Shown here in pieces: positions 1 to 64,000 of a stretch of 64,000 nt of DNA (positions are counted from its first letter, which is position 1; the number at the start of each line of letters is the position of its first letter). The position numbers and the translations under genes were made by a program. The stretch lies in the IMG/VR virus record IMGVR_UViG_3300005758_000043; one strand, 5' to 3'. The stretch comes from a virus. Lineage: Duplodnaviria; Heunggongvirae; Uroviricota; Caudoviricetes. The notes under the pieces were generated by a model that saw nothing but the letters and a program-made list of their open reading frames with translations, was not told the origin of the DNA and made no database searches.

Positions 1-114
1 CGGTATTTGAAATTTTGGAAGTGCCAGTTCATGTTTGTATTATGCCCTCAATAGTTAAAATTGCAAGCAAAAAAATAAGGGCGGCAGCTTTCGCCGCCAC
101 CCCGTTTTTTTCAA

Positions 115-966
115 TTAAAATTGCGTTGCAACCTTGGCACGAATGCCAGCGAGTGTCTGCTCCTTGGTAATCACACCATCCTTGAACACCTGCTCAAAGG
201 CACAATTCTTAACTTCGTCCCAAGTAGCTTGGTCCTTCATAACAAAGTCACCATCCTTTTCATAGACAGCAATCAGTCCCTTGGCACTCTTCTTGAGTCC
301 GCTATCGGTCTTCGGGTCTTTGAAGATTTCAACACCCTGAGTCTTACCATCAACGGTCACTTCACCATAAGTGGACTTGACAGCGAAGCCATGAGTATCA
401 CGGGTAACGATGGCATCCATGTCGATAGCACCCTGATAAGTGAAGCTTCCGATACCATACACAAGGTTGGTCGAAGCAAAACCCTTGGCAGCGAGACGTT
501 CACAGATAGCGGTAGCACGATCAATGGTGATACTGTCTCCATAGATGGCTCCAATATGACTATCAAGCTGCTTGTAGCCTGTGCTGGTAATGGTGCCACC
601 GAAGATTTCCCAAAGACACTGGATCATGCCCTTAATTTCAAGTTCAGTGAGTTCTTTCTTCGTTACTTTACAACGATAGTAATGACCATGCATATCCATC
701 TTATAACGTTCAATTTCATCCTCTGTATATCCAGTAACAATCTTAACTGGATCACCCGAATCAGGACGAATGACAACCTTACCATCACGGGCCATGATCT
801 TGTCCTTGAGGATAGCAGCGATGCCACCATCAGGATTCACAACGTTCCAGAAGTCCCAAGTATCCGAAACGATACTCGCGATACCATCAGGGTAGGTTTC
901 AGTAATGAGGCGTTCGAAAAGAAGGAGTTCGCCAAGGCTTTGCTTTTGAGTTGCGTTTAGTTTCAT
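115..966 (-). CDS. C-terminal portion of a NAMPT-family nicotinamide phosphoribosyltransferase (NadV/Namat-like)
   Basis: The translation contains the RPDSGDP motif and aligns with the C-terminal half of nicotinamide phosphoribosyltransferases (SIVSDTWD ... GIGSF ... KSAKG). It has its own ATG. The N-terminal half is a separate ORF at 1699..2529. Confidence 0.7.
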   Translation of the reverse strand: MKLNATQKQSLGELLLFERLITETYPDGIASIVSDTWDFWNVVNPDGGIAAILKDKIMARDGKVVIRPDSGDPVKIVTGYTEDEIERYKMDMHGHYYRCKVTKKELTELEIKGMIQCLWEIFGGTITSTGYKQLDSHIGAIYGDSITIDRATAICERLAAKGFASTNLVYGIGSFTYQGAIDMDAIVTRDTHGFAVKSTYGEVTVDGKTQGVEIFKDPKTDSGLKKSAKGLIAVYEKDGDFVMKDQATWDEVKNCAFEQVFKDGVITKEQTLAGIRAKVATQF

Positions 967-1052
967 AGTGTTTGTAGTATGGGGCAGTGTTTTATATTTG
1001 AATTTATTATAACGTAGTTTTTATTGATTAAATTACAGCTTTAAGTGTAAAT

Positions 1053-1763
1053 ATGTATATGACTGAATGTTCAGAACGACCACAAGATACCAAATCATGC
1101 ACCAAATGTCAAGAAGAAAAACCATTGAACGAGTTTCCTAAGAGTTCTCGATTTAAATCTGGTTTTAATTCCCAATGCAAATATTGTTTAAATACCGCAT
1201 CTAAAAAATGGAGGGATGAGAATTCCGAAGACTTCAAAAACCGACGCAAGGAGCATTATTGGAAAAATGTTGATAAAATGCGAGAAGAAAAACGTCAATA
1301 TGTTGAAAGATCAAAGCCTCAAAAAATTGCTTATGATGCTGAGTATCGAAAGGCCAACAAAGATAAGATAGCAGCTTACAAAAAGAATTGGGAATCTAAA
1401 AAGAAAGACGATCCAATTTTTAAAATCAAAAGAAATTTAAGAAGACGAGTTCACCATGCTTTGATGGGAAGAACCAAATCGGATAATACGTTTAATCTTA
1501 TTGGCTGTTCAGCAGAAGAATTTAAAGCTCACATTGAAAGTCTTTGGTTGGAAGGTATGTCTTGGGATAACTATGGACCCTCTGGATGGCACGTTGACCA
1601 TATCAAAGAATGCCATACGTTTGATTTATCTGATCCAAAACAACAGAAAGAATGTTTCCATTATTCCAACCAAAGACCTCTGTGGGCTAAAGATAATCTT
1701 AGCCGTTCACGGCCATCACATAATCGTAATATTCGTAAGACTCATCAATCTCGTCAGGGATAG
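1053..1763 (+). CDS. HNH homing endonuclease inserted antisense between the two NAMPT halves
   Basis: N-terminal Cys4 zinc-binding motifs (CTKCQ ... CKYC). C-terminal HNH signature (GWHVDHI ... NQRPLWAKDN). Confidence 0.65.
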   Translation: MYMTECSERPQDTKSCTKCQEEKPLNEFPKSSRFKSGFNSQCKYCLNTASKKWRDENSEDFKNRRKEHYWKNVDKMREEKRQYVERSKPQKIAYDAEYRKANKDKIAAYKKNWESKKKDDPIFKIKRNLRRRVHHALMGRTKSDNTFNLIGCSAEEFKAHIESLWLEGMSWDNYGPSGWHVDHIKECHTFDLSDPKQQKECFHYSNQRPLWAKDNLSRSRPSHNRNIRKTHQSRQG

Positions 1764-2529
1764 ATTCAATCATAACGGCAGTTCCAAGGCACATGCAACT
1801 GTGTTCGGACGCTGCCACAGAAACACCAACCATTTCCTTGTCACTATCAGCATTGTAATACTCCTCAAGGAAGTCAATGGCAGGAAGCGTATCAGTTCCG
1901 ACAAAGCTAAGAAGGTGAGCAGCGCCACTCATGGTAGCAGCTTCAAGACCCATCATACCACGGAAAGAGAAATCGTGTCCTTGGAATTGGACGAAATCAA
2001 TCATTTCAGGATTGGTCTTCTTAGCCCACTCATTAAGAATCCTACGATAAATAAGAGCGGTAGTTGCACTGGTGCTACAAGCCCAAGTCGAGCAAGACAG
2101 AATGGTTTCAATGGCATTGGTAAGCCAGAAGAAACGAGCATCAGTATTGAACACAACGAACATCGGCACACGAAGGTCAACGTTGGAACCTTCAGGCAGA
2201 GCCCAAATTTCAAGCGGAAGATAACCAAGAGCGTGAAGATCACGAATATGCTGGTCGCCAATATTGTTGACGCCAAGGTAATTCAGAAGGCGACGACCAT
2301 ACTTCTTGGTAACTTCATCCAGAGGACGAGAGAAGAAAGTGCGTTCCCATTCATCAAGCAGATACTTCTTCATGAAGTATTGCAGACCGAAATTGATCAC
2401 CTTCTTGATTCCCTTGACGCGAGTGCCGCGTGCAGTAAGATTCGAAAAGACCAGTTCGCTATTGCTAGGATACTGGCGGCGATGATCGACTTTGTAACCA
2501 TCAACGAGGAGTGGAGCGAGTGTATTCAT
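1699..2529 (-). CDS. N-terminal portion of the NAMPT-family phosphoribosyltransferase
   Basis: YKVDHRRQYP, GTDT and AASEHS motifs match the NAMPT N-terminal half. The last ~32 aa (CMCLG...VNG, nt 1702-1797) have no NAMPT counterpart and are read-through into the insertion. A TTGACA/TATACT promoter lies at 2562-2589. Confidence 0.7.
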   Translation of the reverse strand: MNTLAPLLVDGYKVDHRRQYPSNSELVFSNLTARGTRVKGIKKVINFGLQYFMKKYLLDEWERTFFSRPLDEVTKKYGRRLLNYLGVNNIGDQHIRDLHALGYLPLEIWALPEGSNVDLRVPMFVVFNTDARFFWLTNAIETILSCSTWACSTSATTALIYRRILNEWAKKTNPEMIDFVQFQGHDFSFRGMMGLEAATMSGAAHLLSFVGTDTLPAIDFLEEYYNADSDKEMVGVSVAASEHSCMCLGTAVMIESIPDEIDESYEYYDYVMAVNG

Positions 2530-2561
2530 TATTGTTTAGAGTTCTTGCTGAACGTGAGAGC

Positions 2562-2589
2562 AGTATAGCGATTTTAGATGTTTTGTCAA
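2562..2589 (-). promoter_or_regulatory. sigma70-like promoter TTGACA-N16-TATACT for the NAMPT-family gene
   Basis: Minus-strand -35 at 2584-2589 and -10 at 2562-2567. Confidence 0.5.
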
Positions 2590-2595
2590 CAACTT

Positions 2596-3570
2596 TCAGA
2601 GCTTAATTTCAAAGCAGTTGATCTTGTCGTTCAATTTATTCCAGTTTTTCTTGGAGTTCGTGACGAACACATGATCGAAGTAATCAACCATTTTGTTTAG
2701 TCCTTCAATGCAATCTGCATGAGCAGTGAAAAGCATCAGTTTGCCGCAATTTTTTTGCTTTAAAACTTCGCCCAAACCAATGAATGTTCCGCCCATCGAA
2801 ACAATATCATCAAAGATGATAGTTGGATGGCCACCAAGGTCGTCTGCTTGCACATGAAATTCTTTCAGACTACCATCACGAACATCGCGCACCTTTTCGC
2901 AACGAATCAAATTGACCGTGTTATACGGAAACTTCTGCGAAAGATAGGAAGCGATTTTTCCAACTCGCTTGCCTGCTCCAGCGTCAGGGCAAACAACATT
3001 AATCACAGAATCTTTTGCATTTGGGCAAGAAATGCGAACCGCTTCTTCGACGTAGCTCAGTTCATCAAGAACCTCTACATTGTTAAGAAGAGCAGGAGTC
3101 ACCTCACTGTGAGGTGTGAGAATAAACACCTGATCAAAACCACACGAATTAATCATGTCAGCAAAGATCTTGACGGTCAGAGGTTCGCCCTCATTACAAA
3201 CACGATCTTGACGAGCAGCAGGGAAATAGGGAAGAATCAGTTTAATGTTTTTGAAACCAGCGCGACGAGCGGCGTCATTGGCCAAAATGATATTCATCAA
3301 ATCTGCAACACTGTTGTATCGCTGAGTGATGATGAGATTTTCGAGAATACCAGCAGAACTCAGTGTATCCATTTCAATTTGGAAGTGCGGTTCACCTCCA
3401 TAGAAAGTCATGGACTTATGCTTGAGAAAGAAAAGATTTTCAGAGCTTGCAAATGGATTGAATCCTGCGTCGAGATTCAAAACAAAAGTTTGATCGGTCT
3501 TTGGAGTCCAGCGAATGTATAGGTGTTGCTTCATGCGATGAAGTGTGTCAGATGTTAAAGATTTTGTCAA
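2596..3570 (-). CDS. Ribose-phosphate pyrophosphokinase family protein (Prs / ADPR-pyrophosphate synthetase-like)
   Basis: PRPP-synthetase motifs are present: VVCPDAGAGKRVGKIA and IIFDDIVSMGGT (PRPP-binding loop). The ORF-track start is a TTG; the likely true start is the internal ATG near 3534. Confidence 0.75.
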   Translation of the reverse strand: MTKSLTSDTLHRMKQHLYIRWTPKTDQTFVLNLDAGFNPFASSENLFFLKHKSMTFYGGEPHFQIEMDTLSSAGILENLIITQRYNSVADLMNIILANDAARRAGFKNIKLILPYFPAARQDRVCNEGEPLTVKIFADMINSCGFDQVFILTPHSEVTPALLNNVEVLDELSYVEEAVRISCPNAKDSVINVVCPDAGAGKRVGKIASYLSQKFPYNTVNLIRCEKVRDVRDGSLKEFHVQADDLGGHPTIIFDDIVSMGGTFIGLGEVLKQKNCGKLMLFTAHADCIEGLNKMVDYFDHVFVTNSKKNWNKLNDKINCFEIKL

Positions 3571-3802
3571 ATTATTTTTTTGCTTGCTGATTTTATAATT
3601 CTGCGATTAGAAATTGTGTGCCTTTAATAGCTATCTTTTCAAGATCAAAATCCAAAAGTTGATCAAATTCTTCTTCTGTAATCCTATTTGTTGGAACGCA
3701 GATGACGTTTTCATGATCGTTCCAATACTTTTCGCCAAAGATTTTTCGAAGAATATCCCAATCAACAACCAAACAATTTGATTCGTATATGTCCATTGTT
3801 TT

Positions 3803-4324
3803 TTAATCTTTAATTTGTGGCCTGAAAGAACGTTTTGCATCAAAACCGTGAGCAACGATTTTGTCTTTGTCTGTTTGCGTGTTTGGCGGCTCGGGATTAT
3901 CCTTCAGCCAACCCAAAAAATTGTAAATACTCTGATACATTTCATCAGGCTCGATAATAGAAGCGAACTTGAAATTGGCCAATAGAGGAATCGAATAAAA
4001 AATCTTGCCGTTGTGATCAGATGCATCCATCAAAACAGGCTGTCTAAATTTCTCATTTAGAGGAGACTTTTTGCCGCGATAACGACAAATAAAATTGTCT
4101 TCCCAATATGTAAGCTGCTTGTCGGATTCAAAAAATAATTTGCGTGTTTTATGATGAACGACAATCGGGTAGTAAGTCCCACAAATAGAAATCAAAAACT
4201 CATTCCAACCAGAAAAGGGATCATGAACGATTTTTCCACGACGATCATAAACACGACTTTCATCAAAGCCGTATTTAGAAACCATGTGATCGTAATAATC
4301 ACGATACTTGCTGATGATTTTCAT
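3803..4324 (-). CDS. hypothetical protein
   Basis: 173-aa ORF in the minus-strand gene train; no recognisable motif. Confidence 0.35.
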   Translation of the reverse strand: MKIISKYRDYYDHMVSKYGFDESRVYDRRGKIVHDPFSGWNEFLISICGTYYPIVVHHKTRKLFFESDKQLTYWEDNFICRYRGKKSPLNEKFRQPVLMDASDHNGKIFYSIPLLANFKFASIIEPDEMYQSIYNFLGWLKDNPEPPNTQTDKDKIVAHGFDAKRSFRPQIKD

Positions 4325-4328
4325 AAAC

Positions 4329-4847
4329 TTACTTCAACTTGTAAATGTGGAACTCAATGTTAGGAAAGTGACTTTCAATACTTTCGAGGATTGCTGAAAC
4401 GATGCGCCAGTCGCCACCTGCGAGAGCAGAAGCCATTCCGTGTGGGAATGCCAGAGTATATACCTGATCTTGTTTTGATGCAACCAAATTCTCACAAATT
4501 CTCCACACTCCATTGAAGACCGCATCGTAACGAGCATTTCGTTCCATAGGATGACCATTGTTGCCAATGCCAACTTGGCCATAAAGATTAAAAATCTCAA
4601 AAAAACGATTGTCCCGCTCGATCAATGCAACGGAGAATGTTCCTAGCTTGCCCGCGCCATCGGGCGTTGCACAATCTGCGGCGTATGCTTCTGGATACTG
4701 TTCCTTGATGATTCGTGCGATACCTCCACCCATCACATGATGAAGGTTCGCACAATGAACCATGCCGTTCCATTCTCCTTCGAAAATATTTCCGTCAAAC
4801 TGCTTCATATTTTTAAGATTTAAAATACTTAGCGGCACGCTTCTCAA
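4329..4847 (-). CDS. Macro domain protein (ADP-ribose binding/processing)
   Basis: HVMGGGIARII matches the macro-domain Gly-rich ADP-ribose loop, and overall layout is macro-domain-like. The likely start is the internal Met at ~4808, which avoids overlap with the upstream ORF. Confidence 0.5.
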   Translation of the reverse strand: MRSVPLSILNLKNMKQFDGNIFEGEWNGMVHCANLHHVMGGGIARIIKEQYPEAYAADCATPDGAGKLGTFSVALIERDNRFFEIFNLYGQVGIGNNGHPMERNARYDAVFNGVWRICENLVASKQDQVYTLAFPHGMASALAGGDWRIVSAILESIESHFPNIEFHIYKLK

Positions 4848-5097
4848 GATTCAAATAACCATGCAAAATTGTTTCGCGGCGATTTGGCACAAGAGGAGCA
4901 AGAGCCTGATTAATACCAAGATTCTTGGCCTTGGCTCGGTGAATGGCAATCTTGGTGCCAATTTCCTTGTCGAAGCGATCTTGCGGCGAGCAAAGAGAAT
5001 ATCCGAAACGATAAATTCCATTTTCTTTGATTACAACAACAACTCCAACAGGATTATTGCGAAGATCACGAATGTAGTTTTTGAGGATATTGGTCAT
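4813..5097 (-). CDS. hypothetical protein
   Basis: 94-aa ORF; no recognisable motif. Confidence 0.3.
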   Translation of the reverse strand: MTNILKNYIRDLRNNPVGVVVVIKENGIYRFGYSLCSPQDRFDKEIGTKIAIHRAKAKNLGINQALAPLVPNRRETILHGYLNLEKRAAKYFKS

Positions 5098-5120
5098 TTT
5101 GTTTGTATTTATGTTATTTA

Positions 5121-5630
5121 TTATAGATTGTAAAACTTTTTGAATTCAATGCTCTTTTTGTAAAGAGTTTCAATCGTAGCGTAGGAAAACGTCTGACAAC
5201 CGACATGAATGCCATCAGTTTCAAAAATTGCGGTGTGATTGTCGTTCAGCTTGTAGGAATTGTCAACCTTATTTTCAAGCCATTTGATCACTTCAAGAGT
5301 ATTGCTTTCCCAAAAGTAATCATAAAGACCATCACAGCCTTGCCACTCTTTATCTTTTCCACGAAACTCAATAGCAAGCCATGGATTCTTTTTGAAATCA
5401 TTAGTGTATTGTTCAACTGAACGATCATCAAAACACTTGTAGCCGAATTTCTCTGCAATAGTGAGCAGAGTGGAAATGTCTTTAGGCTTAACCTTTACAT
5501 TAATAGATGATGCCATATGTTTACTTGGTTGAGATATTGTCGTAGGTGGCGAGAGCTTCGCGAATCGCATCAACAGGAATGCTTTGGCATCCAACTTGAA
5601 TATATCCAGTATTGGCGGTGATATTGGCAA
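5121..5630 (-). CDS. hypothetical protein
   Basis: 169-aa ORF; the likely start is the internal Met near 5519. Confidence 0.35.
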   Translation of the reverse strand: MPISPPILDIFKLDAKAFLLMRFAKLSPPTTISQPSKHMASSINVKVKPKDISTLLTIAEKFGYKCFDDRSVEQYTNDFKKNPWLAIEFRGKDKEWQGCDGLYDYFWESNTLEVIKWLENKVDNSYKLNDNHTAIFETDGIHVGCQTFSYATIETLYKKSIEFKKFYNL

Positions 5631-6138
5631 CGTATGACTTGTTGAGCCTCACTTCAATTGGTTTTGGGGCAACCCTCAGATTGCTAAGAGCAGCACTAAC
5701 AACAGCCCACGGAAGCAGCGTGGTTTTGGAAGGAGCATGAAAACATGCATAAAATTTTGCTTGAGAAATACCAATATCGTGCAGGTGCCTATTGATTTGA
5801 TGTTCAGCTTCAAACAGAGTTTTCAGCTTCTTTTCAAGTTTACGTTCAACCGCATAAACTCCATCATCATCATTAATATTAAATGAGTAGAGTTGGTTCA
5901 AGTTCTCAAAAAACTTATCAGCTTCCTTTGAAGTTTTGTATTCCCAGAATTCCAAACAAAAACCATCATCGGGATCACTATTAAAAGGATGAAAAAAATT
6001 AAAGATATATTCAACATCATGCCCGAGAACATTTTGCGTAATACTCAGTTGATCATCAGGATTGGCAACCTTGACCTTGCTATAAGCATCATAAAGTTTC
6101 TTAGCAAGCTTGAGGTCGATTAGGCTTTCGTTTTTCAT
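5521..6138 (-). CDS. hypothetical protein
   Basis: 205-aa ORF. The ATG follows a TTGACA-N17-TAAACT promoter at 6151-6179. Confidence 0.45.
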   Translation of the reverse strand: MKNESLIDLKLAKKLYDAYSKVKVANPDDQLSITQNVLGHDVEYIFNFFHPFNSDPDDGFCLEFWEYKTSKEADKFFENLNQLYSFNINDDDGVYAVERKLEKKLKTLFEAEHQINRHLHDIGISQAKFYACFHAPSKTTLLPWAVVSAALSNLRVAPKPIEVRLNKSYVANITANTGYIQVGCQSIPVDAIREALATYDNISTK

Positions 6139-6150
6139 TGGAGTATTTGT

Positions 6151-6179
6151 AGTTTAGATGTTGTTGTTGTTTTTGTCAA
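6151..6179 (-). promoter_or_regulatory. promoter TTGACA-N17-TAAACT
   Basis: Upstream of the ATG at 6138. Confidence 0.45.
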
Positions 6180-6188
6180 GAGGTTTCT

Positions 6189-6539
6189 TCAAATCCATCC
6201 AAGATCGGGAATGATTTCGTCGCGCAAAATGTCGCGGCGAGCTTCGGCCCGATCATACTCGGCGTCAGTCCAATATTTAGTGGTTTTAAATTCCTCAATT
6301 TGGCCCTGATATTTTTCAATTAGGGCTTTAATTTTCTCTTTTACCACAGATCCTTCAGCTTTGCAAACGTCATATGGATAATGGTAAACTTTATTAATGA
6401 TGTTTCTATATTTGTAAGAAACAGTAACTTGCTTCTTACCAAAAGAAACGATTTCTCCAATTACCATACTTTTGCTGCCTGATCTGCGACAAGCTACAAT
6501 GTCACCAATTGCTAGAGGTCTATCGAAAATGTCTTTCAT
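6189..6539 (-). CDS. hypothetical protein
   Basis: 116-aa ORF. Confidence 0.4.
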   Translation of the reverse strand: MKDIFDRPLAIGDIVACRRSGSKSMVIGEIVSFGKKQVTVSYKYRNIINKVYHYPYDVCKAEGSVVKEKIKALIEKYQGQIEEFKTTKYWTDAEYDRAEARRDILRDEIIPDLGWI

Positions 6540-6826
6540 TTGATTAGTTCAAAATATTTTTCGTGCGTTCCAAAGATTTCGTCAATGTTTGGAGTTAAAG
6601 TGGACCAAGAATTTCCTACATATCGAGAAGACAAAGGAATAAGACCATACAAAATTTTGCCATTGTAGATATTTTTAGTCACTAAAAAAATAGTGCCATG
6701 CAAATGATTTTTTTCAGTATAACGATACTGTTGGCCCACTTGTGGAGAATTATTTGCGGATGATGTCATATTTGTCAAAAAAACTAATAGATTTGATGTC
6801 TTGCGTATGCGTCTTACCGCAAGCAT
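6536..6826 (-). CDS. hypothetical protein
   Basis: 96-aa ORF; the likely start is the internal Met near 6765. Confidence 0.3.
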   Translation of the reverse strand: MLAVRRIRKTSNLLVFLTNMTSSANNSPQVGQQYRYTEKNHLHGTIFLVTKNIYNGKILYGLIPLSSRYVGNSWSTLTPNIDEIFGTHEKYFELIK

Positions 6827-7016
6827 CTTTATAGCGAATCCTCATGGTTCCTTTTTGAAGATGCAAAGTCAATACTTCAGCGCTAGTTTCGTGGATAATA
6901 TAATAATCCTGCATCCTTTCTTCATAAGGAAGATTTGCATCCAAAATCCAATTTGGATTACGACAACGAACAGCAATAGGAATAATCGGAAGTTTCATAC
7001 TGTTCCATCGTTCCAA
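6750..7016 (-). CDS. hypothetical protein
   Basis: 88-aa ORF. Confidence 0.3.
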   Translation of the reverse strand: MERWNSMKLPIIPIAVRCRNPNWILDANLPYEERMQDYYIIHETSAEVLTLHLQKGTMRIRYKDACGKTHTQDIKSISFFDKYDIIRK

Positions 7017-7333
7017 AAACCAAGATAAATAAACACGTTCTCTGGGCGATCATCATCCCAAGCAGCAATTACATCATACTCACTTTCAGGAAAACCCCTA
7101 GTTACGAGGCGCACATTTTCGAAATTTTGTGGTTGCAACCTTGGATCTTCAAGTTCAGCATTAGTTCTATTGATGCAAGTGTTAATAAAGCGCACAAACT
7201 CAATTGGCTTGCTGCTCTTGCGCTCATTACTCTGTTCTGTGATTGGAGTGTCGATGATCTTTGTCTTCATGAGAGGATTTTGTAATGGATTGATGGTTTT
7301 GTCAAGATTTTTTTCACACTGCGAAAGGAACAT
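6995..7333 (-). CDS. hypothetical protein
   Basis: A promoter at 7274-7305 points to the true start at the MKTKIID Met (~7273). Confidence 0.35.
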   Translation of the reverse strand: MFLSQCEKNLDKTINPLQNPLMKTKIIDTPITEQSNERKSSKPIEFVRFINTCINRTNAELEDPRLQPQNFENVRLVTRGFPESEYDVIAAWDDDRPENVFIYLGFWNDGTV

Positions 7334-8231
7334 TTCCTTTTAAAACTTTAGCAATCGCACAATCTTTGCCTTTGAGTTCAAACTCCCATACACAGTCGGC
7401 ATTGTTTTGAACAACTAGCGGAATGCAAGATGCAAATTCTGCATGACTGCGAGGCTTGTCTGGAGTGCCTTCACTCCAATGCATCACTGGAACAAAATTA
7501 CCCCATGTGTTTTTAAAAAGATTAAAATGGCAGAATGAGGAAGGATTAACTGCGTCATGCAAATTGTCAAAAACCAAAGGAAATGGATTGAAATATTTGT
7601 AGAGATTTTCGCAATTCCAAAAACCTTTGTCTTCGTTCTCAAGCACTAGGCGGCGACGAACACCGACACTGCATTGATTAAAAGCATTTCGGAAACGAAT
7701 CAAATAATCCATCAGGCTATCTTTGGCAGGATCAATCGACAGATTAAGATGCAAACACATAGGCGCAGAATAATTCTGAGCGCAACCAAACAAATCAAGA
7801 ACGTATGATTGATGATTGAGTTCTGCGATGGTCTTGCGGACTGTGCTTGGATTGAGCGATGGCAATACGTTGAACTGATCAGGATGAGACGACAGCGTTA
7901 CGTTAAGGCGGCGAGCGTCATCACCAGCTTGTTGCAAAGCTTCTTGAATTTCGGCCCAATCAGGCAAATCACTATAAAGCAAATTCAGAGTTTCGTCTGT
8001 AATCAAAGGAAACAAACTGCTCGAAATGCGATAATGTTTGATGCCCGATTGAGCGCAGTGGCGAATAATCAAACCAGAAAGGCGTGCATTATGCAGAATT
8101 CTGCCAGAAAGTTGCTCAATTGCAGTTTGGCGAGGCAAAGCGTTGAAACGAGAACGAGTCATCGTTTGAAACGCCATTGCTTTGTTTTGCTTTTTGAGAA
8201 TTTCGCTGATGCAGACGAGGCCGATGTTCAT
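7314..8231 (-). CDS. uvdE: UV DNA damage endonuclease (UvdE/Uve1 family)
   Basis: The N-terminus MNIGLVCIS... and overall ~300-aa TIM-barrel-type pattern resemble UvdE. Judged by eye. Confidence 0.6.
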   Translation of the reverse strand: MNIGLVCISEILKKQNKAMAFQTMTRSRFNALPRQTAIEQLSGRILHNARLSGLIIRHCAQSGIKHYRISSSLFPLITDETLNLLYSDLPDWAEIQEALQQAGDDARRLNVTLSSHPDQFNVLPSLNPSTVRKTIAELNHQSYVLDLFGCAQNYSAPMCLHLNLSIDPAKDSLMDYLIRFRNAFNQCSVGVRRRLVLENEDKGFWNCENLYKYFNPFPLVFDNLHDAVNPSSFCHFNLFKNTWGNFVPVMHWSEGTPDKPRSHAEFASCIPLVVQNNADCVWEFELKGKDCAIAKVLKGNVPFAV

Positions 8232-8280
8232 AATGAAACTCTAGCCATGTTCCGCTAAAATGCAAGCCTTTTTTTGAATA

Positions 8281-8556
8281 TCATTCGTGGGCCACGAAAT
8301 GCATTCCCGCAGCAATGATTTTTGCATCTTCAATTCCATTGCTGTTGATATTCAATGATTCTGATCGACCAAAACAAGAAACAGTTCTATTGCCAAAGCT
8401 TACGAAACCTGCGCCAATGCATTTTGCTCGCGTATGATAATACGATGATTTTTCTGCTGTTCTGTGATGAATAGTTGGAGAGAAAACCATGAAGTTTCCA
8501 TTTTCATCTACGATGTATTTTAATTGTCCGAACATATTAAATATAATTAAAACCAA
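8281..8556 (-). CDS. hypothetical protein
   Basis: 91-aa ORF. Confidence 0.3.
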   Translation of the reverse strand: MVLIIFNMFGQLKYIVDENGNFMVFSPTIHHRTAEKSSYYHTRAKCIGAGFVSFGNRTVSCFGRSESLNINSNGIEDAKIIAAGMHFVAHE

Positions 8557-8708
8557 AATCCCATTCGTTGATCAGATATTCGATTGCATCATGCACCTCA
8601 TCAGCAAATTGATTCTTTTTTGGAAACATGATTACTGCTTCAGAAGAAACATTTATTCCGTGCTGTTCAAGCAAATCAATTGCTTCTTGTTCGTTTTGGA
8701 AGTTCATT

Positions 8709-9383
8709 TTAGTAGCCCCACACTTTCAACGTGTGTTCGAAAGGATTACCGTCGATATTCTTCACTAAGTCAAGCATTTTTGCGGCGACTTCTCGGATTT
8801 CTTTTTGAGCGTGTTCGCTGTTTCGAAGCTTGAGGAAATTGGCAAAGGATCGCATATTAAACATTACATCGCCTTGAATTTGGGAATTGTAAGTCTTGAA
8901 GAAACGAGCGCTTTCTTTTGAGCGTTTTCGGCCAAGAACAGGCTCAAGATCTTTCAAGCAAGCATGATAAAGTTCATTACCAAGCTCGGTGTATTCCTCA
9001 AGAATAGTTGCCCAATCTTCGCCATGAGTATCAATAGTAGTTCCAAATTTATCAGAAATAAATGAAGCTTTGATTCCCTTCCAGTCTTCAGGGATATAGA
9101 ACTTGTCTTCTTTTAATTCTTTATAACGCGCACTTTCAGCGTTCAAACTAGAAAGGCGATGTTTTAGGAGGTGAATATGACTAGCGATTTCGGTATCAAC
9201 AAGGAAATGCACGACGCCCTTTTCGAAAGGTGTTTCGTGTCCATTTGACCAAAGCATATTGATCAAATTAGGAATTCGCAATTTCTTATCTTCAGTCAAA
9301 TCGCGAGAAGTGCTGGTCCAAGCTGAACAAGCAATAATTTCGTCGCTTCCGTAGTGTCCAAGTAAGGTTACTTTGTTAGTCAT
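8709..9383 (-). CDS. thyX: Flavin-dependent thymidylate synthase ThyX
   Basis: ThyX signature HR-x7-S-x-RY is present as KHRLSSLNAESARY; length ~224 aa. Confidence 0.75.
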   Translation of the reverse strand: MTNKVTLLGHYGSDEIIACSAWTSTSRDLTEDKKLRIPNLINMLWSNGHETPFEKGVVHFLVDTEIASHIHLLKHRLSSLNAESARYKELKEDKFYIPEDWKGIKASFISDKFGTTIDTHGEDWATILEEYTELGNELYHACLKDLEPVLGRKRSKESARFFKTYNSQIQGDVMFNMRSFANFLKLRNSEHAQKEIREVAAKMLDLVKNIDGNPFEHTLKVWGY

Positions 9384-9545
9384 TATGAGAATCTCTAAGT
9401 TTCATGAGGCGCAAACGCTCATCAAGAAGGTCGTCCATTTTACGCTCCCATGTATGTTTTTTTACCAATGGAGCTTCAATCCATTCAGAACGAGCAAGCG
9501 TCAATAAGCTATCTAGTTGTTTGATTAAATTAACGTATTCACTTT

Positions 9546-9944
9546 TCATTTTTCAACTAAAGCTTCGACAATCTTTTCCGCGCATTCTGCGAACGATGGA
9601 TAATAAAGCATATTAAACTCTTTTCCATGTTTATCAACGAACCACTGCCAATCTTTGCGAGCTTGATCTGACATTGGAACACCATCTTTTGGGCGAGCTT
9701 CGGTGCATTCACGAATAACATCAATGATTTTGTCTTCTTTGTCTCGGATTGCTGCTTGCAGTTCTGCTTTAGCTGGAAAGACGCATGCACGCATGCTTTT
9801 AAAACCTTCTCCTACTTTTACAAGCCACCAACCTTCACGCAATCCATCGAGCGCATAAGGATCGCTGCAAGGAACGTATTTTTTCCCAACCTTTTTGTAG
9901 AGGCGATGATTTTCTTTTTCGTAAATCCGTGTTGAGGCGTTCAT
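9546..9944 (-). CDS. hypothetical protein
   Basis: 132-aa ORF. The ATG at 9944 is preceded by TTGACA ... TATAGA (9947-9986). Confidence 0.4.
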   Translation of the reverse strand: MNASTRIYEKENHRLYKKVGKKYVPCSDPYALDGLREGWWLVKVGEGFKSMRACVFPAKAELQAAIRDKEDKIIDVIRECTEARPKDGVPMSDQARKDWQWFVDKHGKEFNMLYYPSFAECAEKIVEALVEK

Positions 9945-10191
9945 ATTCTTTTTCTCTATACTGTATTAGATTTCTGATATTGTCAAGATCTTGTTTTTTT
10001 CCTCGCTTGTAAAGTGCCGCAATTCGATACGAATCAATCTCTGTATGAGCTTCTGGAGTAAGAAATAAATCTTGGCCATTGTCATGAACATCAATCATGA
10101 TTGTTTGGACAAACTCAGCATCCAAAGGATAACCTTGTTTATCAAATTTTGTCGCTGGCAAATAAATATCAAATGGAACTTTTTTTATCAT
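9835..10191 (-). CDS. hypothetical protein
   Basis: 118-aa ORF overlapping the next gene and its promoter. Confidence 0.3.
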   Translation of the reverse strand: MIKKVPFDIYLPATKFDKQGYPLDAEFVQTIMIDVHDNGQDLFLTPEAHTEIDSYRIAALYKRGKKQDLDNIRNLIQYREKEYERLNTDLRKRKSSPLQKGWEKIRSLQRSLCARWIA

Positions 10192-10875
10192 TTATCTATG
10201 TTCTTTGATTTCTTCGATAGAAAGAATTGTTGAATAGCAATCTCGGAAGTCAACCCAATGACTGCTGTGAAAATGACCGCAATAGTGTTTTCTTGGCTGG
10301 CACAGTTTAATCAATTCATCATGCTGTATTCTTTCTTTGTGGCATTCGTCCCAAAGAGTAGGATCTTTTTCGCACCACCCAGCGAGTCCTTCTTTGTCGA
10401 AAGGACCAATCCAATAAGGCGCGGAGTGAGTGATCAGAACGTCGCATTTGCCCGCCAATTCAGGTTTAAGAACAAACGTCTCATTTTCCCAATACGAGAC
10501 GCTTGGAACGCGATACAGGCGATCTATGGACGTTGCGCCACCAACAAACAAAAACTCTTCACCATTGATTGTTTCACGATGATAATCAGGCAGCAATTTA
10601 AAATTACTTAAATTAATACGATGCTGTGGATCGTTGAAATAAATTGGATCATCGTGGTTCCCTCTGATAGAAAGAAAAGTAATATCTCGCTTGGCAAAAA
10701 AATCATTTAGATCTTTGCAGCTTTGATGATCGTCTTTTCTAAATCCAATTCCCAAGTCTCCTACGCAAATCAGCCAACACTTTTCGATTTGTTGTTTCCA
10801 AACGAGATCTTTCAAGCGATTAAAAGCGCCATGAATATCGCCAATGATGATAACGGGTTTAATGCAGTTAGACAT
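10192..10875 (-). CDS. Calcineurin-like metallophosphoesterase
   Basis: Motifs GDIHG, GDLGIG and GNHD. Confidence 0.6.
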   Translation of the reverse strand: MSNCIKPVIIIGDIHGAFNRLKDLVWKQQIEKCWLICVGDLGIGFRKDDHQSCKDLNDFFAKRDITFLSIRGNHDDPIYFNDPQHRINLSNFKLLPDYHRETINGEEFLFVGGATSIDRLYRVPSVSYWENETFVLKPELAGKCDVLITHSAPYWIGPFDKEGLAGWCEKDPTLWDECHKERIQHDELIKLCQPRKHYCGHFHSSHWVDFRDCYSTILSIEEIKEHR

Positions 10876-11191
10876 TTTCTGTAATTTTTTCGAGTTTATA
10901 AATACTATTGTTGGTTGTGAAAAGCGAGAACTCCGCAGAGTCGTGAATTTCTACAACAGGACTGGTGCAAAGAATTCCATGTGCGCGAACTCCATTGCGA
11001 TTGTCTCTAGCCATCATAAACAATTCTCCTTTTTTGGGGAATGCCATAGGAAGACCTTCAGCGTAATAATCGACAGGCGGCGAGAATGAATATTTTCTAA
11101 ACAAGTGTTCTCTGTATTGTTCGACCGTATCTGCGCTTGGAGCTTTTGGTTCGGGCGCAGCGGCGATTTTTGTAAGTCGATAGCGTTGCAT
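10868..11191 (-). CDS. hypothetical protein
   Basis: 107-aa ORF downstream of a perfect TTGACA-N17-TATAAT promoter. Confidence 0.4.
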   Translation of the reverse strand: MQRYRLTKIAAAPEPKAPSADTVEQYREHLFRKYSFSPPVDYYAEGLPMAFPKKGELFMMARDNRNGVRAHGILCTSPVVEIHDSAEFSLFTTNNSIYKLEKITENV

Positions 11192-11207
11192 CTTATTAAA
11201 TGAATTT

Positions 11208-11249
11208 CGGATCGGGCAGCATTATACCCCCCGATCCGTGTTTTGTCAA
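11208..11249 (-). promoter_or_regulatory. promoter TTGACA-N17-TATAAT with 9-bp inverted repeat embracing the -10 (possible operator)
   Basis: Perfect consensus hexamers; the hairpin CGGATCGGG/CCCGATCCG flanks the -10. Confidence 0.55.
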
Positions 11250-11257
11250 TTGATTTC

Positions 11258-12487
11258 TTACTTGTTGATGAACTTGGTAGTGTCGAGCAGCGGCATTGCG
11301 CCATTGGTGACAGTTGGCAGCTTACCATCCCACTTTTCAATTTGCTTGCCTTGAACTTCAAGAGCCTTCAGATGCAGATAATTTTCGCCACCTTGAGCCA
11401 CCGCTTGAGTCAGAGAGGCAATGGCCTTAGCTTCGGCTTCTGCCTGAATCTTGCGCTGTTCTGCGACACCTTGAGCTTCCAGAATCACACGCTCATTTTC
11501 CTTCTTTTGCGCGTCAAACTTTGCAAGAGCAACATTCTTTTGCTGTTGTGCAACAAAAACATTGTCGATTGCCTTTTGAATCTCGGGATTTTCATAAGTC
11601 ATACCGCCAAACATGCCGACAGTTGTGATGGTGATGCCTCGTTCTTGGAAGAAAGGAACAATATCATTTCGAACAGCAAGCGCAATTTCATTCTTCTTAT
11701 CGCGCAGTTGGTCCAGCGGCAATTTGGCGCTTTCTTCTGCTGCAACTTGCTGAACGCGACCGCGAATTTCGCTGTCCATTACGCTTGCAAGACTGCCAGA
11801 ACTATACCAATACAGGAATGTCGCAGTATCTTCTTCTTTGATGAATGCGGTGCAATTAAAACCCATTGAAAATCCAACGCTGTCAGAAGATTCGACCCAA
11901 ATGGCAGTATCCTTTCCTTTACTGGAAGCTTCCCAATTTCGCGTAATCGGACTACGATCCACAACAATAACCGATACAGTAGGAATGTATTCACCATTTT
12001 CGGCATGTCGGCCAGTTTGATTCCATCGAGTAGGAATTTCAATTCGCTTGGTTGTTACTTTATGCTTTTCTAGCTGCTCTTTTGAATTGAGCTTGGCCTG
12101 ATTGCCAACGTCACCTTCCAGAGGAATAACAAACGCGGTTTCATTATTGCCAATTTCCTTATAAACAGGCTTCTGATACGGCTTACAAGACGCCAGAAAC
12201 GGAATCATGCACGCTGCAATCATGGCAACAGGGGTCTTTTTGAGCAAATCTCGGAATGAGAAAAGCGCAATAGCCGCCACAATAATTGACCAGATCAGTC
12301 CAATGTGCGACTGGATGAATCCAACGGAATGTTGAGCAATAAACTCGGCATTCCCGCCATTCACGGAATTGACTGCCAGTTGATTGTTCACAACGGTCGA
12401 AGCTCCACTATTAAAGTAGGCATTCAGGGTAATGTTGCCGATGACCCAAGCGAGTCCCAGCGCAATTGCTTTTGTAGTTTTAGTCAT
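11258..12487 (-). CDS. SPFH/band-7 (HflK/C-like) membrane protein
   Basis: N-terminal transmembrane segments. The C-terminal coiled region, rich in A/E/K/Q repeats, is typical of the SPFH family. Confidence 0.45.
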   Translation of the reverse strand: MTKTTKAIALGLAWVIGNITLNAYFNSGASTVVNNQLAVNSVNGGNAEFIAQHSVGFIQSHIGLIWSIIVAAIALFSFRDLLKKTPVAMIAACMIPFLASCKPYQKPVYKEIGNNETAFVIPLEGDVGNQAKLNSKEQLEKHKVTTKRIEIPTRWNQTGRHAENGEYIPTVSVIVVDRSPITRNWEASSKGKDTAIWVESSDSVGFSMGFNCTAFIKEEDTATFLYWYSSGSLASVMDSEIRGRVQQVAAEESAKLPLDQLRDKKNEIALAVRNDIVPFFQERGITITTVGMFGGMTYENPEIQKAIDNVFVAQQQKNVALAKFDAQKKENERVILEAQGVAEQRKIQAEAEAKAIASLTQAVAQGGENYLHLKALEVQGKQIEKWDGKLPTVTNGAMPLLDTTKFINK

Positions 12488-12962
12488 TTTTTGTTTTTTT
12501 GTTTTGATTGCCGTGAGGCGATTACGACCCCTTTATACAGCAGGTTTTGGAGAATGCAAGCGTTTTTTTGCGGAAATCAAAAAAGCCTGAGAGTTTTAAT
12601 GATTAAAATATATATTACCACGTAGGCAGCAATTACTAAAAACGCGCAGGCTGTAATGATGGTCAGCACCCAATCCCATAGCGGAAGTGATAGTATATAT
12701 TTACTCTATATCGTTTTTCAATATTTTCCATTTATTAATATAAACAAATTCTTGCCAAGCACGCTGGCAACTTTTTTGTAAAACATCTAATCTTTCTTCG
12801 TCAATTAATTTTTGTGAAACGATAATTGAACTCGATTCTCCTTTGCCTTTGGGTGGAGAAATTGTAATGACTGTATTCTCTTCTAAATTCATGTCTTTCA
12901 TTTATGATTGTATATTTTCTTTCCTTTGACGTAGTAGTAAATCGGTCCTCTAGCATAATTAC

Positions 12963-13382
12963 TTAGAGTAAGGGAAGATGGTCTGTGAGGTCTTCAAATT
13001 TATGACAAAAATGCGGACCAATCGCTAGCGCAGTAAATGTCTTCACTCCATTAAATTCGGTCGCTCCGTTGTCCTCAATGAGGTATGAGATAAGTCCATT
13101 GTCAAGAGCTTTTTGATGAAGTTCATGAAGTTCTTCTTCGCTGTTGACATAGACACAAATCTTACGAAAGGAGTTTTCGAGCCAATGAGTAATTTCCTCA
13201 GCTTGTTCGGTATTGTAGTGTCGAGTCTCAAAAACACCCAATGTGGTTGAATAGTCATGCGTGTAGCTGGCTCGCATACCTTTGGTTAGGAACGCCATAC
13301 TTGCATGTGACGCTTGCGCAGCGATCTTTCCAGTCCGCATGTTCAGGTCTTTGCGGATGACTATGACTTGTTTAGTGTTCAT
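12963..13382 (-). CDS. Peptidyl-tRNA hydrolase, PTH2 family
   Basis: KQVIVIRKDLNMRTGKIAAQASHAS matches the PTH2 core. Confidence 0.6.
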   Translation of the reverse strand: MNTKQVIVIRKDLNMRTGKIAAQASHASMAFLTKGMRASYTHDYSTTLGVFETRHYNTEQAEEITHWLENSFRKICVYVNSEEELHELHQKALDNGLISYLIEDNGATEFNGVKTFTALAIGPHFCHKFEDLTDHLPLL

Positions 13383-13864
13383 GCTATTTCCAAACTATAA
13401 GATGGACCTCTTTTACAAAAAGTAAATCTTCCTTCAATAATACCTTTATCCATAAAAGCAACAGCGTCATCAAAACGACTAGCAAACATAGAATAAGTCC
13501 TTTGATTAATTAAACTCTGGAAACTAAAAGAAACGGAATATCTGCTTTTGTGACAAGCAATGTATTTTATTTTATCGTCAAATTCGAAATTAGGAATATA
13601 AAGAAAACGCGGAATAGTAGCAATAACATCACGGCGATATGGCAACGGCTGATCCAAATAATTGATTTCAAAATCAGCAGGTGGATTATCAACAAGCTTC
13701 ATTACCCATTGTTTTTTAGTCTCGTCAAAAGTTGGCAGATGCAAAAGCCCATGTTGAAAATTATCTTTAGTAAGATAAATTGATTGATGAGCGGCGTCAT
13801 GATCAGAAGGATTGCCAAAATAATCAAATGGAATATTGCCAAGGAATTTTTTTGTTTTTTTCAT
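13379..13864 (-). CDS. hypothetical protein
   Basis: 161-aa ORF. Confidence 0.35.
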   Translation of the reverse strand: MKKTKKFLGNIPFDYFGNPSDHDAAHQSIYLTKDNFQHGLLHLPTFDETKKQWVMKLVDNPPADFEINYLDQPLPYRRDVIATIPRFLYIPNFEFDDKIKYIACHKSRYSVSFSFQSLINQRTYSMFASRFDDAVAFMDKGIIEGRFTFCKRGPSYSLEIA

Positions 13865-13867
13865 AAT

Positions 13868-14326
13868 TTAATTTCCAAATTTACAAGTAATAGGATTTAT
13901 CCAAGGAGAATTACAAACATGATCTTTTGCACTTACTGATACTTGCCCGCAAAGGCTGCACAGATACCATCCTCCATTTTTTATTGTTTTTGATTTTGGC
14001 CATAGCTCGCCGCTAGGCTTCTTTTTTAAAGCTTCTTCAAGAGCCTGCAAAGCTTTTTCTTGTTCTATTTGCTCTAGTTTTAGTTTAAGTTTTAAATTTT
14101 CTTCTACAAGCAATTCAATTTGCTGATCCATTTTATTCGGCCAACCCAAAGCTTGTTGGGCAATTTCTTTTGCGTATTTTGAGCCTTGAGCAATGGTCTG
14201 CAATGCCTCTGTTTTTTGTCTCTCAAGCCTGCAAATAACATCGTATTTATGACTCAAATCCGAGATCAGTTTTTCCGCATCTTCTAATTTTTCACCTATA
14301 CTTCTTCTTTCATCTTGAACACTCAT
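13868..14326 (-). CDS. hypothetical coiled-coil protein with C-terminal Cys4 zinc ribbon
   Basis: Heptad-like E/K/L-rich region; C-terminal CSLCG...CNSP...C. Confidence 0.35.
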   Translation of the reverse strand: MSVQDERRSIGEKLEDAEKLISDLSHKYDVICRLERQKTEALQTIAQGSKYAKEIAQQALGWPNKMDQQIELLVEENLKLKLKLEQIEQEKALQALEEALKKKPSGELWPKSKTIKNGGWYLCSLCGQVSVSAKDHVCNSPWINPITCKFGN

Positions 14327-14355
14327 AATTTTTTATATTTAAAACCAAAAACCAA

Positions 14356-14395
14356 ACGCTGCATTAGACGATGCAGCATATTTGGATAACGATAT
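14356..14395 (-). terminator. terminator-like hairpin downstream of the RlpA-like gene
   Basis: Stem GCTGCA/TGCAGC followed by GTTTGGTTTTTGGTTTT. Confidence 0.4.
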
Positions 14396-14408
14396 TGATC
14401 AGTTAGTA

Positions 14409-14855
14409 TCACCCTAAACCCATCGCAGACATCAAGCGTGAAACTTGGTTTCGGAGAAACAACATTGTTTTTTGAGTTTTTGACTGTATGATATTGCATT
14501 TTTGATTTGTTTGTTGCGACGAATTATCCACAACTTCAATTTTTACTTTAGCGATGCCCTGCTTATGGAAGCCAAGCTGTTTAGCAGCGGCCTGAGAAAC
14601 ATCCAAAATTCTTCCTTTGCAATAAGGTCCGCGATCTGTGATTTTGACCACGGCAGTTTTATTGTTTTTTAAATTGGTGACTTTAACCAAAGTTCCGAAT
14701 TTTAAAGTTTTGTGCGCGGCAGTTAATTTAGAATCCACAAGACGTTCGCCGCTGGCTGTTTTTGTGCCAGTTTTTGTAGAATAATGAGACGCAACGCCAA
14801 CCTCTGAACAGTTAGCAACTGCAATCATTGCAAGTAAAAAGAGTAGTTGTTTCAT
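14409..14855 (-). CDS. RlpA-like double-psi beta-barrel lytic transglycosylase domain protein, secreted
   Basis: Signal peptide, then ASHYS ... AAHKTLKFGT ... VTN ... ITDRGP ... ILDVSQAAA, the DPBB/RlpA pattern. Confidence 0.6.
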   Translation of the reverse strand: MKQLLFLLAMIAVANCSEVGVASHYSTKTGTKTASGERLVDSKLTAAHKTLKFGTLVKVTNLKNNKTAVVKITDRGPYCKGRILDVSQAAAKQLGFHKQGIAKVKIEVVDNSSQQTNQKCNIIQSKTQKTMLFLRNQVSRLMSAMGLG

Positions 14856-15348
14856 ATGTTTATTCTTTTTTAATCAAACGATAATCCCATGAATAATTTT
14901 GAAAATCAAATTTTCTTTCAATGGTTGTGAGCCATACAAAAGCGTTTTTAAATCTATCTTCAGTTTTCACAATTCGAGGCCGTAAACAAAAAAATTTATG
15001 CCATTTAGTTATTCTTTCGAGCCGTCCAGAATATGATTCGATTCGTATCTTCATAATTAATCTTCCCATTCGATCATCGGGCAATGATAGCTTTGTAAAA
15101 CTTAGCGTGCCAAGAAGTGCGTTTGATTTTCATTTGATTTTAGTTAAACAGTTTAGAAAAAGCCCAGAACAATCCAAAAAGAATTGCCGACATGAGAGAA
15201 ACAATAGTGCCGAGTGCAGCGACAAAGTATCTGACATTGAACCAACTTGCGCTGTCACTAACCCTAGTAAACATTAAATTGAGAACAAATAAAGTGATGA
15301 ACGCAAAAAAAGAAATTGTGGAAGTTAGAAAATAGTTAAGAATTGTCA

Positions 15349-15870
15349 TTATTTATCAGATGAATTTTTTTCAAGCAGAAATCTCTGAACATCTTTTTCA
15401 AAAGAATCGTCTGGAAAATTAACTCCATAATAATCTCTGATATGAAAGTAACGATCTTCGGTGATGCCAATCATGTCAATCTTCTTTGGATTGTCTCGGT
15501 AAGGAAGATTATCAATCAGAACATTTTTGATATTTGCCGTCTTATGAGGCACGACGCCAGTTCCAGCATAAGCAAGCGAATATGTATGATTGCGAATATC
15601 TTCGAGAGCAATGATATGATCATGTTCAAAACCCCAGTCAGCAAGACGATTTACTTCTCTTGCATAATCAGTGGTTGCAGTCGTTAGAATATAAACATTG
15701 TCTGCGCCAACAAGCTCACGGCTGAAATCAATCAATGCTTTAGCGCATGGCCGAATCATTGTGTAGTAATTAGCATCATCCAAAGCAAGGACAACATGTT
15801 CCTGATTTGGTGCACTCATTACGGTATGAATGAGCGTTTCATCAATATCCCAAAAAATTTTATTAATCAT
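15349..15870 (-). CDS. HAD-superfamily phosphatase
   Basis: N-terminal DxDxT motif (FWDIDETL). Confidence 0.5.
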   Translation of the reverse strand: MINKIFWDIDETLIHTVMSAPNQEHVVLALDDANYYTMIRPCAKALIDFSRELVGADNVYILTTATTDYAREVNRLADWGFEHDHIIALEDIRNHTYSLAYAGTGVVPHKTANIKNVLIDNLPYRDNPKKIDMIGITEDRYFHIRDYYGVNFPDDSFEKDVQRFLLEKNSSDK

Positions 15871-16309
15871 TGATTAGTGAGGTTAGTGTTTCCCTGATTT
15901 CTTTTGCTCCCCAGAAGTTCGCTGAGTGAACGAATGTTTTGATGTTCACATCATCGCCTAAATTCTTGAGTTTGTCAACCAAAAATTCCGCGCAATGCTT
16001 TCCTGTTTTGATCTTCAGTTCGTCGTAATGAATCTTTCCTGTTTTGGATGTTACGTCAAAATAGTGATCCAAATGTTCTTCTGATAAGTCATGATCGAAG
16101 CTGACCACATCTGGAATTCCATTCTTTTCAATCATCGCCACAAATTGATCATAGGAACGCACAATTTCCCAATTGTCGTTTGGAATACCCGAAATTTGTT
16201 CAAGCGATTGACCAGAAATAATTTGTTTCTGTTCGTTGCGTCTTGGATAAATCCAAGCGTCTTTTGGCATGCGAATATCATCCAAAAATAAATTGTAAGG
16301 TTGTTTCAT
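15863..16309 (-). CDS. hypothetical protein
   Basis: 148-aa ORF. Confidence 0.35.
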   Translation of the reverse strand: MKQPYNLFLDDIRMPKDAWIYPRRNEQKQIISGQSLEQISGIPNDNWEIVRSYDQFVAMIEKNGIPDVVSFDHDLSEEHLDHYFDVTSKTGKIHYDELKIKTGKHCAEFLVDKLKNLGDDVNIKTFVHSANFWGAKEIRETLTSLIND

Positions 16310-16337
16310 TGTTTTAATTTTAATTAAAAAATTTTAC

Positions 16338-16375
16338 GACTCTCCCAAGAAATTTCAGGAGAGCCGCAAATTGTA
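16338..16375 (-). terminator. terminator-like hairpin downstream of rtcB
   Basis: Stem CTCTCC/GGAGAG followed by a T-rich tract on the minus strand. Confidence 0.4.
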
Positions 16376-16382
16376 TTGATTT

Positions 16383-17591
16383 TTAATCCTTGTAAGGATC
16401 AAAGGTTTCTGAGCCAGCCATTGCTACTCCAATAGGAGTGAGAACATGGAGAATGCGAATAGTATCATGTTGAGCAAGCAAGACATCCCCCAGACGCTTG
16501 TAGCAATGTGGAGATTCGTCAACACCTGCTCCTCGCAAGACAACTCCTGCGCGATTAACCCATTCATCCATCATTGCCTGAGAAACCTTTCCTTCAGAAA
16601 TGCGAGTCTTTACTCCACCTTTCCACTTGACCTTGCCAGCCGCTTCATTTCGCGACATAACGCGACCTGCACCGTGAACGGTCGAATATAGAGAAGCAGA
16701 AGAAAATTCAGACTCAGCACCTTCAAGAATAACTGAGTTTTCTCCCATAGTGCCGCCGACAAAACCACGCTGATTAGGAAAAGCTGGAGTCGCTCCCTTG
16801 CGAACAACCCACAAATCTTCGCCACCATGATTTTCATACCAAGCAAAGTTATGATGATTATGAACTTCGTCCACAATATCCCCGCCAATGATGCGAGCAA
16901 CTTCGCGGCATACCCAATCGCGACCAGCGTAAGCATACTGACCAGCAAGATTCATTGCGGCGATGTATTCGCGGCCCAAATCAGAATTGGTGTCAAGCAC
17001 AACAGGATCTACAAACATTCCATCAGTTCCGCCACCAGCCTTGATATAATGCGATGCAATCTTATGACCAAGACCTCGCGATCCAAAGTGGACACCCACC
17101 CACACGCGACCCAATTCGTCATAAAAAATATCAACATAATGATTTCCAGAACCAACAGTCCCAAGCTGATTGCGAGCCATATCCTTTAGAGGCTTGATAG
17201 AATCAAGATCATTCCAAAGAGGATCGGAAAAAAGAGCATGATCTGAAACATCTTCTTGACCAGCGATATGTCGAGACTTTGAAACGCGACCAATACCGAA
17301 CGAAATATTTCTAGCTACTTCGTCCATGATGCGCTCCATATCCGATGCAATTTGTCCGTAATGAACATTCAATCGCACGGCCTTATTGCCACATCCAATA
17401 TCGAATCCAACTCCAGAAGGAGAAATACCGTTTCGATAAGCGACAACGCCACCGACAGGCACGCTATAGCCCAAGTGATGATCTGCCATTAGAGCAGCGC
17501 GAGCCGCACCCTTAGCAAGAACATTCTTCATTTGGTCAACGGCGTTCTGAATTGGTTCGCCAAAGATGGAGATGTTTTCAATCGTTTGCAT
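16383..17591 (-). CDS. rtcB: RNA 3'-phosphate/5'-OH ligase RtcB
   Basis: Motifs ADHHLGYSVPVGGV, GFDIGCGN and HGAGR. The ORF-track start (17615) lies inside the TTGACA/TATTGT promoter. The true start is the MQTIEN Met at ~17591, giving a leaderless mRNA. Confidence 0.8.
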   Translation of the reverse strand: MQTIENISIFGEPIQNAVDQMKNVLAKGAARAALMADHHLGYSVPVGGVVAYRNGISPSGVGFDIGCGNKAVRLNVHYGQIASDMERIMDEVARNISFGIGRVSKSRHIAGQEDVSDHALFSDPLWNDLDSIKPLKDMARNQLGTVGSGNHYVDIFYDELGRVWVGVHFGSRGLGHKIASHYIKAGGGTDGMFVDPVVLDTNSDLGREYIAAMNLAGQYAYAGRDWVCREVARIIGGDIVDEVHNHHNFAWYENHGGEDLWVVRKGATPAFPNQRGFVGGTMGENSVILEGAESEFSSASLYSTVHGAGRVMSRNEAAGKVKWKGGVKTRISEGKVSQAMMDEWVNRAGVVLRGAGVDESPHCYKRLGDVLLAQHDTIRILHVLTPIGVAMAGSETFDPYKD

Positions 17592-17597
17592 AAAGCG

Positions 17598-17626
17598 ACA
17601 ATACTCAAGATTCACTCAATTGTCAA
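17598..17626 (-). promoter_or_regulatory. promoter TTGACA-N17-TATTGT driving leaderless rtcB
   Basis: The -10 ends 6 nt before the ATG at 17591. Confidence 0.5.
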
Positions 17627-17882
17627 CAATTTTTGGTAAAATATTCAGAAACTTGAATTCTACCGACTTGTTAATTTACTTTGATTGTTTGTTTGCCGAT
17701 TTCATCAATCACTTGGCCATCACACAATAATCGGTATTCGTATCTTTGATTATAATAAGCTTTTAACATGGACCATGCTCCTTCAGCAAAAGATTTTCTC
17801 ATGCAGGAGAATCCTGCCAGTTTACTCCATTTGTCAATAGGAGGTGCCATGTAAAATTCAATATCGTAATACTTTTGAGCTT

Positions 17883-18248
17883 TCATGATTCTAATAGTTC
17901 TGGATTTTCAAAGATGTTGCCGATTACCTCTCCGTATAGACATGATCTATAAGTATCCATGAAATTTCCTCCGTATTTGCTGGTTAACATGAAAGAGCCG
18001 TATTGAAAATTAGCCTTTCCTAATGCCCCTTCATGTTCACCGTAGCCAACTTTCACAATATCCCCTTCGTAAATCTCCACTTCATTCTTGTCTTTTAGAC
18101 CTGTGTATTGTTGAATAACGCAATTCTCATCTTCAAAGTTCCATAAACAATCTTCTATGTCAATAATACTTCCTTTATTTGTAATAGCGAAATTATTATC
18201 GAGAAATTTATGTCCATTCCAAACTCTAAATTTAATTTCTCTACTCAT
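17883..18248 (-). CDS. YopX-family phage protein
   Basis: KFRVW ... YEGDIV ... GNIFENPELLE is typical of YopX. Confidence 0.55.
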   Translation of the reverse strand: MSREIKFRVWNGHKFLDNNFAITNKGSIIDIEDCLWNFEDENCVIQQYTGLKDKNEVEIYEGDIVKVGYGEHEGALGKANFQYGSFMLTSKYGGNFMDTYRSCLYGEVIGNIFENPELLES

Positions 18249-18622
18249 GATTCATAGTCTTCTTGATATTCATTTACGCCACATTCTTTACACTGATCCC
18301 AAAGTAAGCCCGATCCTCCACGCTGCCAATCTCCTCTTTTCAGGTAATGGCAATATCCGTTATCTTGTGTCGGAAAGTCAACAATCTTGTCCCAAAATGG
18401 GCAGACTTTGAATACGCCATTGACACGATTATAGCAATAGTTACCTTCAGGAATCAGTTTAGCACACTGTTCTTTCGTTAACTCAGCTTGATTGAGTTTA
18501 GCGCAATCTTTATGATCACACATCCTAGAAAACTCACTAATATCTTCATGGATTGAAGATTCATCTGCTCCGAGTTCAAGCAATTTTTGCTTTTCGGCGT
18601 ATGTAAGGTAAATTTCAGACAC
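18245..18622 (-). CDS. Cys-rich hypothetical protein
   Basis: Multiple CxxC pairs. Confidence 0.3.
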   Translation of the reverse strand: MSEIYLTYAEKQKLLELGADESSIHEDISEFSRMCDHKDCAKLNQAELTKEQCAKLIPEGNYCYNRVNGVFKVCPFWDKIVDFPTQDNGYCHYLKRGDWQRGGSGLLWDQCKECGVNEYQEDYES

Positions 18623-19279
18623 GACAAATAACTTTTCGATTCAGATTTAAAGTAAATGGACTACAGCTTGGACACGGACAACTCAATGCATGAATACAAT
18701 AGCTGCCGTCTGCTTTACGTCCAGTTCCATGACAGGCTGAACATGTTTTATGCAAGCATGTTGGTCCTTGCTCATCAATTTTGCTTAGATCTATTGTGAT
18801 TGTGTATGTCATGATTATCGAAATTCTGGATTTTCAAATGTAATTGAATGTGGACCGTCGATACACTTCAACCAATCAGGATAACTTCCATACATGGGAT
18901 TATCATAATCGTCTCCGTATTGAATGTCAATCCATTTCTGGAATTCGTCCCTCATTTCAAGAGGGAAATAATACCAGTGACCGTCATCGTCACAATCAAT
19001 GATATATTTTTGCCTATTAGTCATTTATCACCCCCATTACTGTGCTTTGAACAAGTCGTTTTTGAAATTCTTTATAAGAAATTAGCGTATCCATAGTCAC
19101 GCCATCATCATAACGCCATCCATCAGGATCGAGCATTCTGACGCTTTCATCTTTTAACCATTCATGCGCACTTTTCTTTGCAAAAATACGATCATGATTT
19201 TTCCTACCTTCTGATGAAAGAGTTTTTGATTTAATTTCGTCTCCTGTAATTGAATTGCGAGAAGCCATTTTTTTATATT

Positions 19280-19318
19280 TTTTTTAAAAAAAAGGGGAGG
19301 AGTTTCCCCCTCCCCTTT
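19280..19318 (-). terminator. rho-independent terminator
   Basis: GC-rich hairpin GGGGAGGGGG-AAACT-CCTCCCC followed by a T9 run on the minus strand. Confidence 0.6.
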
Positions 19319-19335
19319 CCTATACTCAACAACAG

Positions 19336-20322
19336 TTATAGAATAACTACATAACCTTCATCACTTTCTTCCCAGCAATATCCCAAATCAGAGAGCGCGG
19401 AAAGAACACGGACACGCGATGGATATTCTGGCGAGAACGAATTCTGAATAGAGCGCACAGAAACAGCACCAAGTCCTTGATTGGCCTTATTTGTGAGGTA
19501 AGCGTCAATACGATCAAGGAACTTGGAATTTTCCTTGCGATCTTCAGATTCAATTTCAACTGCATTTTCATCAGTTACTGATGCAACAATTTCCTTTTCG
19601 AAATCATCCACGACCTTGTAAGCAGACACTCGGCACTTTTGGCAAGAGTAGTCAGTAGGAACACTAACGACATCTTTCGGATTTACCTTGACAACAACCA
19701 ATCGTCCCTGAGCAAAGTCCTTCGCGTAATCAAGTGAACCGACATGAAGACCGAATGAGCAGTGAACATTGCGATTGTCGTCAACATCAAAACGACGAAC
19801 TTCAATTTCCTCACCAATACCGTTAAAGATGCGCCCAGAGGCATCTACAGTGCCTTTAGTAACTTTGGTCTTGGTGTTGCCAGAGATAGACCAATAATCG
19901 CTTGAGAGTCCCTTGTAGGCGAGGAAACAGCCATCTTCAGTGATTGGCAGTTCCTTGTAAGCGAGGAATTCATAAAGTTCGCGAACAGACGAAGCAGAAG
20001 GATTCTTTTGAAGATTTTCCCAAAATTTTCCGAATAGAGAGATTGGAAGACCTTCATTGACAATAGCGCGAATCTTAGCCGCAAGAACACTTGGGAGAGT
20101 TTCGCCTTGATAAGAAACTTCTTCTTCAGTTACGACGAAACCATCACGCTCGAAAACTCCAACCTTCTCATTCAAAATATCATGAATTGCAGACTCTTGT
20201 TCATCTGGATCAAGGTCGAATGCACGAATAATACGAATGTATTGAGGAGAAGACTTTTCCACCTTGATAGGCTTGCGCCCGTGAAAAAATACGATACTGT
20301 TGTTGTTGATAATGTATTTCAT
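19336..20322 (-). CDS. hypothetical protein (rIIB-like by position and size)
   Basis: 328 aa, directly downstream of the GHKL-ATPase ORF. A leaderless promoter lies at 20330-20357 and a terminator at 19280-19318. Confidence 0.3.
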   Translation of the reverse strand: MKYIINNNSIVFFHGRKPIKVEKSSPQYIRIIRAFDLDPDEQESAIHDILNEKVGVFERDGFVVTEEEVSYQGETLPSVLAAKIRAIVNEGLPISLFGKFWENLQKNPSASSVRELYEFLAYKELPITEDGCFLAYKGLSSDYWSISGNTKTKVTKGTVDASGRIFNGIGEEIEVRRFDVDDNRNVHCSFGLHVGSLDYAKDFAQGRLVVVKVNPKDVVSVPTDYSCQKCRVSAYKVVDDFEKEIVASVTDENAVEIESEDRKENSKFLDRIDAYLTNKANQGLGAVSVRSIQNSFSPEYPSRVRVLSALSDLGYCWEESDEGYVVIL

Positions 20323-20329
20323 TGTTTAT

Positions 20330-20357
20330 ATTTTACAGTTATTGTTGTTTTTGTCAA
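20330..20357 (-). promoter_or_regulatory. promoter TTGACA-N16-TAAAAT (leaderless)
   Basis: The -10 ends 7 nt before the ATG at 20322. Confidence 0.5.
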
Positions 20358-20360
20358 TCA

Positions 20361-22292
20361 TTATTTCATCTTCAAGATCCTGCGAAATTCTGATCGCGTA
20401 TATACAGGACATACATAACCAGCATGCTCAAGAGTTTTGATAATTTTTGCTCTGAATGAAGATTCTTGGCGAACATTCTGCCAAAACTTAACGATGCGCA
20501 AAGCATTTTTAGGATTTTTTTCAATCAAACGACGAGTGCGGCTATTCATATCCAACCATCGGCGGCGGGAATTAGCAATCGCATTGTTAATTTCTTCCTT
20601 TTCTTTGTCTTTTTTGATCAAGCTATCGCGCAAAGTTCTATATTCATCGCTTCCATATTCCAGCCAACCAAGCTCTTTGCACATTTCCTGCAAGAATTTT
20701 TCAGAAGATGTATAAAAAGTAATTGTCGAGGTGTTTTTAGACGTATTATTACGATTAGCGATTACATAACGCTGCAAATCGCGAGCGCTAGAAGCGTTAT
20801 CAAGATAATCTTTGATTTGCTTGCTTGCTTCTTTTGTAGTTGACGCTTCTGGCATATTTGTTGCCTTGCGCCAATAATTATGCAATTCCAACGGCGAGAA
20901 AGTTCCGCAATTACCATGATTAGAATAAATTGCATATCTCTTGCTATCTTTCGCGACTTTTGGGAAAGGGAGTTTTTTGACAGCGACGAATTCAAAATGA
21001 TCGGACAAATCAGTATTAGGATAAATCCTGACAAATGCGGCACTAATATAATAATAATTATGATTAACGCTTTTGCTAAAATCAAGCATCTTTCGTTGCC
21101 AATATTTTTCCGCATAATTGTCGGGGATGACCACTACGACAGTTTTATTTTTCTTATTTTGCAAAGTGCCATTAATATTCGATTGGCGAATATTGCTCAA
21201 AAATGGCCAATAATCCTTATGAATGCGAGCTTTTGGAGCAGAGAATACTTCTCCAATATAATTCAATTTCGAAAATGGATCAGCAAGATACTCTATTACT
21301 GCCTGAGATACATCTTTGGCTTTAAATTGAGCCAAATCTTCTTCTATCAAATCGGTAAGAATCTTGCGAATTTGATCGTGAATTCTCTTATTGCTTGGAG
21401 TATCTTCAAAAGATTCTCGGCTGATAGGAATAGACATCATTCCAACAGGAATATCAACAACAAGAATATGATTTGGTTTGACGCGAATAGATGCGTCGAG
21501 ATCAATAGATCCATAACAAACGCCACCCATCTGCAAAATCGCGTGATCATGCATGGTATAGCGATCAATATGAGACGACGAAGGAAGTTGACCAATCCAT
21601 TCAATCAATCGGACGCCAAATCCATCAATGCTTTTAGAAAAAGCAGGATCTTTCTTTTTAAAAATAGTTTTATCTAATTTGTAAAACTCAATTTCTGCTG
21701 GCGAAAAAGCAACAAAAAATTCAATCTCTTTTTCAAACTCAGCAGCATCAGCACGATTGATTGGCATGGAGATTTCCAATCCTTGTTCTGTTGTATCGCA
21801 CTGACCAATTTCGTAAATATGACCCACTGGAACACCAGAATCGCCCCCCAGCATACAAGTGTAAGTGGTTTTTTGATTTTCAAAGAACGAAGTAACAAAA
21901 AAAGTATCAGTGTAACAATGACCCGCTTTCGAGCCAATACCGAATCCACCGATTAGCTCATTACTCTTTGATTTGGTGCTTCGGAAATACATTCCAAAAA
22001 CATTACGAACATCATGTCCACTGAGTCCATGAGCAAAATCTCGCACAAAAAATACAAGATCATTTCCTTCTGAACGAAAACCAACTTCAACAGGTTTTAC
22101 GATTCCATGCTTTTTATGCTCATCAATAGCATTGCACAGATATTCGCGCACTACTGCAAGAATTTTATTGGAGTAAATTTTATCTCGCAGGAAATAAGTC
22201 GCCTGACTGATTCCAGCGGAATCCATTCCCATGATCGAGCTTTCGAGATTTTCAGAAGCAATGAGAGGAGAAGCAATAGCTGCGGTTTTCAT
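20361..22292 (-). CDS. GHKL-type ATPase domain protein, rIIA-like
   Basis: N-box EYLCNAIDE, G1 RDFAHGLSG and G2 GGFGIGSKAG. Size 643 aa; arrangement with a ~320-aa partner as for T4 rIIA/rIIB. Confidence 0.5.
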   Translation of the reverse strand: MKTAAIASPLIASENLESSIMGMDSAGISQATYFLRDKIYSNKILAVVREYLCNAIDEHKKHGIVKPVEVGFRSEGNDLVFFVRDFAHGLSGHDVRNVFGMYFRSTKSKSNELIGGFGIGSKAGHCYTDTFFVTSFFENQKTTYTCMLGGDSGVPVGHIYEIGQCDTTEQGLEISMPINRADAAEFEKEIEFFVAFSPAEIEFYKLDKTIFKKKDPAFSKSIDGFGVRLIEWIGQLPSSSHIDRYTMHDHAILQMGGVCYGSIDLDASIRVKPNHILVVDIPVGMMSIPISRESFEDTPSNKRIHDQIRKILTDLIEEDLAQFKAKDVSQAVIEYLADPFSKLNYIGEVFSAPKARIHKDYWPFLSNIRQSNINGTLQNKKNKTVVVVIPDNYAEKYWQRKMLDFSKSVNHNYYYISAAFVRIYPNTDLSDHFEFVAVKKLPFPKVAKDSKRYAIYSNHGNCGTFSPLELHNYWRKATNMPEASTTKEASKQIKDYLDNASSARDLQRYVIANRNNTSKNTSTITFYTSSEKFLQEMCKELGWLEYGSDEYRTLRDSLIKKDKEKEEINNAIANSRRRWLDMNSRTRRLIEKNPKNALRIVKFWQNVRQESSFRAKIIKTLEHAGYVCPVYTRSEFRRILKMK

Positions 22293-22344
22293 ATGCGCTC
22301 ACTGTAGCGTATTTTGAAGAAAAGTCAACGTTTTTTTGAAAAAT

Positions 22345-22569
22345 TCACCCAAGCGGAAGAAGAGATTGACGAAGATCTTCAGATTCAGCGATTACCTCGG
22401 TGAGCGTTTCTTCACGCACGACCAAAAATTTAGAATTAGGCTTGCTTTCGCACATTACTTGATAAAGGTCCAAAACACTTTTCTTCGATTTGCTTTCGAG
22501 CAAAACGATTTTTTCTTTATCGCTTGATTCTTGGACCAAAAAAAACTGGGTCGAAATGGTTTTATTCAT
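22345..22569 (-). CDS. hypothetical protein
   Basis: 74-aa ORF with a TTGACA-N16-TATACT promoter and the ATG 8 nt downstream. Confidence 0.4.
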   Translation of the reverse strand: MNKTISTQFFLVQESSDKEKIVLLESKSKKSVLDLYQVMCESKPNSKFLVVREETLTEVIAESEDLRQSLLPLG

Positions 22570-22577
22570 TGCGACCC

Positions 22578-22605
22578 AGTATAGTTAGTTTCGTTTATTT
22601 GTCAA
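22578..22605 (-). promoter_or_regulatory. promoter TTGACA-N16-TATACT (leaderless)
   Basis: The -10 ends 8 nt before the ATG at 22569. Confidence 0.5.
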
Positions 22606-22808
22606 GATTATTTCTGCTTGGCGTTGCCAATATTAATTGCGAGAAAATCGACAACCTTATATACTTTTGATAATGTGCTGCCTGCTTTTGGGGTAGGAGT
22701 AACAGCAGCAATAGCAGAAGCTAAAGTAACGGTTGCGGTTACAACCGAAAACCAAGGAGTTGCTTGTAGAAGTTGAACAATTGTATTCATATTATATTTT
22801 ACACTTAA

Positions 22809-23069
22809 TTAAGCGCTCTTGATTCTTTTATTTTTTTTAAAAGGTCTGAATTGGCTAACTATAGATACAATTAAACCAGCAAACAAATACAAAAAATACT
22901 CAAAATGCTCTATTTGCTTACAAAATAAATCCAAATTTTCTTGAGAAAAATTACGATGCAAATGAATAGTTTCATCAATTGATTCAATTTGATAAATTAA
23001 AAAAGATCCTCTTAATAAAAAGGCTAATATAATTATCATTAGAAAAAAAATTGACATTTCTCGTTTCAT
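22809..23069 (-). CDS. small membrane protein
   Basis: Two hydrophobic segments. Confidence 0.3.
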   Translation of the reverse strand: MKREMSIFFLMIIILAFLLRGSFLIYQIESIDETIHLHRNFSQENLDLFCKQIEHFEYFLYLFAGLIVSIVSQFRPFKKNKRIKSA

Positions 23070-23383
23070 TTTTTTAAAAATTTTTCAGGAGAGGATTGAA
23101 ATTTTTTACCAAGTTTAACGATGCCGTTAATAATTTCTGGACTAATTACACCAATTACGCCATATGTAATTGCTTTATACAAACTAGGAACATCTATCTG
23201 TTCTAATACAAACCATGAAATTCCAGCTAAAATAGCTGCGCTCAATATTTTTTTAAGCTGTTCTTTAATCGTCATGTTTTGCTCCGACGATAGCAATCGC
23301 GCCGACATAGCGACTGCTCCAATCAAAGGAATTACCCATCCGCCCTCAATAAATTCTTTGAAAAGAGACTTTTCTGTTTCCAT
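23066..23383 (-). CDS. holin-like membrane protein
   Basis: Two to three transmembrane segments and a charged C-terminus; adjacent to the endolysin. Confidence 0.35.
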   Translation of the reverse strand: METEKSLFKEFIEGGWVIPLIGAVAMSARLLSSEQNMTIKEQLKKILSAAILAGISWFVLEQIDVPSLYKAITYGVIGVISPEIINGIVKLGKKFQSSPEKFLKK

Positions 23384-23400
23384 GTTTTTGTTTACACTTT

Positions 23401-24186
23401 TTAGGCGCAGGATTCAATAATTTTCGCTTCTTCTTCTCTTCTTTTTAAAAGTCCATCTAACCCTTTGCCAACCCAAAGTCTTTTCATTGATCTTACTTCA
23501 TTGGCAATTGCTTTATAATTTTTAGAAGGAACAAGTGTTCTAATATTCCACATCTCTCTACGGCTTTCTCCAGTAACAGAAGAGCCTCTATTGAAGACAA
23601 TGCTGACAAGTGCGCCAAAAGCATCTGGATGCAATTGATCAGCTTGTGGGAAAGCTTTTAGAGTTTGATCTATAAAGCGCGGAATAGTAGATTGTTGAAA
23701 TACTTCAAATGCAGCTTCCCAAGGAATAAAAATATCTTTGACATCATTAACTGCATTTGCCGCTGTAGAACTTTTTTTGCCAAGCATTTGAGATAAACGA
23801 GCAAAATCTACAGGGCTGATTTTATCTTTCCAGTCTTTAGAAAATTGAATCAAATCATTGTATCCCAGATCATAACCAATACCAATTGTTACTCCGCTTG
23901 CGCCTTTTGGCCAAGTTGGATTTTTAAGATATTTAGAATAATAAGATTTGCCGCCACCGACTTCATATTCCAGAATTAAATCAATAGATTTTGGAGAAAG
24001 TTGAGTGACAGCATCGGTAATTTGAGGATTGACTGGGGACTCAGATACTTTTAATCCTTTTAAAATAGCATTCCATGTATTAGGTCCGTCAATTCCATCT
24101 GCACTTAATCCATAAAAGTTTTGAACTTTTTTTATCAATTCTTTTTTACCTGTAAATTCCATGAGGATATTTACACTCAAAATCAA
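23401..24186 (-). CDS. Endolysin: peptidoglycan-binding domain plus lysozyme-like catalytic domain
   Basis: YGLSADGIDGPNTWNAI is a PG_binding_1-like repeat. EYEVGGG...GVTIGIGYDL resembles the lysozyme E...D...T motif. Confidence 0.5.
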   Translation of the reverse strand: MILSVNILMEFTGKKELIKKVQNFYGLSADGIDGPNTWNAILKGLKVSESPVNPQITDAVTQLSPKSIDLILEYEVGGGKSYYSKYLKNPTWPKGASGVTIGIGYDLGYNDLIQFSKDWKDKISPVDFARLSQMLGKKSSTAANAVNDVKDIFIPWEAAFEVFQQSTIPRFIDQTLKAFPQADQLHPDAFGALVSIVFNRGSSVTGESRREMWNIRTLVPSKNYKAIANEVRSMKRLWVGKGLDGLLKRREEEAKIIESCA

Positions 24187-25373
24187 ACAAGAGGAATATT
24201 AACATTTCCCAATAAACCAATAAATCTTTCGAGTCTATTAGTATCTTGCGCGGAAACTGGAGTATCTCCTGCCGTCAAAATAACAGCGGTTAAATCGCTA
24301 GGATTAGAAGTGTTCGCTAATGCTCCGACGCTTCTGTTTAGATACATGATATTGTTTTGATTAGCAGCCAATCCAGTGCCGCCCAAAGTGCCTGATACGT
24401 TGCTAGAGCCATTAATTCGCAAATCAATAGTTCCATCATTATAAGCTGCAACAGCATTATATACAACATATCCTGTTGAGGCGGCAGATCCTGTATAAGT
24501 ATAATTATCGCCTGTAGCAGTAGATGCTGTCACAAAATAATTTCGGCTACTATTGTATAAGGGTCCGAAAGATAGAATATTTTCTTGCGCAGTGCTGCCG
24601 CTGCTAGTAGAGAATAAATAATGGTTATTGCTTGCTGCCCCAGTCGATCTTGCTCCCATAAATACATTAAAGTATTTTTGATTCAAAGGAATATCTTCTG
24701 GAGGAGGATCAATGTTAAAATAAGCTGAATCTGGCATTTGAATACATGCTGTATCCAATAATCCTGTTTTATAATAAGCTGGTGATCCTGCGGCAATACC
24801 TGATTCCAAATTAATCAAGCCAACAAAATTTCCAACTACGTCTCCATCTACAGCTACATTGGAAGTTCCTGATTTATAAACACTATTATTAGCAGCAGCC
24901 CACCAAAATGCTTTTACCGCAGAAATTTGATTTGGGTGCCATACAGTAGTGAAATAAGCAGTATTGTCAACTATACAAGATATAGTTTTACCAATATCAT
25001 AAACCGTAGGAGTGAATGTAGATCCCGTTCCTCTAAGAGTTCCATCAATACTCCAAGCATAAGAAGCTCCTGTAGGAGAAGAAAGCGTTTCATTTGGAAA
25101 CGCAAAACCGCTGATGGTATCAATACCAACAGGCGGTAAAATCTGAGTGCCAATAAATCTATATCCGCCATCAAACGGATAAATAAACAAGCCCGTAGCT
25201 TGATTTAGATTTTTGATTTTTTTATTATACTCCCTAATTAAGTGATCAGGATAATCATCTTTTCTTGAAGAACTCGCATATAAACCTGTAATGCCAGTTC
25301 TATACGCCACCCATGTATCTGATACGTTAGAATAATCAGAATGGATTTGTGATTGAAGCTGTCTTGGACCCAT
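24183..25373 (-). CDS. Ser/Thr/Gly/Asn-rich structural (fibre-like) protein
   Basis: Low-complexity beta-rich composition typical of fibres. Confidence 0.3.
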   Translation of the reverse strand: MGPRQLQSQIHSDYSNVSDTWVAYRTGITGLYASSSRKDDYPDHLIREYNKKIKNLNQATGLFIYPFDGGYRFIGTQILPPVGIDTISGFAFPNETLSSPTGASYAWSIDGTLRGTGSTFTPTVYDIGKTISCIVDNTAYFTTVWHPNQISAVKAFWWAAANNSVYKSGTSNVAVDGDVVGNFVGLINLESGIAAGSPAYYKTGLLDTACIQMPDSAYFNIDPPPEDIPLNQKYFNVFMGARSTGAASNNHYLFSTSSGSTAQENILSFGPLYNSSRNYFVTASTATGDNYTYTGSAASTGYVVYNAVAAYNDGTIDLRINGSSNVSGTLGGTGLAANQNNIMYLNRSVGALANTSNPSDLTAVILTAGDTPVSAQDTNRLERFIGLLGNVNIPLV

Positions 25374-25414
25374 ACTTCATATTACACAAAAATGGATTTT
25401 AAATACAAAAAATT

Positions 25415-25509
25415 TGGAGGAAGGTAAGGGATTCGAACCCTTGGACCCCGTTATTCACGACATCTTCTCTTTAGCAAAGAGATACGTTAGACCGCTCTGA
25501 CAACCTTCC
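25415..25509 (-). tRNA. tRNA-Ser (anticodon GCU), class II
   Basis: Manual fold: acceptor GGAAGGT/ACCTTCC, anticodon loop UUGCUAA, long variable arm, T-loop TTCGAAT, CCA encoded. Confidence 0.7.
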
Positions 25510-25515
25510 ATAAAA

Positions 25516-25590
25516 TGGTCCGCGAGTCAGGGATCGAACCTGATTAGCTAGATTCACAGTCTAGGACATTACCAAATATGTTACTCTCGG
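25516..25590 (-). tRNA. tRNA-His-like (anticodon GUG)
   Basis: Anticodon stem CTAGA/TCTAG with loop CUGUGAA and a good T-arm; one A.G mismatch in the acceptor. Confidence 0.5.
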
Positions 25591-25598
25591 ATGAAAAT

Positions 25599-25672
25599 TG
25601 GCAGGTCCAGAGGGAATCGAACCCCCACTCGCTGATTCAAAGTCAGTTTTGCTACCATTACAACATGGACCA
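25599..25672 (-). tRNA. tRNA-Gln (UUG)
   Basis: Anticodon loop CUUUGAA, T-loop TTCGATT, weak pair at positions 1:72 as in bacterial tRNA-Gln. Confidence 0.65.
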
Positions 25673-25675
25673 ATT

Positions 25676-25750
25676 TGGTGCGGGATGAGAGAATCGAACT
25701 CTCAGCCTCTACTTGGAAGGAAGATATGTTAGCCATTACACCAATCCCGC
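25676..25750 (-). tRNA. tRNA-Gly (UCC)
   Basis: Acceptor GCGGGAT/ATCCCGC, anticodon loop CUUCCAA. Confidence 0.7.
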
Positions 25751-25793
25751 AATTTGAGGGGGCTTTCACCCCTCTGCTTTTATTATACACTTT

Positions 25794-27290
25794 TTATTGA
25801 CCTTTTTCAAGAGCAATAATGTAATCAACCACAGATTCGCTCCAGCCATCCACATGTGTCCACTTTCCATAGCCTACACCATTTCTGTAAGAGGCCACAT
25901 TGATCATGTAAGCCTTATCAAAAACGGGATCAGGAACTCGGTCAGCAGATTGTTCATCTGTGATGACAATGAGGCGATCACCAGATCGAAGATTCATCTT
26001 CTTAACTGATTCACCAAGATAGGTGCCTTGGTGCTTCTGAGACTTGCTGATTGCTTCGGCAAGGGCGAAGCCCCTACGAGAAGGAACAAGCTTTGTTTCA
26101 TAAGAGAAGCTGTGGACTTCGACAGTGCTGCAAATTTCACGAAGAAGCATTGCAACACCACATGCAGCATCGAGACGAGAAATGTCGCTCTTGCCAGAAA
26201 CCTTGCTATGCATCGAAACCGAAATATCAACAAGGATAATAGTCTTGCCAGAAAGCTTTTCGTGCTTATCCAAGCTCTTCAGCATGGACTCTTCAAGTTC
26301 AGCTTCATACTTAGGCGCATTACGCGCAGCAGAAATAAAACGGAAAGGAAGAACACGATCAGTCTTCATGTTTACCAAACTTTCGCGGATCAACTTTTCA
26401 TTGACGCCAGCTTGTTCCATGTTGCGCAGATTTCGAAGAAGAGCCAAAGCTCCAAGCTTCTTCTCATTGAGAAGGCGAGTCCAAGAAGCCTTTTTATCCT
26501 TAGAAGCTGAGAGTTCAACTTCCCAAGTATCAGGAGTCTTGAGTTCATCGTTAACCAGACGCTTCCAAAGATCTTCCTGCGCCTTAGAATTTGGGCGAGC
26601 ATGAACCATGAAAAGAACATCCTTCAACTTAACGGCACCATCTCGATTGTATTTTGCCAAGGCATATTCATCGAACTTAGTGAAAGCAGTCGCAAGACCC
26701 TTCTTGACTTGATTAGCAATTGGACACTTTCCTTCCTTCCAATAAATAGAAAGAAATTCAGAAAGCTCATCTGCACGCTGGATGATGCGAGACAGAGTAT
26801 CAGCAACATATTCACGCTGCTTTGGATTTTGAGCCATGAGTCGCGCAATATACAAAGGAGTATGACGGAGCTTCATGTTTTCGCGAGCTTCAATAGCAAT
26901 TTCCATTGCTTCTTTGCCACTAACTTTTGCTACGAGATCCTTGATACGATCTGCGATAGTCACGCCAGATTCATAAAAAGAATTTTCCCACAACATACAA
27001 GCCATAACAGAACGTCGAAGTTCTTCAAGAGGCTTGATTCTTTTCGCTACCGCGCCTTCGTGAGTGCGAATTGGCTTCGGAGTATTTTTTACGTTGGTCT
27101 TCATGTCGTTAATTGTATCTATATTTTCCTCGTAGTCAAGGATTTCTTCGGAGATTTTTTGTTTAGCGGTTTTTCGCGCTGTTGTTTTTGATTTTTTCCA
27201 ATTATAAGTATTGCAAGTTTCACAACCGCAATGGTCGCTGGCATGAATGCCCAAGCGAGATTTTGAAAGTTTTTGTCCGTAAGGTTTCAT
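25794..27290 (-). CDS. rsr: Ro60 / TROVE-domain ribonucleoprotein with C-terminal vWA domain (Rsr orthologue)
   Basis: AKYNRDGAVKLKDVLFMVHARP aligns with the Ro60 TKYKQRNGWSHKDLLRLSH region. C-terminal vWA MIDAS motif ILVDISVSM. The ORF-track start (27344) overlaps tRNA-mimic element Y1, so the likely start is MKPYGQ at ~27290. Confidence 0.75.
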   Translation of the reverse strand: MKPYGQKLSKSRLGIHASDHCGCETCNTYNWKKSKTTARKTAKQKISEEILDYEENIDTINDMKTNVKNTPKPIRTHEGAVAKRIKPLEELRRSVMACMLWENSFYESGVTIADRIKDLVAKVSGKEAMEIAIEARENMKLRHTPLYIARLMAQNPKQREYVADTLSRIIQRADELSEFLSIYWKEGKCPIANQVKKGLATAFTKFDEYALAKYNRDGAVKLKDVLFMVHARPNSKAQEDLWKRLVNDELKTPDTWEVELSASKDKKASWTRLLNEKKLGALALLRNLRNMEQAGVNEKLIRESLVNMKTDRVLPFRFISAARNAPKYEAELEESMLKSLDKHEKLSGKTIILVDISVSMHSKVSGKSDISRLDAACGVAMLLREICSTVEVHSFSYETKLVPSRRGFALAEAISKSQKHQGTYLGESVKKMNLRSGDRLIVITDEQSADRVPDPVFDKAYMINVASYRNGVGYGKWTHVDGWSESVVDYIIALEKGQ

Positions 27291-27337
27291 AGAAAAAATA
27301 GGGAAATAATTAATTACAGGCTTTTTGAACAGGAGTG

Positions 27338-27420
27338 CTACCATTACACCATACTCGGAATCGAACCGAACCGCCCGTGGGATTATGAAGTAACTGCAAT
27401 TTGCGCCACCTAAAGAGAAG
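27338..27420 (-). ncRNA. tRNA-mimic module Y1 (candidate Y-RNA-like ncRNA) immediately upstream of the Ro60 start
   Basis: Read on the minus strand: conserved leader GTGGCGCAAATTGCAGTTACTTCATAATCC. Then a T-arm (TTCGG TTCGATT CCGAG). Then directly a tRNA 5'-half-like D-arm (TG GTGT AATGGTAG CAC). There is no anticodon arm, and T and D are permuted relative to a tRNA. Confidence 0.35.
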
Positions 27421-27439
27421 AATTTCAGGGAATAGGTAA

Positions 27440-27560
27440 AAACGGATAGTTTTTGATGCTACCATTACACCACAAGGCATCTACGCCCAGCTTGGATTCG
27501 AACCAAGACCTTTTATTTACCATAATAAAGAAGTAGCCGTTTAAAATCGCCACTGAAAAA
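27440..27560 (-). ncRNA. tRNA-mimic module Y2, paralogue of Y1
   Basis: Leader CAGTGGCGATTTTAAACGGCTACTTCTTTATTATGG. Then T-arm CTTGG TTCGAAT CCAAG, a small hairpin GGGCGTAGATGCC, and a D-arm-like TG GTGT AATGGTAG CA. Confidence 0.35.
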
Positions 27561-27689
27561 GTTTTTTATATCATTCCAACCTTCGATCAGGTCGCTTGCA
27601 TACTTCCAACACCTTCAACAAGGTCATAGGCCGAAGCCTCTCAAGCATACTACGAGTCTTTTCTGCACCCTCATTGCGAAAGCTGGAAT

Positions 27690-27800
27690 GATACAAAAAG
27701 TTTGAGGCAACACAGTTGAAACGGTGGTTTTTCCGAGTAATGAAGTAACCGTTTCATTCAGCACTCAAATCTGTATCTATTATGCCGATATTCTGGCGAA
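27690..27800 (-). ncRNA. third paralogous unit, Y3 (shares the leader motif)
   Basis: Minus-strand GAGTGCTGAATGAAACGGTTACTTCATTACTCGG aligns with the Y1/Y2 leaders. A C(UUCG)G tetraloop hairpin (GGCTTCGGCC) and an ATCGAAGG motif lie downstream. Confidence 0.25.
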
Positions 27801-27894
27801 AGTCAATCGGTTTTTGAGAAAATTTGGTGGGTTCCAGACTCGCAGCGACCGTTTCAGGCTACGATCCTGAATGCATGTCGATCTTTCCCCCATT

Positions 27895-28045
27895 AATTGG
27901 TGGACATGTTGGGAATCGAACCCAAAGAGTGCCGCCGCACTACTACCATTCAGCCCGTCGAGTGGACCGAGAGGGAATCGAACCCTCACCTACACCATGT
28001 CATGCCCAAAATTGGTGGACCGCAGGAGAGTCGAACTCCTGTCCT
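27895..28045 (-). pseudogene. Three tandem pseudo-tRNA 3'-end units (T-arm + acceptor 3' strand + A-CCA) lacking 5' halves
   Basis: Minus strand: TTGGG TTCGATT CCCAA CATGTCC A CCA; GAGGG TTCGATT CCCTC TCGGTCC A; AGGAG TTCGACT CTCCT GCGGTCC A CCA. No complementary 5' acceptor strands within 120 nt, even allowing G.U pairs. Confidence 0.4.
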
Positions 28046-28561
28046 CAACAAATTTGTATTAACCTTCAAACATGCTTATATTTGATTCGTCAAAGTGAAT
28101 CACTCTCAGGGACATTCGGTTCTTGGTAGTTCCTACTTTGTCCTCCACCAGTTAATTTTTAAACTGAAAAAATTAACAAACCCAGTTTTTGCTCGATTTG
28201 ATACTCAGAAAAGAGCGAGCGTTCTTCTGAGCGTGATACTTACGCAGCAGCGAGAGAAGCCTTGCGGGCAACTTTTGCAGACTTACGGAAGGTGACAACT
28301 TTGTTTTTGCCGTTTGTTTTTTTGAGCGGATTTTTAAGGAGCCATCCGATCAACTCCTACATGCTAGTTAATATTTCACTTATCAAGTCGAAACCAGAAG
28401 CGGCCCATTAATCTTTTAAAATAAGCATTTCATCATTACCGAGATCTACGACACCATCTGCTGATGCTTTTGCTTCTTTGAATTGATTGTAGCAAATTGC
28501 TACTGCTTGCTTATTATCTTTGTATTCTGAAGAAATCTGCGATACGCAGCGACTTACAAAT

Positions 28562-29191
28562 TCATTTCTTTTTTCTTTGTTTTTTGGAGTGGGAATTGGA
28601 GGCATTTTTATGTTCTTTCTTATGACAAATTACACATAATGTCAAGCCATTTTCTAAATTAAAACGCAAATCAGGATATTTAGACCATGGCTTTATATGA
28701 TGAGCATTCAATTTTCCACCTTTTTGTTCACAAAATTGACATGTATATTGATCTCTTTCAAAAACGTCTTTACGCCATGCAGAATATGGTCCTGATCGTG
28801 ATTGACTTTCATATCTTCCTATTTTTACTTTAGAACGATCTTGAATCCAATTAGGATGGTTTTCTCCTCTGATTTTTAATCCGCCTTTTTGTCGGGATTC
28901 TTTGGTTGCTTTTGGAGGTTTAGGAATTAAACCTTCGGCCATTTTTCGAGACAAACTAATGCCTGCTTTTTCGCGACTTTCTTTTGTCGGTATTGGGGGT
29001 ATAAAATTATTAATTTCTGCATTTTTAATTCCCATGCAAGTCCGAGAACAAAATCTTTTTCTTTCTAAATCTCTATTCAAATAGATTAATATTTTTTCAC
29101 CGCAATTTTCGCACTCTTTTTCTCCTTTAATTTTGTATCCTCGCGATGCGAAGTAATTTTCTGATTTATTTTTAGGAGATGGAATTGGCAT
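28562..29191 (-). CDS. HNH endonuclease
   Basis: C-terminal YTCQFCEQ ... AHHIKPWS ... NGLTLCVICH. Confidence 0.65.
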   Translation of the reverse strand: MPIPSPKNKSENYFASRGYKIKGEKECENCGEKILIYLNRDLERKRFCSRTCMGIKNAEINNFIPPIPTKESREKAGISLSRKMAEGLIPKPPKATKESRQKGGLKIRGENHPNWIQDRSKVKIGRYESQSRSGPYSAWRKDVFERDQYTCQFCEQKGGKLNAHHIKPWSKYPDLRFNLENGLTLCVICHKKEHKNASNSHSKKQRKKK

Positions 29192-29199
29192 ATTTTATA

Positions 29200-29712
29200 T
29201 TACACCAAACTCTTCAAATAATCAAGTGTTAAAAAACAAGTCCCAAATTTAGGGTAAACCACATCAACACAAGTATTCACATAACGAGGATCTTCTTTAC
29301 GCCACGGCCCCCAACCTTTCATGATTGTATGCATATGAACATGACCGTGAACGTTCAGTTTGCACTTGCGCAATTCATCAGGATGAATCGGGCAATGACT
29401 GAGCCACATTCCTTTGTATTTGATGATTCCGTGAATTTCTTCGAAAACATTCAATTGATCGCGCGTGTCAACCAAGTCATCATGATTGCCTTTAATCAAA
29501 ATCTTACGACCCTTCAAATTGCCAAACAAAGCTAAAGAATGGGAATCGAATGCTGCATCGCCAAGAACATAAACGACATCATTTTTGTTGATGCGCTTAG
29601 TCCAATCTTCTTGGATGAGGCGAGTATTATCTTCCGAAGAAGATACAAACTTGCGATATTTAGCAATGTTTTGATGTCCAAGATGTGGATCGCCAATGAC
29701 GTAAACGCTCAT
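29200..29712 (-). CDS. Calcineurin-like metallophosphoesterase
   Basis: Motifs GDPHLG, GDAAFD, GNHD and HGHVH. Confidence 0.6.
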   Translation of the reverse strand: MSVYVIGDPHLGHQNIAKYRKFVSSSEDNTRLIQEDWTKRINKNDVVYVLGDAAFDSHSLALFGNLKGRKILIKGNHDDLVDTRDQLNVFEEIHGIIKYKGMWLSHCPIHPDELRKCKLNVHGHVHMHTIMKGWGPWRKEDPRYVNTCVDVVYPKFGTCFLTLDYLKSLV

Positions 29713-29719
29713 GCACTTA

Positions 29720-30370
29720 TTATAGCTTCAATTTATTCCATGTAAAGCCTTTTTTGTAGAATTTTCCCTTTTTTTCAAGGCATTCGTCAAATAATGCCAT
29801 CAGAGGCATATTAATTGAATTAAAAGACGAAAGAGGAGCAATCTTTTTGGGCATTTTCCCCAAGAGAATTGGATGATAGATGGAGGTCGAGTCGATCCAT
29901 TTTTGTTTTAAATAAACGTATTGATAATAAAACAAATAAAGATTAGCTTGCTGCGCATACTTTTCGGTATCGAAAAGTTTCCATTTTTTACCAAACGCTA
30001 AAGATCTCTTTTCGCAATCATGTTCTAAAGCTATAACCTCCATTACTGCCGCCCAATTTTTGGGGCAAAGATTTTGCTTGTCTAAATGCTTCCAAAACTC
30101 ATATTCATCTTTCCAGACGGCATGCTTTTCGATGCATTGAGTCATGTGAGAAAATTCATGACAATAAACCTGCTCAAATAATGGATTTTTTTTGGCGACG
30201 GTAATTGTTTCTCCGTCGCACCATCCTGAACATTTAGAATCTCCGAGATCTATGTTTCGGCTATTGGCGATTACAATTTTCTTTTTATGTTGACAGAGAT
30301 AATCAACAGTCCAATCAAAGAACTTGCAAAAATTCTCACCACAATCTTTAAGAAAATTGAATTTCATCAA
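29720..30370 (-). CDS. hypothetical protein with HExxH motif
   Basis: YCHEFSHMTQ may be a zinc-metallopeptidase motif. Confidence 0.25.
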   Translation of the reverse strand: MMKFNFLKDCGENFCKFFDWTVDYLCQHKKKIVIANSRNIDLGDSKCSGWCDGETITVAKKNPLFEQVYCHEFSHMTQCIEKHAVWKDEYEFWKHLDKQNLCPKNWAAVMEVIALEHDCEKRSLAFGKKWKLFDTEKYAQQANLYLFYYQYVYLKQKWIDSTSIYHPILLGKMPKKIAPLSSFNSINMPLMALFDECLEKKGKFYKKGFTWNKLKL

Positions 30371-30658
30371 ATGATAGTAATGTTAATCTCGAATAAATCA
30401 AGGCAATTTATTAATCAATTTGATGATTCCAGCCACGAAATAATCATCTTCTTGAGCTTCCCGCACAAATTCTTCATCTGTCCAACGATGAGAAGTAGAA
30501 TATTCTACATCTTCCATCACTTGACCATTTTTAATAAAATAATCTTTTTTCCATTTAAATTTAGAATAAAAATACTCCAGAACAATTCTTTTCTGCTCTT
30601 GATCTGAAATTTGAACTTTTAAATGTTGCGTTGCATGTATTTCCATGATGTTTGAAAG

Positions 30659-30762
30659 TGGTAGGAGTGGTGGGAATCGAACCCACGTTACTAACGGCTT
30701 ATCTAGCCGTTGCTCTACGAGATTATAAGTTTCGCCCTATGGCCAACATTAGCAACACTCCC
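30659..30762 (-). ncRNA. Aberrant 104-nt tRNA-like gene with ~26-nt insertion in the D region
   Basis: Acceptor GGGAGTG/CACTCCT + A + CCA and T-arm GTGGG TTCGATT CCCAC are good. The anticodon-like hairpin ACGGC-UAGAUAA-GCCGT has A at position 33. The D region is 45 nt. Confidence 0.3.
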
Positions 30763-30808
30763 ATTATTTAATAGTTCACAAGTTGTTATGAATTGTGTAA
30801 TAATATAT

Positions 30809-31345
30809 ATGAACTATGAAAAATTGCAAGATTTAATTTCAAAAAATTTATCTACTTACCAAATAGCAAAAGAAATGGATTGTTCTCAAACAACTATTAG
30901 ATATTGGTTGAGAAAATTGGGGTTAAATACCAACAATCCTCCTCAAGCAAAAGATTTAAAAACATTATTAAATGGAAGAAGCTGCAAGTGCTGCTCAAAA
31001 CAATTAATTGGTCAACAAAAGTTTTATTGCTCAATTGAGTGTAAATCAAAAAATACTTATTATAGCCAGCCTAATACAAATGAACGTCAAAAAAACAAAG
31101 CACTTAGTAGAAAATTAGAATTAATAAAAATGGCTGGAGGAAAATGCTCCAATTGCGGTTACAAAAAAAATTCTTCTGCCCTGCAATTTCATCATAATGA
31201 CCCACAAAACAAATCTTTTTCATTAGACTCAAGAATTCTCTCCAATACAAATTGGGAATCAATTTTAAAAGAATTTAGAAAATGTAAATTACTATGCGCT
31301 AATTGCCATTTTGAAATTCATAATCCAGATAAAAATATGAAATAG
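30809..31345 (+). CDS. HNH endonuclease with N-terminal HTH
   Basis: STYQIAKEMDCSQTTIRYWLRKLGL is a helix-turn-helix. C-terminal FHHNDP ... CKLLCANCHFEIH is the HNH motif. Confidence 0.65.
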   Translation: MNYEKLQDLISKNLSTYQIAKEMDCSQTTIRYWLRKLGLNTNNPPQAKDLKTLLNGRSCKCCSKQLIGQQKFYCSIECKSKNTYYSQPNTNERQKNKALSRKLELIKMAGGKCSNCGYKKNSSALQFHHNDPQNKSFSLDSRILSNTNWESILKEFRKCKLLCANCHFEIHNPDKNMK

Positions 31346-31415
31346 GGGCGATGGGAGTTGAACCCATTATCTAACCTTTATGAGAGGCCCGCATTAACCG
31401 TTCTGCTACACCCCT
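31343..31415 (-). tRNA. tRNA-Met/Ile2 (CAU), CCA not encoded
   Basis: Acceptor AGGGGTG/CGCCCCT, anticodon loop CUCAUAA, T-loop TTCAACT. Confidence 0.55.
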
Positions 31416-31433
31416 TTTAATTATAATGAAAGT

Positions 31434-31511
31434 TGGTAGCTCCAGTGGGATTCGAACCCACACTTTACAGATTTTAAGTCTGTTGCCTGCTGCCAGTTGG
31501 GCTATGGAGCC
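31434..31511 (-). tRNA. class-I tRNA with anticodon UAA (Leu codon UUA)
   Basis: G1.U72 pair, A73, 3-bp D-stem with large D-loop, anticodon stem ACAGA/TCTGT with loop CUUAAAA, 5-nt variable loop. Confidence 0.55.
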
Positions 31512-31594
31512 GTTTATGAAATCATTCTACACCATTTTGCGTCATAGTCAATACAAATCTGTAGAATTTGACAGAAAAAAGTGTAACATATTTT

Positions 31595-32002
31595 ATGAAT
31601 AAAAAATCACTTGAACTAGACTTTTCTGAGTCTATCGCCGCAATGGGTCAATCTGGAATTGTTTCCAAGTTGATTCAATTACAGATTCAATTTAAAATTT
31701 TCCATTGGCAAACTTACTCATTTGCCCAGCATCATGCTTTTGGCGAGCTTTACAGCGCTTTGAGCGAGTCTATTGACGAGTTTGTGGAAACTTACCAAGG
31801 AGCTTATGGACGCTTCGATTTCAGCGGTGCTGGAATGGGTTTCGTCAACCTTGATTCTGCGGCATTCGTTTCGTTTTTAAATGATAATATTTCAGTGCTT
31901 CAATCTTGGGAGCGTTATTTTTCCAATACTGATCTTTTAAATATTAGGGATGAAATTCTTGGCTCTCTTAATAAGACCAAGTATCTTTTGACTTTAAACT
32001 GA
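31595..32002 (+). CDS. Dps/ferritin-like four-helix-bundle protein (putative)
   Basis: IFHWQTYSFAQHHAFGELY...E.IDEF resembles the Dps HW...H...E...D ferroxidase pattern. TTGACA-N15-TATTTT lies directly before the ATG, and a terminator lies at 32025-32060. Confidence 0.4.
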   Translation: MNKKSLELDFSESIAAMGQSGIVSKLIQLQIQFKIFHWQTYSFAQHHAFGELYSALSESIDEFVETYQGAYGRFDFSGAGMGFVNLDSAAFVSFLNDNISVLQSWERYFSNTDLLNIRDEILGSLNKTKYLLTLN

Positions 32003-32024
32003 TATTGACAATCAATCTATATAA

Positions 32025-32060
32025 AAAGACCGCCTTTTACAAGACGGTCTTTTTTTTATT
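32025..32060 (+). terminator. rho-independent terminator after the Dps-like gene
   Basis: Stem AAGACCG/CGGTCTT followed by T9. Confidence 0.65.
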
Positions 32061-32065
32061 TTAAA

Positions 32066-32142
32066 TGGTAGCTCGTTTCAGATTCGAACTGAAAACCACA
32101 ATATTTTGAGTATTGCCGCACTGCCAATTAGCGTAACGAGCC
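32066..32142 (-). tRNA. class-I tRNA with anticodon CAA (Leu codon UUG)
   Basis: Same architecture as 31434..31511; anticodon loop CUCAAAA; short variable loop. Confidence 0.55.
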
Positions 32143-32475
32143 ATTATTATTTTCGAAGATAATTTGAAGAGATTCAAGACGAGCGAGTTCTTCCTTTTTT
32201 TTAGTGATAGTTTTTGCTAGTTCTTGTTTAACATGGCGGCAAAAGCTCGCATCACATTCTTTAGTAATAGAGCTTCTTTTTGCAAGCGTGCCATCAGCTT
32301 TAGCAACAAGAACATATGTAAATAATGGAACGCGAGGACTGCCGCCTATTTCGTAGCGTGGGGTTATCTCTGTAATTTTATGATACCCACTGTGATAAGC
32401 GGTAACAATATCACCAACATTGATTGTTTCATCATAAGTTAACTCAACGCCATTTGAATCCTTGATTGTCGTCAT
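32128..32475 (-). CDS. hypothetical protein
   Basis: ORF between two tRNA genes. The track start (32547) overlaps a tRNA, so the internal Met is likely. Confidence 0.25.
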   Translation of the reverse strand: MTTIKDSNGVELTYDETINVGDIVTAYHSGYHKITEITPRYEIGGSPRVPLFTYVLVAKADGTLAKRSSITKECDASFCRHVKQELAKTITKKKEELARLESLQIIFENNNGSLR

Positions 32476-32517
32476 GCTTTGATCATGCCAAAAATAATTT
32501 ACAAAGCAAGCGAAAAA

Positions 32518-32595
32518 TGGTAGCTGCGGTCGGATTCGAACCGACACTGTTTTGATTCTAAGTCAAACGTCTCCTACCAGTTGGACTACGCAGCC
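32518..32595 (-). tRNA. class-I tRNA with anticodon UAG (Leu codon CUA)
   Basis: Anticodon stem TTTGA/TCAAA with loop CUUAGAA; G1.U72; A73. Confidence 0.55.
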
Positions 32596-32765
32596 ATTAT
32601 AAAATACAAAAAAATCAGATCAGTCTGGGATTTCACGCCGTTCCTAGAAAATGCATACTCACCAGAGCCTGTTGGGAATCGAACCTTACATCTTCCGTTG
32701 TCTATCCAAACACTCACGGTTAATTACTCCGTCAAAGTTGATCCTATTTCATGAAAAGTTTCTCT

Positions 32766-32990
32766 TTAAGAGAGAGTTAAAAGGTAATCAATAATATCTT
32801 TTGCGCCAGTCAAGCGCTTATCATCCGCAATTAAAGTTGGAACTGTTCTTACGTTATTGTCTTTACAATACTCTTGATTTTCATCTGCGTCAATCAAAAT
32901 AATATCTTTTGGATTTTTCGCTAAAAAGTCTTTGATTATTTTGCACGGTCCACACCATGAGGTGGTTATTAATGTGTTTTTATTTGCCAT
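32766..32990 (-). CDS. Thioredoxin-fold protein (CGPC active site)
   Basis: WCGPCK active-site motif; the likely start is MANKNT, which avoids the neighbouring tRNA. Confidence 0.55.
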   Translation of the reverse strand: MANKNTLITTSWCGPCKIIKDFLAKNPKDIILIDADENQEYCKDNNVRTVPTLIADDKRLTGAKDIIDYLLTLS

Positions 32991-33004
32991 TTGAATTTGT
33001 AGAT

Positions 33005-33082
33005 TGGTGCGTCTGGTGGGATTCGAACCCACACTGTATAGACCCTTAATCTATTGCCTGCTGCCAGTTGGGCTACAGACGC
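33005..33082 (-). tRNA. class-I tRNA with anticodon AAG (Leu codon CUU)
   Basis: Close paralogue of 31434..31511 (shared D-arm TTGCCTGCTGCCAGTTGGGCTA); anticodon loop UUAAGGG. Confidence 0.5.
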
Positions 33083-33090
33083 ATGAAAAT

Positions 33091-33165
33091 TGGTAGGGAA
33101 TAACGGATTCGAACCGCTGATCTCCTCGGTGTAAACGAGTTGCTTTACCACTCAGCTAATTCCCC
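33091..33165 (-). tRNA. tRNA-Val (UAC)
   Basis: Anticodon loop UUUACAC; acceptor AGGGAAT with its complement. Confidence 0.55.
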
Positions 33166-33209
33166 TTTGTAAAATTTCTATTTTCATTACAACAAGTGTA
33201 ATTACTTTT

Positions 33210-33671
33210 ATGGATTTAAAATACGATTTATCAGAAATGCAAAGACTTAAAAATCTCGGTCACAATCATAAAGAAATCTCCGAAATAATAGGATGTTCTT
33301 ATTATACTGTTATCTATCATTTAAACCCTGAACGAAAAACCAAACAGAGAGCGTGGTTTAAAGATAGCTATCATAATCAGCACTTATTAAGTAAAATGAC
33401 AGCTTTCAAAAAATACGGCAACACGATTGACTTTTCTTTAGCTGATTTGTTGGAGCATATCGGAGATAATCCGACATGTTACTTTACAAGTCAACCAATA
33501 AATTTATCTATTCCCTCTTCTTATTCACTAGACCATAAGATTCCAAAGAGCCGAGGAGGATCTTCAAATCTAGATAACTTAGTCTTGACAACTTCCGCCG
33601 TGAATAAAGCCAAACATAATCTGTTGCCAGATGAATTTATTCAGCTTTGTCGCAGCGTAGCCCAAAATTAA
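33210..33671 (+). CDS. HNH endonuclease with HTH
   Basis: LDHKIPKSRGGSSNLDNL ... N is the HNH motif. Confidence 0.6.
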   Translation: MDLKYDLSEMQRLKNLGHNHKEISEIIGCSYYTVIYHLNPERKTKQRAWFKDSYHNQHLLSKMTAFKKYGNTIDFSLADLLEHIGDNPTCYFTSQPINLSIPSSYSLDHKIPKSRGGSSNLDNLVLTTSAVNKAKHNLLPDEFIQLCRSVAQN

Positions 33672-33867
33672 AAATAAATCAAAAGTGTGCTACTACGCCA
33701 AAAGGAGAATATGCCTTACCGTTTCGGGGGTGCCTTATCACTATCCACATTTTCCCCACAGCACATCACTAATATATGCCACTTTACGGCCCGACATTAT
33801 TTAGCATTTCGCACGGATTGGGTGCTTCGTCCTACTCTTTAAAGGTCACGATAAATCGTGAGGATTC

Positions 33868-34287
33868 TCAATCCGTGGCTGCTTCTAAGCCAACCTCCTT
33901 TTGATTTTGAGAATGTCTTATCCTGTGACAGTTTGCACAAAGAAGAACACATTTGTCGAGTTCTTTCTTCACAGAATCAAATTTTTTTGCTTGTTTGCCA
34001 ATTGAAAAATCTTTTTTGCTAGGATCTAAATGGTGAAAATCATAAATAGATGGAATATCTCTTGATTCTCCACAATCAGCGCATTTTCCACCAAGATATT
34101 CTATAGCTTTTCTTTTTAAAGCCCTTCTTCGCTCGGCTGAAGTTTCTAATCTACAAGATTTGCAATAGCAATCCCAAGTATCATAAACTATACCATTATT
34201 ATAAGCTTTTTGAGGATAGAAGTCTTTAGTAGATTTCACCTCTCCACAATTCTTGCATTTTTTTTCTTTTAAGTCTTTTTTTGACAT
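33868..34287 (-). CDS. HNH endonuclease
   Basis: CKNCG ... YDFHHLDPSKKDF ... CVLLCANCHRIRH. Paralogous to 37879..38238 and 30809..31345. Confidence 0.65.
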   Translation of the reverse strand: MSKKDLKEKKCKNCGEVKSTKDFYPQKAYNNGIVYDTWDCYCKSCRLETSAERRRALKRKAIEYLGGKCADCGESRDIPSIYDFHHLDPSKKDFSIGKQAKKFDSVKKELDKCVLLCANCHRIRHSQNQKEVGLEAATD

Positions 34288-34325
34288 ATACTCATTATTA
34301 CACGAATTTCATGAGTAATAGAAAT

Positions 34326-34401
34326 TGGACGCGCCGACTGGACTTGAACCAGCATGAATCTGCTTTGCAGGCAGTGAGATAGCCATTCTCCCCACGACGC
34401 G
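34326..34401 (-). tRNA. tRNA-Cys (GCA)
   Basis: Acceptor CGCGTCG/CGGCGCG, D-stem GGGA/TCTC, anticodon loop CUGCAAA, T-loop TTCAAGT. Confidence 0.6.
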
Positions 34402-34409
34402 ATAAAAAT

Positions 34410-34483
34410 TGGCATACCGTGCAGGAATCGAACCCGCGTTTTCTGTTTTGGAGGCAGTAGTCTTACCATTAGACGAACGGCAT
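34410..34483 (-). tRNA. tRNA-Trp (CCA)
   Basis: Anticodon loop CUCCAAA; D-arm GTCT/AGAC; the anticodon stem has mismatches. Confidence 0.5.
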
Positions 34484-34626
34484 GTTTGAAATTGGTGCGG
34501 TGGCGAATCGTCACTTACGCCTTTGCTGGGGACTCCGAATTACCCCGTAATCTCCTTCTTCTTGGGCATTCCGAGATTTAATGCCTTTTAATTCGGTTTT
34601 ATTTTGACTAGACCGCATTGAAAATT

Positions 34627-34701
34627 TGGTGGAGCTAGAGAGATTCGAACTCTCAACCTTATCCTTGCAAAGGATCTGCGCTACCATTGCGCCATAGCCC
34701 C
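34627..34701 (-). tRNA. tRNA-Ala (UGC)
   Basis: Acceptor GGGGCTA/TAGCTCC, anticodon loop UUUGCAA. Confidence 0.65.
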
Positions 34702-34908
34702 AAATTAGACAGTTGGTTACTCCGAAGAGTAGAGCATATGATCTACGTTTTGTCAAACAAAAAACTCCCATATATTCACCAATAACGCTACTGCTATCGC
34801 GGGGATTACCCACAGTGTTTTGCGGAACAACCCGCTACTCTTCGCCTATTTTATTCACCTATGGCTAGTTGGTTGCCACTCCAACACGGCTTTTTAAAGT
34901 AAAAAAAA

Positions 34909-34984
34909 TGGTGGACACAACGAGAATTGAACTCGCCACATCGTCATTGCAAGTGACAATCGCCCCCAAGGAACATGTGCGCCC
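34909..34984 (-). tRNA. tRNA-Ala (UGC), second copy with G.U-rich acceptor
   Basis: Anticodon stem TGTCA/TGACG with loop CUUGCAA, T-loop TTCAATT, acceptor GGGCGCA/TGTGTCC (two G.U pairs), weak D-stem. Confidence 0.45.
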
Positions 34985-35074
34985 ATATATTGCCGTGAGA
35001 ACCCTAAGCCCGATCTCTCGCATCATAATCAGTAATCAGGCGCGTTACTAACCTCTTGTGCTTTACGGCGAAAT

Positions 35075-35153
35075 TGGCGGTCCATAGGGGGAACGATCCC
35101 CTTCCTCAAGATTGACAATCTAGTGATGCTTCCTTTACACTAATGGACCTTAA
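35075..35153 (-). tRNA. tRNA-Asp-like (GUC) with A54 T-loop
   Basis: Acceptor GGTCCAT/ATGGACC is perfect. The anticodon loop UUGUCAA sits in an imperfect stem. The T-loop is ATCGTTC. Confidence 0.4.
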
Positions 35154-35166
35154 AATTTATTAAAAC

Positions 35167-35241
35167 TGGTAGGCAGTGGGGGAATTGAACCCGCCGTCTC
35201 TTGATTCGTATTCAAGTATTCTTCCGTTATACTAACCGCCC
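35167..35241 (-). tRNA. tRNA-Arg (ACG)
   Basis: Anticodon stem CTTGA/TCAAG with loop AUACGAA; acceptor with two G.U pairs. Confidence 0.5.
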
Positions 35242-35254
35242 ATTGAAAATTGTT

Positions 35255-35329
35255 TGGAGGCCCGATGGAGAGTCGAACTCCAGTATCACCCATACCAAGG
35301 GTGCATAATAACCGTTATATGATCAGGCC
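35255..35329 (-). tRNA. tRNA-Thr (GGU)
   Basis: Anticodon stem CACCC/GGGTG with loop UUGGUAU; T-arm TGGAG/CTCCA. Confidence 0.65.
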
Positions 35330-35343
35330 GTTTTTTTGAAATC

Positions 35344-35407
35344 TGGTGCCTAGCTGCGGATTCGAACCGCATTAACATTTCCGCGATTAGCGCGTGGATC
35401 ACCAAGC
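35344..35407 (-). ncRNA. Minimal 64-nt tRNA-like element without a D-arm
   Basis: T-arm TGCGG TTCGAAT CCGCA, acceptor 3' strand GCTAGGC-A-CCA pairing with GCTTGGT (three G.U pairs), hairpin CGCG-CUAAU-CGCG with a 5-nt loop. Confidence 0.2.
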
Positions 35408-35430
35408 ATCCGATGCCGAGGCAAATAAAT

Positions 35431-35508
35431 TGGTTAGGTATATGGGATTTGAACCCATAATCTCTACATCCCAAATGTAGCGCGATAGCCAAGTTACGCT
35501 AATACCTA
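35431..35508 (-). tRNA. tRNA-Pro (UGG), class I
   Basis: Anticodon stem CTACA/TGTAG with loop UUUGGGA; acceptor ATACCTA/TAGGTAT. Confidence 0.65.
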
Positions 35509-35516
35509 TTTAAAAT

Positions 35517-35614
35517 TGGTCGCGCAGGTGGGATTCGAACCCACGACGGTAAACACTCTTGTCCCCGCTACCTGATTCCAAGTCAGGCTCCTTACCAAGC
35601 TAGGCAACTGCACG
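35517..35614 (-). tRNA. class-II (long variable arm, ~98 nt) tRNA carrying anticodon UGG
   Basis: Perfect anticodon stem CCTGA/TCAGG with loop CUUGGAA, A73, ~26-nt variable region, Ser/Leu-like D-arm. Confidence 0.45.
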
Positions 35615-35624
35615 ATATGAAAAT

Positions 35625-35699
35625 TGGTGCGTGTAGTCAGAATCGAACTGACATATCAACGTTGGCAACGTTGTATAATAACCATTATACGATACACGC
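35625..35699 (-). tRNA. tRNA-Gly (GCC)
   Basis: Anticodon stem CAACG/CGTTG with loop UUGCCAA; acceptor GCGTGTA with its complement. Confidence 0.7.
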
Positions 35700-36099
35700 T
35701 TTAAAAACACTTCCCGAATTACGCTTGCATCAGAGGCGCGGGAAGTCAATCGAAAATTGTTATCTAAGCCCTGAGATTACAGGCTAGGGCGACCAGTCTT
35801 TCATAAGATTATTAAGCAGCATTCCAAGCCACTATTTCCTTACTTATCCACTACCTCTCGATAGTATCCAGTCATCGACGCCATTTTATGAATCGCTGGC
35901 ATTTGCGATTTACCGTTTACTCTACTCGATCATTTCTAGAACCTCGGAGGATGGCCGTCCTGCAAGATTTCCTTCTCTGATCAAACGCCTTGTGCTTTGC
36001 GAGCCAAGGTTCGCACAGAATTGCTTTCGCTTCTGTCTTAGTCGATTTTCGAGCGTTCGGGGTTACGTCTTTTGCTTTTAATATTTATACGTTGTTTAA

Positions 36100-36200
36100 T
36101 ATGCAACTGCCTTTACCCATTTGGCTACTCCCCCCGTCAAAGCATAAGCTGGATGCTCTGATGGCGGGGGAGGCTGGACTCGAACCAGCAAAATAAATGG
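36100..36200 (-). ncRNA. Permuted tRNA-like element with closed acceptor stem (Y-RNA-type tRNA mimic?)
   Basis: Minus-strand order: T-arm GCTGG TTCGAGT CCAGC, then acceptor 3' strand CTCCCCC-G-CCA. A 26-nt linker with hairpin GCAT-CCAGCTT-ATGC follows. Then the perfectly complementary acceptor 5' strand GGGGGAG, TA, and D-arm GCC-AAATGGGTAAA-GGC. It ends with AGTTGC ATATTAA ACAAC. Confidence 0.35.
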
Positions 36201-36230
36201 AAACCTACGTCAATGTGCGCAACCACGCTG

Positions 36231-36250
36231 CTCTCAAAATCTCTCAAAAT
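36231..36250. repeat. 10-bp tandem direct repeat CTCTCAAAAT x2
   Basis: Exact duplication in the 1-kb non-coding region. Confidence 0.5.
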
Positions 36251-36727
36251 CAAGAATACAACACATCAACTAGAATCAGTATCGCTACTTTTTCATCGCA
36301 GTCAAGACTACCCTCGATTTGACTCTCAGGCAACCTCTCAGCATGCCATTCGCCTTTGTATCTCTACTCTGACTTATGACTACCCTTTGAGATTCATGCT
36401 TTCAGACCCATTTGAGTTTTCCTTTCAGAACCAGCTACATCGTTGACCTCACTGTTTTACTCTCTTCGACCCGTAGGCTTCAACAACATAAGTTTTAATG
36501 GCTTATATTGTCGTATCTCTCGGCTTGCTTGGTGGGCTAACTTAGCGAACTAAATTAGTGGGCGGTGTAGGAACCTTATCCCTTTCCCAGAATCGCTTCT
36601 GGATTATCCTGTAATGCCCCCAAGCGGGCAAATTTTTTATGATATTAAAGAACTTTTTACGAAGGAAACTCTTTGTTTTCCCAAGATCGCTTTGAAGAAC
36701 TCTTAGTTCGTCGCGGCGATGTGATTG

Positions 36728-36755
36728 ATTATGCAGATATTTCTGATTTTGTCAA
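36728..36755 (-). promoter_or_regulatory. promoter TTGACA-N16-CATAAT firing into the 1-kb non-coding region and downstream tRNAs
   Basis: No ORF downstream; it reads into 35700-36714. Confidence 0.45.
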
Positions 36756-36772
36756 CCTGTTTTTTGAAAATT

Positions 36773-36847
36773 TGGTAGGCGCGGCAGGGATTGAACCTGC
36801 GTCTCCACCTTATCAAGGAGGTGCTACAACCACTCAGCTACGCGCCT
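36773..36847 (-). tRNA. tRNA-Ile (GAU)
   Basis: Acceptor AGGCGCG/CGCGCCT, D-arm GCTGAGTGGTTGTAGC, anticodon loop UUGAUAA. Confidence 0.65.
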
Positions 36848-36906
36848 ATTAAGCACCAAACTGGTTCGCATATTAAGAGGCGTTTTGGTGACTGTCAAGA
36901 AAAAAT

Positions 36907-36981
36907 TGGTTGGACTAGAGAATTTCGAAATCTCGACTTCACGCTTATCGGGCGTGCGCTCTGCCTCTGAGCTATAGTCCA
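36907..36981 (-). tRNA. tRNA with anticodon GAU and C33 (Ile-like variant)
   Basis: Good cloverleaf (acceptor TGGACTA/TAGTCCA, D GCTC/GAGC, anticodon stem CACGC/GCGTG); the loop CCGAUAA lacks U33. Confidence 0.45.
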
Positions 36982-37052
36982 ATTATTATAGGGAATGTTC
37001 TGATTTGGTATTTTTCGCGCTCTAACCACTGAGCTACGCTCTCACCTATGGG

Positions 37053-37130
37053 CAGTTGCGGCAGGATTCGAACCTGCGCCTCGTCTTTAGAATAGAAGTA
37101 ACCAACTCATGTCACCACTATAAATCTTTT
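37053..37130 (-). pseudogene. tRNA-Arg (UCU)-like fragment without a matching 5' acceptor/D-arm
   Basis: T-arm GCAGG TTCGAAT CCTGC, 3' end CGCAACT-G-CC, anticodon stem CTTCT/AGACG with loop AUUCUAA. Immediately downstream on the minus strand is an orphan tRNA 5' half (GAGCG TA GCTC AGTGGTTA GAGC). Confidence 0.3.
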
Positions 37131-37135
37131 AAAAA

Positions 37136-37209
37136 TGGAGGCCCATGTCAGAATCGAACTGACATCTCCCACTTACAAGGAGGGTGCATCGCCATAATGC
37201 TTATGGACC
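37136..37209 (-). tRNA. tRNA-Thr (UGU)
   Basis: Acceptor GGTCCAT/ATGGGCC, D GCAT/ATGC, anticodon loop CUUGUAA. Confidence 0.6.
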
Positions 37210-37305
37210 GTAAAAATTGGCTGTGAGACAGGGACTTTCACCACTCCGATCATTCTTGCAAGAGAAATTGTTGATCGTGCTATAATTCGCTTCCCACAAT
37301 TAAAT

Positions 37306-37381
37306 TGGCTCCCAAGGGTGGGATCGAACCACCGACATACTGGTTAACAGCCAGTCGCAACTACCGCTGTGCTACTTGGGA
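37306..37381 (-). tRNA. tRNA-Asn (GUU)
   Basis: Anticodon stem ACTGG/CCAGT with loop CUGUUAA, T-loop TTCGATC, perfect acceptor. Confidence 0.7.
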
Positions 37382-37389
37382 TTTGAAAA

Positions 37390-37466
37390 TGGTGCAACAA
37401 GTGGGAGTTGAACCCACACGATAGCTGAGTAAGAGTCAGATGCCCGTCCGCTGTGGCTTTTGTTGC
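37390..37466 (-). tRNA. tRNA-Lys (CUU)
   Basis: Anticodon loop CUCUUAC; acceptor GCAACAA with its complement. Confidence 0.6.
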
Positions 37467-37657
37467 ATAAAAATTGGTCAGGGCGCTGGGTAACGATCCC
37501 AGTTCTGCAAGTTAAAAGCCTGCTGCTTCACCATTAAAGCTTCACCCCGTTTGATATTCATCACATGTGATTTGCCCGCTATCATAGTCTGCCGAAGCAT
37601 GTGACTTACTGTTGCGTTCACTATAGGCTCTTTTCAGATGAATGTCAATTGAAAAAT

Positions 37658-37734
37658 TGGCCCCTGTCGCCCGTTTCGATCAGGCATCCTACTCGTCTTC
37701 AGCGAATCGTGCAGACCACTTACACCAGACAGGG
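37658..37734 (-). tRNA. tRNA-Phe (GAA) with A54 T-loop
   Basis: Perfect 7-bp acceptor CCCTGTC/GACAGGG, anticodon loop CUGAAGA, T-loop ATCGAAA. Confidence 0.55.
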
Positions 37735-37743
37735 ATTGAAAAT

Positions 37744-37833
37744 TGGCGGGTGCGGTAGGATTTGAACCCACGGGCAGCTTTCACCACCTTCGGTTTTCAA
37801 GACCGACGCCATAAACCACTCGACCACACACCC
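37744..37833 (-). tRNA. tRNA-Ser (UGA), class II
   Basis: Anticodon stem TCGGT/ACCGA with loop CUUGAAA, long variable arm, T-loop TTCAAAT. Confidence 0.65.
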
Positions 37834-37878
37834 ATAAAAAATTAGTCTTTTTGCTACTAAGCAAGTGTAAATACTTAT

Positions 37879-38238
37879 ATGAAAATTTGTAGCACTTGTA
37901 AAGAAGAAAAATCAGATAATTGCTTCTACAGCAAAGGAAAAGAAAATCGAACTAATTCTCTTTGTAAAAAATGTTTTAATAACTACTGCCGCGACCGCTG
38001 GATTCAGCGCAAACTCGACATGATCGACCATAAGGGATCTGAATGCGAAGATTGTAAATTGGTTGCGACAAATCAAAATTATTATCTTTTCGATTTCCAC
38101 CACAAAGATCCGAAACAAAAAGATATGGTTTGGGAAAGAATGAGAAAGATTTCTTTATCAAGTTGTATTGAAGAAGTAAATAAATGCGCTTTGCTTTGTT
38201 GCATGTGTCATAGAACAAGGCATTTTTTTGAAAAATAA
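37879..38238 (+). CDS. HNH endonuclease
   Basis: CSTCK ... FDFHHKDPKQKD ... CALLCCMCHRTRH. Confidence 0.65.
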   Translation: MKICSTCKEEKSDNCFYSKGKENRTNSLCKKCFNNYCRDRWIQRKLDMIDHKGSECEDCKLVATNQNYYLFDFHHKDPKQKDMVWERMRKISLSSCIEEVNKCALLCCMCHRTRHFFEK

Positions 38239-38239
38239 A

Positions 38240-38317
38240 TGGCGGGGCTGGCAGGATTCGAACCTGCATCGTTCCCTTACGGTGCCACTGCTTAGAAGGC
38301 AGTTCCGATACAGCCCC
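38240..38317 (-). ncRNA. tRNA-like gene with perfect acceptor and T-arm but aberrant core (anticodon-like UCU hairpin displaced)
   Basis: Acceptor GGGGCTG/CAGCCCC-G-CCA; T-arm GCAGG TTCGAAT CCTGC. A perfect hairpin ACTGC-CUUCUAA-GCAGT lies only 7 nt after the acceptor, followed by 19 extra nt before the T-arm. Confidence 0.3.
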
Positions 38318-38328
38318 ATTAAAAAAAT

Positions 38329-38420
38329 TGGCGGAAGCGGTAGGATTTGAACCTACGGGCCACCATTTGGCGACCTCTATCTTTCCAAGATAGTGCAATT
38401 GACCGCTCTGCCACACTTCC
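38329..38420 (-). tRNA. tRNA-Ser (GGA), class II
   Basis: The 5' half GGAAGTGTGGCAGAGCGGT is nearly identical to bacterial tRNA-Ser. Anticodon stem CTATC/GATAG with loop UUGGAAA. Confidence 0.7.
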
Positions 38421-38429
38421 ATAAAAAAT

Positions 38430-38521
38430 TGGTGGGTTCTAGGCAGAATCGAACTCCTTGCCCTAATGGGAGGAAGGTTACAGCTTCCTAACAGCACCAG
38501 CTATTCTTATTGTTAGAACCC
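38430..38521 (-). tRNA. tRNA-Tyr (GUA), class II
   Basis: Perfect acceptor GGGTTCT/AGAACCC, anticodon stem GGAAG/CTTCC with loop CUGUAAC, variable-arm hairpin CCCATTAGGG. Confidence 0.5.
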
Positions 38522-38522
38522 T

Positions 38523-38897
38523 TTAAATTTTAAATTTTTCAAATTTAGTTCCCAAGTTAATAGTATTTTTATTGCATTCGCAACTAGGTATTAAATAACT
38601 ATTATTTGTATTTAAAACATAAACGAAAATATAATCGCAAGAATTTTTGTCAAAGTATTTCGCATAGTTTCTACTTTGATTTCCACCAGTAGATCGCAAT
38701 CCAACCGAGGGTATGCCATATTGAGAAACAAATGATGTTGTTTTTACTTGAATTTTTTGAAGACTTTTATCTTCAAATTCGACAACTAAATCATAAGGTT
38801 GGGAATCGTTAATTGGAATAGAAACTGTTAATAAACGATTAGTAAAATATGCAATTGCAACTCCAAGCCCAATATTTCCTTTTTGTTTTGTATTCAC
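38523..38897 (-). CDS. hypothetical protein (possible PD-(D/E)xK-like nuclease)
   Basis: DLVVEFEDK...K resembles a D-x(n)-E-x-K motif; weak evidence. Confidence 0.25.
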   Translation of the reverse strand: MNTKQKGNIGLGVAIAYFTNRLLTVSIPINDSQPYDLVVEFEDKSLQKIQVKTTSFVSQYGIPSVGLRSTGGNQSRNYAKYFDKNSCDYIFVYVLNTNNSYLIPSCECNKNTINLGTKFEKFKI

Positions 38898-39192
38898 AAC
38901 AGTATATTACACCGTTTTAATAAAAAATCAAATAAAACTACAAACAAAACGCTTTTAACGACATTTAAGCTATCAGCCCTGTTAGATAGGCGGGCCTTCC
39001 ACGACCAGCCCTGCGGAAGCTGGATCTTTTTGTTTATAAATTGGTCGCTCGCCTTTGGTTTTTCACCTGTAGGCTACCCGTGATCGCGACATGCACAGGC
39101 TCCAACGAGCGTTTGAAATTGCACGGTCTTTTCTTTTACATCAGGCGACCGAAACCCTGATCTTCATGGTTATGTTTACACTAACAATAAAT

Positions 39193-39268
39193 TGGTAGGA
39201 GGGCTGGGAGTCGAACCCAGACAATCGAGCTTATGAGACTCGCGCAGCACCACTACTGCATGCCCGCC
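39193..39268 (-). tRNA. tRNA-Met/Ile2 (CAU)
   Basis: Anticodon stem CGAGT/GCTCG with loop CUCAUAA, D GCAG/CTGC; imperfect acceptor. Confidence 0.45.
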
Positions 39269-39362
39269 AATTGAAAATCATTTGAGGCAACAAGCGACAA
39301 GGGGTTTATTGGTTTCAAGTAATAGTTGAAGAAGTATCCCTTATCTAACAGCACTCAAAAAT

Positions 39363-39439
39363 TGGTTGCGGGTGGGGCGCTTGAATCCCCCAGAAGAGAG
39401 CTTATGAGACTCCTGACTAACCATCTTGTCCTACCCACG
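39363..39439 (-). tRNA. Initiator tRNA-fMet (CAU)
   Basis: C1.A72 mismatch, the hallmark of bacterial initiator tRNA; anticodon loop CUCAUAA. Confidence 0.55.
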
Positions 39440-39585
39440 ATTGAAAATTTAGCAAGCTGACAGGTATAAATAGCTGTCTCTGCGTCTTTGCAGACTTAGT
39501 TGGGGCTTGCAAGCTCCAAACTGTATAGAATATCCTATCACAAACTCAACTCATTGTCAATGAGGAATTTTTAGATATTCTAAAT

Positions 39586-39662
39586 TGGCACTCCCAGCGG
39601 GAATCGAACCCTGCGTTTCATGATTGAAAGTCATGTGTCCTGCCCGACTAGACGATGAGAGC
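39586..39662 (-). tRNA. tRNA-Glu (UUC)
   Basis: D-arm GTCTAGTCGGGCAGGAC matches the tRNA-Glu consensus. Anticodon stem CATGA/TCATG with loop CUUUCAA. Acceptor has two G.U pairs. Confidence 0.6.
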
Positions 39663-39815
39663 ATTTGAAAAATGATCAGTTACGCTTACTTAAAAACGTT
39701 CACAGAGGGACTGATCACTCCTCTTTTAGATTTTTTGTATTTAGTAGGTTTGTTTCACCCTAATCTCCCTCTCGGACTTTAGCGGCTTCAGGCGCTCGCT
39801 GCCGTTGATGTTTTG

Positions 39816-39843
39816 ACTATACCAGACGTTCTGAATTTGTCAA
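39816..39843 (-). promoter_or_regulatory. promoter TTGACA-N16-TATAGT at the head of the tRNA array
   Basis: Located between a minus-strand terminator and tRNA-Glu. Confidence 0.5.
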
Positions 39844-39871
39844 CGTCTTTTTTTGAGAAACTTTTTTTTTA

Positions 39872-39899
39872 CAAAAAAAAACCAGCTTTTGACGGCTGG
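39872..39899 (-). terminator. rho-independent terminator (hairpin CCAGCCGTCAAAAGCTGG + U9)
   Basis: Seen on the minus strand just upstream of the tRNA-array promoter. Confidence 0.6.
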
Positions 39900-40056
39900 G
39901 TTGGGAAGGTCAATGATCTTTTTACCCCAACGTCATGCCGCATTCCACTCGCGATTTGCGAGTGACACGGTTTTTGTTGATGGAATAAAATATCTCATTT
40001 AAAGTTCTTACACCAAATTATAAATATTGGATGTATTTTTTCCAATTTTTTTTCAA

Positions 40057-40623
40057 TTAATGTATAAACCCTTCCCATTCCTTTCGAATCTTTGGAGCAT
40101 TCAGCATTAAAGCTGGAATTGCTGGAGCCGTAGGAATTTTCCCGTTTACGTCAAACCAAGGAGAGTGAGAACTTTTCTTGGTATTGCAAGGGCGACAAGC
40201 GAGAACACGATTTTCGTGATCATCTGTGCCACCTTTGCTTTTTGGCTTAACATGATCAATTGTCAAATCAGACAAAGGAGTTTTGGTAAGACAATACTGA
40301 CAAACATAGCCGTGAATTTTCGCAAGATCAAAAAGACTCAATTTCTTCTTTTTAGGACGGCGAAAAAACTTGCTCGTAACAACGATAATTGTTGGAATTG
40401 GCCAACAAGCTTTAGCACTTCGCAGCACTGGCTGGTCATCGTAAAATTCTGCGGATGAATTCCATGAATTTAGAGTATGAAACAATGCTCCATTTTTATC
40501 CAACGCGGTTGCATGGCCCTTCAGAAGATGGGTAAATGCGGTTCTAGCAGTAACCGTATTGATTGGCTGCCAAGCATTATTTAAAAGCAAAGTTGTTTTA
40601 TGATCTGAAGTTACAATATTCAT
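40057..40623 (-). CDS. HNH endonuclease
   Basis: CQYC ... DHVKPKSKGGTDDHENRVLACRPCNTKKS. Confidence 0.65.
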   Translation of the reverse strand: MNIVTSDHKTTLLLNNAWQPINTVTARTAFTHLLKGHATALDKNGALFHTLNSWNSSAEFYDDQPVLRSAKACWPIPTIIVVTSKFFRRPKKKKLSLFDLAKIHGYVCQYCLTKTPLSDLTIDHVKPKSKGGTDDHENRVLACRPCNTKKSSHSPWFDVNGKIPTAPAIPALMLNAPKIRKEWEGFIH

Positions 40624-41156
40624 CGCAGTTCTTGTTTAAATAATCTCCATCTATCGGAGTCAATTGATTTAATACCAGAATCAATATTTGTCAAGACTTT
40701 TTTTACTTCTTCAAAAGAATCGTAAATGTATTTATGAGGCAACATTCCTAATACCCAAAGAGGCGTATTCACTTTGCCGCCCTCGACAACAATAAAAACT
40801 GGCCTTTTCATGCGAACAGCCCAAGAAAGTTCTTCGACGGTTCCATAAGTTGGAATTTTTGGATTTAAATAGCAAATAATAAAATCGCTGCGATCAACCA
40901 TTGACAAATCAAAGGATCTAACTTGCTTAAAATGTTGAGCGACTTCATCGTATTCTCCACTTTTCATCAATTCAAACATTCGGTCATGAATGTTCTCGTC
41001 TTCTTCTGGAGCATTAATAAATGGTTTTTTATAAGGATCAAAATACGTTACGCCAATATTTTTCAAGAAATCAGCAATATCTTCACGCCACAATCGACCA
41101 TCGCCGTATTGCATTGGACCGATCAAATATGTTTTAGTTCCTTTTAATATGTTCAT
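40620..41156 (-). CDS. Nucleoside 2-deoxyribosyltransferase-like protein
   Basis: YLIGPMQ ... DFIICYLNP ... GTVEELSWAVRMKRPVFIV resembles the NDT/Rcl fold signature. Confidence 0.4.
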   Translation of the reverse strand: MNILKGTKTYLIGPMQYGDGRLWREDIADFLKNIGVTYFDPYKKPFINAPEEDENIHDRMFELMKSGEYDEVAQHFKQVRSFDLSMVDRSDFIICYLNPKIPTYGTVEELSWAVRMKRPVFIVVEGGKVNTPLWVLGMLPHKYIYDSFEEVKKVLTNIDSGIKSIDSDRWRLFKQELR

Positions 41157-41803
41157 AGGTATTCTGCGCAGTTTTTATCTCCTGCGTCATAGAGAGTTTT
41201 CTCTGATTTTGGATAATCAGAAATTTGAGAATATGCAAGCGCAGATTTCATGATCTTTTGCTCTTTTTTATTGCCAAGAAAATAAAAGTATCTATGCTTT
41301 GGTTTTGGAGAGATTCGTTCAATGCCGTTTTGAGTTGCCCATTGAGCAGGATTTGTTATGCCCAATTTATCACGAAGAGTAATTGGGTGGGTAGGAATGC
41401 CATCGACAACATAAAGTTTGTCATGCGATAAAGTAGCGCCTGTATATATCCAATTTGTTGCTTGATAGACAACGCCAGAATGACCATGAGCCGAATCTGC
41501 ATAGCTTACAATTGCGCAGGGCTTTGCAGAAAGAAGTTTGAAAGATTGAGAAATCAAAAAAGAAGCTGCGTTCTTATGACCAGAATCAACAACAAGACGA
41601 GTCAACTCGTAAAGACGGAAATCTCTATTTTTAAAAGCGTGTTTTTGAATTGCCGCAGAGGGCTGACCAAAACAACAAACTCCAATTAAAACATCATCTT
41701 TATAAAGACCAAATCCTTCCCAAAAGATTCCAAGCCTCCTAGAATAATGTTTATTTGATACAACTGCGTTTGCGATTTTTTTTGAAATTGGTTTGACAAT
41801 CAT
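41153..41803 (-). CDS. hypothetical protein (possibly GNAT/Mom-like modification enzyme)
   Basis: Conserved-looking blocks ELTRLVV and IVSYADSAHGHSGVVYQATNW; weak similarity only. Confidence 0.25.
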   Translation of the reverse strand: MIVKPISKKIANAVVSNKHYSRRLGIFWEGFGLYKDDVLIGVCCFGQPSAAIQKHAFKNRDFRLYELTRLVVDSGHKNAASFLISQSFKLLSAKPCAIVSYADSAHGHSGVVYQATNWIYTGATLSHDKLYVVDGIPTHPITLRDKLGITNPAQWATQNGIERISPKPKHRYFYFLGNKKEQKIMKSALAYSQISDYPKSEKTLYDAGDKNCAEYL

Positions 41804-42603
41804 TGCAATAGATATTCTTCGTCCAAGATGGTGCCATTATAGATCTTTCTAAAAAAGATGCAATCACTTTTTTCGCGAAAAACGTCAATTGTTCGATTGG
41901 TTATTTTGCAATATGTTTTTGGCTTTTCTCGATGCCCAGAATTTACCAAATATTTTGATGATTTTAAATACCAATTAAAATGGCAATTATTTTTATACTG
42001 AACTGGCAAATTAAAATGCCGAGCCATCAAATGAAAATAAATTTCATCGGGGAAACATAATTTATCAAGATTAAAAAATTTGCGAAATTTGATTTCGTTT
42101 TTTACAAAAACTTCTGCCGATTTTCTATCACAAACGAACCACTGAGAAACAAATTTGGCGTGAGATTTATCGAATGGATTTCTGCCCTTATCTTTTATAA
42201 GAGCATCAAGCCTAGATAAAGACCAAGATTCTTCCTTGGGTTGATTGCTAAAAGACAAAATAGGATAGCGATCAAAAATAATAGAATGCATTTTCTGCAT
42301 TCCGTAAAGAGGACAGTGGCTTTCACTGATTAAAACAAATTTTTCATTTTCTGGATTTTGTAAAGCAAACATTAAAAGCCTGACGGTAGCCAACACTAAA
42401 GAATATTTGCCCCATTGGGTTTCGACTTTGTATTCACTTGGTATCTCAAACTTTTTGAAAAAATCGCTGAGAATAGGATTTTTATTATGAATATAAAGAT
42501 TATATTTATCAGAATGCTCTTTAGAAAAGAAGCGCTCCATCAAATTTTCTTTATTAAAAGAAGAATTTGTCAAAGCAATGAAAGCCACTTTTTTATTCAT
42601 CAA
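41800..42603 (-). CDS. putative glycosyltransferase-like protein
   Basis: 267 aa; composition and neighbourhood only. Confidence 0.25.
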   Translation of the reverse strand: MMNKKVAFIALTNSSFNKENLMERFFSKEHSDKYNLYIHNKNPILSDFFKKFEIPSEYKVETQWGKYSLVLATVRLLMFALQNPENEKFVLISESHCPLYGMQKMHSIIFDRYPILSFSNQPKEESWSLSRLDALIKDKGRNPFDKSHAKFVSQWFVCDRKSAEVFVKNEIKFRKFFNLDKLCFPDEIYFHLMARHFNLPVQYKNNCHFNWYLKSSKYLVNSGHREKPKTYCKITNRTIDVFREKSDCIFFRKIYNGTILDEEYLLQ

Positions 42604-43436
42604 CCCAAATCAACATCAATCTTCATTTTTGAAAGTTCTTCACAACGATCAACAATAAATTGCCGAGCTAAAGATTCAGACATTTTACGAAGATTAGAAA
42701 TCTTCTTTGAAAAATTTACGAAATCTTTCGACTGGTTAATTTTAGTTTTGGATTCGTGATCGTATATAAACTCATCAAAAACTTCGTAACGCTTATTGAT
42801 TTGAGCCTCAATAGGATCAATAGTAGTATTTCCAACTACATACCGAAAAATATCATTCGGGTCAATCTTTACTAATGGCATCACTTATTTCGAAGATCAA
42901 ATACGATTTCGGAAGAAATCTCCTTATCATTTTCGAGCAGATGCTCGACAACGTAACCATTGGTTCGCTTTGCGCAATCTTTGGCCCAACCAAAACCGCC
43001 TGACAGTTCATTACTGTAAGACTGCTGATAATTGCCGCGAGAGTCATAAACCCGATACCTAGCCTTTTGCTTCATGTTTTTTGTTATTTATTTTTTTTTG
43101 TTTAATTGATCGGTGAGCAGTTGCTCTTTGATCGTGACGAATTCAGAATACTCAGAATCAGTAAAAATGTCAAGAGAAAAAATCTTCTAAATTAAAAATT
43201 AATTTCAATTGCAATTTTGCCTACGTTTACGTTATCGCTGATCAAACCTTTGATGATGATTGTTTTATTATTTACAAAAAAAGTTTCAGAGATTTCGATA
43301 ATATGTTTTTTCTCGTCAATAAAAAGTTCGTGAATTTTCTGCTCTAAATGTTTAATCGAAATGTCGATTGATTGAGACAAAGAAAAATGAGTAAAGTTTT
43401 CGCTGATGCCAATGATTTTTGCTTTCATTTTATATA

Positions 43437-44096
43437 TTAAAAAGTATATTTAAATTTTTCAATATCACGATAAAATATTTGCTCGACAAGTTTTCGCGAT
43501 TTGTCATTGTAATATTGTTTATAGTAATCGTGTTTGCTAGAATTGATATGAGGCAATTGAGCAGGAATATGCTGCACCGCCAAATCTTTCAACATCTGTT
43601 CAAAAGATATTTGAAGATTTTCAAATCGTAAAATTTGTTTTGGTTCAAATGGTCCCCGCAACCATTCAGTTTGATCTTGCACTGGAAAAAAATCGCTGGC
43701 TTTATTTTCAAATTTTTCTTTTGTAATTTCGCAAAAGCGCTCAAATGAAGGTTCTTCTTTTAAACCAAATAGTTTCCATAATTGCATTTTATTGCCAAAG
43801 GAATACATAGACACAAAACGATCCCAAGGATTTCTAACAATAGCAAAAGAATGATAGTCAGAACATCTAACAGGAAGAATATTTGCAATCTCAGCAGGTT
43901 TGGCATGAGTAGGATCAAACCATCCTTTATACAAAGGCTTATTCAGGTTCTTATGAAACAAAGAACTATATTTATTAACTAAATTGAAAGCCCCCAAATG
44001 CTGATAAACAGAGGTGCTTGCATTTTTAGGAATGCGAATGAAAATTAAATGAAAGACCCACCTTTGCTGTAAAGGTGGGATAAGAAACTCGTTCAT
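43437..44096 (-). CDS. Sulfotransferase-family protein
   Basis: IPKNASTSV matches the 5'-PSB PKxGTT loop, and RNPWDRFVSMY matches the 3'-PB RNPxDRxxSxY motif. Confidence 0.55.
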   Translation of the reverse strand: MNEFLIPPLQQRWVFHLIFIRIPKNASTSVYQHLGAFNLVNKYSSLFHKNLNKPLYKGWFDPTHAKPAEIANILPVRCSDYHSFAIVRNPWDRFVSMYSFGNKMQLWKLFGLKEEPSFERFCEITKEKFENKASDFFPVQDQTEWLRGPFEPKQILRFENLQISFEQMLKDLAVQHIPAQLPHINSSKHDYYKQYYNDKSRKLVEQIFYRDIEKFKYTF

Positions 44097-44620
44097 TTTT
44101 TGATTAATGTATATCTGATGTTGTCTAAAATATCAGACATCTTAATCAAAGATAACATGTCAAGTCTTCCTCTGCGTTGATAGCCAGTGTATAGAGGCAT
44201 AGAAACATCAGTATTTAACTTTGTCAAATCACAAAGCTTTTCGCAAAGTCTCGCCAATGATTTTCGATTAACCATAACGAAATCATTTTCACGCTCAAAT
44301 GCAATTAGATCTGCGGCTCCATAAAGCCAACCTCTTTTGCCCGCGACATTCTTGAATTCGATCCAGATCAAGTCATCATTAACCTTATCATCTTTACGTT
44401 TCACCTTCTTTCGAGACTTAACCTCTACAGAGAACTTTAGATTGTCGAAAGTCTCAATGTAGAAGTCAATGTGTTTGAATTGATCTTGCTTAGATGACTC
44501 CGTAATTTTCGATCCGCCTTTTTGAATAGCAGCAACGAAGCTAGACTCTGCATTTTGTCCTAAAGCGAACGAAGATCCTGTTGTGTCATATTTATTTCTA
44601 TAAGCCATTATGTATTCCAT
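44093..44620 (-). CDS. hypothetical protein
   Basis: 175-aa ORF; promoter TTGACA-N15-TATTAT at 44610-44645. Confidence 0.35.
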   Translation of the reverse strand: MEYIMAYRNKYDTTGSSFALGQNAESSFVAAIQKGGSKITESSKQDQFKHIDFYIETFDNLKFSVEVKSRKKVKRKDDKVNDDLIWIEFKNVAGKRGWLYGAADLIAFERENDFVMVNRKSLARLCEKLCDLTKLNTDVSMPLYTGYQRRGRLDMLSLIKMSDILDNIRYTLIKK

Positions 44621-45063
44621 AATACAACAATTTCTTGATTGTCAAGAATAATTTGCATATTTCGGTCTTTTTTGCTCAAAAAGTTCATAAAATGTTTTAA
44701 TTTATGCTTTCTGGTTATTTGAGCGCGAAATGTTCGTATTTCGGGGTGTAAACTGCAAAAGAAAAAACGAAACTTTTTAAAGTTTTCGAGGAATCCAAAA
44801 TGGTCGCCAAAAATGAATTCTATTTCTGCATTTTGATTATCTCTTTTGACAGCAACAAATAGCTTTATTTGACCTGCGACAGTTCCTAAATACACTTCGC
44901 AAATCTTGAATAAAAATTCAATATATTCTTTGATTTTAATTATTGAGGTTATGCGAGACGGTAAATGACAAAAATCATAAGGTTTAGATTTGATGCAATA
45001 AGATATGATCTTTTGTTTTATTTGATCAGTCGCTTGGTTTATTCGTTGAAACTGCATAGGCAT
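44608..45063 (-). CDS. hypothetical protein
   Basis: 151-aa ORF. Confidence 0.3.
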   Translation of the reverse strand: MPMQFQRINQATDQIKQKIISYCIKSKPYDFCHLPSRITSIIKIKEYIEFLFKICEVYLGTVAGQIKLFVAVKRDNQNAEIEFIFGDHFGFLENFKKFRFFFCSLHPEIRTFRAQITRKHKLKHFMNFLSKKDRNMQIILDNQEIVVLWNT

Positions 45064-45074
45064 TTAATTATAAT
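45046..45074 (+). promoter_or_regulatory. promoter TTGAAA-N17-TATAAT for the plus-strand tail operon
   Basis: 17 nt upstream of the ATG at 45092; no SD. Confidence 0.5.
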
Positions 45075-45091
45075 ATGGTGTAAAATAAAAC

Positions 45092-47428
45092 ATGGGACAA
45101 GGACAAGACAAGATTGCCGCAAGCTTATTAGACTTACAGCCTACAGCTATTATAGAATTATTTTTGCTATATTTCAATACTGTTGATAAAGAAGGCGTTT
45201 ATATTGCATTTCATGGCGGATCTATTTTTTCTAAAAGCGTAAAATGGCAAGGAATTGAATATTTGCCTGTTCCAGTCGAATCTGAAGGTTTTGAGGTGAA
45301 CGCCAATGGCCAAATGGCTCGCCCAAAAATTAGAATCTCTAATAAGGATTATTTCATGACTGATTTATTATTAAACAATCATGATTTGCAATTTGCGAAA
45401 ATTATACGCAAAAGAACTTTTGTTAAATATTTAGACGATGTAAACTTCGACGGAGGTAATCCTTGGGGTCAAGCAGATTCAACAGCCGAAATCAGCAATG
45501 ATACTTTTGTTGTAAGTCAGAAGACGGCGGAAAATAAAGTATTTGTTGAGCTAGAATTAACATCACCACTCGATTTAGACAATTTCGATATTAATAATCG
45601 CTTAATTTTATCTCGCTATTGTTCATGGTATTATCGCGGCAATGGATGCCGATACGCTGGCCCTCCAATCGAAACCGAAGATGGAAGAAAAATAAATTAC
45701 AGCGGATTATGGCACCAAACGCAAAAATGGCAAACTGGCAAATCATTTAATAGTGGAGATTTAACTTATATCGAAAATCCTAAAATTATTGTAGATAATT
45801 CTCCAGTAAAAATTTGGTATGTATCTCAAACAGGTCATATTTCATCAAATCAGAATCAACCTGGTGCTAATGAAACATATTGGATGCGAGATGGGTGCAA
45901 TAAAAAACTTGATGGCTGTAAAAAAAGATTTCAGAATTCTTTTATATGGACAGCTAATGTAACTCCCCAATCTATTTCTAATAACTATTTAAGCTTCGCT
46001 CATAAGAATGGATTTAATGGATACAATAATATTGCCCCTTTAGCGTCGGCAACTGCATCTAGCTACTTATCGGACGAATATTTGCCATCTAATGCAATCA
46101 ATTGCAAAACTGGAGGCTCCTATTATTGGGCTAGCGATAGCATTGCTGCTCCCGATCCTTGGATAAATTTAGAATGGAGTTCTGCTAAAACTATCAATAG
46201 AATTGATTTGTATGATAGATCAGAAACTTCTACAAACTTTAACGCTGCTTATATTTCATTTTATAGTGGATTGAATCTTGTCGCGTCTGGTGTTCTATCA
46301 GGCATTCCTACTGATGGTTCTAAAATTACTTCTGGATTTGCTCCTAGAACTGTAACTTCGATCAAAATTAGTGGTAGTGGATGCAATGGATATTATCCAG
46401 GATTATCAGAAATTTGTGTATTTGAACCTACTGGCCTTGGACTATATAGTGATAACTTTTTAAGTGATAATATTTGCTCAAAAGATTATTGGCAAATCTC
46501 TAGTTGGATTCAATTTCCAAGTGGCATTTCGAAATCAAAACAGCCATTCAATGTATTGCATAATGTCAAATCAAATTGCCAATACAGCGGTATCAATTTA
46601 TATGTTTCTGGGGCTGGGTCAAATCAAGAATTAGTTTTAAATTTTGCTACAGCTAGCCTAACTGGAACATTTTTAGCAACAGGATATGCTGTAACTCCAA
46701 AACAACTATCAATAAAATGGTCTGCTCAAAATATGGCTCCATTTCATATTATTTGTTCGGGCGGAACTTCTACTGGGTCACAACCAACATCATTTACAAA
46801 CGGATTTATTTCTTTATCTGGCGCAGACCAAATAAGAACTTTTTCTCTTGCGCCTCCTAGTGGGAAAATCAAAGGATCAATTGTTTCGGGAGAATTCTTT
46901 GTTTTTAAAAATTCTTCATTCGATAATGGAATGAGTGATTTAAAATTTGGCATTAATGACTGGCAATTTTCCGAATCTCTTTCTACTCCAAGTTTAAACG
47001 ATGGAACACCAGAATCAAATCTAAAAGTAACTAGTAATATAGTTTTTGGATCGACTGCAATATGGACTGGGAGTTTGGCTTATGATCGAAGCGCGTTCTT
47101 TGAAAGAAAAGATGATGCAAGTGATTTTACAAATGCCGCTAATATTGGATTAAAACCTAGAAAATACAGCGAATTATTTGATAGACATAAAAGCGGATTG
47201 TATGCTTGGTGGGATATGGACTTATCAAATACCTCTCCATATAAAGTTACTGGATCAAATAACTCCTCTAAGACTTTAACATTGAGCGGATCATATACAA
47301 ATAGTATGGATGTTTTAGATACAGTTATTTATTATCAAAACAATAATACTGGAGCAGATTCTCCAAGAAGCTCTTTTTCTTATTTGCCTTTTGGAGGATT
47401 TCCTGGAACTGAAAAATATGGAAGATAA
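45092..47428 (+). CDS. Tail-tip/baseplate protein (lambda gpL-like N-terminus) with discoidin-like carbohydrate-binding domain
   Basis: The N-terminal QPTAIIELF region is typical of minor tail protein L-like proteins. A central F5/8 type C-like segment follows (NAINCKTGGSYYWASD ... WINLEWS). It is first gene of the plus-strand operon, behind the TTGAAA-N17-TATAAT promoter. Confidence 0.45.
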   Translation: MGQGQDKIAASLLDLQPTAIIELFLLYFNTVDKEGVYIAFHGGSIFSKSVKWQGIEYLPVPVESEGFEVNANGQMARPKIRISNKDYFMTDLLLNNHDLQFAKIIRKRTFVKYLDDVNFDGGNPWGQADSTAEISNDTFVVSQKTAENKVFVELELTSPLDLDNFDINNRLILSRYCSWYYRGNGCRYAGPPIETEDGRKINYSGLWHQTQKWQTGKSFNSGDLTYIENPKIIVDNSPVKIWYVSQTGHISSNQNQPGANETYWMRDGCNKKLDGCKKRFQNSFIWTANVTPQSISNNYLSFAHKNGFNGYNNIAPLASATASSYLSDEYLPSNAINCKTGGSYYWASDSIAAPDPWINLEWSSAKTINRIDLYDRSETSTNFNAAYISFYSGLNLVASGVLSGIPTDGSKITSGFAPRTVTSIKISGSGCNGYYPGLSEICVFEPTGLGLYSDNFLSDNICSKDYWQISSWIQFPSGISKSKQPFNVLHNVKSNCQYSGINLYVSGAGSNQELVLNFATASLTGTFLATGYAVTPKQLSIKWSAQNMAPFHIICSGGTSTGSQPTSFTNGFISLSGADQIRTFSLAPPSGKIKGSIVSGEFFVFKNSSFDNGMSDLKFGINDWQFSESLSTPSLNDGTPESNLKVTSNIVFGSTAIWTGSLAYDRSAFFERKDDASDFTNAANIGLKPRKYSELFDRHKSGLYAWWDMDLSNTSPYKVTGSNNSSKTLTLSGSYTNSMDVLDTVIYYQNNNTGADSPRSSFSYLPFGGFPGTEKYGR

Positions 47429-47828
47429 AATCGTATCTAAATCTATTGGTGAAATAAAAGATTTCATCATCAATCATTCTATGCGCAATTTCAATAATGA
47501 AATTTGTGGATTCATCGGGTTTGATAAAAAGCAGGAAAATTTTATAGCGACTATTGAAAAAAATGAATCTTCTGACCCTCGTTCTTTTTTTGTTATCAAT
47601 CCAGCGAATTATTTAAAATTCAAAAATCAATATTCTTTATTGGGAGTTTTTCATAGTCATGTTGTAGGTGATGAAAATCCATCTGAATTTGATATTAAAA
47701 TGTCCGAAGCTGCATGCCTATCATTTATTATTTTTTCAATTAATTCTCGCAAATTTTATGTTTATGATCCTAAAAACAAAGATTATGATGTAAAGATATT
47801 AACAAGGATAAAGGATAAGATTTTATGA
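47391..47828 (+). CDS. JAB/MPN (JAMM) domain tail assembly protein, lambda gpK-like
   Basis: JAMM motif HSHVVGDENPSEFD (H-x-H-x7-S-x2-D). Confidence 0.6.
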   Translation: MEDFLELKNMEDKIVSKSIGEIKDFIINHSMRNFNNEICGFIGFDKKQENFIATIEKNESSDPRSFFVINPANYLKFKNQYSLLGVFHSHVVGDENPSEFDIKMSEAACLSFIIFSINSRKFYVYDPKNKDYDVKILTRIKDKIL

Positions 47829-48481
47829 CATTAGTTAATTTACATGGCATTCTTGCTCAAGAATTTCAAAACTCTATGTTTTTTGAAATTAAAAAGCCAA
47901 AAGAAATTTTGGAGGCTATTAGTTCCAAATTTAATTCATTTAGAAAAAGAATGAACGAATTATCTGAACAAGGAATACATTATGGTATTTTAGTTAATGG
48001 CGAAAAAATGGAGCATATCGAACAATTGGACGTATGCAATAGCCCCGAACAAATAGATTTAGTTCCTATTATTTGTGGAAGTGGCGCGGTGGCTTTAGCG
48101 GTAGTCGGCACAGGATTAGCTTACGCAGGAACTACTGGAGCTATTTTAGGATTTTCACTTGGAACGGCTGCTAGTTTTGTTTCTAGCCTTGGGATGATGA
48201 TGATAAGCATGGCCCTCCAAATGATGCTTGCTCCAAAGCCTGATAATAAACCTACAGAAGCAACTATTAGCGGAGCTAAACAATCGTTTTTAATAAGCTC
48301 AAAAGCCAATTTAGCAGAACAAGGAAGTCCTGTTCCAGTTGGATATGGAAGATTACGAGCGGGATCAAATGTAATCCAAACCACAATAAAATCTTATCCT
48401 CAAAGATACGATACAAAAGATGCTCTCGTCGGCTCCAAGAATAATAAAGCAGCATTAATAACAAATACCAAGGGTTCATGA
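47825..48481 (+). CDS. Tail assembly protein I-like
   Basis: Size, position after the JAB protein, and a Gly/Ala-rich hydrophobic C-terminal half, as in lambda gpI. Confidence 0.45.
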   Translation: MTLVNLHGILAQEFQNSMFFEIKKPKEILEAISSKFNSFRKRMNELSEQGIHYGILVNGEKMEHIEQLDVCNSPEQIDLVPIICGSGAVALAVVGTGLAYAGTTGAILGFSLGTAASFVSSLGMMMISMALQMMLAPKPDNKPTEATISGAKQSFLISSKANLAEQGSPVPVGYGRLRAGSNVIQTTIKSYPQRYDTKDALVGSKNNKAALITNTKGS

Positions 48482-51400
48482 AACACATATTTAATAAAAA
48501 AATCTTACAAGGTGGTGGCAAAAGCAAGCCAAAACCACAACCAGCAGTTTTAAGACCACCTGAAATTGGTAATTTTCAAGTTCTTAATTCTTATAGCGTA
48601 GTAGAAATTGTTGATTTGATTTCAGATGGACCTATTGAAGGATTAGTTAATCAAAATGGACAAGTTTTAGGTGCTGGCAAAAGTGTTTTACAAGGCGTTT
48701 ATTTAGACAATACTCCAATCCAAGTAACGGATAAAAATTCTGAACAGCCGCCAAATACAGACAAAATTTTTGATATTAATATTGATAGCTTACTGAATCA
48801 ATTAGGGTCTAGATTTTACGATACTGATAAAGAGTCGTATAAATATTATCAATTTTCACCTCCTAATGGATGGACTCCTAAAATGAATTTGAGAGCGCAG
48901 CAATCTAACTTGCTGATGTCTAAATATGTTCAAAAAGGAAGTAATAATTATTTTTATTCTTCTTTAACCGAAAAAAGTATCGGCCTTAGCGGTAAAGGAT
49001 GGCAATGGATAGGAGATAAAAACAATCTATCTAAATTGTCTTATTTTTCATCGACAGATGTTAATGTTCCTGTAGAGATACACTATAGAAAAGACTCTTT
49101 ATTTGCTTCGGGAACAATACTAAATCAGTTTTCTTCAGAATTATCTACAGAAATAAATTCTTCCGTAAATAATATTTTACAAAGAGATATTTGTTCTAAA
49201 GCTCAAGTAAATTTAGAAAATTTCAAATCACAATATTTTAATTCTCGCGACAGCTCATTTAATTGGAAATCGAAAAATGATGTATTCTTAGTTATTAAAC
49301 TAGGTTCTTCATCCAATAAGAAAACAGTTAATTGGGGGCAGGCATCTTCATATGCAGCGGAAACTGCGAACGATAAAAAATTAAGTAATACTTTTTTTAA
49401 CTTAGGAGATTTTGAAAAATCATTTGCATCTTCCAATATACAAGAATTTCTAGTTCCATATGTTGATTTGGCAACTAAAAATTATAAAAATCAAATATTT
49501 GGATGTTTGGTATTCAAGTTGAATGCGTATTCAAGTTATTACATAAATCCTAGCGATCCTAGCGAGCAATATTATAAAATATATCTAGACAACACTATAC
49601 CATTTGCTAAATCAGGAACAAATTTAAACTTATACAAAGGAATAGAGCCAAATAGTTCGTCAAAAACAAGTAAATACAATTTCTTGAATATTTCTTGTGA
49701 ATTTAAAGATGGAGACGAGCAGCAAGAACCTCTTGAACATTTCAAAAATATTTTTGTAGATCATGATTATAACACTAAATTGTTAGGCCCATTTAAAACA
49801 GCGTTTCAAGTGCAAAGAATCACTGATTTAAAAGCTGGAGATACAAGCAAGGCTAATTTAAATATACCGCTTGCAGACGCAATCAACTCAGAAGCAGAAG
49901 GCTCTCTTGATACTAGGGCTATTTTATTAGGCAAACAAGGAGGAACTCAAAATCAAGACTACTCTGATTGGAATGCTAAAAACTCTATTGATGAAGATGC
50001 AACAGCGGTAACTCATACTATTGAAAATCCAAATGTTAACGCTGTTTATTTAACGCTTGGCCTTTCGGCGCTGAGTGATACAGTTGAAATTGACAAACCA
50101 GCTTCCTTTACCTCTGACAATAAACCTGTTAAAGCAGGATCAAAAATACCATCTATTGTCAATATTAAAGTTGAATATGGAAAGATTACTAATGGACAAA
50201 TTGATGAAACCACTAAAACAATTAGAGTATTTTCGATTTTGGCTTTGGTAGAAGGGCAAATGTTAATTGATTTAGGATGTCCAGATTCTAAAATATCATC
50301 TGATTTAAAATCAACAGTAAAAGAATTCGATTCTTCCAATAATGCTTTGCAAGAAATCGGAGAAGACGTTTTATTTAAATTGCCCGCTCTTCAAGAAGGC
50401 GAAAACTCTACTTCTACTAAAAGATATTTAAAAGTAACTAAACTATCCGCAGAAACAAACTCTATCTTAATCAACAAGGAAGTTTATTTGAATAAAGTTA
50501 CCGAAATTATTCAAAATGATTTATCATATCCTTTTTCTTCATTAGTAGGAGTAAAAATTGACGCCAGATCTTTTTCATCCGTTCCAGAAAGAAGTTACGA
50601 CTGTAGATTAAAGAAAATTCAAATACCCAAAAACTACAATCCATTAAATATCGACGGTTCAGATAAAAGGTATATTTCTAAATCAACAGATTATAATGGA
50701 GATAGTAAAATTTACGAAGGAGATTGGGACGGTCAATTTAAAGAAGGCTGGACAGATAATCCTGCATGGATCATATACGATCTCTTGACAAGCAAAAGAT
50801 ACGGTTTAGGCTCTTATATAGACGCTTCACAAATTAATAAATGGGAGCTTTATAAAATTGCTCGTTTTTGTGATGCAGTTGACGATGACGGATTTTTTGT
50901 TGGAGTCTCTGATGGAGTAGGAGGATTAGAGCCTCGATATTCATGCAATATCATTTTCAGAGAACAAACTAAAATATTTGATGCTATTAATGTCGTAGCT
51001 AGTCTTTTCAGAGGAATAGTATTTTTCAGTAACTCAGAAATTCACTTTTTAGATGATAGACCAAGAACTCCTATTGCTATTTTTACAAATAGCAATGTAA
51101 AAGATGGAGCGTTCAATTATACCAATATGCGCAGAGATCAGCAGTTTAATACTGTAGAAGTGGCATATTTAGATAGATTTGATAACTATCAAAGTAAAAT
51201 TGAATACGTCCAAGATGAATCAGATATTAGAAAAAGAGGAATATTCAAAACAACAATAAATACTTTAGGAGTTACATCAAGAGCTATGGCCCGCAGAATA
51301 GGCCAGCATATCATTTATCAAACCATTAAAGAAAATCAAACGATTGAGTTTTTAGCTGGTTTGGAATCTTTATTGTGCCGACCTGGTGATCTAATCATAG

Positions 51401-52704
51401 TAGAAGATGAATTGAAGACAAGACAAGTAAATTATGGTCGAATTCTAGATATTAATTTGCCGCAAAAATATTTAACTATTGATAATTCATTCATATCAGG
51501 ATCTTTTGATAATACAATTACTGTATATACGCCAACTGGATATTCAACAAATAAAGAACTAAATGATTTAAGCAATATTCAAAGAAATAGAACTGATTAT
51601 TTTGACATCACAACTGGATTAATCAATTCAAGCTATAATTATTTGACAGGAAGATACTACTTTTCTGGATATGCGGATAAAATAATCAATGTAGATTATC
51701 CTTCTGGAATTCAATATCCTATATATACTGGCAAAAACTATTCTAATAATCAAAATCTGTATTGCTACTATTCAACAGGAGCCACTGGATTTATTTTCTC
51801 AACTGGGAAAATCTATCAAAATAATACACTGTATGATAAAATTATTACCCAAACTGGAATGTTAGATATTTTTAATGTAGTCGATGAATCGTCTTTATTC
51901 TCTACTGGGTTTGTTTATTCATCAGTTGGAAATTACAGATCAGCGCCTTCAGGCTCTATTTCAGGCTCTTTCAAATTTGATCAGAGCGAAGGTTACAAAG
52001 GGGCGCTTTCATCAGAAATTGAACAGTTGAATCATTCTCAAATTACCAAATTTGCGCTTACTGGCTATACCAATTTAGATTTTGGCTCGAAAGTGTATAT
52101 TGACCAAAATGATATTAATGCAAATTTAGTTTCTAAAATTGCTCTCGGAAGTCCATATAGATTAGAAAGAAAAAATGCAACCGATCAAATCTATAAGATA
52201 ATTTCAATCCGCGAACAAAATCAAAACGAATATACTGTAGTCGCTAGCAAATATAATACAGGAAAGTTTGAAGAAATTGAAAACTTTATTGCCGAAGATT
52301 TTCTTCCTAATACTTATTCTTCATCCCCAACGATCATCAACAATGTCGAAGTAAAAGAATTAGCCGCTCCAAATATTTTATCTTTTTCAGGAACCAATTT
52401 AACTTCAACTGGATTCTCATTGACTGCATCGTGGGAGAATCCAATTGGATTAACTGGAACTCAAATTAAATTTTATAATACTATTTCGAGTGAATATTAT
52501 TCTGATATAGTCAACTCATCGACAAGTAATTATTTGCTAACAGGTCTTTCTTCATTAGGGCAATGGAAATTAAACCTAATTAGCTTAGGCGACGGAAGCT
52601 ATTATTTGAATTCTATTCCAAAAGAAACAGGCGCTTTTGTAGCTTACTCTGGTCAATTAACTTCAATTGACAAACCTATTGTTTCTAACTTTTCAATTAT
52701 TTAA
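48478..52704 (+). CDS. Host-specificity / central tail fibre protein (lambda gpJ-like)
   Basis: 1408 aa immediately after the L-K-I homologues; large beta-rich protein. Confidence 0.55.
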   Translation: MKHIFNKKILQGGGKSKPKPQPAVLRPPEIGNFQVLNSYSVVEIVDLISDGPIEGLVNQNGQVLGAGKSVLQGVYLDNTPIQVTDKNSEQPPNTDKIFDINIDSLLNQLGSRFYDTDKESYKYYQFSPPNGWTPKMNLRAQQSNLLMSKYVQKGSNNYFYSSLTEKSIGLSGKGWQWIGDKNNLSKLSYFSSTDVNVPVEIHYRKDSLFASGTILNQFSSELSTEINSSVNNILQRDICSKAQVNLENFKSQYFNSRDSSFNWKSKNDVFLVIKLGSSSNKKTVNWGQASSYAAETANDKKLSNTFFNLGDFEKSFASSNIQEFLVPYVDLATKNYKNQIFGCLVFKLNAYSSYYINPSDPSEQYYKIYLDNTIPFAKSGTNLNLYKGIEPNSSSKTSKYNFLNISCEFKDGDEQQEPLEHFKNIFVDHDYNTKLLGPFKTAFQVQRITDLKAGDTSKANLNIPLADAINSEAEGSLDTRAILLGKQGGTQNQDYSDWNAKNSIDEDATAVTHTIENPNVNAVYLTLGLSALSDTVEIDKPASFTSDNKPVKAGSKIPSIVNIKVEYGKITNGQIDETTKTIRVFSILALVEGQMLIDLGCPDSKISSDLKSTVKEFDSSNNALQEIGEDVLFKLPALQEGENSTSTKRYLKVTKLSAETNSILINKEVYLNKVTEIIQNDLSYPFSSLVGVKIDARSFSSVPERSYDCRLKKIQIPKNYNPLNIDGSDKRYISKSTDYNGDSKIYEGDWDGQFKEGWTDNPAWIIYDLLTSKRYGLGSYIDASQINKWELYKIARFCDAVDDDGFFVGVSDGVGGLEPRYSCNIIFREQTKIFDAINVVASLFRGIVFFSNSEIHFLDDRPRTPIAIFTNSNVKDGAFNYTNMRRDQQFNTVEVAYLDRFDNYQSKIEYVQDESDIRKRGIFKTTINTLGVTSRAMARRIGQHIIYQTIKENQTIEFLAGLESLLCRPGDLIIVEDELKTRQVNYGRILDINLPQKYLTIDNSFISGSFDNTITVYTPTGYSTNKELNDLSNIQRNRTDYFDITTGLINSSYNYLTGRYYFSGYADKIINVDYPSGIQYPIYTGKNYSNNQNLYCYYSTGATGFIFSTGKIYQNNTLYDKIITQTGMLDIFNVVDESSLFSTGFVYSSVGNYRSAPSGSISGSFKFDQSEGYKGALSSEIEQLNHSQITKFALTGYTNLDFGSKVYIDQNDINANLVSKIALGSPYRLERKNATDQIYKIISIREQNQNEYTVVASKYNTGKFEEIENFIAEDFLPNTYSSSPTIINNVEVKELAAPNILSFSGTNLTSTGFSLTASWENPIGLTGTQIKFYNTISSEYYSDIVNSSTSNYLLTGLSSLGQWKLNLISLGDGSYYLNSIPKETGAFVAYSGQLTSIDKPIVSNFSII

Positions 52705-52707
52705 ATT

Positions 52708-53838
52708 ATGTATGAATTTGATACCTATTTCAATCTAAATACTGGCGATCTTAATAATGTGTTTTCTGGTAGTGGAGTGCATCTTGAAAAAGATGTAACA
52801 TTATCATTTTCTTTATTAGATCACCAGCTTAATGCCGTAGAAAATGATCAACAACTCATTGAAAATCCTTTGATTAATAATTTATCTTTTGATATTTTAG
52901 ATATAAGCGGCAATTTAGTATTCCCAAATTATCTTTCTGGTGGAACAAGTAGATCTTTTTATTTTTCAGAAACAACGAATAGAAGTGTTTTTGGAGCTTA
53001 TACCAAAGATTTTGGAGTGCGTTTAAAAATATCTAATTTTTTAGATAATAAAATATTTACTGGAGAATTTTATGTTTATGGAAATGTTCCTTCTATAAAT
53101 GAGCCAGAATGTGTTGTATCTGATGGACAAGAGCCTTCTGGGTCAGATTCATCTGCTACTCAAGTATTTGACGAGATTGTTGTTGACTTAAAATTCGATA
53201 ATAATTTTAAATATGTAAATTTTGAAAGATATGATATTTACGCTTCTACTGGAGATAACATTATTCTGTATGAAGATGCATCTATTCCTCCAAAAACAAA
53301 TATTGATTTTTTATATTCCCAGAATATTCAGAATTTTGATAATCTTTTGTCCTTAAGAATTAAACCGTTTGGCCTTAATTATGATACTCCATATTATTTC
53401 AAAATTGTTCCATATTCATCATTAGGATCTGGCAAAGCTTTGTCCTTTGGCCCAAAAATATTTGCGAAAGAAAATCCCGCTATACAAACATCTATAGTTT
53501 CTAGTAATCAATTTGAACTATTCGATGGCCTTGAATCAATGAATTTGGATTATAAAACTGGACAAATTATTGGATCAAGTGCTTATCCAATTGATTTTAT
53601 TGAAAGTGGATTATATCATACGCTAGCTTACACAGTCGAAGTTCAACAAGGTTCCGATTTTACTTCTTCAGAATTGAAATTAGTTTTGAATGAAACGGGC
53701 AATACTTTTGTTCAGAACGATATAAACAATATTGGCCAACTGACTTACTCAGTTGACCAATCTGGATTGTATTACGTCTTGAAAGTGGCAGGAGTTGATC
53801 CTACTGGGCTATACAAGATATATAAAACATCAATTTAA
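52708..53838 (+). CDS. structural protein (fibre/baseplate associated)
   Basis: 376 aa in the structural operon. Confidence 0.35.
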   Translation: MYEFDTYFNLNTGDLNNVFSGSGVHLEKDVTLSFSLLDHQLNAVENDQQLIENPLINNLSFDILDISGNLVFPNYLSGGTSRSFYFSETTNRSVFGAYTKDFGVRLKISNFLDNKIFTGEFYVYGNVPSINEPECVVSDGQEPSGSDSSATQVFDEIVVDLKFDNNFKYVNFERYDIYASTGDNIILYEDASIPPKTNIDFLYSQNIQNFDNLLSLRIKPFGLNYDTPYYFKIVPYSSLGSGKALSFGPKIFAKENPAIQTSIVSSNQFELFDGLESMNLDYKTGQIIGSSAYPIDFIESGLYHTLAYTVEVQQGSDFTSSELKLVLNETGNTFVQNDINNIGQLTYSVDQSGLYYVLKVAGVDPTGLYKIYKTSI

Positions 53839-53987
53839 TTCCATAATTTTCTTGAGAGATTCTAGGAATACTGGCTTTGCGTCTTTGGACAGCCTGCTAT
53901 AAACCTTTTTGGCTCTTCGGTAATTACGGCGACTAATTTTGTCGGTAGGAGGGATAATTTTGCGGATTTTTTTTGCAGTTTTGTTGT

Positions 53988-54446
53988 TCATAATTTTCCT
54001 ATATATGTAATGCAGTCTTCTAATAAACCGATTTTCTCATAAAATGATTTTACTTTTTCATGTTTTGGATGAGACTTGACAGTGGACATGCTGATAAATT
54101 TGAAGCCATTTTTTTTAGCAAAGCTTACTGCCTGTCTGAATAAGGCATATCCAACTTTTGGATTTTTAGATAGCCATAAATATTCAGAAAATATAAGCTC
54201 TCCAAACTTAACGCTTTTCTCATTAAAAAACATAATGCAAGAATCAAATTTTCCATCTTCCTTGTTAGCCCAAACAAATAAGTCCCAAGCTAATATAGAA
54301 GGATGGCCAAAGGCCGCTTTAATTGTTTCCGCGTTATGCTTTAACAATTTGTGGCCTTGGCTTTGATTCTCGTATTCAAAAAGAGAATCTAAATCGTCAA
54401 TCAATTCATTGAATTCGATTGGATTAGTTATTCTTTTGATGTTCAT
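53988..54446 (-). CDS. GNAT-family N-acetyltransferase (putative)
   Basis: 152 aa; AVSFAKKNGFK is a CoA-binding-like segment. Confidence 0.35.
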   Translation of the reverse strand: MNIKRITNPIEFNELIDDLDSLFEYENQSQGHKLLKHNAETIKAAFGHPSILAWDLFVWANKEDGKFDSCIMFFNEKSVKFGELIFSEYLWLSKNPKVGYALFRQAVSFAKKNGFKFISMSTVKSHPKHEKVKSFYEKIGLLEDCITYIGKL

Positions 54447-55251
54447 TCACTATCTTGAGCAAAACGCGAGAGGTTTTTGCCGAAATGTCTTTGAACTCTT
54501 TCCAATTCTTTGCTTCTTCAAGAAGCTCCAGCACAGGCTTGTCTTGTTCATCATTAGCTTTCTTCCAAAGCGTTCTAAGAAATGCCTTGAACTCTTCAAA
54601 GGATAGCAGCTTCAACTTCTCGTTGACGGCTTTTTCAAGGGTTCCTTGCGCACTAATTGGAAGAGCATTAGAGACAATCAAATCTCCAATATCTGCCACT
54701 CTGTTTTTTGATTTGTCGATTTCGTCGGCTCCCACAATATGAATATTTAAAAAGTTTCTAACGCAGCGAACAAATGCTCTATTGCATGCGATAGTTTCGA
54801 GGAATTTAATGCAAAAGTCGTCGGTATTATCAGCGGTAGCATTACCGACATCCTGATAAATCAATTCTTCATTATTTGTTTCGTAGTTTTTCGCCCATTG
54901 AATTTCACATTTCGCGACGACATAAGAAGGCGAAGGATGAGAAATATCGTAATTGACAGAAAGAAATCCTCTCAATTTGGCCAACTCCTTGAGTCCACCC
55001 AACATAATAAGCAATTGCTTATCATCGAGTCCTTCAATAGAATCTGGAACAGCCTTCTTGCGAATTTCAAACCAATCTTTATTCGCATAAAGAAACTCTG
55101 GCTTGATCATAGCCCTCCAATTAATTGAGCCGTCGTCGTTAAAAACATACGATACTGAATCAATTAACCCATATGAATTGCGCTTATATTTATCCATTGG
55201 TCTTTGAGGATAAGCGACTAAAGAATCCACTTTATTATTTTGTTCTTGCAT
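54424..55251 (-). CDS. hypothetical protein
   Basis: 275-aa ORF. Confidence 0.35.
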   Translation of the reverse strand: MQEQNNKVDSLVAYPQRPMDKYKRNSYGLIDSVSYVFNDDGSINWRAMIKPEFLYANKDWFEIRKKAVPDSIEGLDDKQLLIMLGGLKELAKLRGFLSVNYDISHPSPSYVVAKCEIQWAKNYETNNEELIYQDVGNATADNTDDFCIKFLETIACNRAFVRCVRNFLNIHIVGADEIDKSKNRVADIGDLIVSNALPISAQGTLEKAVNEKLKLLSFEEFKAFLRTLWKKANDEQDKPVLELLEEAKNWKEFKDISAKTSRVLLKIVNEHQKNN

Positions 55252-56401
55252 AAATATAAAAATGATTTAGCTCTTCTAAGAGCAACTCATTATCTTCTAA
55301 ATTGAAGTTTTTGTCAATAAGATTCTTTCTTTGCTGCCAGTGATATTTGCTAGGGTATGTTTTGCCGTTTGCAAAAATAATCTTTGAAGAATTAAAGTAT
55401 AGCTTAGAAAAATCTTTACAATCTTCAGGCAACATATTTTTATTTGATTTAAAATATAAATGCACAGAATGATCAAAAAACTTTTCTCTGATTTTTGGAA
55501 GATCTGATTCATTTTCCACTAATAAAGTAACTGATATATTCAAAGACGACAATTGTTCTAAATATTCTTCTGACACAGGAGAATCCTCAGAGACAATAAA
55601 AGAAATACTTTTAATTTTATTGGCAAATGAACGGCAAAACTGCAAAGGAAGGAGTTGCTTCGAAAAAATCGAGTAAGTATTCAAGAAATTGCACCAGTTG
55701 GAAAAACAATTCGAATCATATTCATAATCCAATCGAATAAACACAATTTGATTTTTTAATTCTTCAATAGGCTGAAAAAAATTTGGAATCAATTCTGTGA
55801 CTTTATTAGAGTAGTAATCTCCAATGAATTTTGTTTCCAAAGGAATCTCTGCGTGAATAGAAAGCTGTTTTAGTATTGCAGAAGCAATTGTTTCGGGTTT
55901 GATTTTATTGATGGAATCATTAGAATCTGCCGCATTTAAACTTGGCTTTACTTTCCATGGAGCTTCAATATTTATAGATTTTTTACTCCAATAACCTTTT
56001 GAGACATTAGCGTAAACATTTCCGAAAATATTAACTAACGGGATATCAATAGAGCTTGCATAATGAGAGAAAATGTTATCTACGCCAATATGAAGTTTTG
56101 ATTTTGAAATGATATATGCTGCATTTTTAAAATTCAAATCCAAAATTCTTGCATCTACATTATTTAATTTTGGGCTTTTAGAAGATCCTATTTGGAGTAT
56201 TTTGATATCCTGTTTATTTAAAAATCCCCTGATCATATCTATTACGATTTCGTAATATTTATAGCTTTTTGATGGAGATTGATCTTCTAAACAAATAGTG
56301 ATATAATTATCATAAATCAAAGGCCAAAAATGTTTTGACACCATTGGTTTAGAAATTTTTACTCCAAGATTTTTTGCGTATTCTTCGATTAAATGGCTCA
56401 T
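55235..56401 (-). CDS. putative glycosyltransferase (GT9/heptosyltransferase-like fold)
   Basis: 388 aa with two Rossmann-like halves; weak evidence. Confidence 0.3.
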   Translation of the reverse strand: MSHLIEEYAKNLGVKISKPMVSKHFWPLIYDNYITICLEDQSPSKSYKYYEIVIDMIRGFLNKQDIKILQIGSSKSPKLNNVDARILDLNFKNAAYIISKSKLHIGVDNIFSHYASSIDIPLVNIFGNVYANVSKGYWSKKSINIEAPWKVKPSLNAADSNDSINKIKPETIASAILKQLSIHAEIPLETKFIGDYYSNKVTELIPNFFQPIEELKNQIVFIRLDYEYDSNCFSNWCNFLNTYSIFSKQLLPLQFCRSFANKIKSISFIVSEDSPVSEEYLEQLSSLNISVTLLVENESDLPKIREKFFDHSVHLYFKSNKNMLPEDCKDFSKLYFNSSKIIFANGKTYPSKYHWQQRKNLIDKNFNLEDNELLLEELNHFYIYARTK

Positions 56402-58284
56402 TGTAAATTAAATTGAATTTTGTCTTTTCCGTTGTGGATATAAGTAACATTCTTTTGAGTTGCGACTGTCGGGAAAAATGCCAAATCAAAATATCCCTCA
56501 TGATCATGAATGCCCTCTAAAATAGCGGGGCTATCAATTGATTCAGAATAAGCAATGCACTTATGAATATATAAATTGTCTTCAATCAATTCAAAGTATT
56601 GAGGCTTGGTAATAATATAGATATTATGATTAGGGTATTCTTTTTTTAAATTTTTAACCAAAGAATTAATCATCAATACATCTGTAGCCGACTCTGGAAC
56701 AACTATAGCGATTCTTTTTCCTTTATCCTCTTTATCTAAAACATCTTCAAATTCGACAGGCTTATTTAATTGCGAATTCAAACAAATATTTTTGATGTGA
56801 TTAAAAAACTGTTCTTTAGACAGCCCTTTTGACATTTCAGAAAGCCAATGCTTGGTGATCGTGCTATTTTTGTCAATAGATTCATACAGCATATTTTTAT
56901 GCAAATCAATAATAAAATCTTGATTGCTCAATGTCATAATAGGCTCATAAAATGCATTTAATTTTTTAGGCTCCATCGAAAAATCGTAATCGACTGTTGG
57001 CATTGAATCAATGATTTCTTCTAGCTGTTTACCAATAGCTTCAATCGAGCATTTATCAATTACAAATTGGCGAGCTTTTAAACCCCACGCAGCTTTTTCA
57101 ATAGAAGACATTTGATAAACTTTCATCAATTGTTTAAAAATACTTGTTGGGTCAGTAGATGCTTTAATAAACTGAGTTCCAGGTTCTCTATATTCCGCCC
57201 AATCAAGCGGCAATGCACCGCTTTCATCATCACAGTAATCTACTCCACAGGAATAATTTGTGACAAGTGTGATAAGCTCTGCAAGTTTAGCTTCTTGGAT
57301 GGGGATTTCTTGACCTCCGCTAGTGAAAGGGTGACAATAGACATCCATAAGATTGTAGATTTGATTAAGTTGTTTCTCATTGACTCCTTGGTTAATGTTT
57401 GTTGTATTTACGGTTTTTTTAGATCCGCAGAATTTGCAATCTTGTTCTTGGCCAGAGAAAGGTCTTATTTCATATTGTTTGCATTTTGAGCAAAAGTATG
57501 TAGTAAGAATATCGTTTGGATTGATACCTTTCTCTTCTATAAGCTTTGGAATATCCCATCCTTCTGACCAATGAGTATGAAGCAAAAGTTTAGCTTCTGG
57601 AACTTCGTTTTTAAAAAGCTTAAAGCCATCCAACATATTTGGCACACTTTTTCTAAGCTGATTCCTAAAAACAAATCCAATAATAAACTCATTAGAAAGC
57701 CCGAATCTCTTTCTCAAAGACTCTCTTTTATCATCATCGAATCTATAGAACTGATTTACGTCGAGACTTCCACGCAACGTCTTAACATGATCATAACCCA
57801 TGTTATTCATCGCTTTTTCAGCGAATGACGCCCACACATAATAATTTTTGACTTTTGGCGCTGCATCAATAGCAGACTGAAGAATAGGAAGACTGTCTAA
57901 TGTTGTCCAAATCATTGTATTGATTTTGTTCCACCAAGGTTTTTGATAAAATCCATCAAAGGCCCAAATATCTTCAATACCAATATAAACATCTGGCTTA
58001 AATTCTTTGATTGCTTTGTCGATCATCAATGCGCCATATCCAGCGGCTCTTTGTTGATTAGGATCTTTGATCTGCATAAAAGTGGCAGCATCTGGTAAAG
58101 ACCCAACACACTTCCAAGGCATTCTTTCCATTTCTGGATCTTGCCAGTGGCGACCATTAGCCAATTCTACAATATTGTATTTACCAGTTTTAAACAAGTA
58201 GCGCAAGATATTTTTCTTGTGCTTGCCAAATCCAGTAAAGGCTTTGCAAAAATTACTATGTATGAGTATCGTTTTTTTATTCAT
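56398..58284 (-). CDS. Glycosyltransferase (GT4-like) with inserted Cys4 zinc ribbon
   Basis: SGGQEIPIQEAKLAELITLV resembles the GT4 E-x7-E/nucleotide-sugar motif. CSKCK...CKFCGSKK forms a zinc ribbon. Confidence 0.45.
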   Translation of the reverse strand: MNKKTILIHSNFCKAFTGFGKHKKNILRYLFKTGKYNIVELANGRHWQDPEMERMPWKCVGSLPDAATFMQIKDPNQQRAAGYGALMIDKAIKEFKPDVYIGIEDIWAFDGFYQKPWWNKINTMIWTTLDSLPILQSAIDAAPKVKNYYVWASFAEKAMNNMGYDHVKTLRGSLDVNQFYRFDDDKRESLRKRFGLSNEFIIGFVFRNQLRKSVPNMLDGFKLFKNEVPEAKLLLHTHWSEGWDIPKLIEEKGINPNDILTTYFCSKCKQYEIRPFSGQEQDCKFCGSKKTVNTTNINQGVNEKQLNQIYNLMDVYCHPFTSGGQEIPIQEAKLAELITLVTNYSCGVDYCDDESGALPLDWAEYREPGTQFIKASTDPTSIFKQLMKVYQMSSIEKAAWGLKARQFVIDKCSIEAIGKQLEEIIDSMPTVDYDFSMEPKKLNAFYEPIMTLSNQDFIIDLHKNMLYESIDKNSTITKHWLSEMSKGLSKEQFFNHIKNICLNSQLNKPVEFEDVLDKEDKGKRIAIVVPESATDVLMINSLVKNLKKEYPNHNIYIITKPQYFELIEDNLYIHKCIAYSESIDSPAILEGIHDHEGYFDLAFFPTVATQKNVTYIHNGKDKIQFNLQ

Positions 58285-58762
58285 TCGGCTTTGCTGAATT
58301 GTAACTATTTACCGCTCTGAAATCAAAAGTTTTTCCAAGCATTCCTTTGAAAAACTCTCTTACAGCATAAGCTTCACCCATTTCCATGCCGATGCCAAAT
58401 TTTGCGGCAGAGTTTTTAGTTACAGTTAAAGAAAACGCCTTTGTGCCATTTTGTTTGGTATAAGGCTTAAATGAGATGGTAGTCTTATTGTCTTCAAAAG
58501 TATGAAATGCACTATATTCAAGATAGTTTTCAATAGCATAAATAAATCCACCAAGTTCAAATTCGTTCAATTTAACGATAATTGTCTTTTCTGGATTTTT
58601 TGCGTTTTCTGCAAAAGAGCCATTCTTGGTCTTTTCATTCCAAGAGTGCTGCATAATAGCATTGATATATACACAAGGCTCTTTTTCTTTTCCAGTTCTG
58701 CCAACGTTAAATGAAAACGCGCAGCCAGTGTTTTTAGAATTCGGTTTGTAGAGTTGAATCAT
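58277..58762 (-). CDS. hypothetical protein
   Basis: 161-aa ORF. Confidence 0.35.
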   Translation of the reverse strand: MIQLYKPNSKNTGCAFSFNVGRTGKEKEPCVYINAIMQHSWNEKTKNGSFAENAKNPEKTIIVKLNEFELGGFIYAIENYLEYSAFHTFEDNKTTISFKPYTKQNGTKAFSLTVTKNSAAKFGIGMEMGEAYAVREFFKGMLGKTFDFRAVNSYNSAKPNE

Positions 58763-58818
58763 GGTTGATTCTAATTATAATTTATTGATTTTCTATTGTT
58801 TTTTAAGTGTAATATTGT

Positions 58819-59160
58819 TTGATGAGTGCGGCATATACAGGCATAAGTATTGAACAAAGATCGTGTTTTAATTTGACATTGACTATCCAAAAAAATGGAT
58901 CAGTTTATAATTTAAGTGGAGTTTCACTTACAGGTCAAATCAGAAGAGATTTTGATAACGAATTGCAAGCTGTATTCACAGCAGAAATTTTGAGCATTCC
59001 AAGCGGTATAGCCAAAATCAGTTTAAATGGCTCTCAAACAGAAGCTATTGATTTAGCTCCTTGTAGCTGGGATTTATTCGCGGATAAAGAAAATGAATGC
59101 CCAGATAGACTTATGTATGGACCTGTTTATTTAACTAAAAATATCACCAAAAATACATGA
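58819..59160 (+). CDS. hypothetical structural protein
   Basis: 113-aa ORF preceding the repeat fibre. Confidence 0.3.
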   Translation: MMSAAYTGISIEQRSCFNLTLTIQKNGSVYNLSGVSLTGQIRRDFDNELQAVFTAEILSIPSGIAKISLNGSQTEAIDLAPCSWDLFADKENECPDRLMYGPVYLTKNITKNT

Positions 59161-61163
59161 GCGATCAAATTGTCATAAATGTAATTCAAGAAGCGCCTAT
59201 CAATCTCGGTATTAATGATACTGGTGAAAACATTAATTTAAATCCTTTGACTTTAAATCAAGGGGTTATTAATCACTCAGTCACTCACCAATCTGGCGCA
59301 AGTGATGAGCTTTTACATAATTTGCTTGGCGGATTGAATGGCGGGCAATCGGGACAATATTATCACCTTTCTTCTGGGCAGTATTTTAATTTGGTTACTG
59401 GTAGTGTAGTTCGTCCATCTGAAACTGGCAACTTCATCACTACAAGCCAAACAGGAGCTTTTTACCCGCTCTCTAACCCTTCTGGGTTCATCACTGGCGT
59501 AGATCTGTCTGGATACGTCACAGGCGACGTTGTGCGCCCATCTCAGACAGGAAATTTCATTACCACAAGTCAGACTGGAGCATTTTATCCACGCTCAAAT
59601 CCAAGCGGATTCATCACTGGGGTTGATTTGTCTAATTATGTAACAGGAGCAGTAGTTCGTCCATCTGAAACAGGCAGCTTTGTCACTGCAAGTCAGACTG
59701 GTGATTTTTATCCATCTTCCAATCCATCGGGTTTTATCACTGGAGTTGATTTGTCTGGATACATTACAGGTGATGTAGTGCGACCATCTCAAACAGGGAA
59801 CTTTGTTACTATAAGTCAAACTGGCGATTTTTATGCAGCATCTAATCCTTCTGGCTTTATTACTGGAATGGATTTATCAGCATATGTCACAGGTCAAGTT
59901 GTTCGTCCATCTGAAACGGGCAATTTCATTACCACAAGTCAAACAGGTGGATTTTACGCTGCATCTAATCCCTCTGGATTCATAACGGGCGTTGATTTGT
60001 CTTCTTATGCTACTAAAGCTTATGTTACTGGCGCGAGCGGCTCTTTGCAAATTCAAATTAATAGTTTGAATGGCCAAACAGGCTCATATGTTTTAGCTTC
60101 TCAGACTGGTAACTTTATTACAGTAGATCAAACTGGAGCGTTTTATCCGCGCTCTAATCCATCTGGATTTATAACAGGTGTTGATTTGTCAAATTATAGC
60201 ACAATCTCTTATACTACTGGTATAAGCGGAAGTTTGCAATTGCAAATCAATAACCTTGCCTCTCAAACTGGATCTTATGTTTTAAAAAATCAAACTGGCG
60301 ATTTTATCACTTCTTCGCAAACTGGAGCATTTTATCCCGCTAGTAATCCATCTGGATTTATAACTGGAATACCTGACATCGTTTATACGACTGGTAATCA
60401 AGATATTAGCGGTTTAAAAGATTTCCAGACAAGACCGACTGTAACTGATATTCCAGTTTTAATTAGTGGAGATCCTGTAGATATAATTCATTTGTATGGC
60501 AAAAATGATCAAGGTCAAACAATTTACAAAGGCCAACCTGTTTATATCAATGGGGCAAATGGAGCAAATCCTTTGATTTCTTTAGCTTCCAATACTGGAG
60601 AAAGAACTTCATCAAAAACAATTGGATTATTGGCTCAAGATTTAGCAATTAACGAATTTGGCTATATTATTACAGAAGGAACACTAGAAGGCTTTAATAC
60701 AAGCTCTGGCGCGGCTGGAGATCCAATGTGGCTTGGAACAGGGGGCAATATCATCTATGGAACTGGAAATAAGCCTTATGGAAATAATCACTTAGTTTAT
60801 TTGGGGATAGTGCTTCGCTCTAGTAGCAACAATGGAAAAGTGTATATTAAAGTCCAAAATGGATTTGAAATAGAAGAATTGCACAACGTATATGCAAAAA
60901 ATGCACAAAACAAAGATTCTTTAATTTATAATTCTGCAAGTGGAGCATGGATAGCTAGACAAATTAATACTGAAGATGTTTCTGGTTTATCAAATTATGT
61001 AACTGGCGTCAGCGGTTATTTACAAAATCAAATATCAGATCTAAACAATGCAACAGGCTCTTATGCCACAATAAATTATGTTTCAGGAATAAGTGGAAAT
61101 TTGCAAAACCAACTTGATGATTTAAGTGTAAAAGCAATAGCTTACGCGATAGCGCTCGGATAA
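59157..61163 (+). CDS. Tail fibre protein with 41-aa tandem repeats
   Basis: At least five tandem copies of VVRPSETGNFITTSQTGAFYP(L/R)SNPSGFITGVDLS(G/N)YVTG(D/A), then degenerate copies. The C-terminal globular domain probably binds the receptor. Confidence 0.55.
   Translation: MSDQIVINVIQEAPINLGINDTGENINLNPLTLNQGVINHSVTHQSGASDELLHNLLGGLNGGQSGQYYHLSSGQYFNLVTGSVVRPSETGNFITTSQTGAFYPLSNPSGFITGVDLSGYVTGDVVRPSQTGNFITTSQTGAFYPRSNPSGFITGVDLSNYVTGAVVRPSETGSFVTASQTGDFYPSSNPSGFITGVDLSGYITGDVVRPSQTGNFVTISQTGDFYAASNPSGFITGMDLSAYVTGQVVRPSETGNFITTSQTGGFYAASNPSGFITGVDLSSYATKAYVTGASGSLQIQINSLNGQTGSYVLASQTGNFITVDQTGAFYPRSNPSGFITGVDLSNYSTISYTTGISGSLQLQINNLASQTGSYVLKNQTGDFITSSQTGAFYPASNPSGFITGIPDIVYTTGNQDISGLKDFQTRPTVTDIPVLISGDPVDIIHLYGKNDQGQTIYKGQPVYINGANGANPLISLASNTGERTSSKTIGLLAQDLAINEFGYIITEGTLEGFNTSSGAAGDPMWLGTGGNIIYGTGNKPYGNNHLVYLGIVLRSSSNNGKVYIKVQNGFEIEELHNVYAKNAQNKDSLIYNSASGAWIARQINTEDVSGLSNYVTGVSGYLQNQISDLNNATGSYATINYVSGISGNLQNQLDDLSVKAIAYAIALG
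59406..60380 (+). repeat. ~123-nt tandem coding repeats (41-aa fibre repeats)
   Basis: Five near-identical units and about three degenerate ones inside CDS 59157..61163. Confidence 0.6.
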
Positions 61164-61166
61164 AAA

Positions 61167-61724
61167 ATGAAAAAATTAATTACAAATTATCAATTTAATT
61201 CAGCCAATGGACAAATCACATTTGTTGATTATTTGTCTATAAATTTATCTAGCGTATTATTGATTACCAATACAACCGATAATATCATCATTTATAATTT
61301 CGCTTCGCCACCTTTAGGCGCGACTGTATCTGGCAATGTATTAGATTTGAATTTTGATACATCAAGTATGTCTGATACTGATTCATTACAAATTTATTAT
61401 GATGATACGGAAATTAATGCTGCTACAGAAGAGACTTTGAGCGCTTTGCAAGAGCAAAATATTTTGATGCGCCGTTTACTAAAAATGAGCGAATCATTAT
61501 CAGTAGTTGATACAAACCAAAGACAGCGTGTAATTGTTGAAGGGACGGTAACAACATCTACATCAAGTGTAGTTAGACCTGTCGATTCTACAAGCAATGC
61601 TATTTACATAACAAACGGAAATGCGGTAACTTCATATATCGCTATACCTGAATTTTGGAAATATGTAGATACCTCCCGCCTTAATTATCAACAAGCCATC
61701 AGATCAAATTTATCTTTTTCTTAA
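61167..61724 (+). CDS. hypothetical structural protein
   Basis: 185-aa ORF. Confidence 0.35.
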   Translation: MKKLITNYQFNSANGQITFVDYLSINLSSVLLITNTTDNIIIYNFASPPLGATVSGNVLDLNFDTSSMSDTDSLQIYYDDTEINAATEETLSALQEQNILMRRLLKMSESLSVVDTNQRQRVIVEGTVTTSTSSVVRPVDSTSNAIYITNGNAVTSYIAIPEFWKYVDTSRLNYQQAIRSNLSFS

Positions 61725-61727
61725 TAT

Positions 61728-64000
61728 ATGAGTGTAACAAATAATCTCAAAAAACAAGTTGACTTGCCAATTTTTGAATGGCTTCGTCCTTTACCTACCG
61801 CAGTTAGTGCGATTTCGGCTTTAACCAAATCAACTTTAGATAGCGATAAAAGTATTTATTATTTAGTTGGAAGCACTTTTTATAAATATGATACAATTGG
61901 AGATTCATGGCAGCAATTAGCAAGTCCAGTTATTGGTCCATCAGTATTATTAGAATTAGGTTACTCTCCATCTGTAGGGCATTATGGAAGAGCTATTTCA
62001 AATGGAGGAGCAGCTAATACTATAGAATTAGCATGTTTCAATAACAATGCCGCGATCGGCAAAAAAATAAGAATTATTTCTGGAACTGGCGCTGGACAAG
62101 AAAGAACTATTACATCAGTTTCTGCGCCAATTGTAAAAGATAGAGGTATGACAACAGCGGCTTCTACTTCGCAGATAATTGATGCGACCGCTTCTCCATA
62201 TATTAAACAATGGAAAATAAATCAATATCGAGATTATCAAGCCAGAGTTGATTTTGGTGGCGGTGCTACCCAAATTAGAAGTGTATTATGGAATAATAAT
62301 AACACGCTTACTTTATCAGATCCAGCTTTTCATACTTTAAATACATGGTGGGGTGGAGTTTTAGCAACTTCTACCGCAGCGGGGACAAGTTTTTATCAAA
62401 TTGAATCTAATATAGTAACTGTAGATACTAATTGGTCAGTTCAGCCTGATTCAACTTCCCAATTTGTTATTTTAAGTGGAGGGATCTGGTGTATAACAGT
62501 GTTAGGAACTACTTCTTATGCACTTCAATATTATGATATATTAGCTGATATGTGGTATATTAAAAGCTCTCAATCAGTGGTGCTTCCAACTGCATTGTCA
62601 ACTGACGTATCATTTGAAAAATTTACTGAAGAAGGAGGATCTTTAATTTCTGGAACAGCAACAGGAGGATCTGCAAGAACTTTAATAAATACATCTGCAT
62701 CATTAACTCCATTGAAATACAATAATTTTCAATTAAGAATCACTGGAGGAACTGGAATCGGACAAGTAAGAACAATATTAGCTAATACTGCTACAACATT
62801 TTATTTGACAAGAGATTGGAGTGTTGCGCCAGATAACACATCTACTTACGCTGTTTATCGAGATTGCGACAAATTAATGATTATTGGAGATTCCAGATCA
62901 ACAATGTATCAATATAGTATTGAAACAGATCAAGCGTCCTCATCCAAGCAATTTGATTTCGGAGTTCCAAGATCAGCTAGCGCAACACAGTCTGGATTAG
63001 AACCAATTGGTATCAGTTCTATAGCCAAAACAACTGGTGGTATTGCTTCATTAAATAGCACGCCAACAGCAGGCGGAACTGGTTATTTAGTTGATCAAAT
63101 TTTAACAATTACTACAGGTGGATCATCTGGAACAGCGAGAGTAACATCAGTTAATCCTGCAAATGGCGCTGTATTATCAGTTGCATTAGAAACTGCTGGT
63201 CAAAGTTATACTACTGGAACTGGTAAAGCTACAACTGTAAGCCCTAGCGGTGGAACTGGATGCACGTTAGAAATTTTATCTATAAGCGATATTACAACAG
63301 TTACAACTGGTGCAGTTCATAATTTTAAAATAGGAGATACTATTACAATAGCTGGTATAACTCAATCAGAGTTTAATGGATCAAAAACAATTATTGGTAT
63401 AGGAAGCTCATTAACTTTTCAATATGCAATCACAAGTTCTAATTCTCCGACAGTTGCATTATCGCAATCGGCCACAGCATTAGTTGATATTAGTAAAAAC
63501 TGGGTAACAAATGAGCATGCTGGTAAAATTCTTCAATTATGCTTGACTCCATCATCGGGAAATGGCGGCGCAACCACAACAGCAAGACGTATTTTATCAA
63601 ACACATCAAATACATTGACGCTGGTAAGTGGAACTGTCCCAATTAATGGACAAATGCGATATGTTATTTTAGACTCAAAAGCATTTGGCATTGAGCAATC
63701 AATTGGAGCTAAAATTGGCAATGGCACTTCTGGATTTGCTACATCTGGAACTACAACTTCATTAACCGATTCTAGTAAAAACTGGCCAATAAATTATTGG
63801 TCTAACCTGCCAACTCAATCAGCATTAACAATATCTTCTTTTGCAAATGGTGGAACAGGATTAACTACAGTTACTGTAACAGGAACTCATAACCTAAATG
63901 TTGGGCAAAATATTACTATAGCAGGAACTACAAATTATAATGGAACTTATGCAGTGACATCTGTAACTTCATCAACTGTATTCACTATAAGCAAATCTTA
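61728..64000 (+). CDS. Large fibre/structural protein, 5' partial (runs off the window end)
   Basis: ATG at 61728; the reading frame stays open to the window end (>750 aa). Gly/Thr/Ser-rich with internal repeats (ITIAGITQSEFNGSKTIIG / ITIAGTTNYNGTYAVTSV). Confidence 0.5.
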   Translation, partial: MSVTNNLKKQVDLPIFEWLRPLPTAVSAISALTKSTLDSDKSIYYLVGSTFYKYDTIGDSWQQLASPVIGPSVLLELGYSPSVGHYGRAISNGGAANTIELACFNNNAAIGKKIRIISGTGAGQERTITSVSAPIVKDRGMTTAASTSQIIDATASPYIKQWKINQYRDYQARVDFGGGATQIRSVLWNNNNTLTLSDPAFHTLNTWWGGVLATSTAAGTSFYQIESNIVTVDTNWSVQPDSTSQFVILSGGIWCITVLGTTSYALQYYDILADMWYIKSSQSVVLPTALSTDVSFEKFTEEGGSLISGTATGGSARTLINTSASLTPLKYNNFQLRITGGTGIGQVRTILANTATTFYLTRDWSVAPDNTSTYAVYRDCDKLMIIGDSRSTMYQYSIETDQASSSKQFDFGVPRSASATQSGLEPIGISSIAKTTGGIASLNSTPTAGGTGYLVDQILTITTGGSSGTARVTSVNPANGAVLSVALETAGQSYTTGTGKATTVSPSGGTGCTLEILSISDITTVTTGAVHNFKIGDTITIAGITQSEFNGSKTIIGIGSSLTFQYAITSSNSPTVALSQSATALVDISKNWVTNEHAGKILQLCLTPSSGNGGATTTARRILSNTSNTLTLVSGTVPINGQMRYVILDSKAFGIEQSIGAKIGNGTSGFATSGTTTSLTDSSKNWPINYWSNLPTQSALTISSFANGGTGLTTVTVTGTHNLNVGQNITIAGTTNYNGTYAVTSVTSSTVFTISKS

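What the first reader, a model, noticed from the sequence alone, without database searches (positions are those of the whole stretch)
31434..35614. Four class-I (short variable arm) tRNAs carry leucine anticodons, while a class-II tRNA carries the proline anticodon UGG
By manual folding, the tRNAs at 31434, 32066, 32518 and 33005 are paralogues. All four have G1.U72, A73, a 3-bp D-stem, a UGGCAG-containing D-loop and a 5-nt variable loop. Their anticodons are UAA, CAA, UAG and AAG, all Leu codon readers, which in bacteria belong to long-arm class-II tRNAs.

Conversely, the 98-nt tRNA at 35517-35614 has a Ser/Leu-like long variable region and A73 but the anticodon UGG. A normal class-I tRNA-Pro(UGG) is also present at 35431.

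No canonical class-II tRNA-Leu was found in the array. Either these are structurally unusual but correctly charged tRNAs, or they are identity-swapped tRNAs capable of mistranslation or recoding.
Basis: seen in the sequence. Interest (0 to 1): 0.7.

Follow-up and report, generated by a model that had tools for sequence, protein, structure and literature searches.

The report
Short-arm leucine tRNAs, extra-arm proline tRNA
A phage tRNA gene cluster carries four leucine tRNAs that lack the usual long extra arm and one proline tRNA that has gained such an arm, but both keep the features their normal charging enzymes read, so they look like unusual-shaped ordinary tRNAs rather than code-changing ones.

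Summary
ARAGORN and the Rfam tRNA model find four 77-78-nt tRNAs with anticodons UAA, CAA, UAG and AAG, and a 98-nt tRNA(UGG) with a 7-bp extra arm. All lie on the minus strand, and the window has no long-arm tRNA-Leu.

The identity-swap reading is not supported.

**Leucine tRNAs.** They belong to a large existing family of short-arm ("type I") tRNA-Leu:
- It occurs in 380 GenBank phage records, including three annotated in Felix O1, and in at least 119 IMG/VR contigs and at least 120 bacterial genomes.
- Streptomyces tRNA-Leu(CAA) has an identical D-arm, and the S. coelicolor type I tRNA-Leu(CAA) is leucylated in vitro.
- The D-arm motif co-occurs only with leucine anticodons, apart from one call with a 4-base anticodon.
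- A73, A14, A15-U48 and G18G19 are kept.

**The 98-nt tRNA.** It has the E. coli ProRS determinants: C1-G72, A73, G35G36, A37, G15-C48 and U17a. Its D-arm is proline-type. Three homologues change the acceptor stem by compensatory substitutions yet keep C1-G72.

**Decoding.** In RtcB, leucine and proline codons sit at conserved Leu and Pro positions, so decoding is standard.

Charging itself is inferred, not shown. One caveat: E. coli LeuRS failed to charge the Streptomyces type I tRNA.

Interest is moderate. A side observation, a long-arm tRNA(UAU) with a GAU-containing arm loop, may deserve more attention.

The parts
31434..31511 (-). Type I (short variable loop) tRNA-Leu, anticodon UAA. G1.U72, A73, A14, A15-U48, variable loop AAAGU, encoded CCA.
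   Evidence: ARAGORN; Rfam RF00005 62.9 bits; orthologue in L021 with a compensatory 30-40 change.
32066..32142 (-). Type I tRNA-Leu, anticodon CAA. G1.U72, A73, U13.U22 mismatch, variable loop UGGUU.
   Evidence: ARAGORN; Rfam 49.4 bits when searched alone (missed by the speed filters); L021 orthologue with compensatory 7-66 and 49-65 changes.
32518..32595 (-). Type I tRNA-Leu, anticodon UAG. G1.U72, A73, variable loop ACAGU.
   Evidence: ARAGORN; Rfam 61.5 bits; closely resembles L004 tRNA-Leu(UAA).
33005..33082 (-). Type I tRNA-Leu, anticodon AAG (A34, possibly read as inosine). G1-C72, A73, G37, variable loop ACAGU.
   Evidence: ARAGORN; Rfam 53.7 bits; L021 orthologue with compensatory acceptor and T-stem changes.
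35517..35614 (-). 98-nt tRNA-Pro(UGG) with a class II-like extra arm. C1-G72, A73, G35 G36, A37, G15-C48, U17a, G49.
   Evidence: ARAGORN; Rfam 49.5 bits; homologues L021, L141 and L142; D-arm nearest neighbours are tRNA-Pro.
35546..35568 (-). The extra (variable) arm of the 98-nt tRNA-Pro: 7-bp stem GCGGGGA/UUACCGU and loop CAAGAGUGU.
   Evidence: ARAGORN drawing. RNAalifold on four homologues keeps the helix, with one double compensatory pair (G.U to C-G) and one G-C to G.U change.
35431..35508 (-). Class I tRNA-Pro(UGG) with an atypical U1-A72 (A73). Orthologue of the L004 class I tRNA-Pro, which has C1-G72.
   Evidence: ARAGORN; Rfam 62.8 bits.
30662..30762 (-).
   Evidence: Rfam 38.5 bits; sequence read; ARAGORN misses it at default settings; family analysis.

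Best explanation
The four short tRNAs are genuine leucine tRNAs of the 'type I' (short variable loop) kind. This family is widespread in phages and in many bacteria. I infer that the host leucyl-tRNA synthetase charges them with leucine. [quoted passage not shown] Together the four anticodons cover all six leucine codons. They match the phage's preferred TTA, TTG and CTT codons, so they act as an ordinary codon supply for phage translation under the standard code.

The 98-nt tRNA is a proline tRNA that has acquired a hairpin in its variable region. It keeps the E. coli ProRS determinants listed in the Giege and Eriani review, so I infer it is charged with proline.

Shown here: the structures, family membership, conservation and covariation, presence of the determinants, and standard codon use. 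Inferred: the charging itself, and any selective reason for losing or gaining the arm.
For: **Structure.**

**Family size.**
- blastn of Leu(UAA) hits 380 phage records, 299 of them nearly full length. These include three annotated 78-79-nt tRNA-Leu in Felix O1, 76-nt tRNA-Leu in Mycobacterium prophages, and Vibrio T5-like phages.
- The D-arm motif TAGYCCAACNGGYAGSAGRC occurs in at least 119 IMG/VR contigs and at least 120 bacterial genome contigs.

**Coupling to leucine.** The motif does not include the anticodon. Even so, 122 of 123 viral and 113 of 113 bacterial motif-bearing tRNAs have leucine anticodons, and all are 75-80 nt. All six anticodon types appear in the viral set and five of the six in the bacterial set.

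**Covariation.** In 172 distinct short tRNA-Leu, acceptor and anticodon stems are 86-100% paired (all but pair 27-43 at 94% or more) with 4-6 pair types, against about 40-70% in shuffles. Pair 13-22 is unpaired in 96%. The variable loop is 5 nt in 126, with consensus ACAGU.

**Determinants.** A73 in 145 of 146, A15-U48 in 138 of 146, A14 in 143 of 146.

**Link to a validated member.** Streptomyces tRNA-Leu(CAA) (L293, L315) has exactly the D-arm of the window's Leu(UAA) and Leu(AAG). The S. coelicolor type I tRNA-Leu(CAA) is leucylated by its own LeuRS and by human mitochondrial LeuRS (PMC6614811).

**LeuRS rules.** A73, A15-U48, G18G19 and A20a are essential. The long arm and anticodon are dispensable, and arm-less variants stay active (PMC9976931).

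**Proline tRNA.**
- The determinants G72, A73, G35, G36, A37, G15-C48, U17a and G49 listed in PMC9976931 are all present (sequence).
- 53 of 56 phage tRNA-Pro have C1-G72/A73, which is rare in other isotypes.
- The D-arm's nearest neighbours are tRNA-Pro.
- Across four homologues the acceptor stem shows three double compensatory pairs while C1-G72/A73 stays invariant, and the extra arm is kept with one compensatory pair.

**Standard code, tested in RtcB.**
- All 14 Leu codons in columns at least 90% conserved align with Leu.
- All 11 CCN codons align with majority-Pro columns.
- In reverse, 14 of 14 conserved-Leu and 8 of 9 conserved-Pro columns use the standard codons.
- The Leu anticodon set matches phage codon use.
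Against: - No aminoacylation or expression data exist for these molecules.
- E. coli LeuRS and one Streptomyces LeuRS failed to leucylate the S. coelicolor type I tRNA-Leu(CAA) in vitro (PMC6614811). Charging of a type I tRNA-Leu is therefore not automatic for every bacterial LeuRS, and the host of this phage is unknown.
- The D-arm sequence is not specifically closest to class II tRNA-Leu. Its nearest neighbours are generic class I tRNAs.
- D-arm statistics are partly circular, because loci were collected with a D-arm motif. A73, U48, loop length and anticodon are independent of that motif.
- For the proline tRNA, a long extra arm is the main SerRS determinant, so some serylation cannot be excluded. 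G2-C71 is present in the window copy.
- Only four homologues in two arm variants support the arm helix.
- The codon test covers one gene. It detects recoding, not low-level mistranslation.
Confidence: 0.75

Rival explanations
1. Identity-swapped or mistranslating tRNAs. The short tRNAs with Leu anticodons would be charged with another amino acid. Alternatively, or in addition, SerRS, LeuRS or TyrRS would charge the 98-nt tRNA(UGG) through its long arm and A73, so that leucine or proline codons are partly or wholly reassigned during infection.
For: - The tRNA class and the anticodon are mismatched relative to the textbook rule.
- Precedents exist for class II tRNAs with non-cognate anticodons that mistranslate: nematode nev-tRNAs (PMC3333845, PMC4033280), allo-tRNAs (PMC5389517), and tRNA-Ser with a UGG anticodon in yeast (PMC9976931).
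- E. coli LeuRS did not charge one type I tRNA-Leu.
- The window copy of the 98-nt tRNA has G2-C71 and C11-G24, as tRNA-Ser does.
Against: **Short Leu tRNAs.**
- The scaffold carries up to six different Leu anticodons and nothing else. Only an anticodon-blind synthetase fits that pattern.
- AlaRS needs G3.U70, which is absent.
- SerRS needs a long arm, which is absent.

**98-nt tRNA.**
- It has C1-G72 and A73. Bacterial tRNA-Ser has G1-C72 and G73.
- It has G35, not the U35 of tRNA-Tyr.
- Its D-arm is proline-type.
- C1-G72 is retained through compensatory evolution of the rest of the acceptor stem, whereas G2-C71 is not kept in L021.

**Codon use.** RtcB shows standard Leu and Pro codon use.
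Confidence: 0.07
2. Non-translational tRNA-like RNAs. The odd-shaped molecules would be decoys or sponges for host tRNA-targeting nucleases or other tRNA-binding defence proteins, or decaying pseudogenes, rather than working adaptors.
For: - The array also contains several degenerate tRNA-like elements with ACCA ends.
- T5 encodes annotated 'tRNA-like stable RNAs with unknown functions' in its tRNA region.
- The phage invests in RNA repair and quality control: RtcB, a Ro/TROVE protein and a tmRNA.
- Phage tRNAs are known to counter tRNA-cleaving defences (PMC10264068; PMC13056530).
Against: - All four Leu tRNAs and the 98-nt tRNA have complete cloverleaves. They have canonical 7-nt anticodon loops with U33 and a purine at 37, canonical T-loops and an encoded CCA.
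- Anticodon-stem covariation is strong across the family.
- The anticodon set exactly covers the Leu codon box and matches codon usage.
- No class II tRNA-Leu is present to do the job instead.
Confidence: 0.08
3. The extra arm of the 98-nt tRNA is an intervening sequence. It would be removed after transcription, for example by an endonuclease, with the halves rejoined by the phage RtcB ligase, so that the mature tRNA-Pro is class I.
For: - The phage encodes RtcB, the tRNA-splicing-type ligase.
- Relatives carry similar insertions in other class I tRNAs: Gln, Asn and Met in L004, and Lys in L045.
Against: - The insertion forms a plain hairpin without a bulge-helix-bulge motif.
- The hairpin is conserved with compensatory changes and a conserved AAGAG loop, as expected for a retained structural arm.
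- No splicing endonuclease was seen among the window proteins scanned.
- No group I intron or other Rfam family matches it.
Confidence: 0.05

Closest known systems
Type I tRNA-Leu(CAA) of Streptomyces coelicolor (Nucleic Acids Res 2019, PMC6614811)
   Same: - Cytoplasmic bacterial-type tRNA with a Leu anticodon and a 5-nt variable loop: ACAGC there, ACAGU or AAAGU here.
- A73, A14-U8 and G18G19 are present.
- The tRNA-Leu(CAA) of two other Streptomyces species (L293, L315) has a D-arm identical to the window's Leu(UAA) and Leu(AAG).
- Shown to be leucylated by a bacterial LeuRS.
   Different: - Here the tRNAs are phage-encoded and present as a full set of four anticodons with no type II partner in the window. 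S. coelicolor has one type I tRNA among type II isoacceptors.
- Charging is untested here.
- E. coli LeuRS did not charge the Streptomyces tRNA, so host range matters.
Annotated short tRNA-Leu genes of cultured phages (Felix O1/Felixounavirus, Mycobacterium phages such as Wildcat and Rey, Vibrio T5-like phages)
   Same: 78-80% identity to the window's Leu(UAA), the same length class (74-79 nt), the same D-arm type, A73 and frequent G1.U72. The tRNAscan isotype models in the Sf14 study score the Felix-like ones best as Leu (PMC12482277).
   Different: These phages are unrelated, and each carries two or three such tRNAs. None of the papers I could search comments on the missing arm. T5 itself has a normal 85-nt tRNA-Leu.
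Human mitochondrial tRNA-Leu(UUR)
   Same: A short-arm tRNA-Leu whose identity rests on A73 and A14 (PMC9976931).
   Different: It is organellar, structurally floppy and has a dedicated LeuRS. ScoLeuRS does not charge it.
Nematode nev-tRNAs and bacterial allo-tRNAs (class II-shaped tRNAs with non-Ser/Leu anticodons)
   Same: A long variable arm combined with an anticodon of a class I amino acid, as in the 98-nt tRNA(UGG).
   Different: Those keep Leu or Ser identity, and allo-tRNAs also have 8/4 or 9/3 acceptor branches, so they insert the 'wrong' amino acid. The tRNA here has a canonical 7/5 branch and the ProRS determinants, and so looks like a tRNA-Pro with an added arm.
Canonical bacterial tRNA-Pro (E. 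coli proK/L/M type)
   Same: C1-G72, A73, G35 G36, A37, G15-C48, U17a and G49.
   Different: It has a 23-nt hairpin in place of the 4-5-nt variable loop. I found this only in four contigs: the window, L021, L141 and L142.

Membership tests
Type I (short variable loop) bacterial/phage tRNA-Leu | Leucine anticodon on a tRNA with a 4-7-nt variable loop and no extra arm | tested here: met
   ARAGORN and Rfam: 77-78 nt, 5-nt variable loops, anticodons UAA, CAA, UAG and AAG.
Type I (short variable loop) bacterial/phage tRNA-Leu | Family D-arm: 3-bp D-stem with 13-22 unpaired and a 9-10-nt D-loop of the form AAYNGGYAG | tested here: met
   All four show it. 13-22 is unpaired in 96% of 172 family members. 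The D-arm of Leu(UAA) and Leu(AAG) is identical to that of Streptomyces tRNA-Leu(CAA).
Type I (short variable loop) bacterial/phage tRNA-Leu | LeuRS determinants A73, A14, A15-U48, G18G19, A20a and U54-A58 | tested here: met
   Read directly from the four sequences. The determinant list comes from PMC9976931 and PMC6614811.
Type I (short variable loop) bacterial/phage tRNA-Leu | Accepts leucine from LeuRS | not testable with these tools
   Known only for the S. coelicolor member (PMC6614811). E. coli LeuRS was negative on that member.
Canonical bacterial class II tRNA-Leu | Long variable arm (stem-loop of more than 10 nt) | tested here: not met
   Variable loops are 5 nt. No class II tRNA-Leu is present in the window.
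Bacterial tRNA-Pro (ProRS substrate) | C1-G72 and A73 | tested here: met
   The 98-nt tRNA has CGUGCAG...CUGCGCG-A-CCA. These positions are invariant in L021, L141 and L142 despite three compensatory acceptor changes. 53 of 56 phage tRNA-Pro share them.
Bacterial tRNA-Pro (ProRS substrate) | Anticodon G35 G36 with A37 or G37, plus G15-C48, U17a and G49 | tested here: met
   The anticodon loop is CUUGGAA, the D-loop is AGCUUGGUAA, there is a C before the T-stem, and the T-stem begins with G. The determinant list comes from PMC9976931.
Bacterial tRNA-Pro (ProRS substrate) | Class I architecture (short variable loop) | tested here: not met
   A 23-nt extra arm is present.
Bacterial tRNA-Pro (ProRS substrate) | Accepts proline | not testable with these tools
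   Needs an aminoacylation assay.
tRNA-Ser-type class II tRNAs with foreign anticodons (allo-tRNA-like or nev-tRNA-like mistranslators) | Ser or Leu identity set: G1-C72, G2-C71 and G73 for Ser, or a Leu-type core; body derived from tRNA-Ser or tRNA-Leu | tested here: not met
   C1-G72 and A73 are present. G2-C71 is not conserved (U-A in L021). The D-arm's nearest neighbours are tRNA-Pro.
Bacterial class II tRNA-Tyr | Anticodon G34 U35 A36 with A73 and a long arm | tested here: not met
   The anticodon is UGG. A73 and the long arm are present, but U35, the strong TyrRS determinant (my own knowledge, not checked in a paper), is G.

The most novel reading that the evidence does not exclude
Loss and gain of the variable arm in phage tRNAs may be adaptive remodelling rather than drift.

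- Short-arm tRNA-Leu could let phages keep leucine decoding when host factors act on class II tRNAs.
- Added arms could be functional modules.

The clearest hint for the second idea is the long-arm tRNA(UAU) family, of which window 30662-30762 is a variant. Its extra-arm loop almost always displays GAU, the anticodon of the major tRNA-Ile, in a 7-nt loop: CAGAUUA in the family and UAGAUAA here. That loop might serve as an anticodon-loop mimic for IleRS or for a modification enzyme. By analogy, the arm on tRNA-Pro could be a binding handle for a phage or host protein.
Probability: 0.15. Interest if true: 0.8.

Novelty: new variant of a known kind. Interest (0 to 1): 0.4.

Why it matters
**Leucine half.** On its own this is a new member of a known kind. 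Still, it shows that type I tRNA-Leu, described in the literature as a Streptomyces curiosity, is a very large family in phages and bacteria. It also raises a testable question. Enterobacterial phages such as Felix O1 carry three of these tRNAs, yet E. coli LeuRS failed on the Streptomyces one. Either phage versions are tuned to be substrates, or something else is going on.

**Proline half.** This part, together with the extra arms on Gln, Asn, Met, Lys and Ile(UAU) tRNAs in related contigs, shows that the rule 'long arm = Ser, Leu or Tyr' is not strict in phage tRNA arrays. That matters in three ways:
- Annotation pipelines can miss such tRNAs or mislabel their isotype; ARAGORN at default settings missed the window's 101-nt tRNA(UAU).
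- It bears on how synthetases tolerate or use extra arms.
- It is relevant to engineering orthogonal tRNAs.

None of this implies a changed genetic code in this phage.

Tried and rejected
- **Megablast of 30600-36000 against GenBank phages:** no match. The phage has no close cultured relative.
- **blastn of Leu(UAA) against E. coli genomes:** no match. I could not show descent from an E. coli tRNA-Leu this way.
- **D-arm nearest-neighbour test for the Leu tRNAs:** uninformative. The nearest neighbours are generic class I tRNAs (Asn, Ala, Lys, Gln), not class II tRNA-Leu. I therefore dropped the claim that they are recent arm-deletion derivatives of class II tRNA-Leu.
- **Candidate class II tRNA-Leu(UAA) at 40874-40968 from relaxed ARAGORN:** rejected. 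It lies inside an ORF, is AT-rich, has no T-loop or CCA, and gets no Rfam hit.
- **G1.U72 as a leucine hallmark:** rejected. It is also common in phage Val, Glu, Arg and Lys tRNAs.
- **In vivo evidence from mycobacteriophage Gaia,** which replaces the host tRNA-Leu-CAA (PMC10865867): Gaia was not among the blast hits, so whether its tRNA is type I remains unchecked.
- **Evasion of Schlafen-type nucleases that prefer type II tRNAs:** the one characterised bacterial Schlafen cuts Lys, Met, Ala and other tRNAs in the anticodon arm and shows no type II preference (PMC13056530). This remains pure speculation.
- **Relatives found through the Ro/TROVE protein:** of 17 loci, only one (L004) carries the tRNA array.
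- **Splicing or bulge-helix-bulge reading of the extra arm:** not supported by the fold.
- **A phage-encoded synthetase:** none among 30 window proteins scanned with Pfam.

Full report
**What is there**

The window is part of a large tailed phage. It encodes:
- lambda-like tail proteins L and J, and a lysozyme;
- ThyX, UvdE, and nicotinamide phosphoribosyltransferase (NAMPT) and PRPP-synthetase homologues;
- a Mom-like protein and several HNH endonucleases;
- an RtcB RNA ligase (16383-17615), a Ro/TROVE protein (25794-27344) and a tmRNA (28013-28406).

A minus-strand tRNA array runs from 25415 to 39662, with 30 tRNAs by ARAGORN and two more by Rfam only. It is interspersed with HNH genes and tRNA-like RNAs. 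That layout resembles the tRNA region of T5, but there is no close cultured relative.

**Checking the observation**

There are four tRNAs of 77-78 nt (CCA included) with anticodons UAA, CAA, UAG and AAG at 31434, 32066, 32518 and 33005. Each has a 3-bp D-stem, a 5-nt variable loop and A73. There is also a 98-nt tRNA(UGG) at 35517-35614 with a 7-bp extra arm, next to a 78-nt tRNA(UGG).

No long-arm tRNA-Leu exists in the window. A relaxed-threshold candidate at 40874-40968 is a false positive inside an ORF.

Small corrections: everything is on the minus strand. G1.U72 and the UGGCAG motif each hold for three of the four Leu tRNAs. The 'normal' tRNA-Pro has an abnormal U1-A72.

**The leucine tRNAs belong to a large, already existing family**

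- blastn of Leu(UAA) finds 380 GenBank phage records. They include three annotated 78-79-nt tRNA-Leu in Felix O1, 74-76-nt tRNA-Leu in many mycobacteriophages, and T5-like Vibrio phages.
- A D-arm motif taken from the window tRNAs occurs in at least 119 IMG/VR contigs and at least 120 bacterial species genomes. The bacteria are mostly Actinomycetota, but also Acidobacteriota, Planctomycetota, Verrucomicrobiota and Alphaproteobacteria.
- The motif does not contain the anticodon. Even so, 122 of 123 viral and 113 of 113 bacterial motif-bearing tRNAs carry leucine anticodons, and all are 75-80 nt. All six anticodon types appear in the viral set and five of the six in the bacterial set.
- Across 172 distinct short tRNA-Leu, the acceptor and anticodon stems are 86-100% paired (all but pair 27-43 at 94% or more) with 4-6 pair types per position, against about 40-70% after shuffling. 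Pair 13-22 is almost never formed. The variable loop is usually 5 nt, with consensus ACAGU.
- Syntenic relatives (L021 with all four Leu tRNAs, L004 with one) differ from the window copies by compensatory changes.

These are functional tRNAs under selection, not decayed genes.

**Which enzyme charges them (inferred)**

The members of one scaffold differ at anticodon positions 34 and 36. Only an anticodon-blind synthetase can serve them all, which leaves LeuRS, SerRS or AlaRS. They lack G3.U70 (AlaRS) and a long arm (SerRS).

They keep what bacterial LeuRS reads: A73, A14, the A15-U48 pair, G18G19, A20a and U54-A58. The Giege and Eriani review states that in E. coli neither the anticodon nor the long arm is needed, and that arm-less variants remain active (PMC9976931).

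The closest characterised molecule is the S. coelicolor type I tRNA-Leu(CAA). Its variable loop is ACAGC, and its own LeuRS and human mitochondrial LeuRS both leucylate it (PMC6614811). In the Streptomyces genomes I fetched, tRNA-Leu(CAA) has a D-arm identical to the window's Leu(UAA) and Leu(AAG).

The main caveat comes from the same paper: E. coli LeuRS and one Streptomyces LeuRS did not charge that tRNA. Competence therefore depends on the host enzyme, and the host here is unknown. No synthetase gene is present among the 30 window proteins scanned.

**The 98-nt tRNA is a proline tRNA with an added arm**

- It has C1-G72, A73, G35 G36, A37, G15-C48, U17a and G49. This is the E. coli ProRS determinant list in the review.
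- In my sample of phage tRNAs, 53 of 56 tRNA-Pro have C1-G72/A73, a combination rare in other isotypes.
- The nearest neighbours of its D-arm are tRNA-Pro.
- I found three homologues: one viral contig (L021) and two metagenome contigs (L141, L142). The body is identical in all. The acceptor stem has three double compensatory pair changes, yet C1-G72/A73 never changes.
- The extra arm exists in two sequence variants that keep the helix, with one double compensatory pair, one G-C to G.U change and a shared AAGAG loop.
- It does not have the G1-C72/G73 of bacterial tRNA-Ser or the U35 of tRNA-Tyr.

What the arm does is unknown. Related contigs carry comparable arms on Gln, Asn, Met and Lys tRNAs, so this lineage tolerates or exploits such insertions.

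**No sign of recoding**

I aligned the phage RtcB with 24 homologues at 65-73% identity. Several come from megabase bacterial contigs.
- Every Leu codon in a column at least 90% conserved (14) faces Leu.
- All 11 CCN codons face majority-Pro columns.
- In reverse, 14 of 14 conserved-Leu and 8 of 9 conserved-Pro columns use the standard codons.
- Leucine and proline frequencies are ordinary, at 79 and 38 per 1000 codons.
- The favoured Leu codons TTA, TTG and CTT match the anticodons UAA, CAA and AAG.

This test rules out wholesale reassignment. It does not rule out low-level mistranslation.

**Comparison with what is known, and novelty**

I found no paper in the searchable library that discusses short-arm tRNA-Leu in phages. 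The Sf14 study tabulates Felix-like tRNA-Leu scoring best as Leu but never mentions the variable arm. Standard reviews still state that the long arm is specific to Ser, Leu and bacterial Tyr (PMC4033280).

The leucine half is therefore a new member of a known, if under-appreciated, kind. The extra-arm tRNA-Pro is a new variant of a known kind. It differs from nev-tRNAs and allo-tRNAs in that its identity elements match its anticodon.

**Verdict**

The 'unusual shape, normal charging' reading is favoured, with confidence about 0.75. The identity-swap reading is unlikely, at about 0.07. Interest is moderate (0.4).

The most intriguing lead is peripheral to the finding: the long-arm tRNA(UAU) family with a GAU-bearing arm loop, described under the things noticed in passing.

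Noticed in passing
window 30662-30762 (-); also L029, L056, L085, L114, L138 and the loci: A 101-nt tRNA found by Rfam only (38.5 bits). It has anticodon loop CUUAUAA (UAU, reading AUA), G1.U72/A73, and an extra arm whose 7-nt loop is UAGAUAA. Long-arm tRNA(UAU) genes of 88-96 nt occur in at least 120 IMG/VR contigs. In 101 of 112 distinct sequences the arm contains GAU, most often as loop CAGAUUA, where about 27% would be expected by chance. The sample is partly enriched by an earlier CAGATTA-based scan. The arm stems covary, with 27 different 4-bp stems. GAU is the anticodon of the major tRNA-Ile, so the arm may mimic an anticodon loop. Lactobacillus phage LpeD has an unannotated copy. I found no description in the searchable literature.
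   Followed up: partly
window 38243-38317 (-); L004 about 4305-4395: An Rfam-only tRNA hit (43.4 bits), conserved in the relative L004. It has an anticodon-like loop CUUCUAA (UCU, Arg), only about 7 nt where the D-arm should be, and an extra hairpin before the T-arm. It is possibly a D-arm-less tRNA or a tRNA-like RNA.
   Followed up: partly
window 35348-35425, 34909-34982, about 34490-34610, 39363-39439 and 27898-28007 (all -): Several tRNA-like elements with acceptor/T-arm modules and ACCA ends lie between the regular tRNAs. One is a G3.U70 Ala(UGC)-like copy with a poor D-arm. Another is a 110-nt mini tmRNA-like element directly downstream of the tmRNA (20.7 bits to RF00023). They recall the 'tRNA-like stable RNAs of unknown function' annotated in the T5 tRNA region. 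Since a Ro/TROVE protein is encoded nearby, some could be Y-RNA-like partners.
   Followed up: partly
window 16383-17615 (-), 25794-27344 (-), 28013-28406 (-): The phage encodes an RtcB RNA ligase, a Ro60-like TROVE protein, and a tmRNA with tag GKNKVVTFRKSAKVARKASLAAA. Together with more than 30 tRNAs, this forms an RNA repair, quality-control and translation-rescue module.
   Followed up: partly
L004 3537-3630, 4595-4682, 5512-5601; L045 13764-13851; L141 945-1033; L142 900-988: Relatives and unrelated viral contigs carry normally class I tRNAs with long extra arms: Met 94 nt, Gln(UUG) 88 nt, Asn(GUU) 90 nt, Lys(CUU) 88 nt, and Ile(GAU/AAU) 89 nt. The L004 Gln and L045 Lys arms share the sequence GUAGCGAAAGCUCA, a GNRA hairpin, which suggests a recurrent or mobile arm module.
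   Followed up: no
window 35431-35508 (-): The class I tRNA-Pro(UGG) has U1-A72 instead of the near-universal C1-G72 of bacterial and phage tRNA-Pro. Its orthologue in L004 has C1-G72. It may be a weakened copy now that the 98-nt tRNA is present, or the host may have a ProRS that ignores the acceptor stem.
   Followed up: partly
window 33005-33082 (-) and 35167-35241 (-): The anticodon of tRNA-Leu is AAG, with A34, alongside tRNA-Arg(ACG). A34 in tRNA-Leu implies either inosine formation by a TadA-type deaminase with relaxed specificity or direct A34 decoding of CUU, the phage's preferred CUN codon. A recent paper reports tRNA-Leu(IAG) in Lactobacillales (PMC13249217).
   Followed up: no
genome loci L263-L382: Type I tRNA-Leu genes, mostly UAG and CAA, are common in bacterial chromosomes. 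In 66 of 120 loci the gene is the only tRNA within 8 kb. They are especially frequent in Micromonospora, Nocardiopsis, Actinoplanes, Pseudonocardia and Streptomyces, which is far beyond the single S. coelicolor case discussed in the literature I could read.
   Followed up: partly
window 33700-33890 (-) and 34730-34900 (-): GC-rich, apparently structured non-coding stretches lie next to HNH endonuclease genes inside the tRNA array, and nothing in Rfam matches them. They could be intron-like or other stable RNAs.
   Followed up: no

Follow-up and report, generated by a model that had tools for sequence, protein, structure and literature searches.

Which kind of RNA is made from a locus in which the two halves of a tRNA stand in reverse order? 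The locus lies on the minus strand of a 64,000-nt stretch of viral DNA (the window), where a T-arm and one strand of an acceptor stem precede the complementary strand and a D-arm, and a loop closes the acceptor stem. The window is part of a tailed phage of ~122 kb with tail genes present, and a JGI metagenome contig (L163) matches the window at 99.97% identity across 20 kb. ARAGORN finds 31 tRNA genes and a tmRNA in the window, all on the minus strand; the tmRNA (28013-28406) is of the standard kind and separate from the permuted module. A gene for RtcB is encoded at 16383-17615 and a gene for a TROVE-domain protein (Ro60) at 25794-27344, the latter on the same strand and in the same array as the module, ~9 kb away. 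The first-pass annotation had offered two readings of the locus, a circularly permuted tRNA gene or a tRNA mimic of the Y-RNA type, and each of them captured a part of what was found.

The minus strand from 36189 to 36109 matches that first description base for base. Read 5' to 3', the module starts with UUU (36190-36192), equivalent to the last variable-loop positions (U47/U48) of a tRNA. The two U residues immediately before the T-stem do not vary among six relatives (T4, T5), and by analogy with tRNA and YrlA (PMC4201824) the U48 region would pair with A15 in a Levitt pair. The T-arm GCUGG UUCGAGU CCAGC (36173-36189), which shows covariation at three of its five stem pairs, is followed by the acceptor 3' strand CUCCCCC (36166-36172) and by the unpaired discriminator G73 (36165) and CCA (36164-36162). 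A 26-nt spacer (36136-36161) is predicted to fold into a hairpin of 8-9 bp, UCAGAGCAU / AUGCUUUGA, which closes the acceptor stem and has conserved loop residues AGCUUA. A single G, G(-1) at 36135, stands directly 5' of the next strand (C59 and G60 of the module alignment are invariant). The acceptor 5' strand GGGGGAG (36128-36134) is the exact complement of CUCCCCC and forms Watson-Crick pairs with it at all seven positions. It leads through the connector U8A9 (36126-36127), invariant in all relatives, into the D-arm GCC AAAUGGGUAAA GGC (36109-36125) with its 3-bp stem and G18G19. This D-arm is of the phage tRNA-Leu type, and where its sequence is found in ordinary tRNA junctions it belongs to tRNA-Leu.

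While these elements had been described correctly, the statement that no anticodon arm occupies the expected place did not hold. Directly after the D-arm and A26 lies an anticodon-type hairpin, GUUGC AUAUUAA ACAAC (36107-36091), with a 5-bp stem including a C.A mismatch at 31-39, a 7-nt loop, U33, A37 and the 'anticodon' AUU. With this hairpin the set of four tRNA arms is complete, and the permutation breaks the tRNA in its variable loop. When the module is un-permuted in silico with a variable loop of 3-6 nt, ARAGORN draws a complete cloverleaf at every length tried, labelled "tRNA-Asn(att)".

Chance as the origin of this arrangement, considered unlikely from the beginning, can be excluded because a strict scan for the layout finds one occurrence in the window and none in 100 dinucleotide shuffles, and because the homologues described below carry compensatory changes. 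Inspection of the sequence also revealed two AU hexamers around the module, AUUUAU (36193-36198) and AUAAAU (36088-36083), as the possible 5' and 3' strands of a closing helix, and complementary AU hexamers occur in all four modules of this type that are embedded in GOLLD RNAs. This helix is not retained as a supported element, since AU-only sequence is indistinguishable from chance and the statistics are weak.

The module is not a free-standing gene. In a permissive Rfam scan, a GOLLD RNA (RF02032) is placed at 35768-36271 on the minus strand, aligned over the full model (1-416) with 138.2 bits (E 5e-38), just below the curated cutoff of 150 bits. We attribute the lowered score mostly to an insert of ~80 nt between model positions 108 and 109, and this insert is the permuted tRNA-like module. 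It is embedded in the variable linker that connects the 5' domain of GOLLD to its 3' domain. Judged by homology, the host RNA is a GOLLD of ~950 nt, and it occupies a ~1-kb gap in the ARAGORN predictions (35700-36772) within the tRNA array. Its 5' domain (36199-36720, minus strand) was delimited by homology to other GOLLD loci and includes a hairpin at 36271-36208 that corresponds to positions 1-64 of the Rfam model. In nhmmer searches, window positions 36199-36780 are homologous to L324, L325, L326 and L331, and positions 36425-36654 to L025. The 3' domain (35768-36077, minus strand) begins with the conserved AAGCAAAAG and is covered by the RF02032 match; L163, which is near-identical to the window, is hit with 163.7 bits by an nhmmer profile built on GOLLD 3' domains. 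Upstream of the 5' domain, a sigma-70-like promoter (TTGACA-16-CATAAT, 36728-36755, 11/12 consensus matches) predicts a transcription start near 36720. Several features that characterise GOLLD are found here: a conserved 3' domain, a less conserved 5' domain joined to it via a variable linker, a phage origin and a neighbourhood of tRNA genes (cf. PMC12286853). The earlier description had overlooked that the element is embedded in a GOLLD. A DNA similarity search of positions 35700-36800 against annotated phages returned no match.

Cryo-EM of other members has shown that GOLLD assembles into a 10-14-mer nanocage with the linker in its interior (PMC12286853, PMC12990946). Ordinary phage tRNAs sometimes occur in this linker (PMC12286853, PMC12990946, PMC6582537). 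We surveyed the linkers of ~20 distinct GOLLD loci from viral contigs and found nothing tRNA-like in ~13 of them, while six contain a tRNA or T-arm in normal order, its 3' end flush with the AAGCAAAAG start of the 3' domain. Two GOLLDs (L025 and L180) have a D-arm sequence in common with the window module, but in normal order. Among the ~20 distinct GOLLDs examined, the permuted order was seen only in the lineage of the window. GOLLDs with an ordinary tRNA in the linker (J13/15) represent the same RNA family with the same insertion site between the domains, yet the consequences of the two arrangements differ. RNase P and 3' processing would release an ordinary tRNA and separate the domains, whereas in the window GOLLD each domain would keep its connection to the tRNA-like body, in which nothing but the acceptor end could open.

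Sister phages were collected via homologues of a deoxyribosyltransferase-like gene ~4 kb upstream. In three of them the module occupies the same position in the linker: L324 (a Logan contig of 99 kb), with GOLLD domains 90% identical to those of the window, L331 (NCBI GCA_034680565.1; 74-77%) and L326 (NCBI GCA_964507955.1; 74-75%). In a fourth, L325 (a Logan contig of 92 kb with GOLLD domains 90% identical), the module has been cleanly deleted from an otherwise intact GOLLD; only UCAAGUAAU, a 3' remnant of the anticodon arm, is left in the linker. The module is therefore not essential for the persistence of GOLLD. Its identity to the window sequence in the three carriers (90%, 78% and 70%) tracks the identity of the GOLLD domains, so it was inherited together with GOLLD.

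The four GOLLD-embedded modules align without gaps over 99 nt, and 99.1% of the alignment cells are paired compared with 37-54% in slid controls. Among these four sequences, seven pairs are changed on both sides, spread over five helices (T, acceptor, spacer-hairpin, D and anticodon). The acceptor accounts for double-sided changes at three of its seven pairs, the spacer hairpin shows a U-A to A-U flip in L326 and a C-to-U change in L331 that keeps a G.U pair, and the D-arm reads GCUU...AAGC in L326 and L331 with pairing maintained. The anticodon stem covaries at pair 30-40 (G-C, A-U or C-G). Sequence comparison shows the module to be a domain inherited with this GOLLD lineage, in which all five helices are held by compensatory change. 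Conservation is uneven along the domain. It is highest in GCCA (identical in the window, L324, L326 and L331), in the CG preceding G+1 and in the hairpin of the spacer; spacer and G(-1) together are conserved at 23-24 of 27 positions. The anticodon arm is the least conserved part (9-11 of 18 positions); its loop sequence is not conserved, and the 'anticodons' of the four orthologous modules all differ (AUU, UUC, UCA and ACU).

These data bear on the first of the two original readings. As in the red alga Cyanidioschyzon merolae, a genuine permuted tRNA gene would give rise to a decoding tRNA: cleavage of the flanks at the variable loop and ligation, for example by the phage RtcB, would give a circle, and RNase P and 3' trimming would then open the acceptor. 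The complete set of four arms in permuted order, U33, a purine at position 37, an encoded CCA and the RtcB gene in the same window all fit this possibility. A decoding role, however, is hard to reconcile with an anticodon that differs in every sister phage, one of which has C37, while acceptor and discriminator are the same or nearly so. Excision would moreover sever both GOLLD domains, and the module has been lost in L325. In the permuted tRNA genes of C. merolae, other algae and Thermofilum, the linker-closed acceptor is opened by RNase P and tRNase Z (cited in bioRxiv 10.1101/312249). The 3' half is likewise encoded upstream of the 5' half in these genes. Algal and archaeal permuted tRNAs differ from the module in that they need a splicing endonuclease acting on a bulge-helix-bulge motif and are decoding tRNAs with conserved anticodons, whereas the flanks of the module are halves of a large structured RNA and its anticodon is not conserved. 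Inspection of the AU-rich module flanks by eye revealed no bulge-helix-bulge motif, and the splicing endonuclease is not known in bacteria or phages (bioRxiv 10.1101/312249). We consider a decoding permuted tRNA very unlikely.

Permuted modules also exist outside GOLLD. A search of viral contigs for the D-arm sequence yielded six distinct loci, all on jumbo-phage contigs of up to 470 kb, which share the order of T-arm, acceptor 3' strand, loop, complementary acceptor 5' strand, UA and D-arm. None of the six sits in a GOLLD. Their acceptor sequences are all different while complementarity is kept, with double-sided changes at all seven acceptor pairs and at three of five T-stem pairs; 94% of cells are paired compared with 31-48% in slid controls, and none of 500 shuffles reaches the observed score. 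The acceptor pairing noted at the outset is thus compensated in both sets of homologues. RNAalifold independently predicts the same four helices for the permuted modules. A covariance model built from the six relatives assigns 64-87 bits to true permuted units, including L195 and L196 from outside the training set, and less than 47 bits to ordinary tRNA-tRNA junctions. In the high-scoring group neither half is part of a complete tRNA, whereas in the low-scoring group usually both halves are.

Among these relatives, L188 and probably L182 have an open "anticodon" stem made by the flanks, as in YrlA. In L192, L191 and L197, the anticodon hairpin is closed as in the window, and un-permuting these modules gives cloverleaves for Stop(UUA), Ser(UGA) and Leu(GAG). 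The Ser(UGA) and Leu(GAG) anticodons of the free-standing L191 and L197 fit the class II type of the D-arm, which favours a permuted tRNA gene, but no tRNA could arise from those relatives whose acceptors are closed by GAAA or whose anticodon stems are open. A tblastn search for TROVE in the short sequence slices that contain the free-standing permuted modules gave no match.

Further pattern searches added no GOLLD-embedded case. Neither the exact T-arm/acceptor string nor the CCA-hairpin string has a match in IMG/VR. A pattern of T-loop and GOLLD anchor at permuted spacing retrieved only ordinary tRNAs or coding sequence from viral contigs, and the same was true in a metagenome scan, where absence weighs little as the scan missed the window's own JGI contig. 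With a GOLLD anchor, a scan of genome collections gave at least 120 chance matches, and profile search identified no GOLLD among the matches listed; a longer GOLLD pattern gave six chance matches in viral contigs, none of them a GOLLD by profile search.

The module might also be neutral debris without a function of its own, in which deletions left the 3' half of a tRNA gene in the linker together with the 5' half of its tandem duplicate. tRNA debris exists in the array, where positions 37119-37019 contain a degenerate tRNA followed by an orphan 5' fragment, and normal-order tRNAs are found at the corresponding site in other GOLLDs. L325 shows that the module can be lost. Descent from dimeric tRNA transcripts is, furthermore, the published model for YrlA, an RNA described as similar to a circularly permuted tRNA with a closed acceptor (bioRxiv 10.1101/312249). 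Against an absence of function stand the retention of the module at the same site in GOLLDs that are only 74-77% identical, with every helix compensated and GCCA invariant, the position of both breakpoints exactly in the variable loop with every arm whole, and the recurrence of the same architecture in unrelated jumbo phages. Neutral debris appears quite unlikely to us.

The second of the two original readings, a mimic of the Y-RNA type, is right with respect to the core architecture. The module has in common with YrlA (RF02553) a variable-loop pyrimidine, the T-arm, a loop-closed acceptor, UA, the D-arm and residues for tRNA tertiary contacts. YrlA of M. smegmatis has a 7-bp acceptor and undergoes RNase P cleavage both in vivo and in vitro, with the 5' half bearing CCA (PMC4201824). 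The resemblance does not extend to the part of YrlA that binds Ro60. The alignment of the module to the YrlA model is confined to the T-arm, acceptor hairpin and D-arm and scores 21.7 bits against a cutoff of 69, and the YrlA outer stems, which contain the Ro60-binding helix, are marked as non-pairs in the alignment. In YrlA, the anticodon-equivalent stem leads to the Ro60 site, whereas the module has a closed canonical hairpin at this place. Its chain enters via the variable loop, while the ends of YrlA pair into the anticodon-equivalent stem and the Ro60-binding helix. Unlike YrlA, the module encodes an invariant GCCA and has an acceptor closed by a conserved 26-nt hairpin. Moreover, it is part of a ~950-nt GOLLD, whereas YrlA is an sRNA of ~110 nt encoded beside rsr. 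The Ro60-binding helix of YrlA carries a conserved strand motif, GNCGAAN0-1G (PMC4201824). A CGAAAG element in GOLLD was considered as its equivalent and rejected, being too short and not conserved. By comparison of sequence and predicted fold, the module would act in the manner of YrlA's tRNA-like domain without being a YrlA itself.

A Y RNA of the phage's own Ro60 would nevertheless be conceivable if the module and the flanking GOLLD sequence tethered Ro60 to the cage. The TROVE gene, which shares array and strand with the module, invites this idea, as do the alignment of the module core to the YrlA model and a T-arm identical to that of a YrlA-like RNA beside a TROVE relative in L348. Aside from the missing outer stems and the score far below the cutoff, the genomic pattern argues against it. 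Y RNAs near relatives of this TROVE protein are canonical and YrlA-like, located 100-330 nt upstream, and carry GYUACUUC ~20 nt before the T-arm. This motif is absent near the GOLLD module, but three copies of it, along with several T-arm modules, lie in the 668-nt gap that immediately precedes the window's TROVE gene. These upstream modules appear to be better Y-RNA candidates for the phage Ro60 than the GOLLD module. Furthermore, a GOLLD lies within 10 kb in none of 17 viral loci with TROVE relatives. The module is probably not the partner of Ro60, and a tether of Ro60 to the cage seems to us highly improbable.

Two-piece tmRNA of alpha- and betaproteobacteria and cyanobacteria also shares an order with the module, from the T-arm over the acceptor 3' strand, CCA and an intervening segment to the acceptor 5' strand. 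In this RNA, the intervening segment is processed so that two pieces result, which are base-paired to each other and expose a free CCA end. Rfam matches of the module to beta_tmRNA (24 bits) and tmRNA_permuted (19 bits) reflect the shared order but are weak with respect to cutoffs of 47 and 84, and the tmRNA models align only over T-arm and acceptor. In contrast to two-piece tmRNA, the module has G3-C70 instead of the G3.U70 alanine identity pair, lacks a tag reading frame and pseudoknots, and possesses a true D-arm and anticodon arm.

We favour the view that the module is a complete, circularly permuted and non-decoding tRNA-mimic domain of GOLLD, which serves as a handle for tRNA-recognising enzymes and is probably a substrate of RNase P; on the evidence above, this is reasonably likely. 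It would be non-decoding because the anticodon is free to vary. By analogy with the related YrlA tRNA mimics, the module may fold into the tRNA L-shape, with the chain entering and leaving the domain at the variable-loop position. Since published cryo-EM data put the linker in the GOLLD interior, every protomer would contribute one tRNA-shaped domain to the cage interior, where this domain could act as a handle for enzymes that recognise tRNA instead of as a decoder.

For such a non-decoding handle, the most likely first event would be an RNase P cut between 36135 and 36134, 5' of G+1. The 7-bp acceptor stem and the invariant GCCA would favour this cut, in analogy to YrlA of M. smegmatis (PMC4201824). 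It would nick GOLLD into a 5' and a 3' piece held together by the acceptor helix and by contacts between the D- and T-loops, in contrast to the normal-order tRNAs of other GOLLDs, which the same enzymes would release while cutting the domains apart. Two observations qualify this step. N(-1) is a G, which is not the residue preferred by RNase P and speaks against the cut. The spacer hairpin is among the most conserved parts of the module, which is unexpected for a segment that is excised and degraded and suggests that it is retained with a role of its own.

A more far-reaching version supposes that RNase P and 3' trimming mature GOLLD into a two-piece RNA. The free, invariant GCCA-3' at the end of the 5' piece would then be a target both for the CCA-adding enzyme and for an aminoacyl-tRNA synthetase that acts independently of the anticodon, which would turn GOLLD into a compartment that presents tRNA ends or acts as a tRNA decoy. 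As part of this reading, a D-arm of class II type, combined with G73 and the long 'variable arm' that GOLLD provides, would resemble seryl identity. If it were true, the cage interior would display 10-14 tethered and possibly charged tRNA ends, for instance as bait for host nucleases that target tRNA or as a sink for tRNA-binding factors. We regard this version as unlikely.

The module combines two known kinds of RNA, a GOLLD with an embedded tRNA and a permuted tRNA mimic of the YrlA type. GOLLD and ROOL RNAs have reportedly been shown in recent work to form large RNA-only cages. The only hint to the function of these cages so far has been the phage tRNAs that are sometimes found in the inward-pointing linker. 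The permuted module adds a second and topologically different linker cargo, a conserved tRNA mimic that would not be releasable by normal tRNA processing. An invariant GCCA and a conserved hairpin without any particular anticodon point to tRNA shape and acceptor end, not decoding, as what matters in the linker. A search of one literature library found no account that links GOLLD with Y RNA, YrlA or Ro60, or that describes permuted tRNA-like inserts in GOLLD. Here, GOLLD is connected to YrlA-type tRNA mimics, and complete permuted tRNA-like genes are found scattered through the tRNA arrays of jumbo phages. This combination suggests links between GOLLD cages and tRNA-processing enzymes.

Two further features of the array were considered and set aside. 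A match to the YrlA core at 37019-37078 was rejected as a second permuted module, as it consists of the degenerate tRNA and then the orphan 5' fragment that make up the tRNA debris of the array. The gene for a 139-aa protein adjoining GOLLD does not serve as a synteny marker, since it encodes a mobile HNH-type endonuclease that occurs in unrelated tRNA arrays; an exact-protein look-up recovered it only from the same phage (L163).

Permuted tRNA-like genes that stand free, outside the phage non-coding RNA GOLLD, occur in the tRNA arrays of jumbo phages. They are found at six contig loci, L192 (6062-6135, minus strand), L188 (10926-11050, plus strand), L191 (3731-3817, plus strand), L195 (3607-3679, plus strand), L182 (2484-2543, plus strand) and L197 (5582-5641, plus strand, with a second one at 6142-6208). 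Three of the six loci carry complete permuted cloverleaves (Stop-UUA, Ser-UGA, and Leu-GAG), in which the anticodon arm is closed and the flanking helices are long. ACCA is retained 3' of the acceptor in L192 and L188, and a 4-nt loop, GAAA in the case of L182, closes the acceptor in L182 and L197.

Permuted order also characterizes the interval between the tmRNA and the gene for the Ro60 (TROVE) domain protein (27345-28012, minus strand), which holds at least four orphan T-arm modules. One of these reads UUGGG UUCGAUU CCCAA CAUGUCC ACCA ...GACAUG, and two are followed by D-arm-like segments, GGUG UAAUGGUAG CAU/C. The motif GYUACUUC is present in three copies in this interval and also precedes RNAs resembling the tRNA-mimic Y RNA YrlA that adjoin TROVE relatives. 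The Rfam YrlA model gave no match to the T-arm modules at E<0.05. These modules are probably the Y RNAs of the phage. The annotated TROVE ORF (25794-27344, minus strand, 516 aa) overlaps the Y-RNA-like region with its N-terminus, and a comparable overlap of the annotated Ro60 N-terminus with the Y-RNA region has reportedly been seen in M. smegmatis. Because the tblastn matches to this ORF in 17 viral relatives all begin at residue 77-94, the real start codon probably lies near 27110. The window also encodes an RtcB RNA ligase (16383-17615, minus strand; PF01139, E 3e-64). RtcB, Ro60, Y-like RNAs, tmRNA and 31 tRNAs together give this phage a complete set of tools for RNA repair and translation.

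Within GOLLD, the loop AGCUUA of the spacer hairpin that closes the acceptor of the permuted module (36145-36150, minus strand) is kept in all four GOLLD-embedded modules. Since its AGCU is palindromic, loop-loop contacts between neighboring GOLLD protomers inside the cage are conceivable, which is pure speculation. In the sister phage L325, the ~100-nt module is cleanly deleted from GOLLD (14660-14684). What remains of it is UCAAGUAAU, which represents the 3' portion of the anticodon arm, and this deletion offers a natural control for experiments. Just past the GOLLD 3' domain, a hairpin CUUCCCG...CGGGAAG is followed by UGUUUUU (35709-35745, minus strand). It matches the abiF motif weakly (25 bits) and received no call in a terminator scan; it is a candidate terminator for the GOLLD transcript.

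The minus-strand array of the window contains further unusual tRNA-type elements. At 37019-37119, a degenerate tRNA (22.8 bits) with one acceptor-stem mismatch precedes an orphan tRNA 5' fragment, GCG UA GCUC AGUGGUUA GAGC, that is devoid of an anticodon arm; this region is tRNA gene debris. A ~100-nt element at 30659-30762 scores 38.5 bits with the tRNA model and 33.5 bits, end to end, with the tmRNA model, and ARAGORN makes no call for it. It may be a long-insert tRNA or a mini tmRNA-like RNA. A 98-nt tRNA-Pro(UGG) at 35517-35614, whose variable region is enlarged by a 22-nt insert, directly adjoins a normal 78-nt tRNA-Pro(UGG).

Three HNH-type endonuclease genes are scattered in the array (28562-29191, 33868-34287, and 40057-40623, minus strand). 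The 139-aa HNH-type endonuclease acts like a mobile element, as hundreds of homologs reside within unrelated phage tRNA arrays. A cluster of Mom-like, Branch glycosyltransferase-like, sulfotransferase-like and nucleoside deoxyribosyltransferase-like genes (40620-44096, minus strand) is conserved among sister phages and is likely a DNA hypermodification module.
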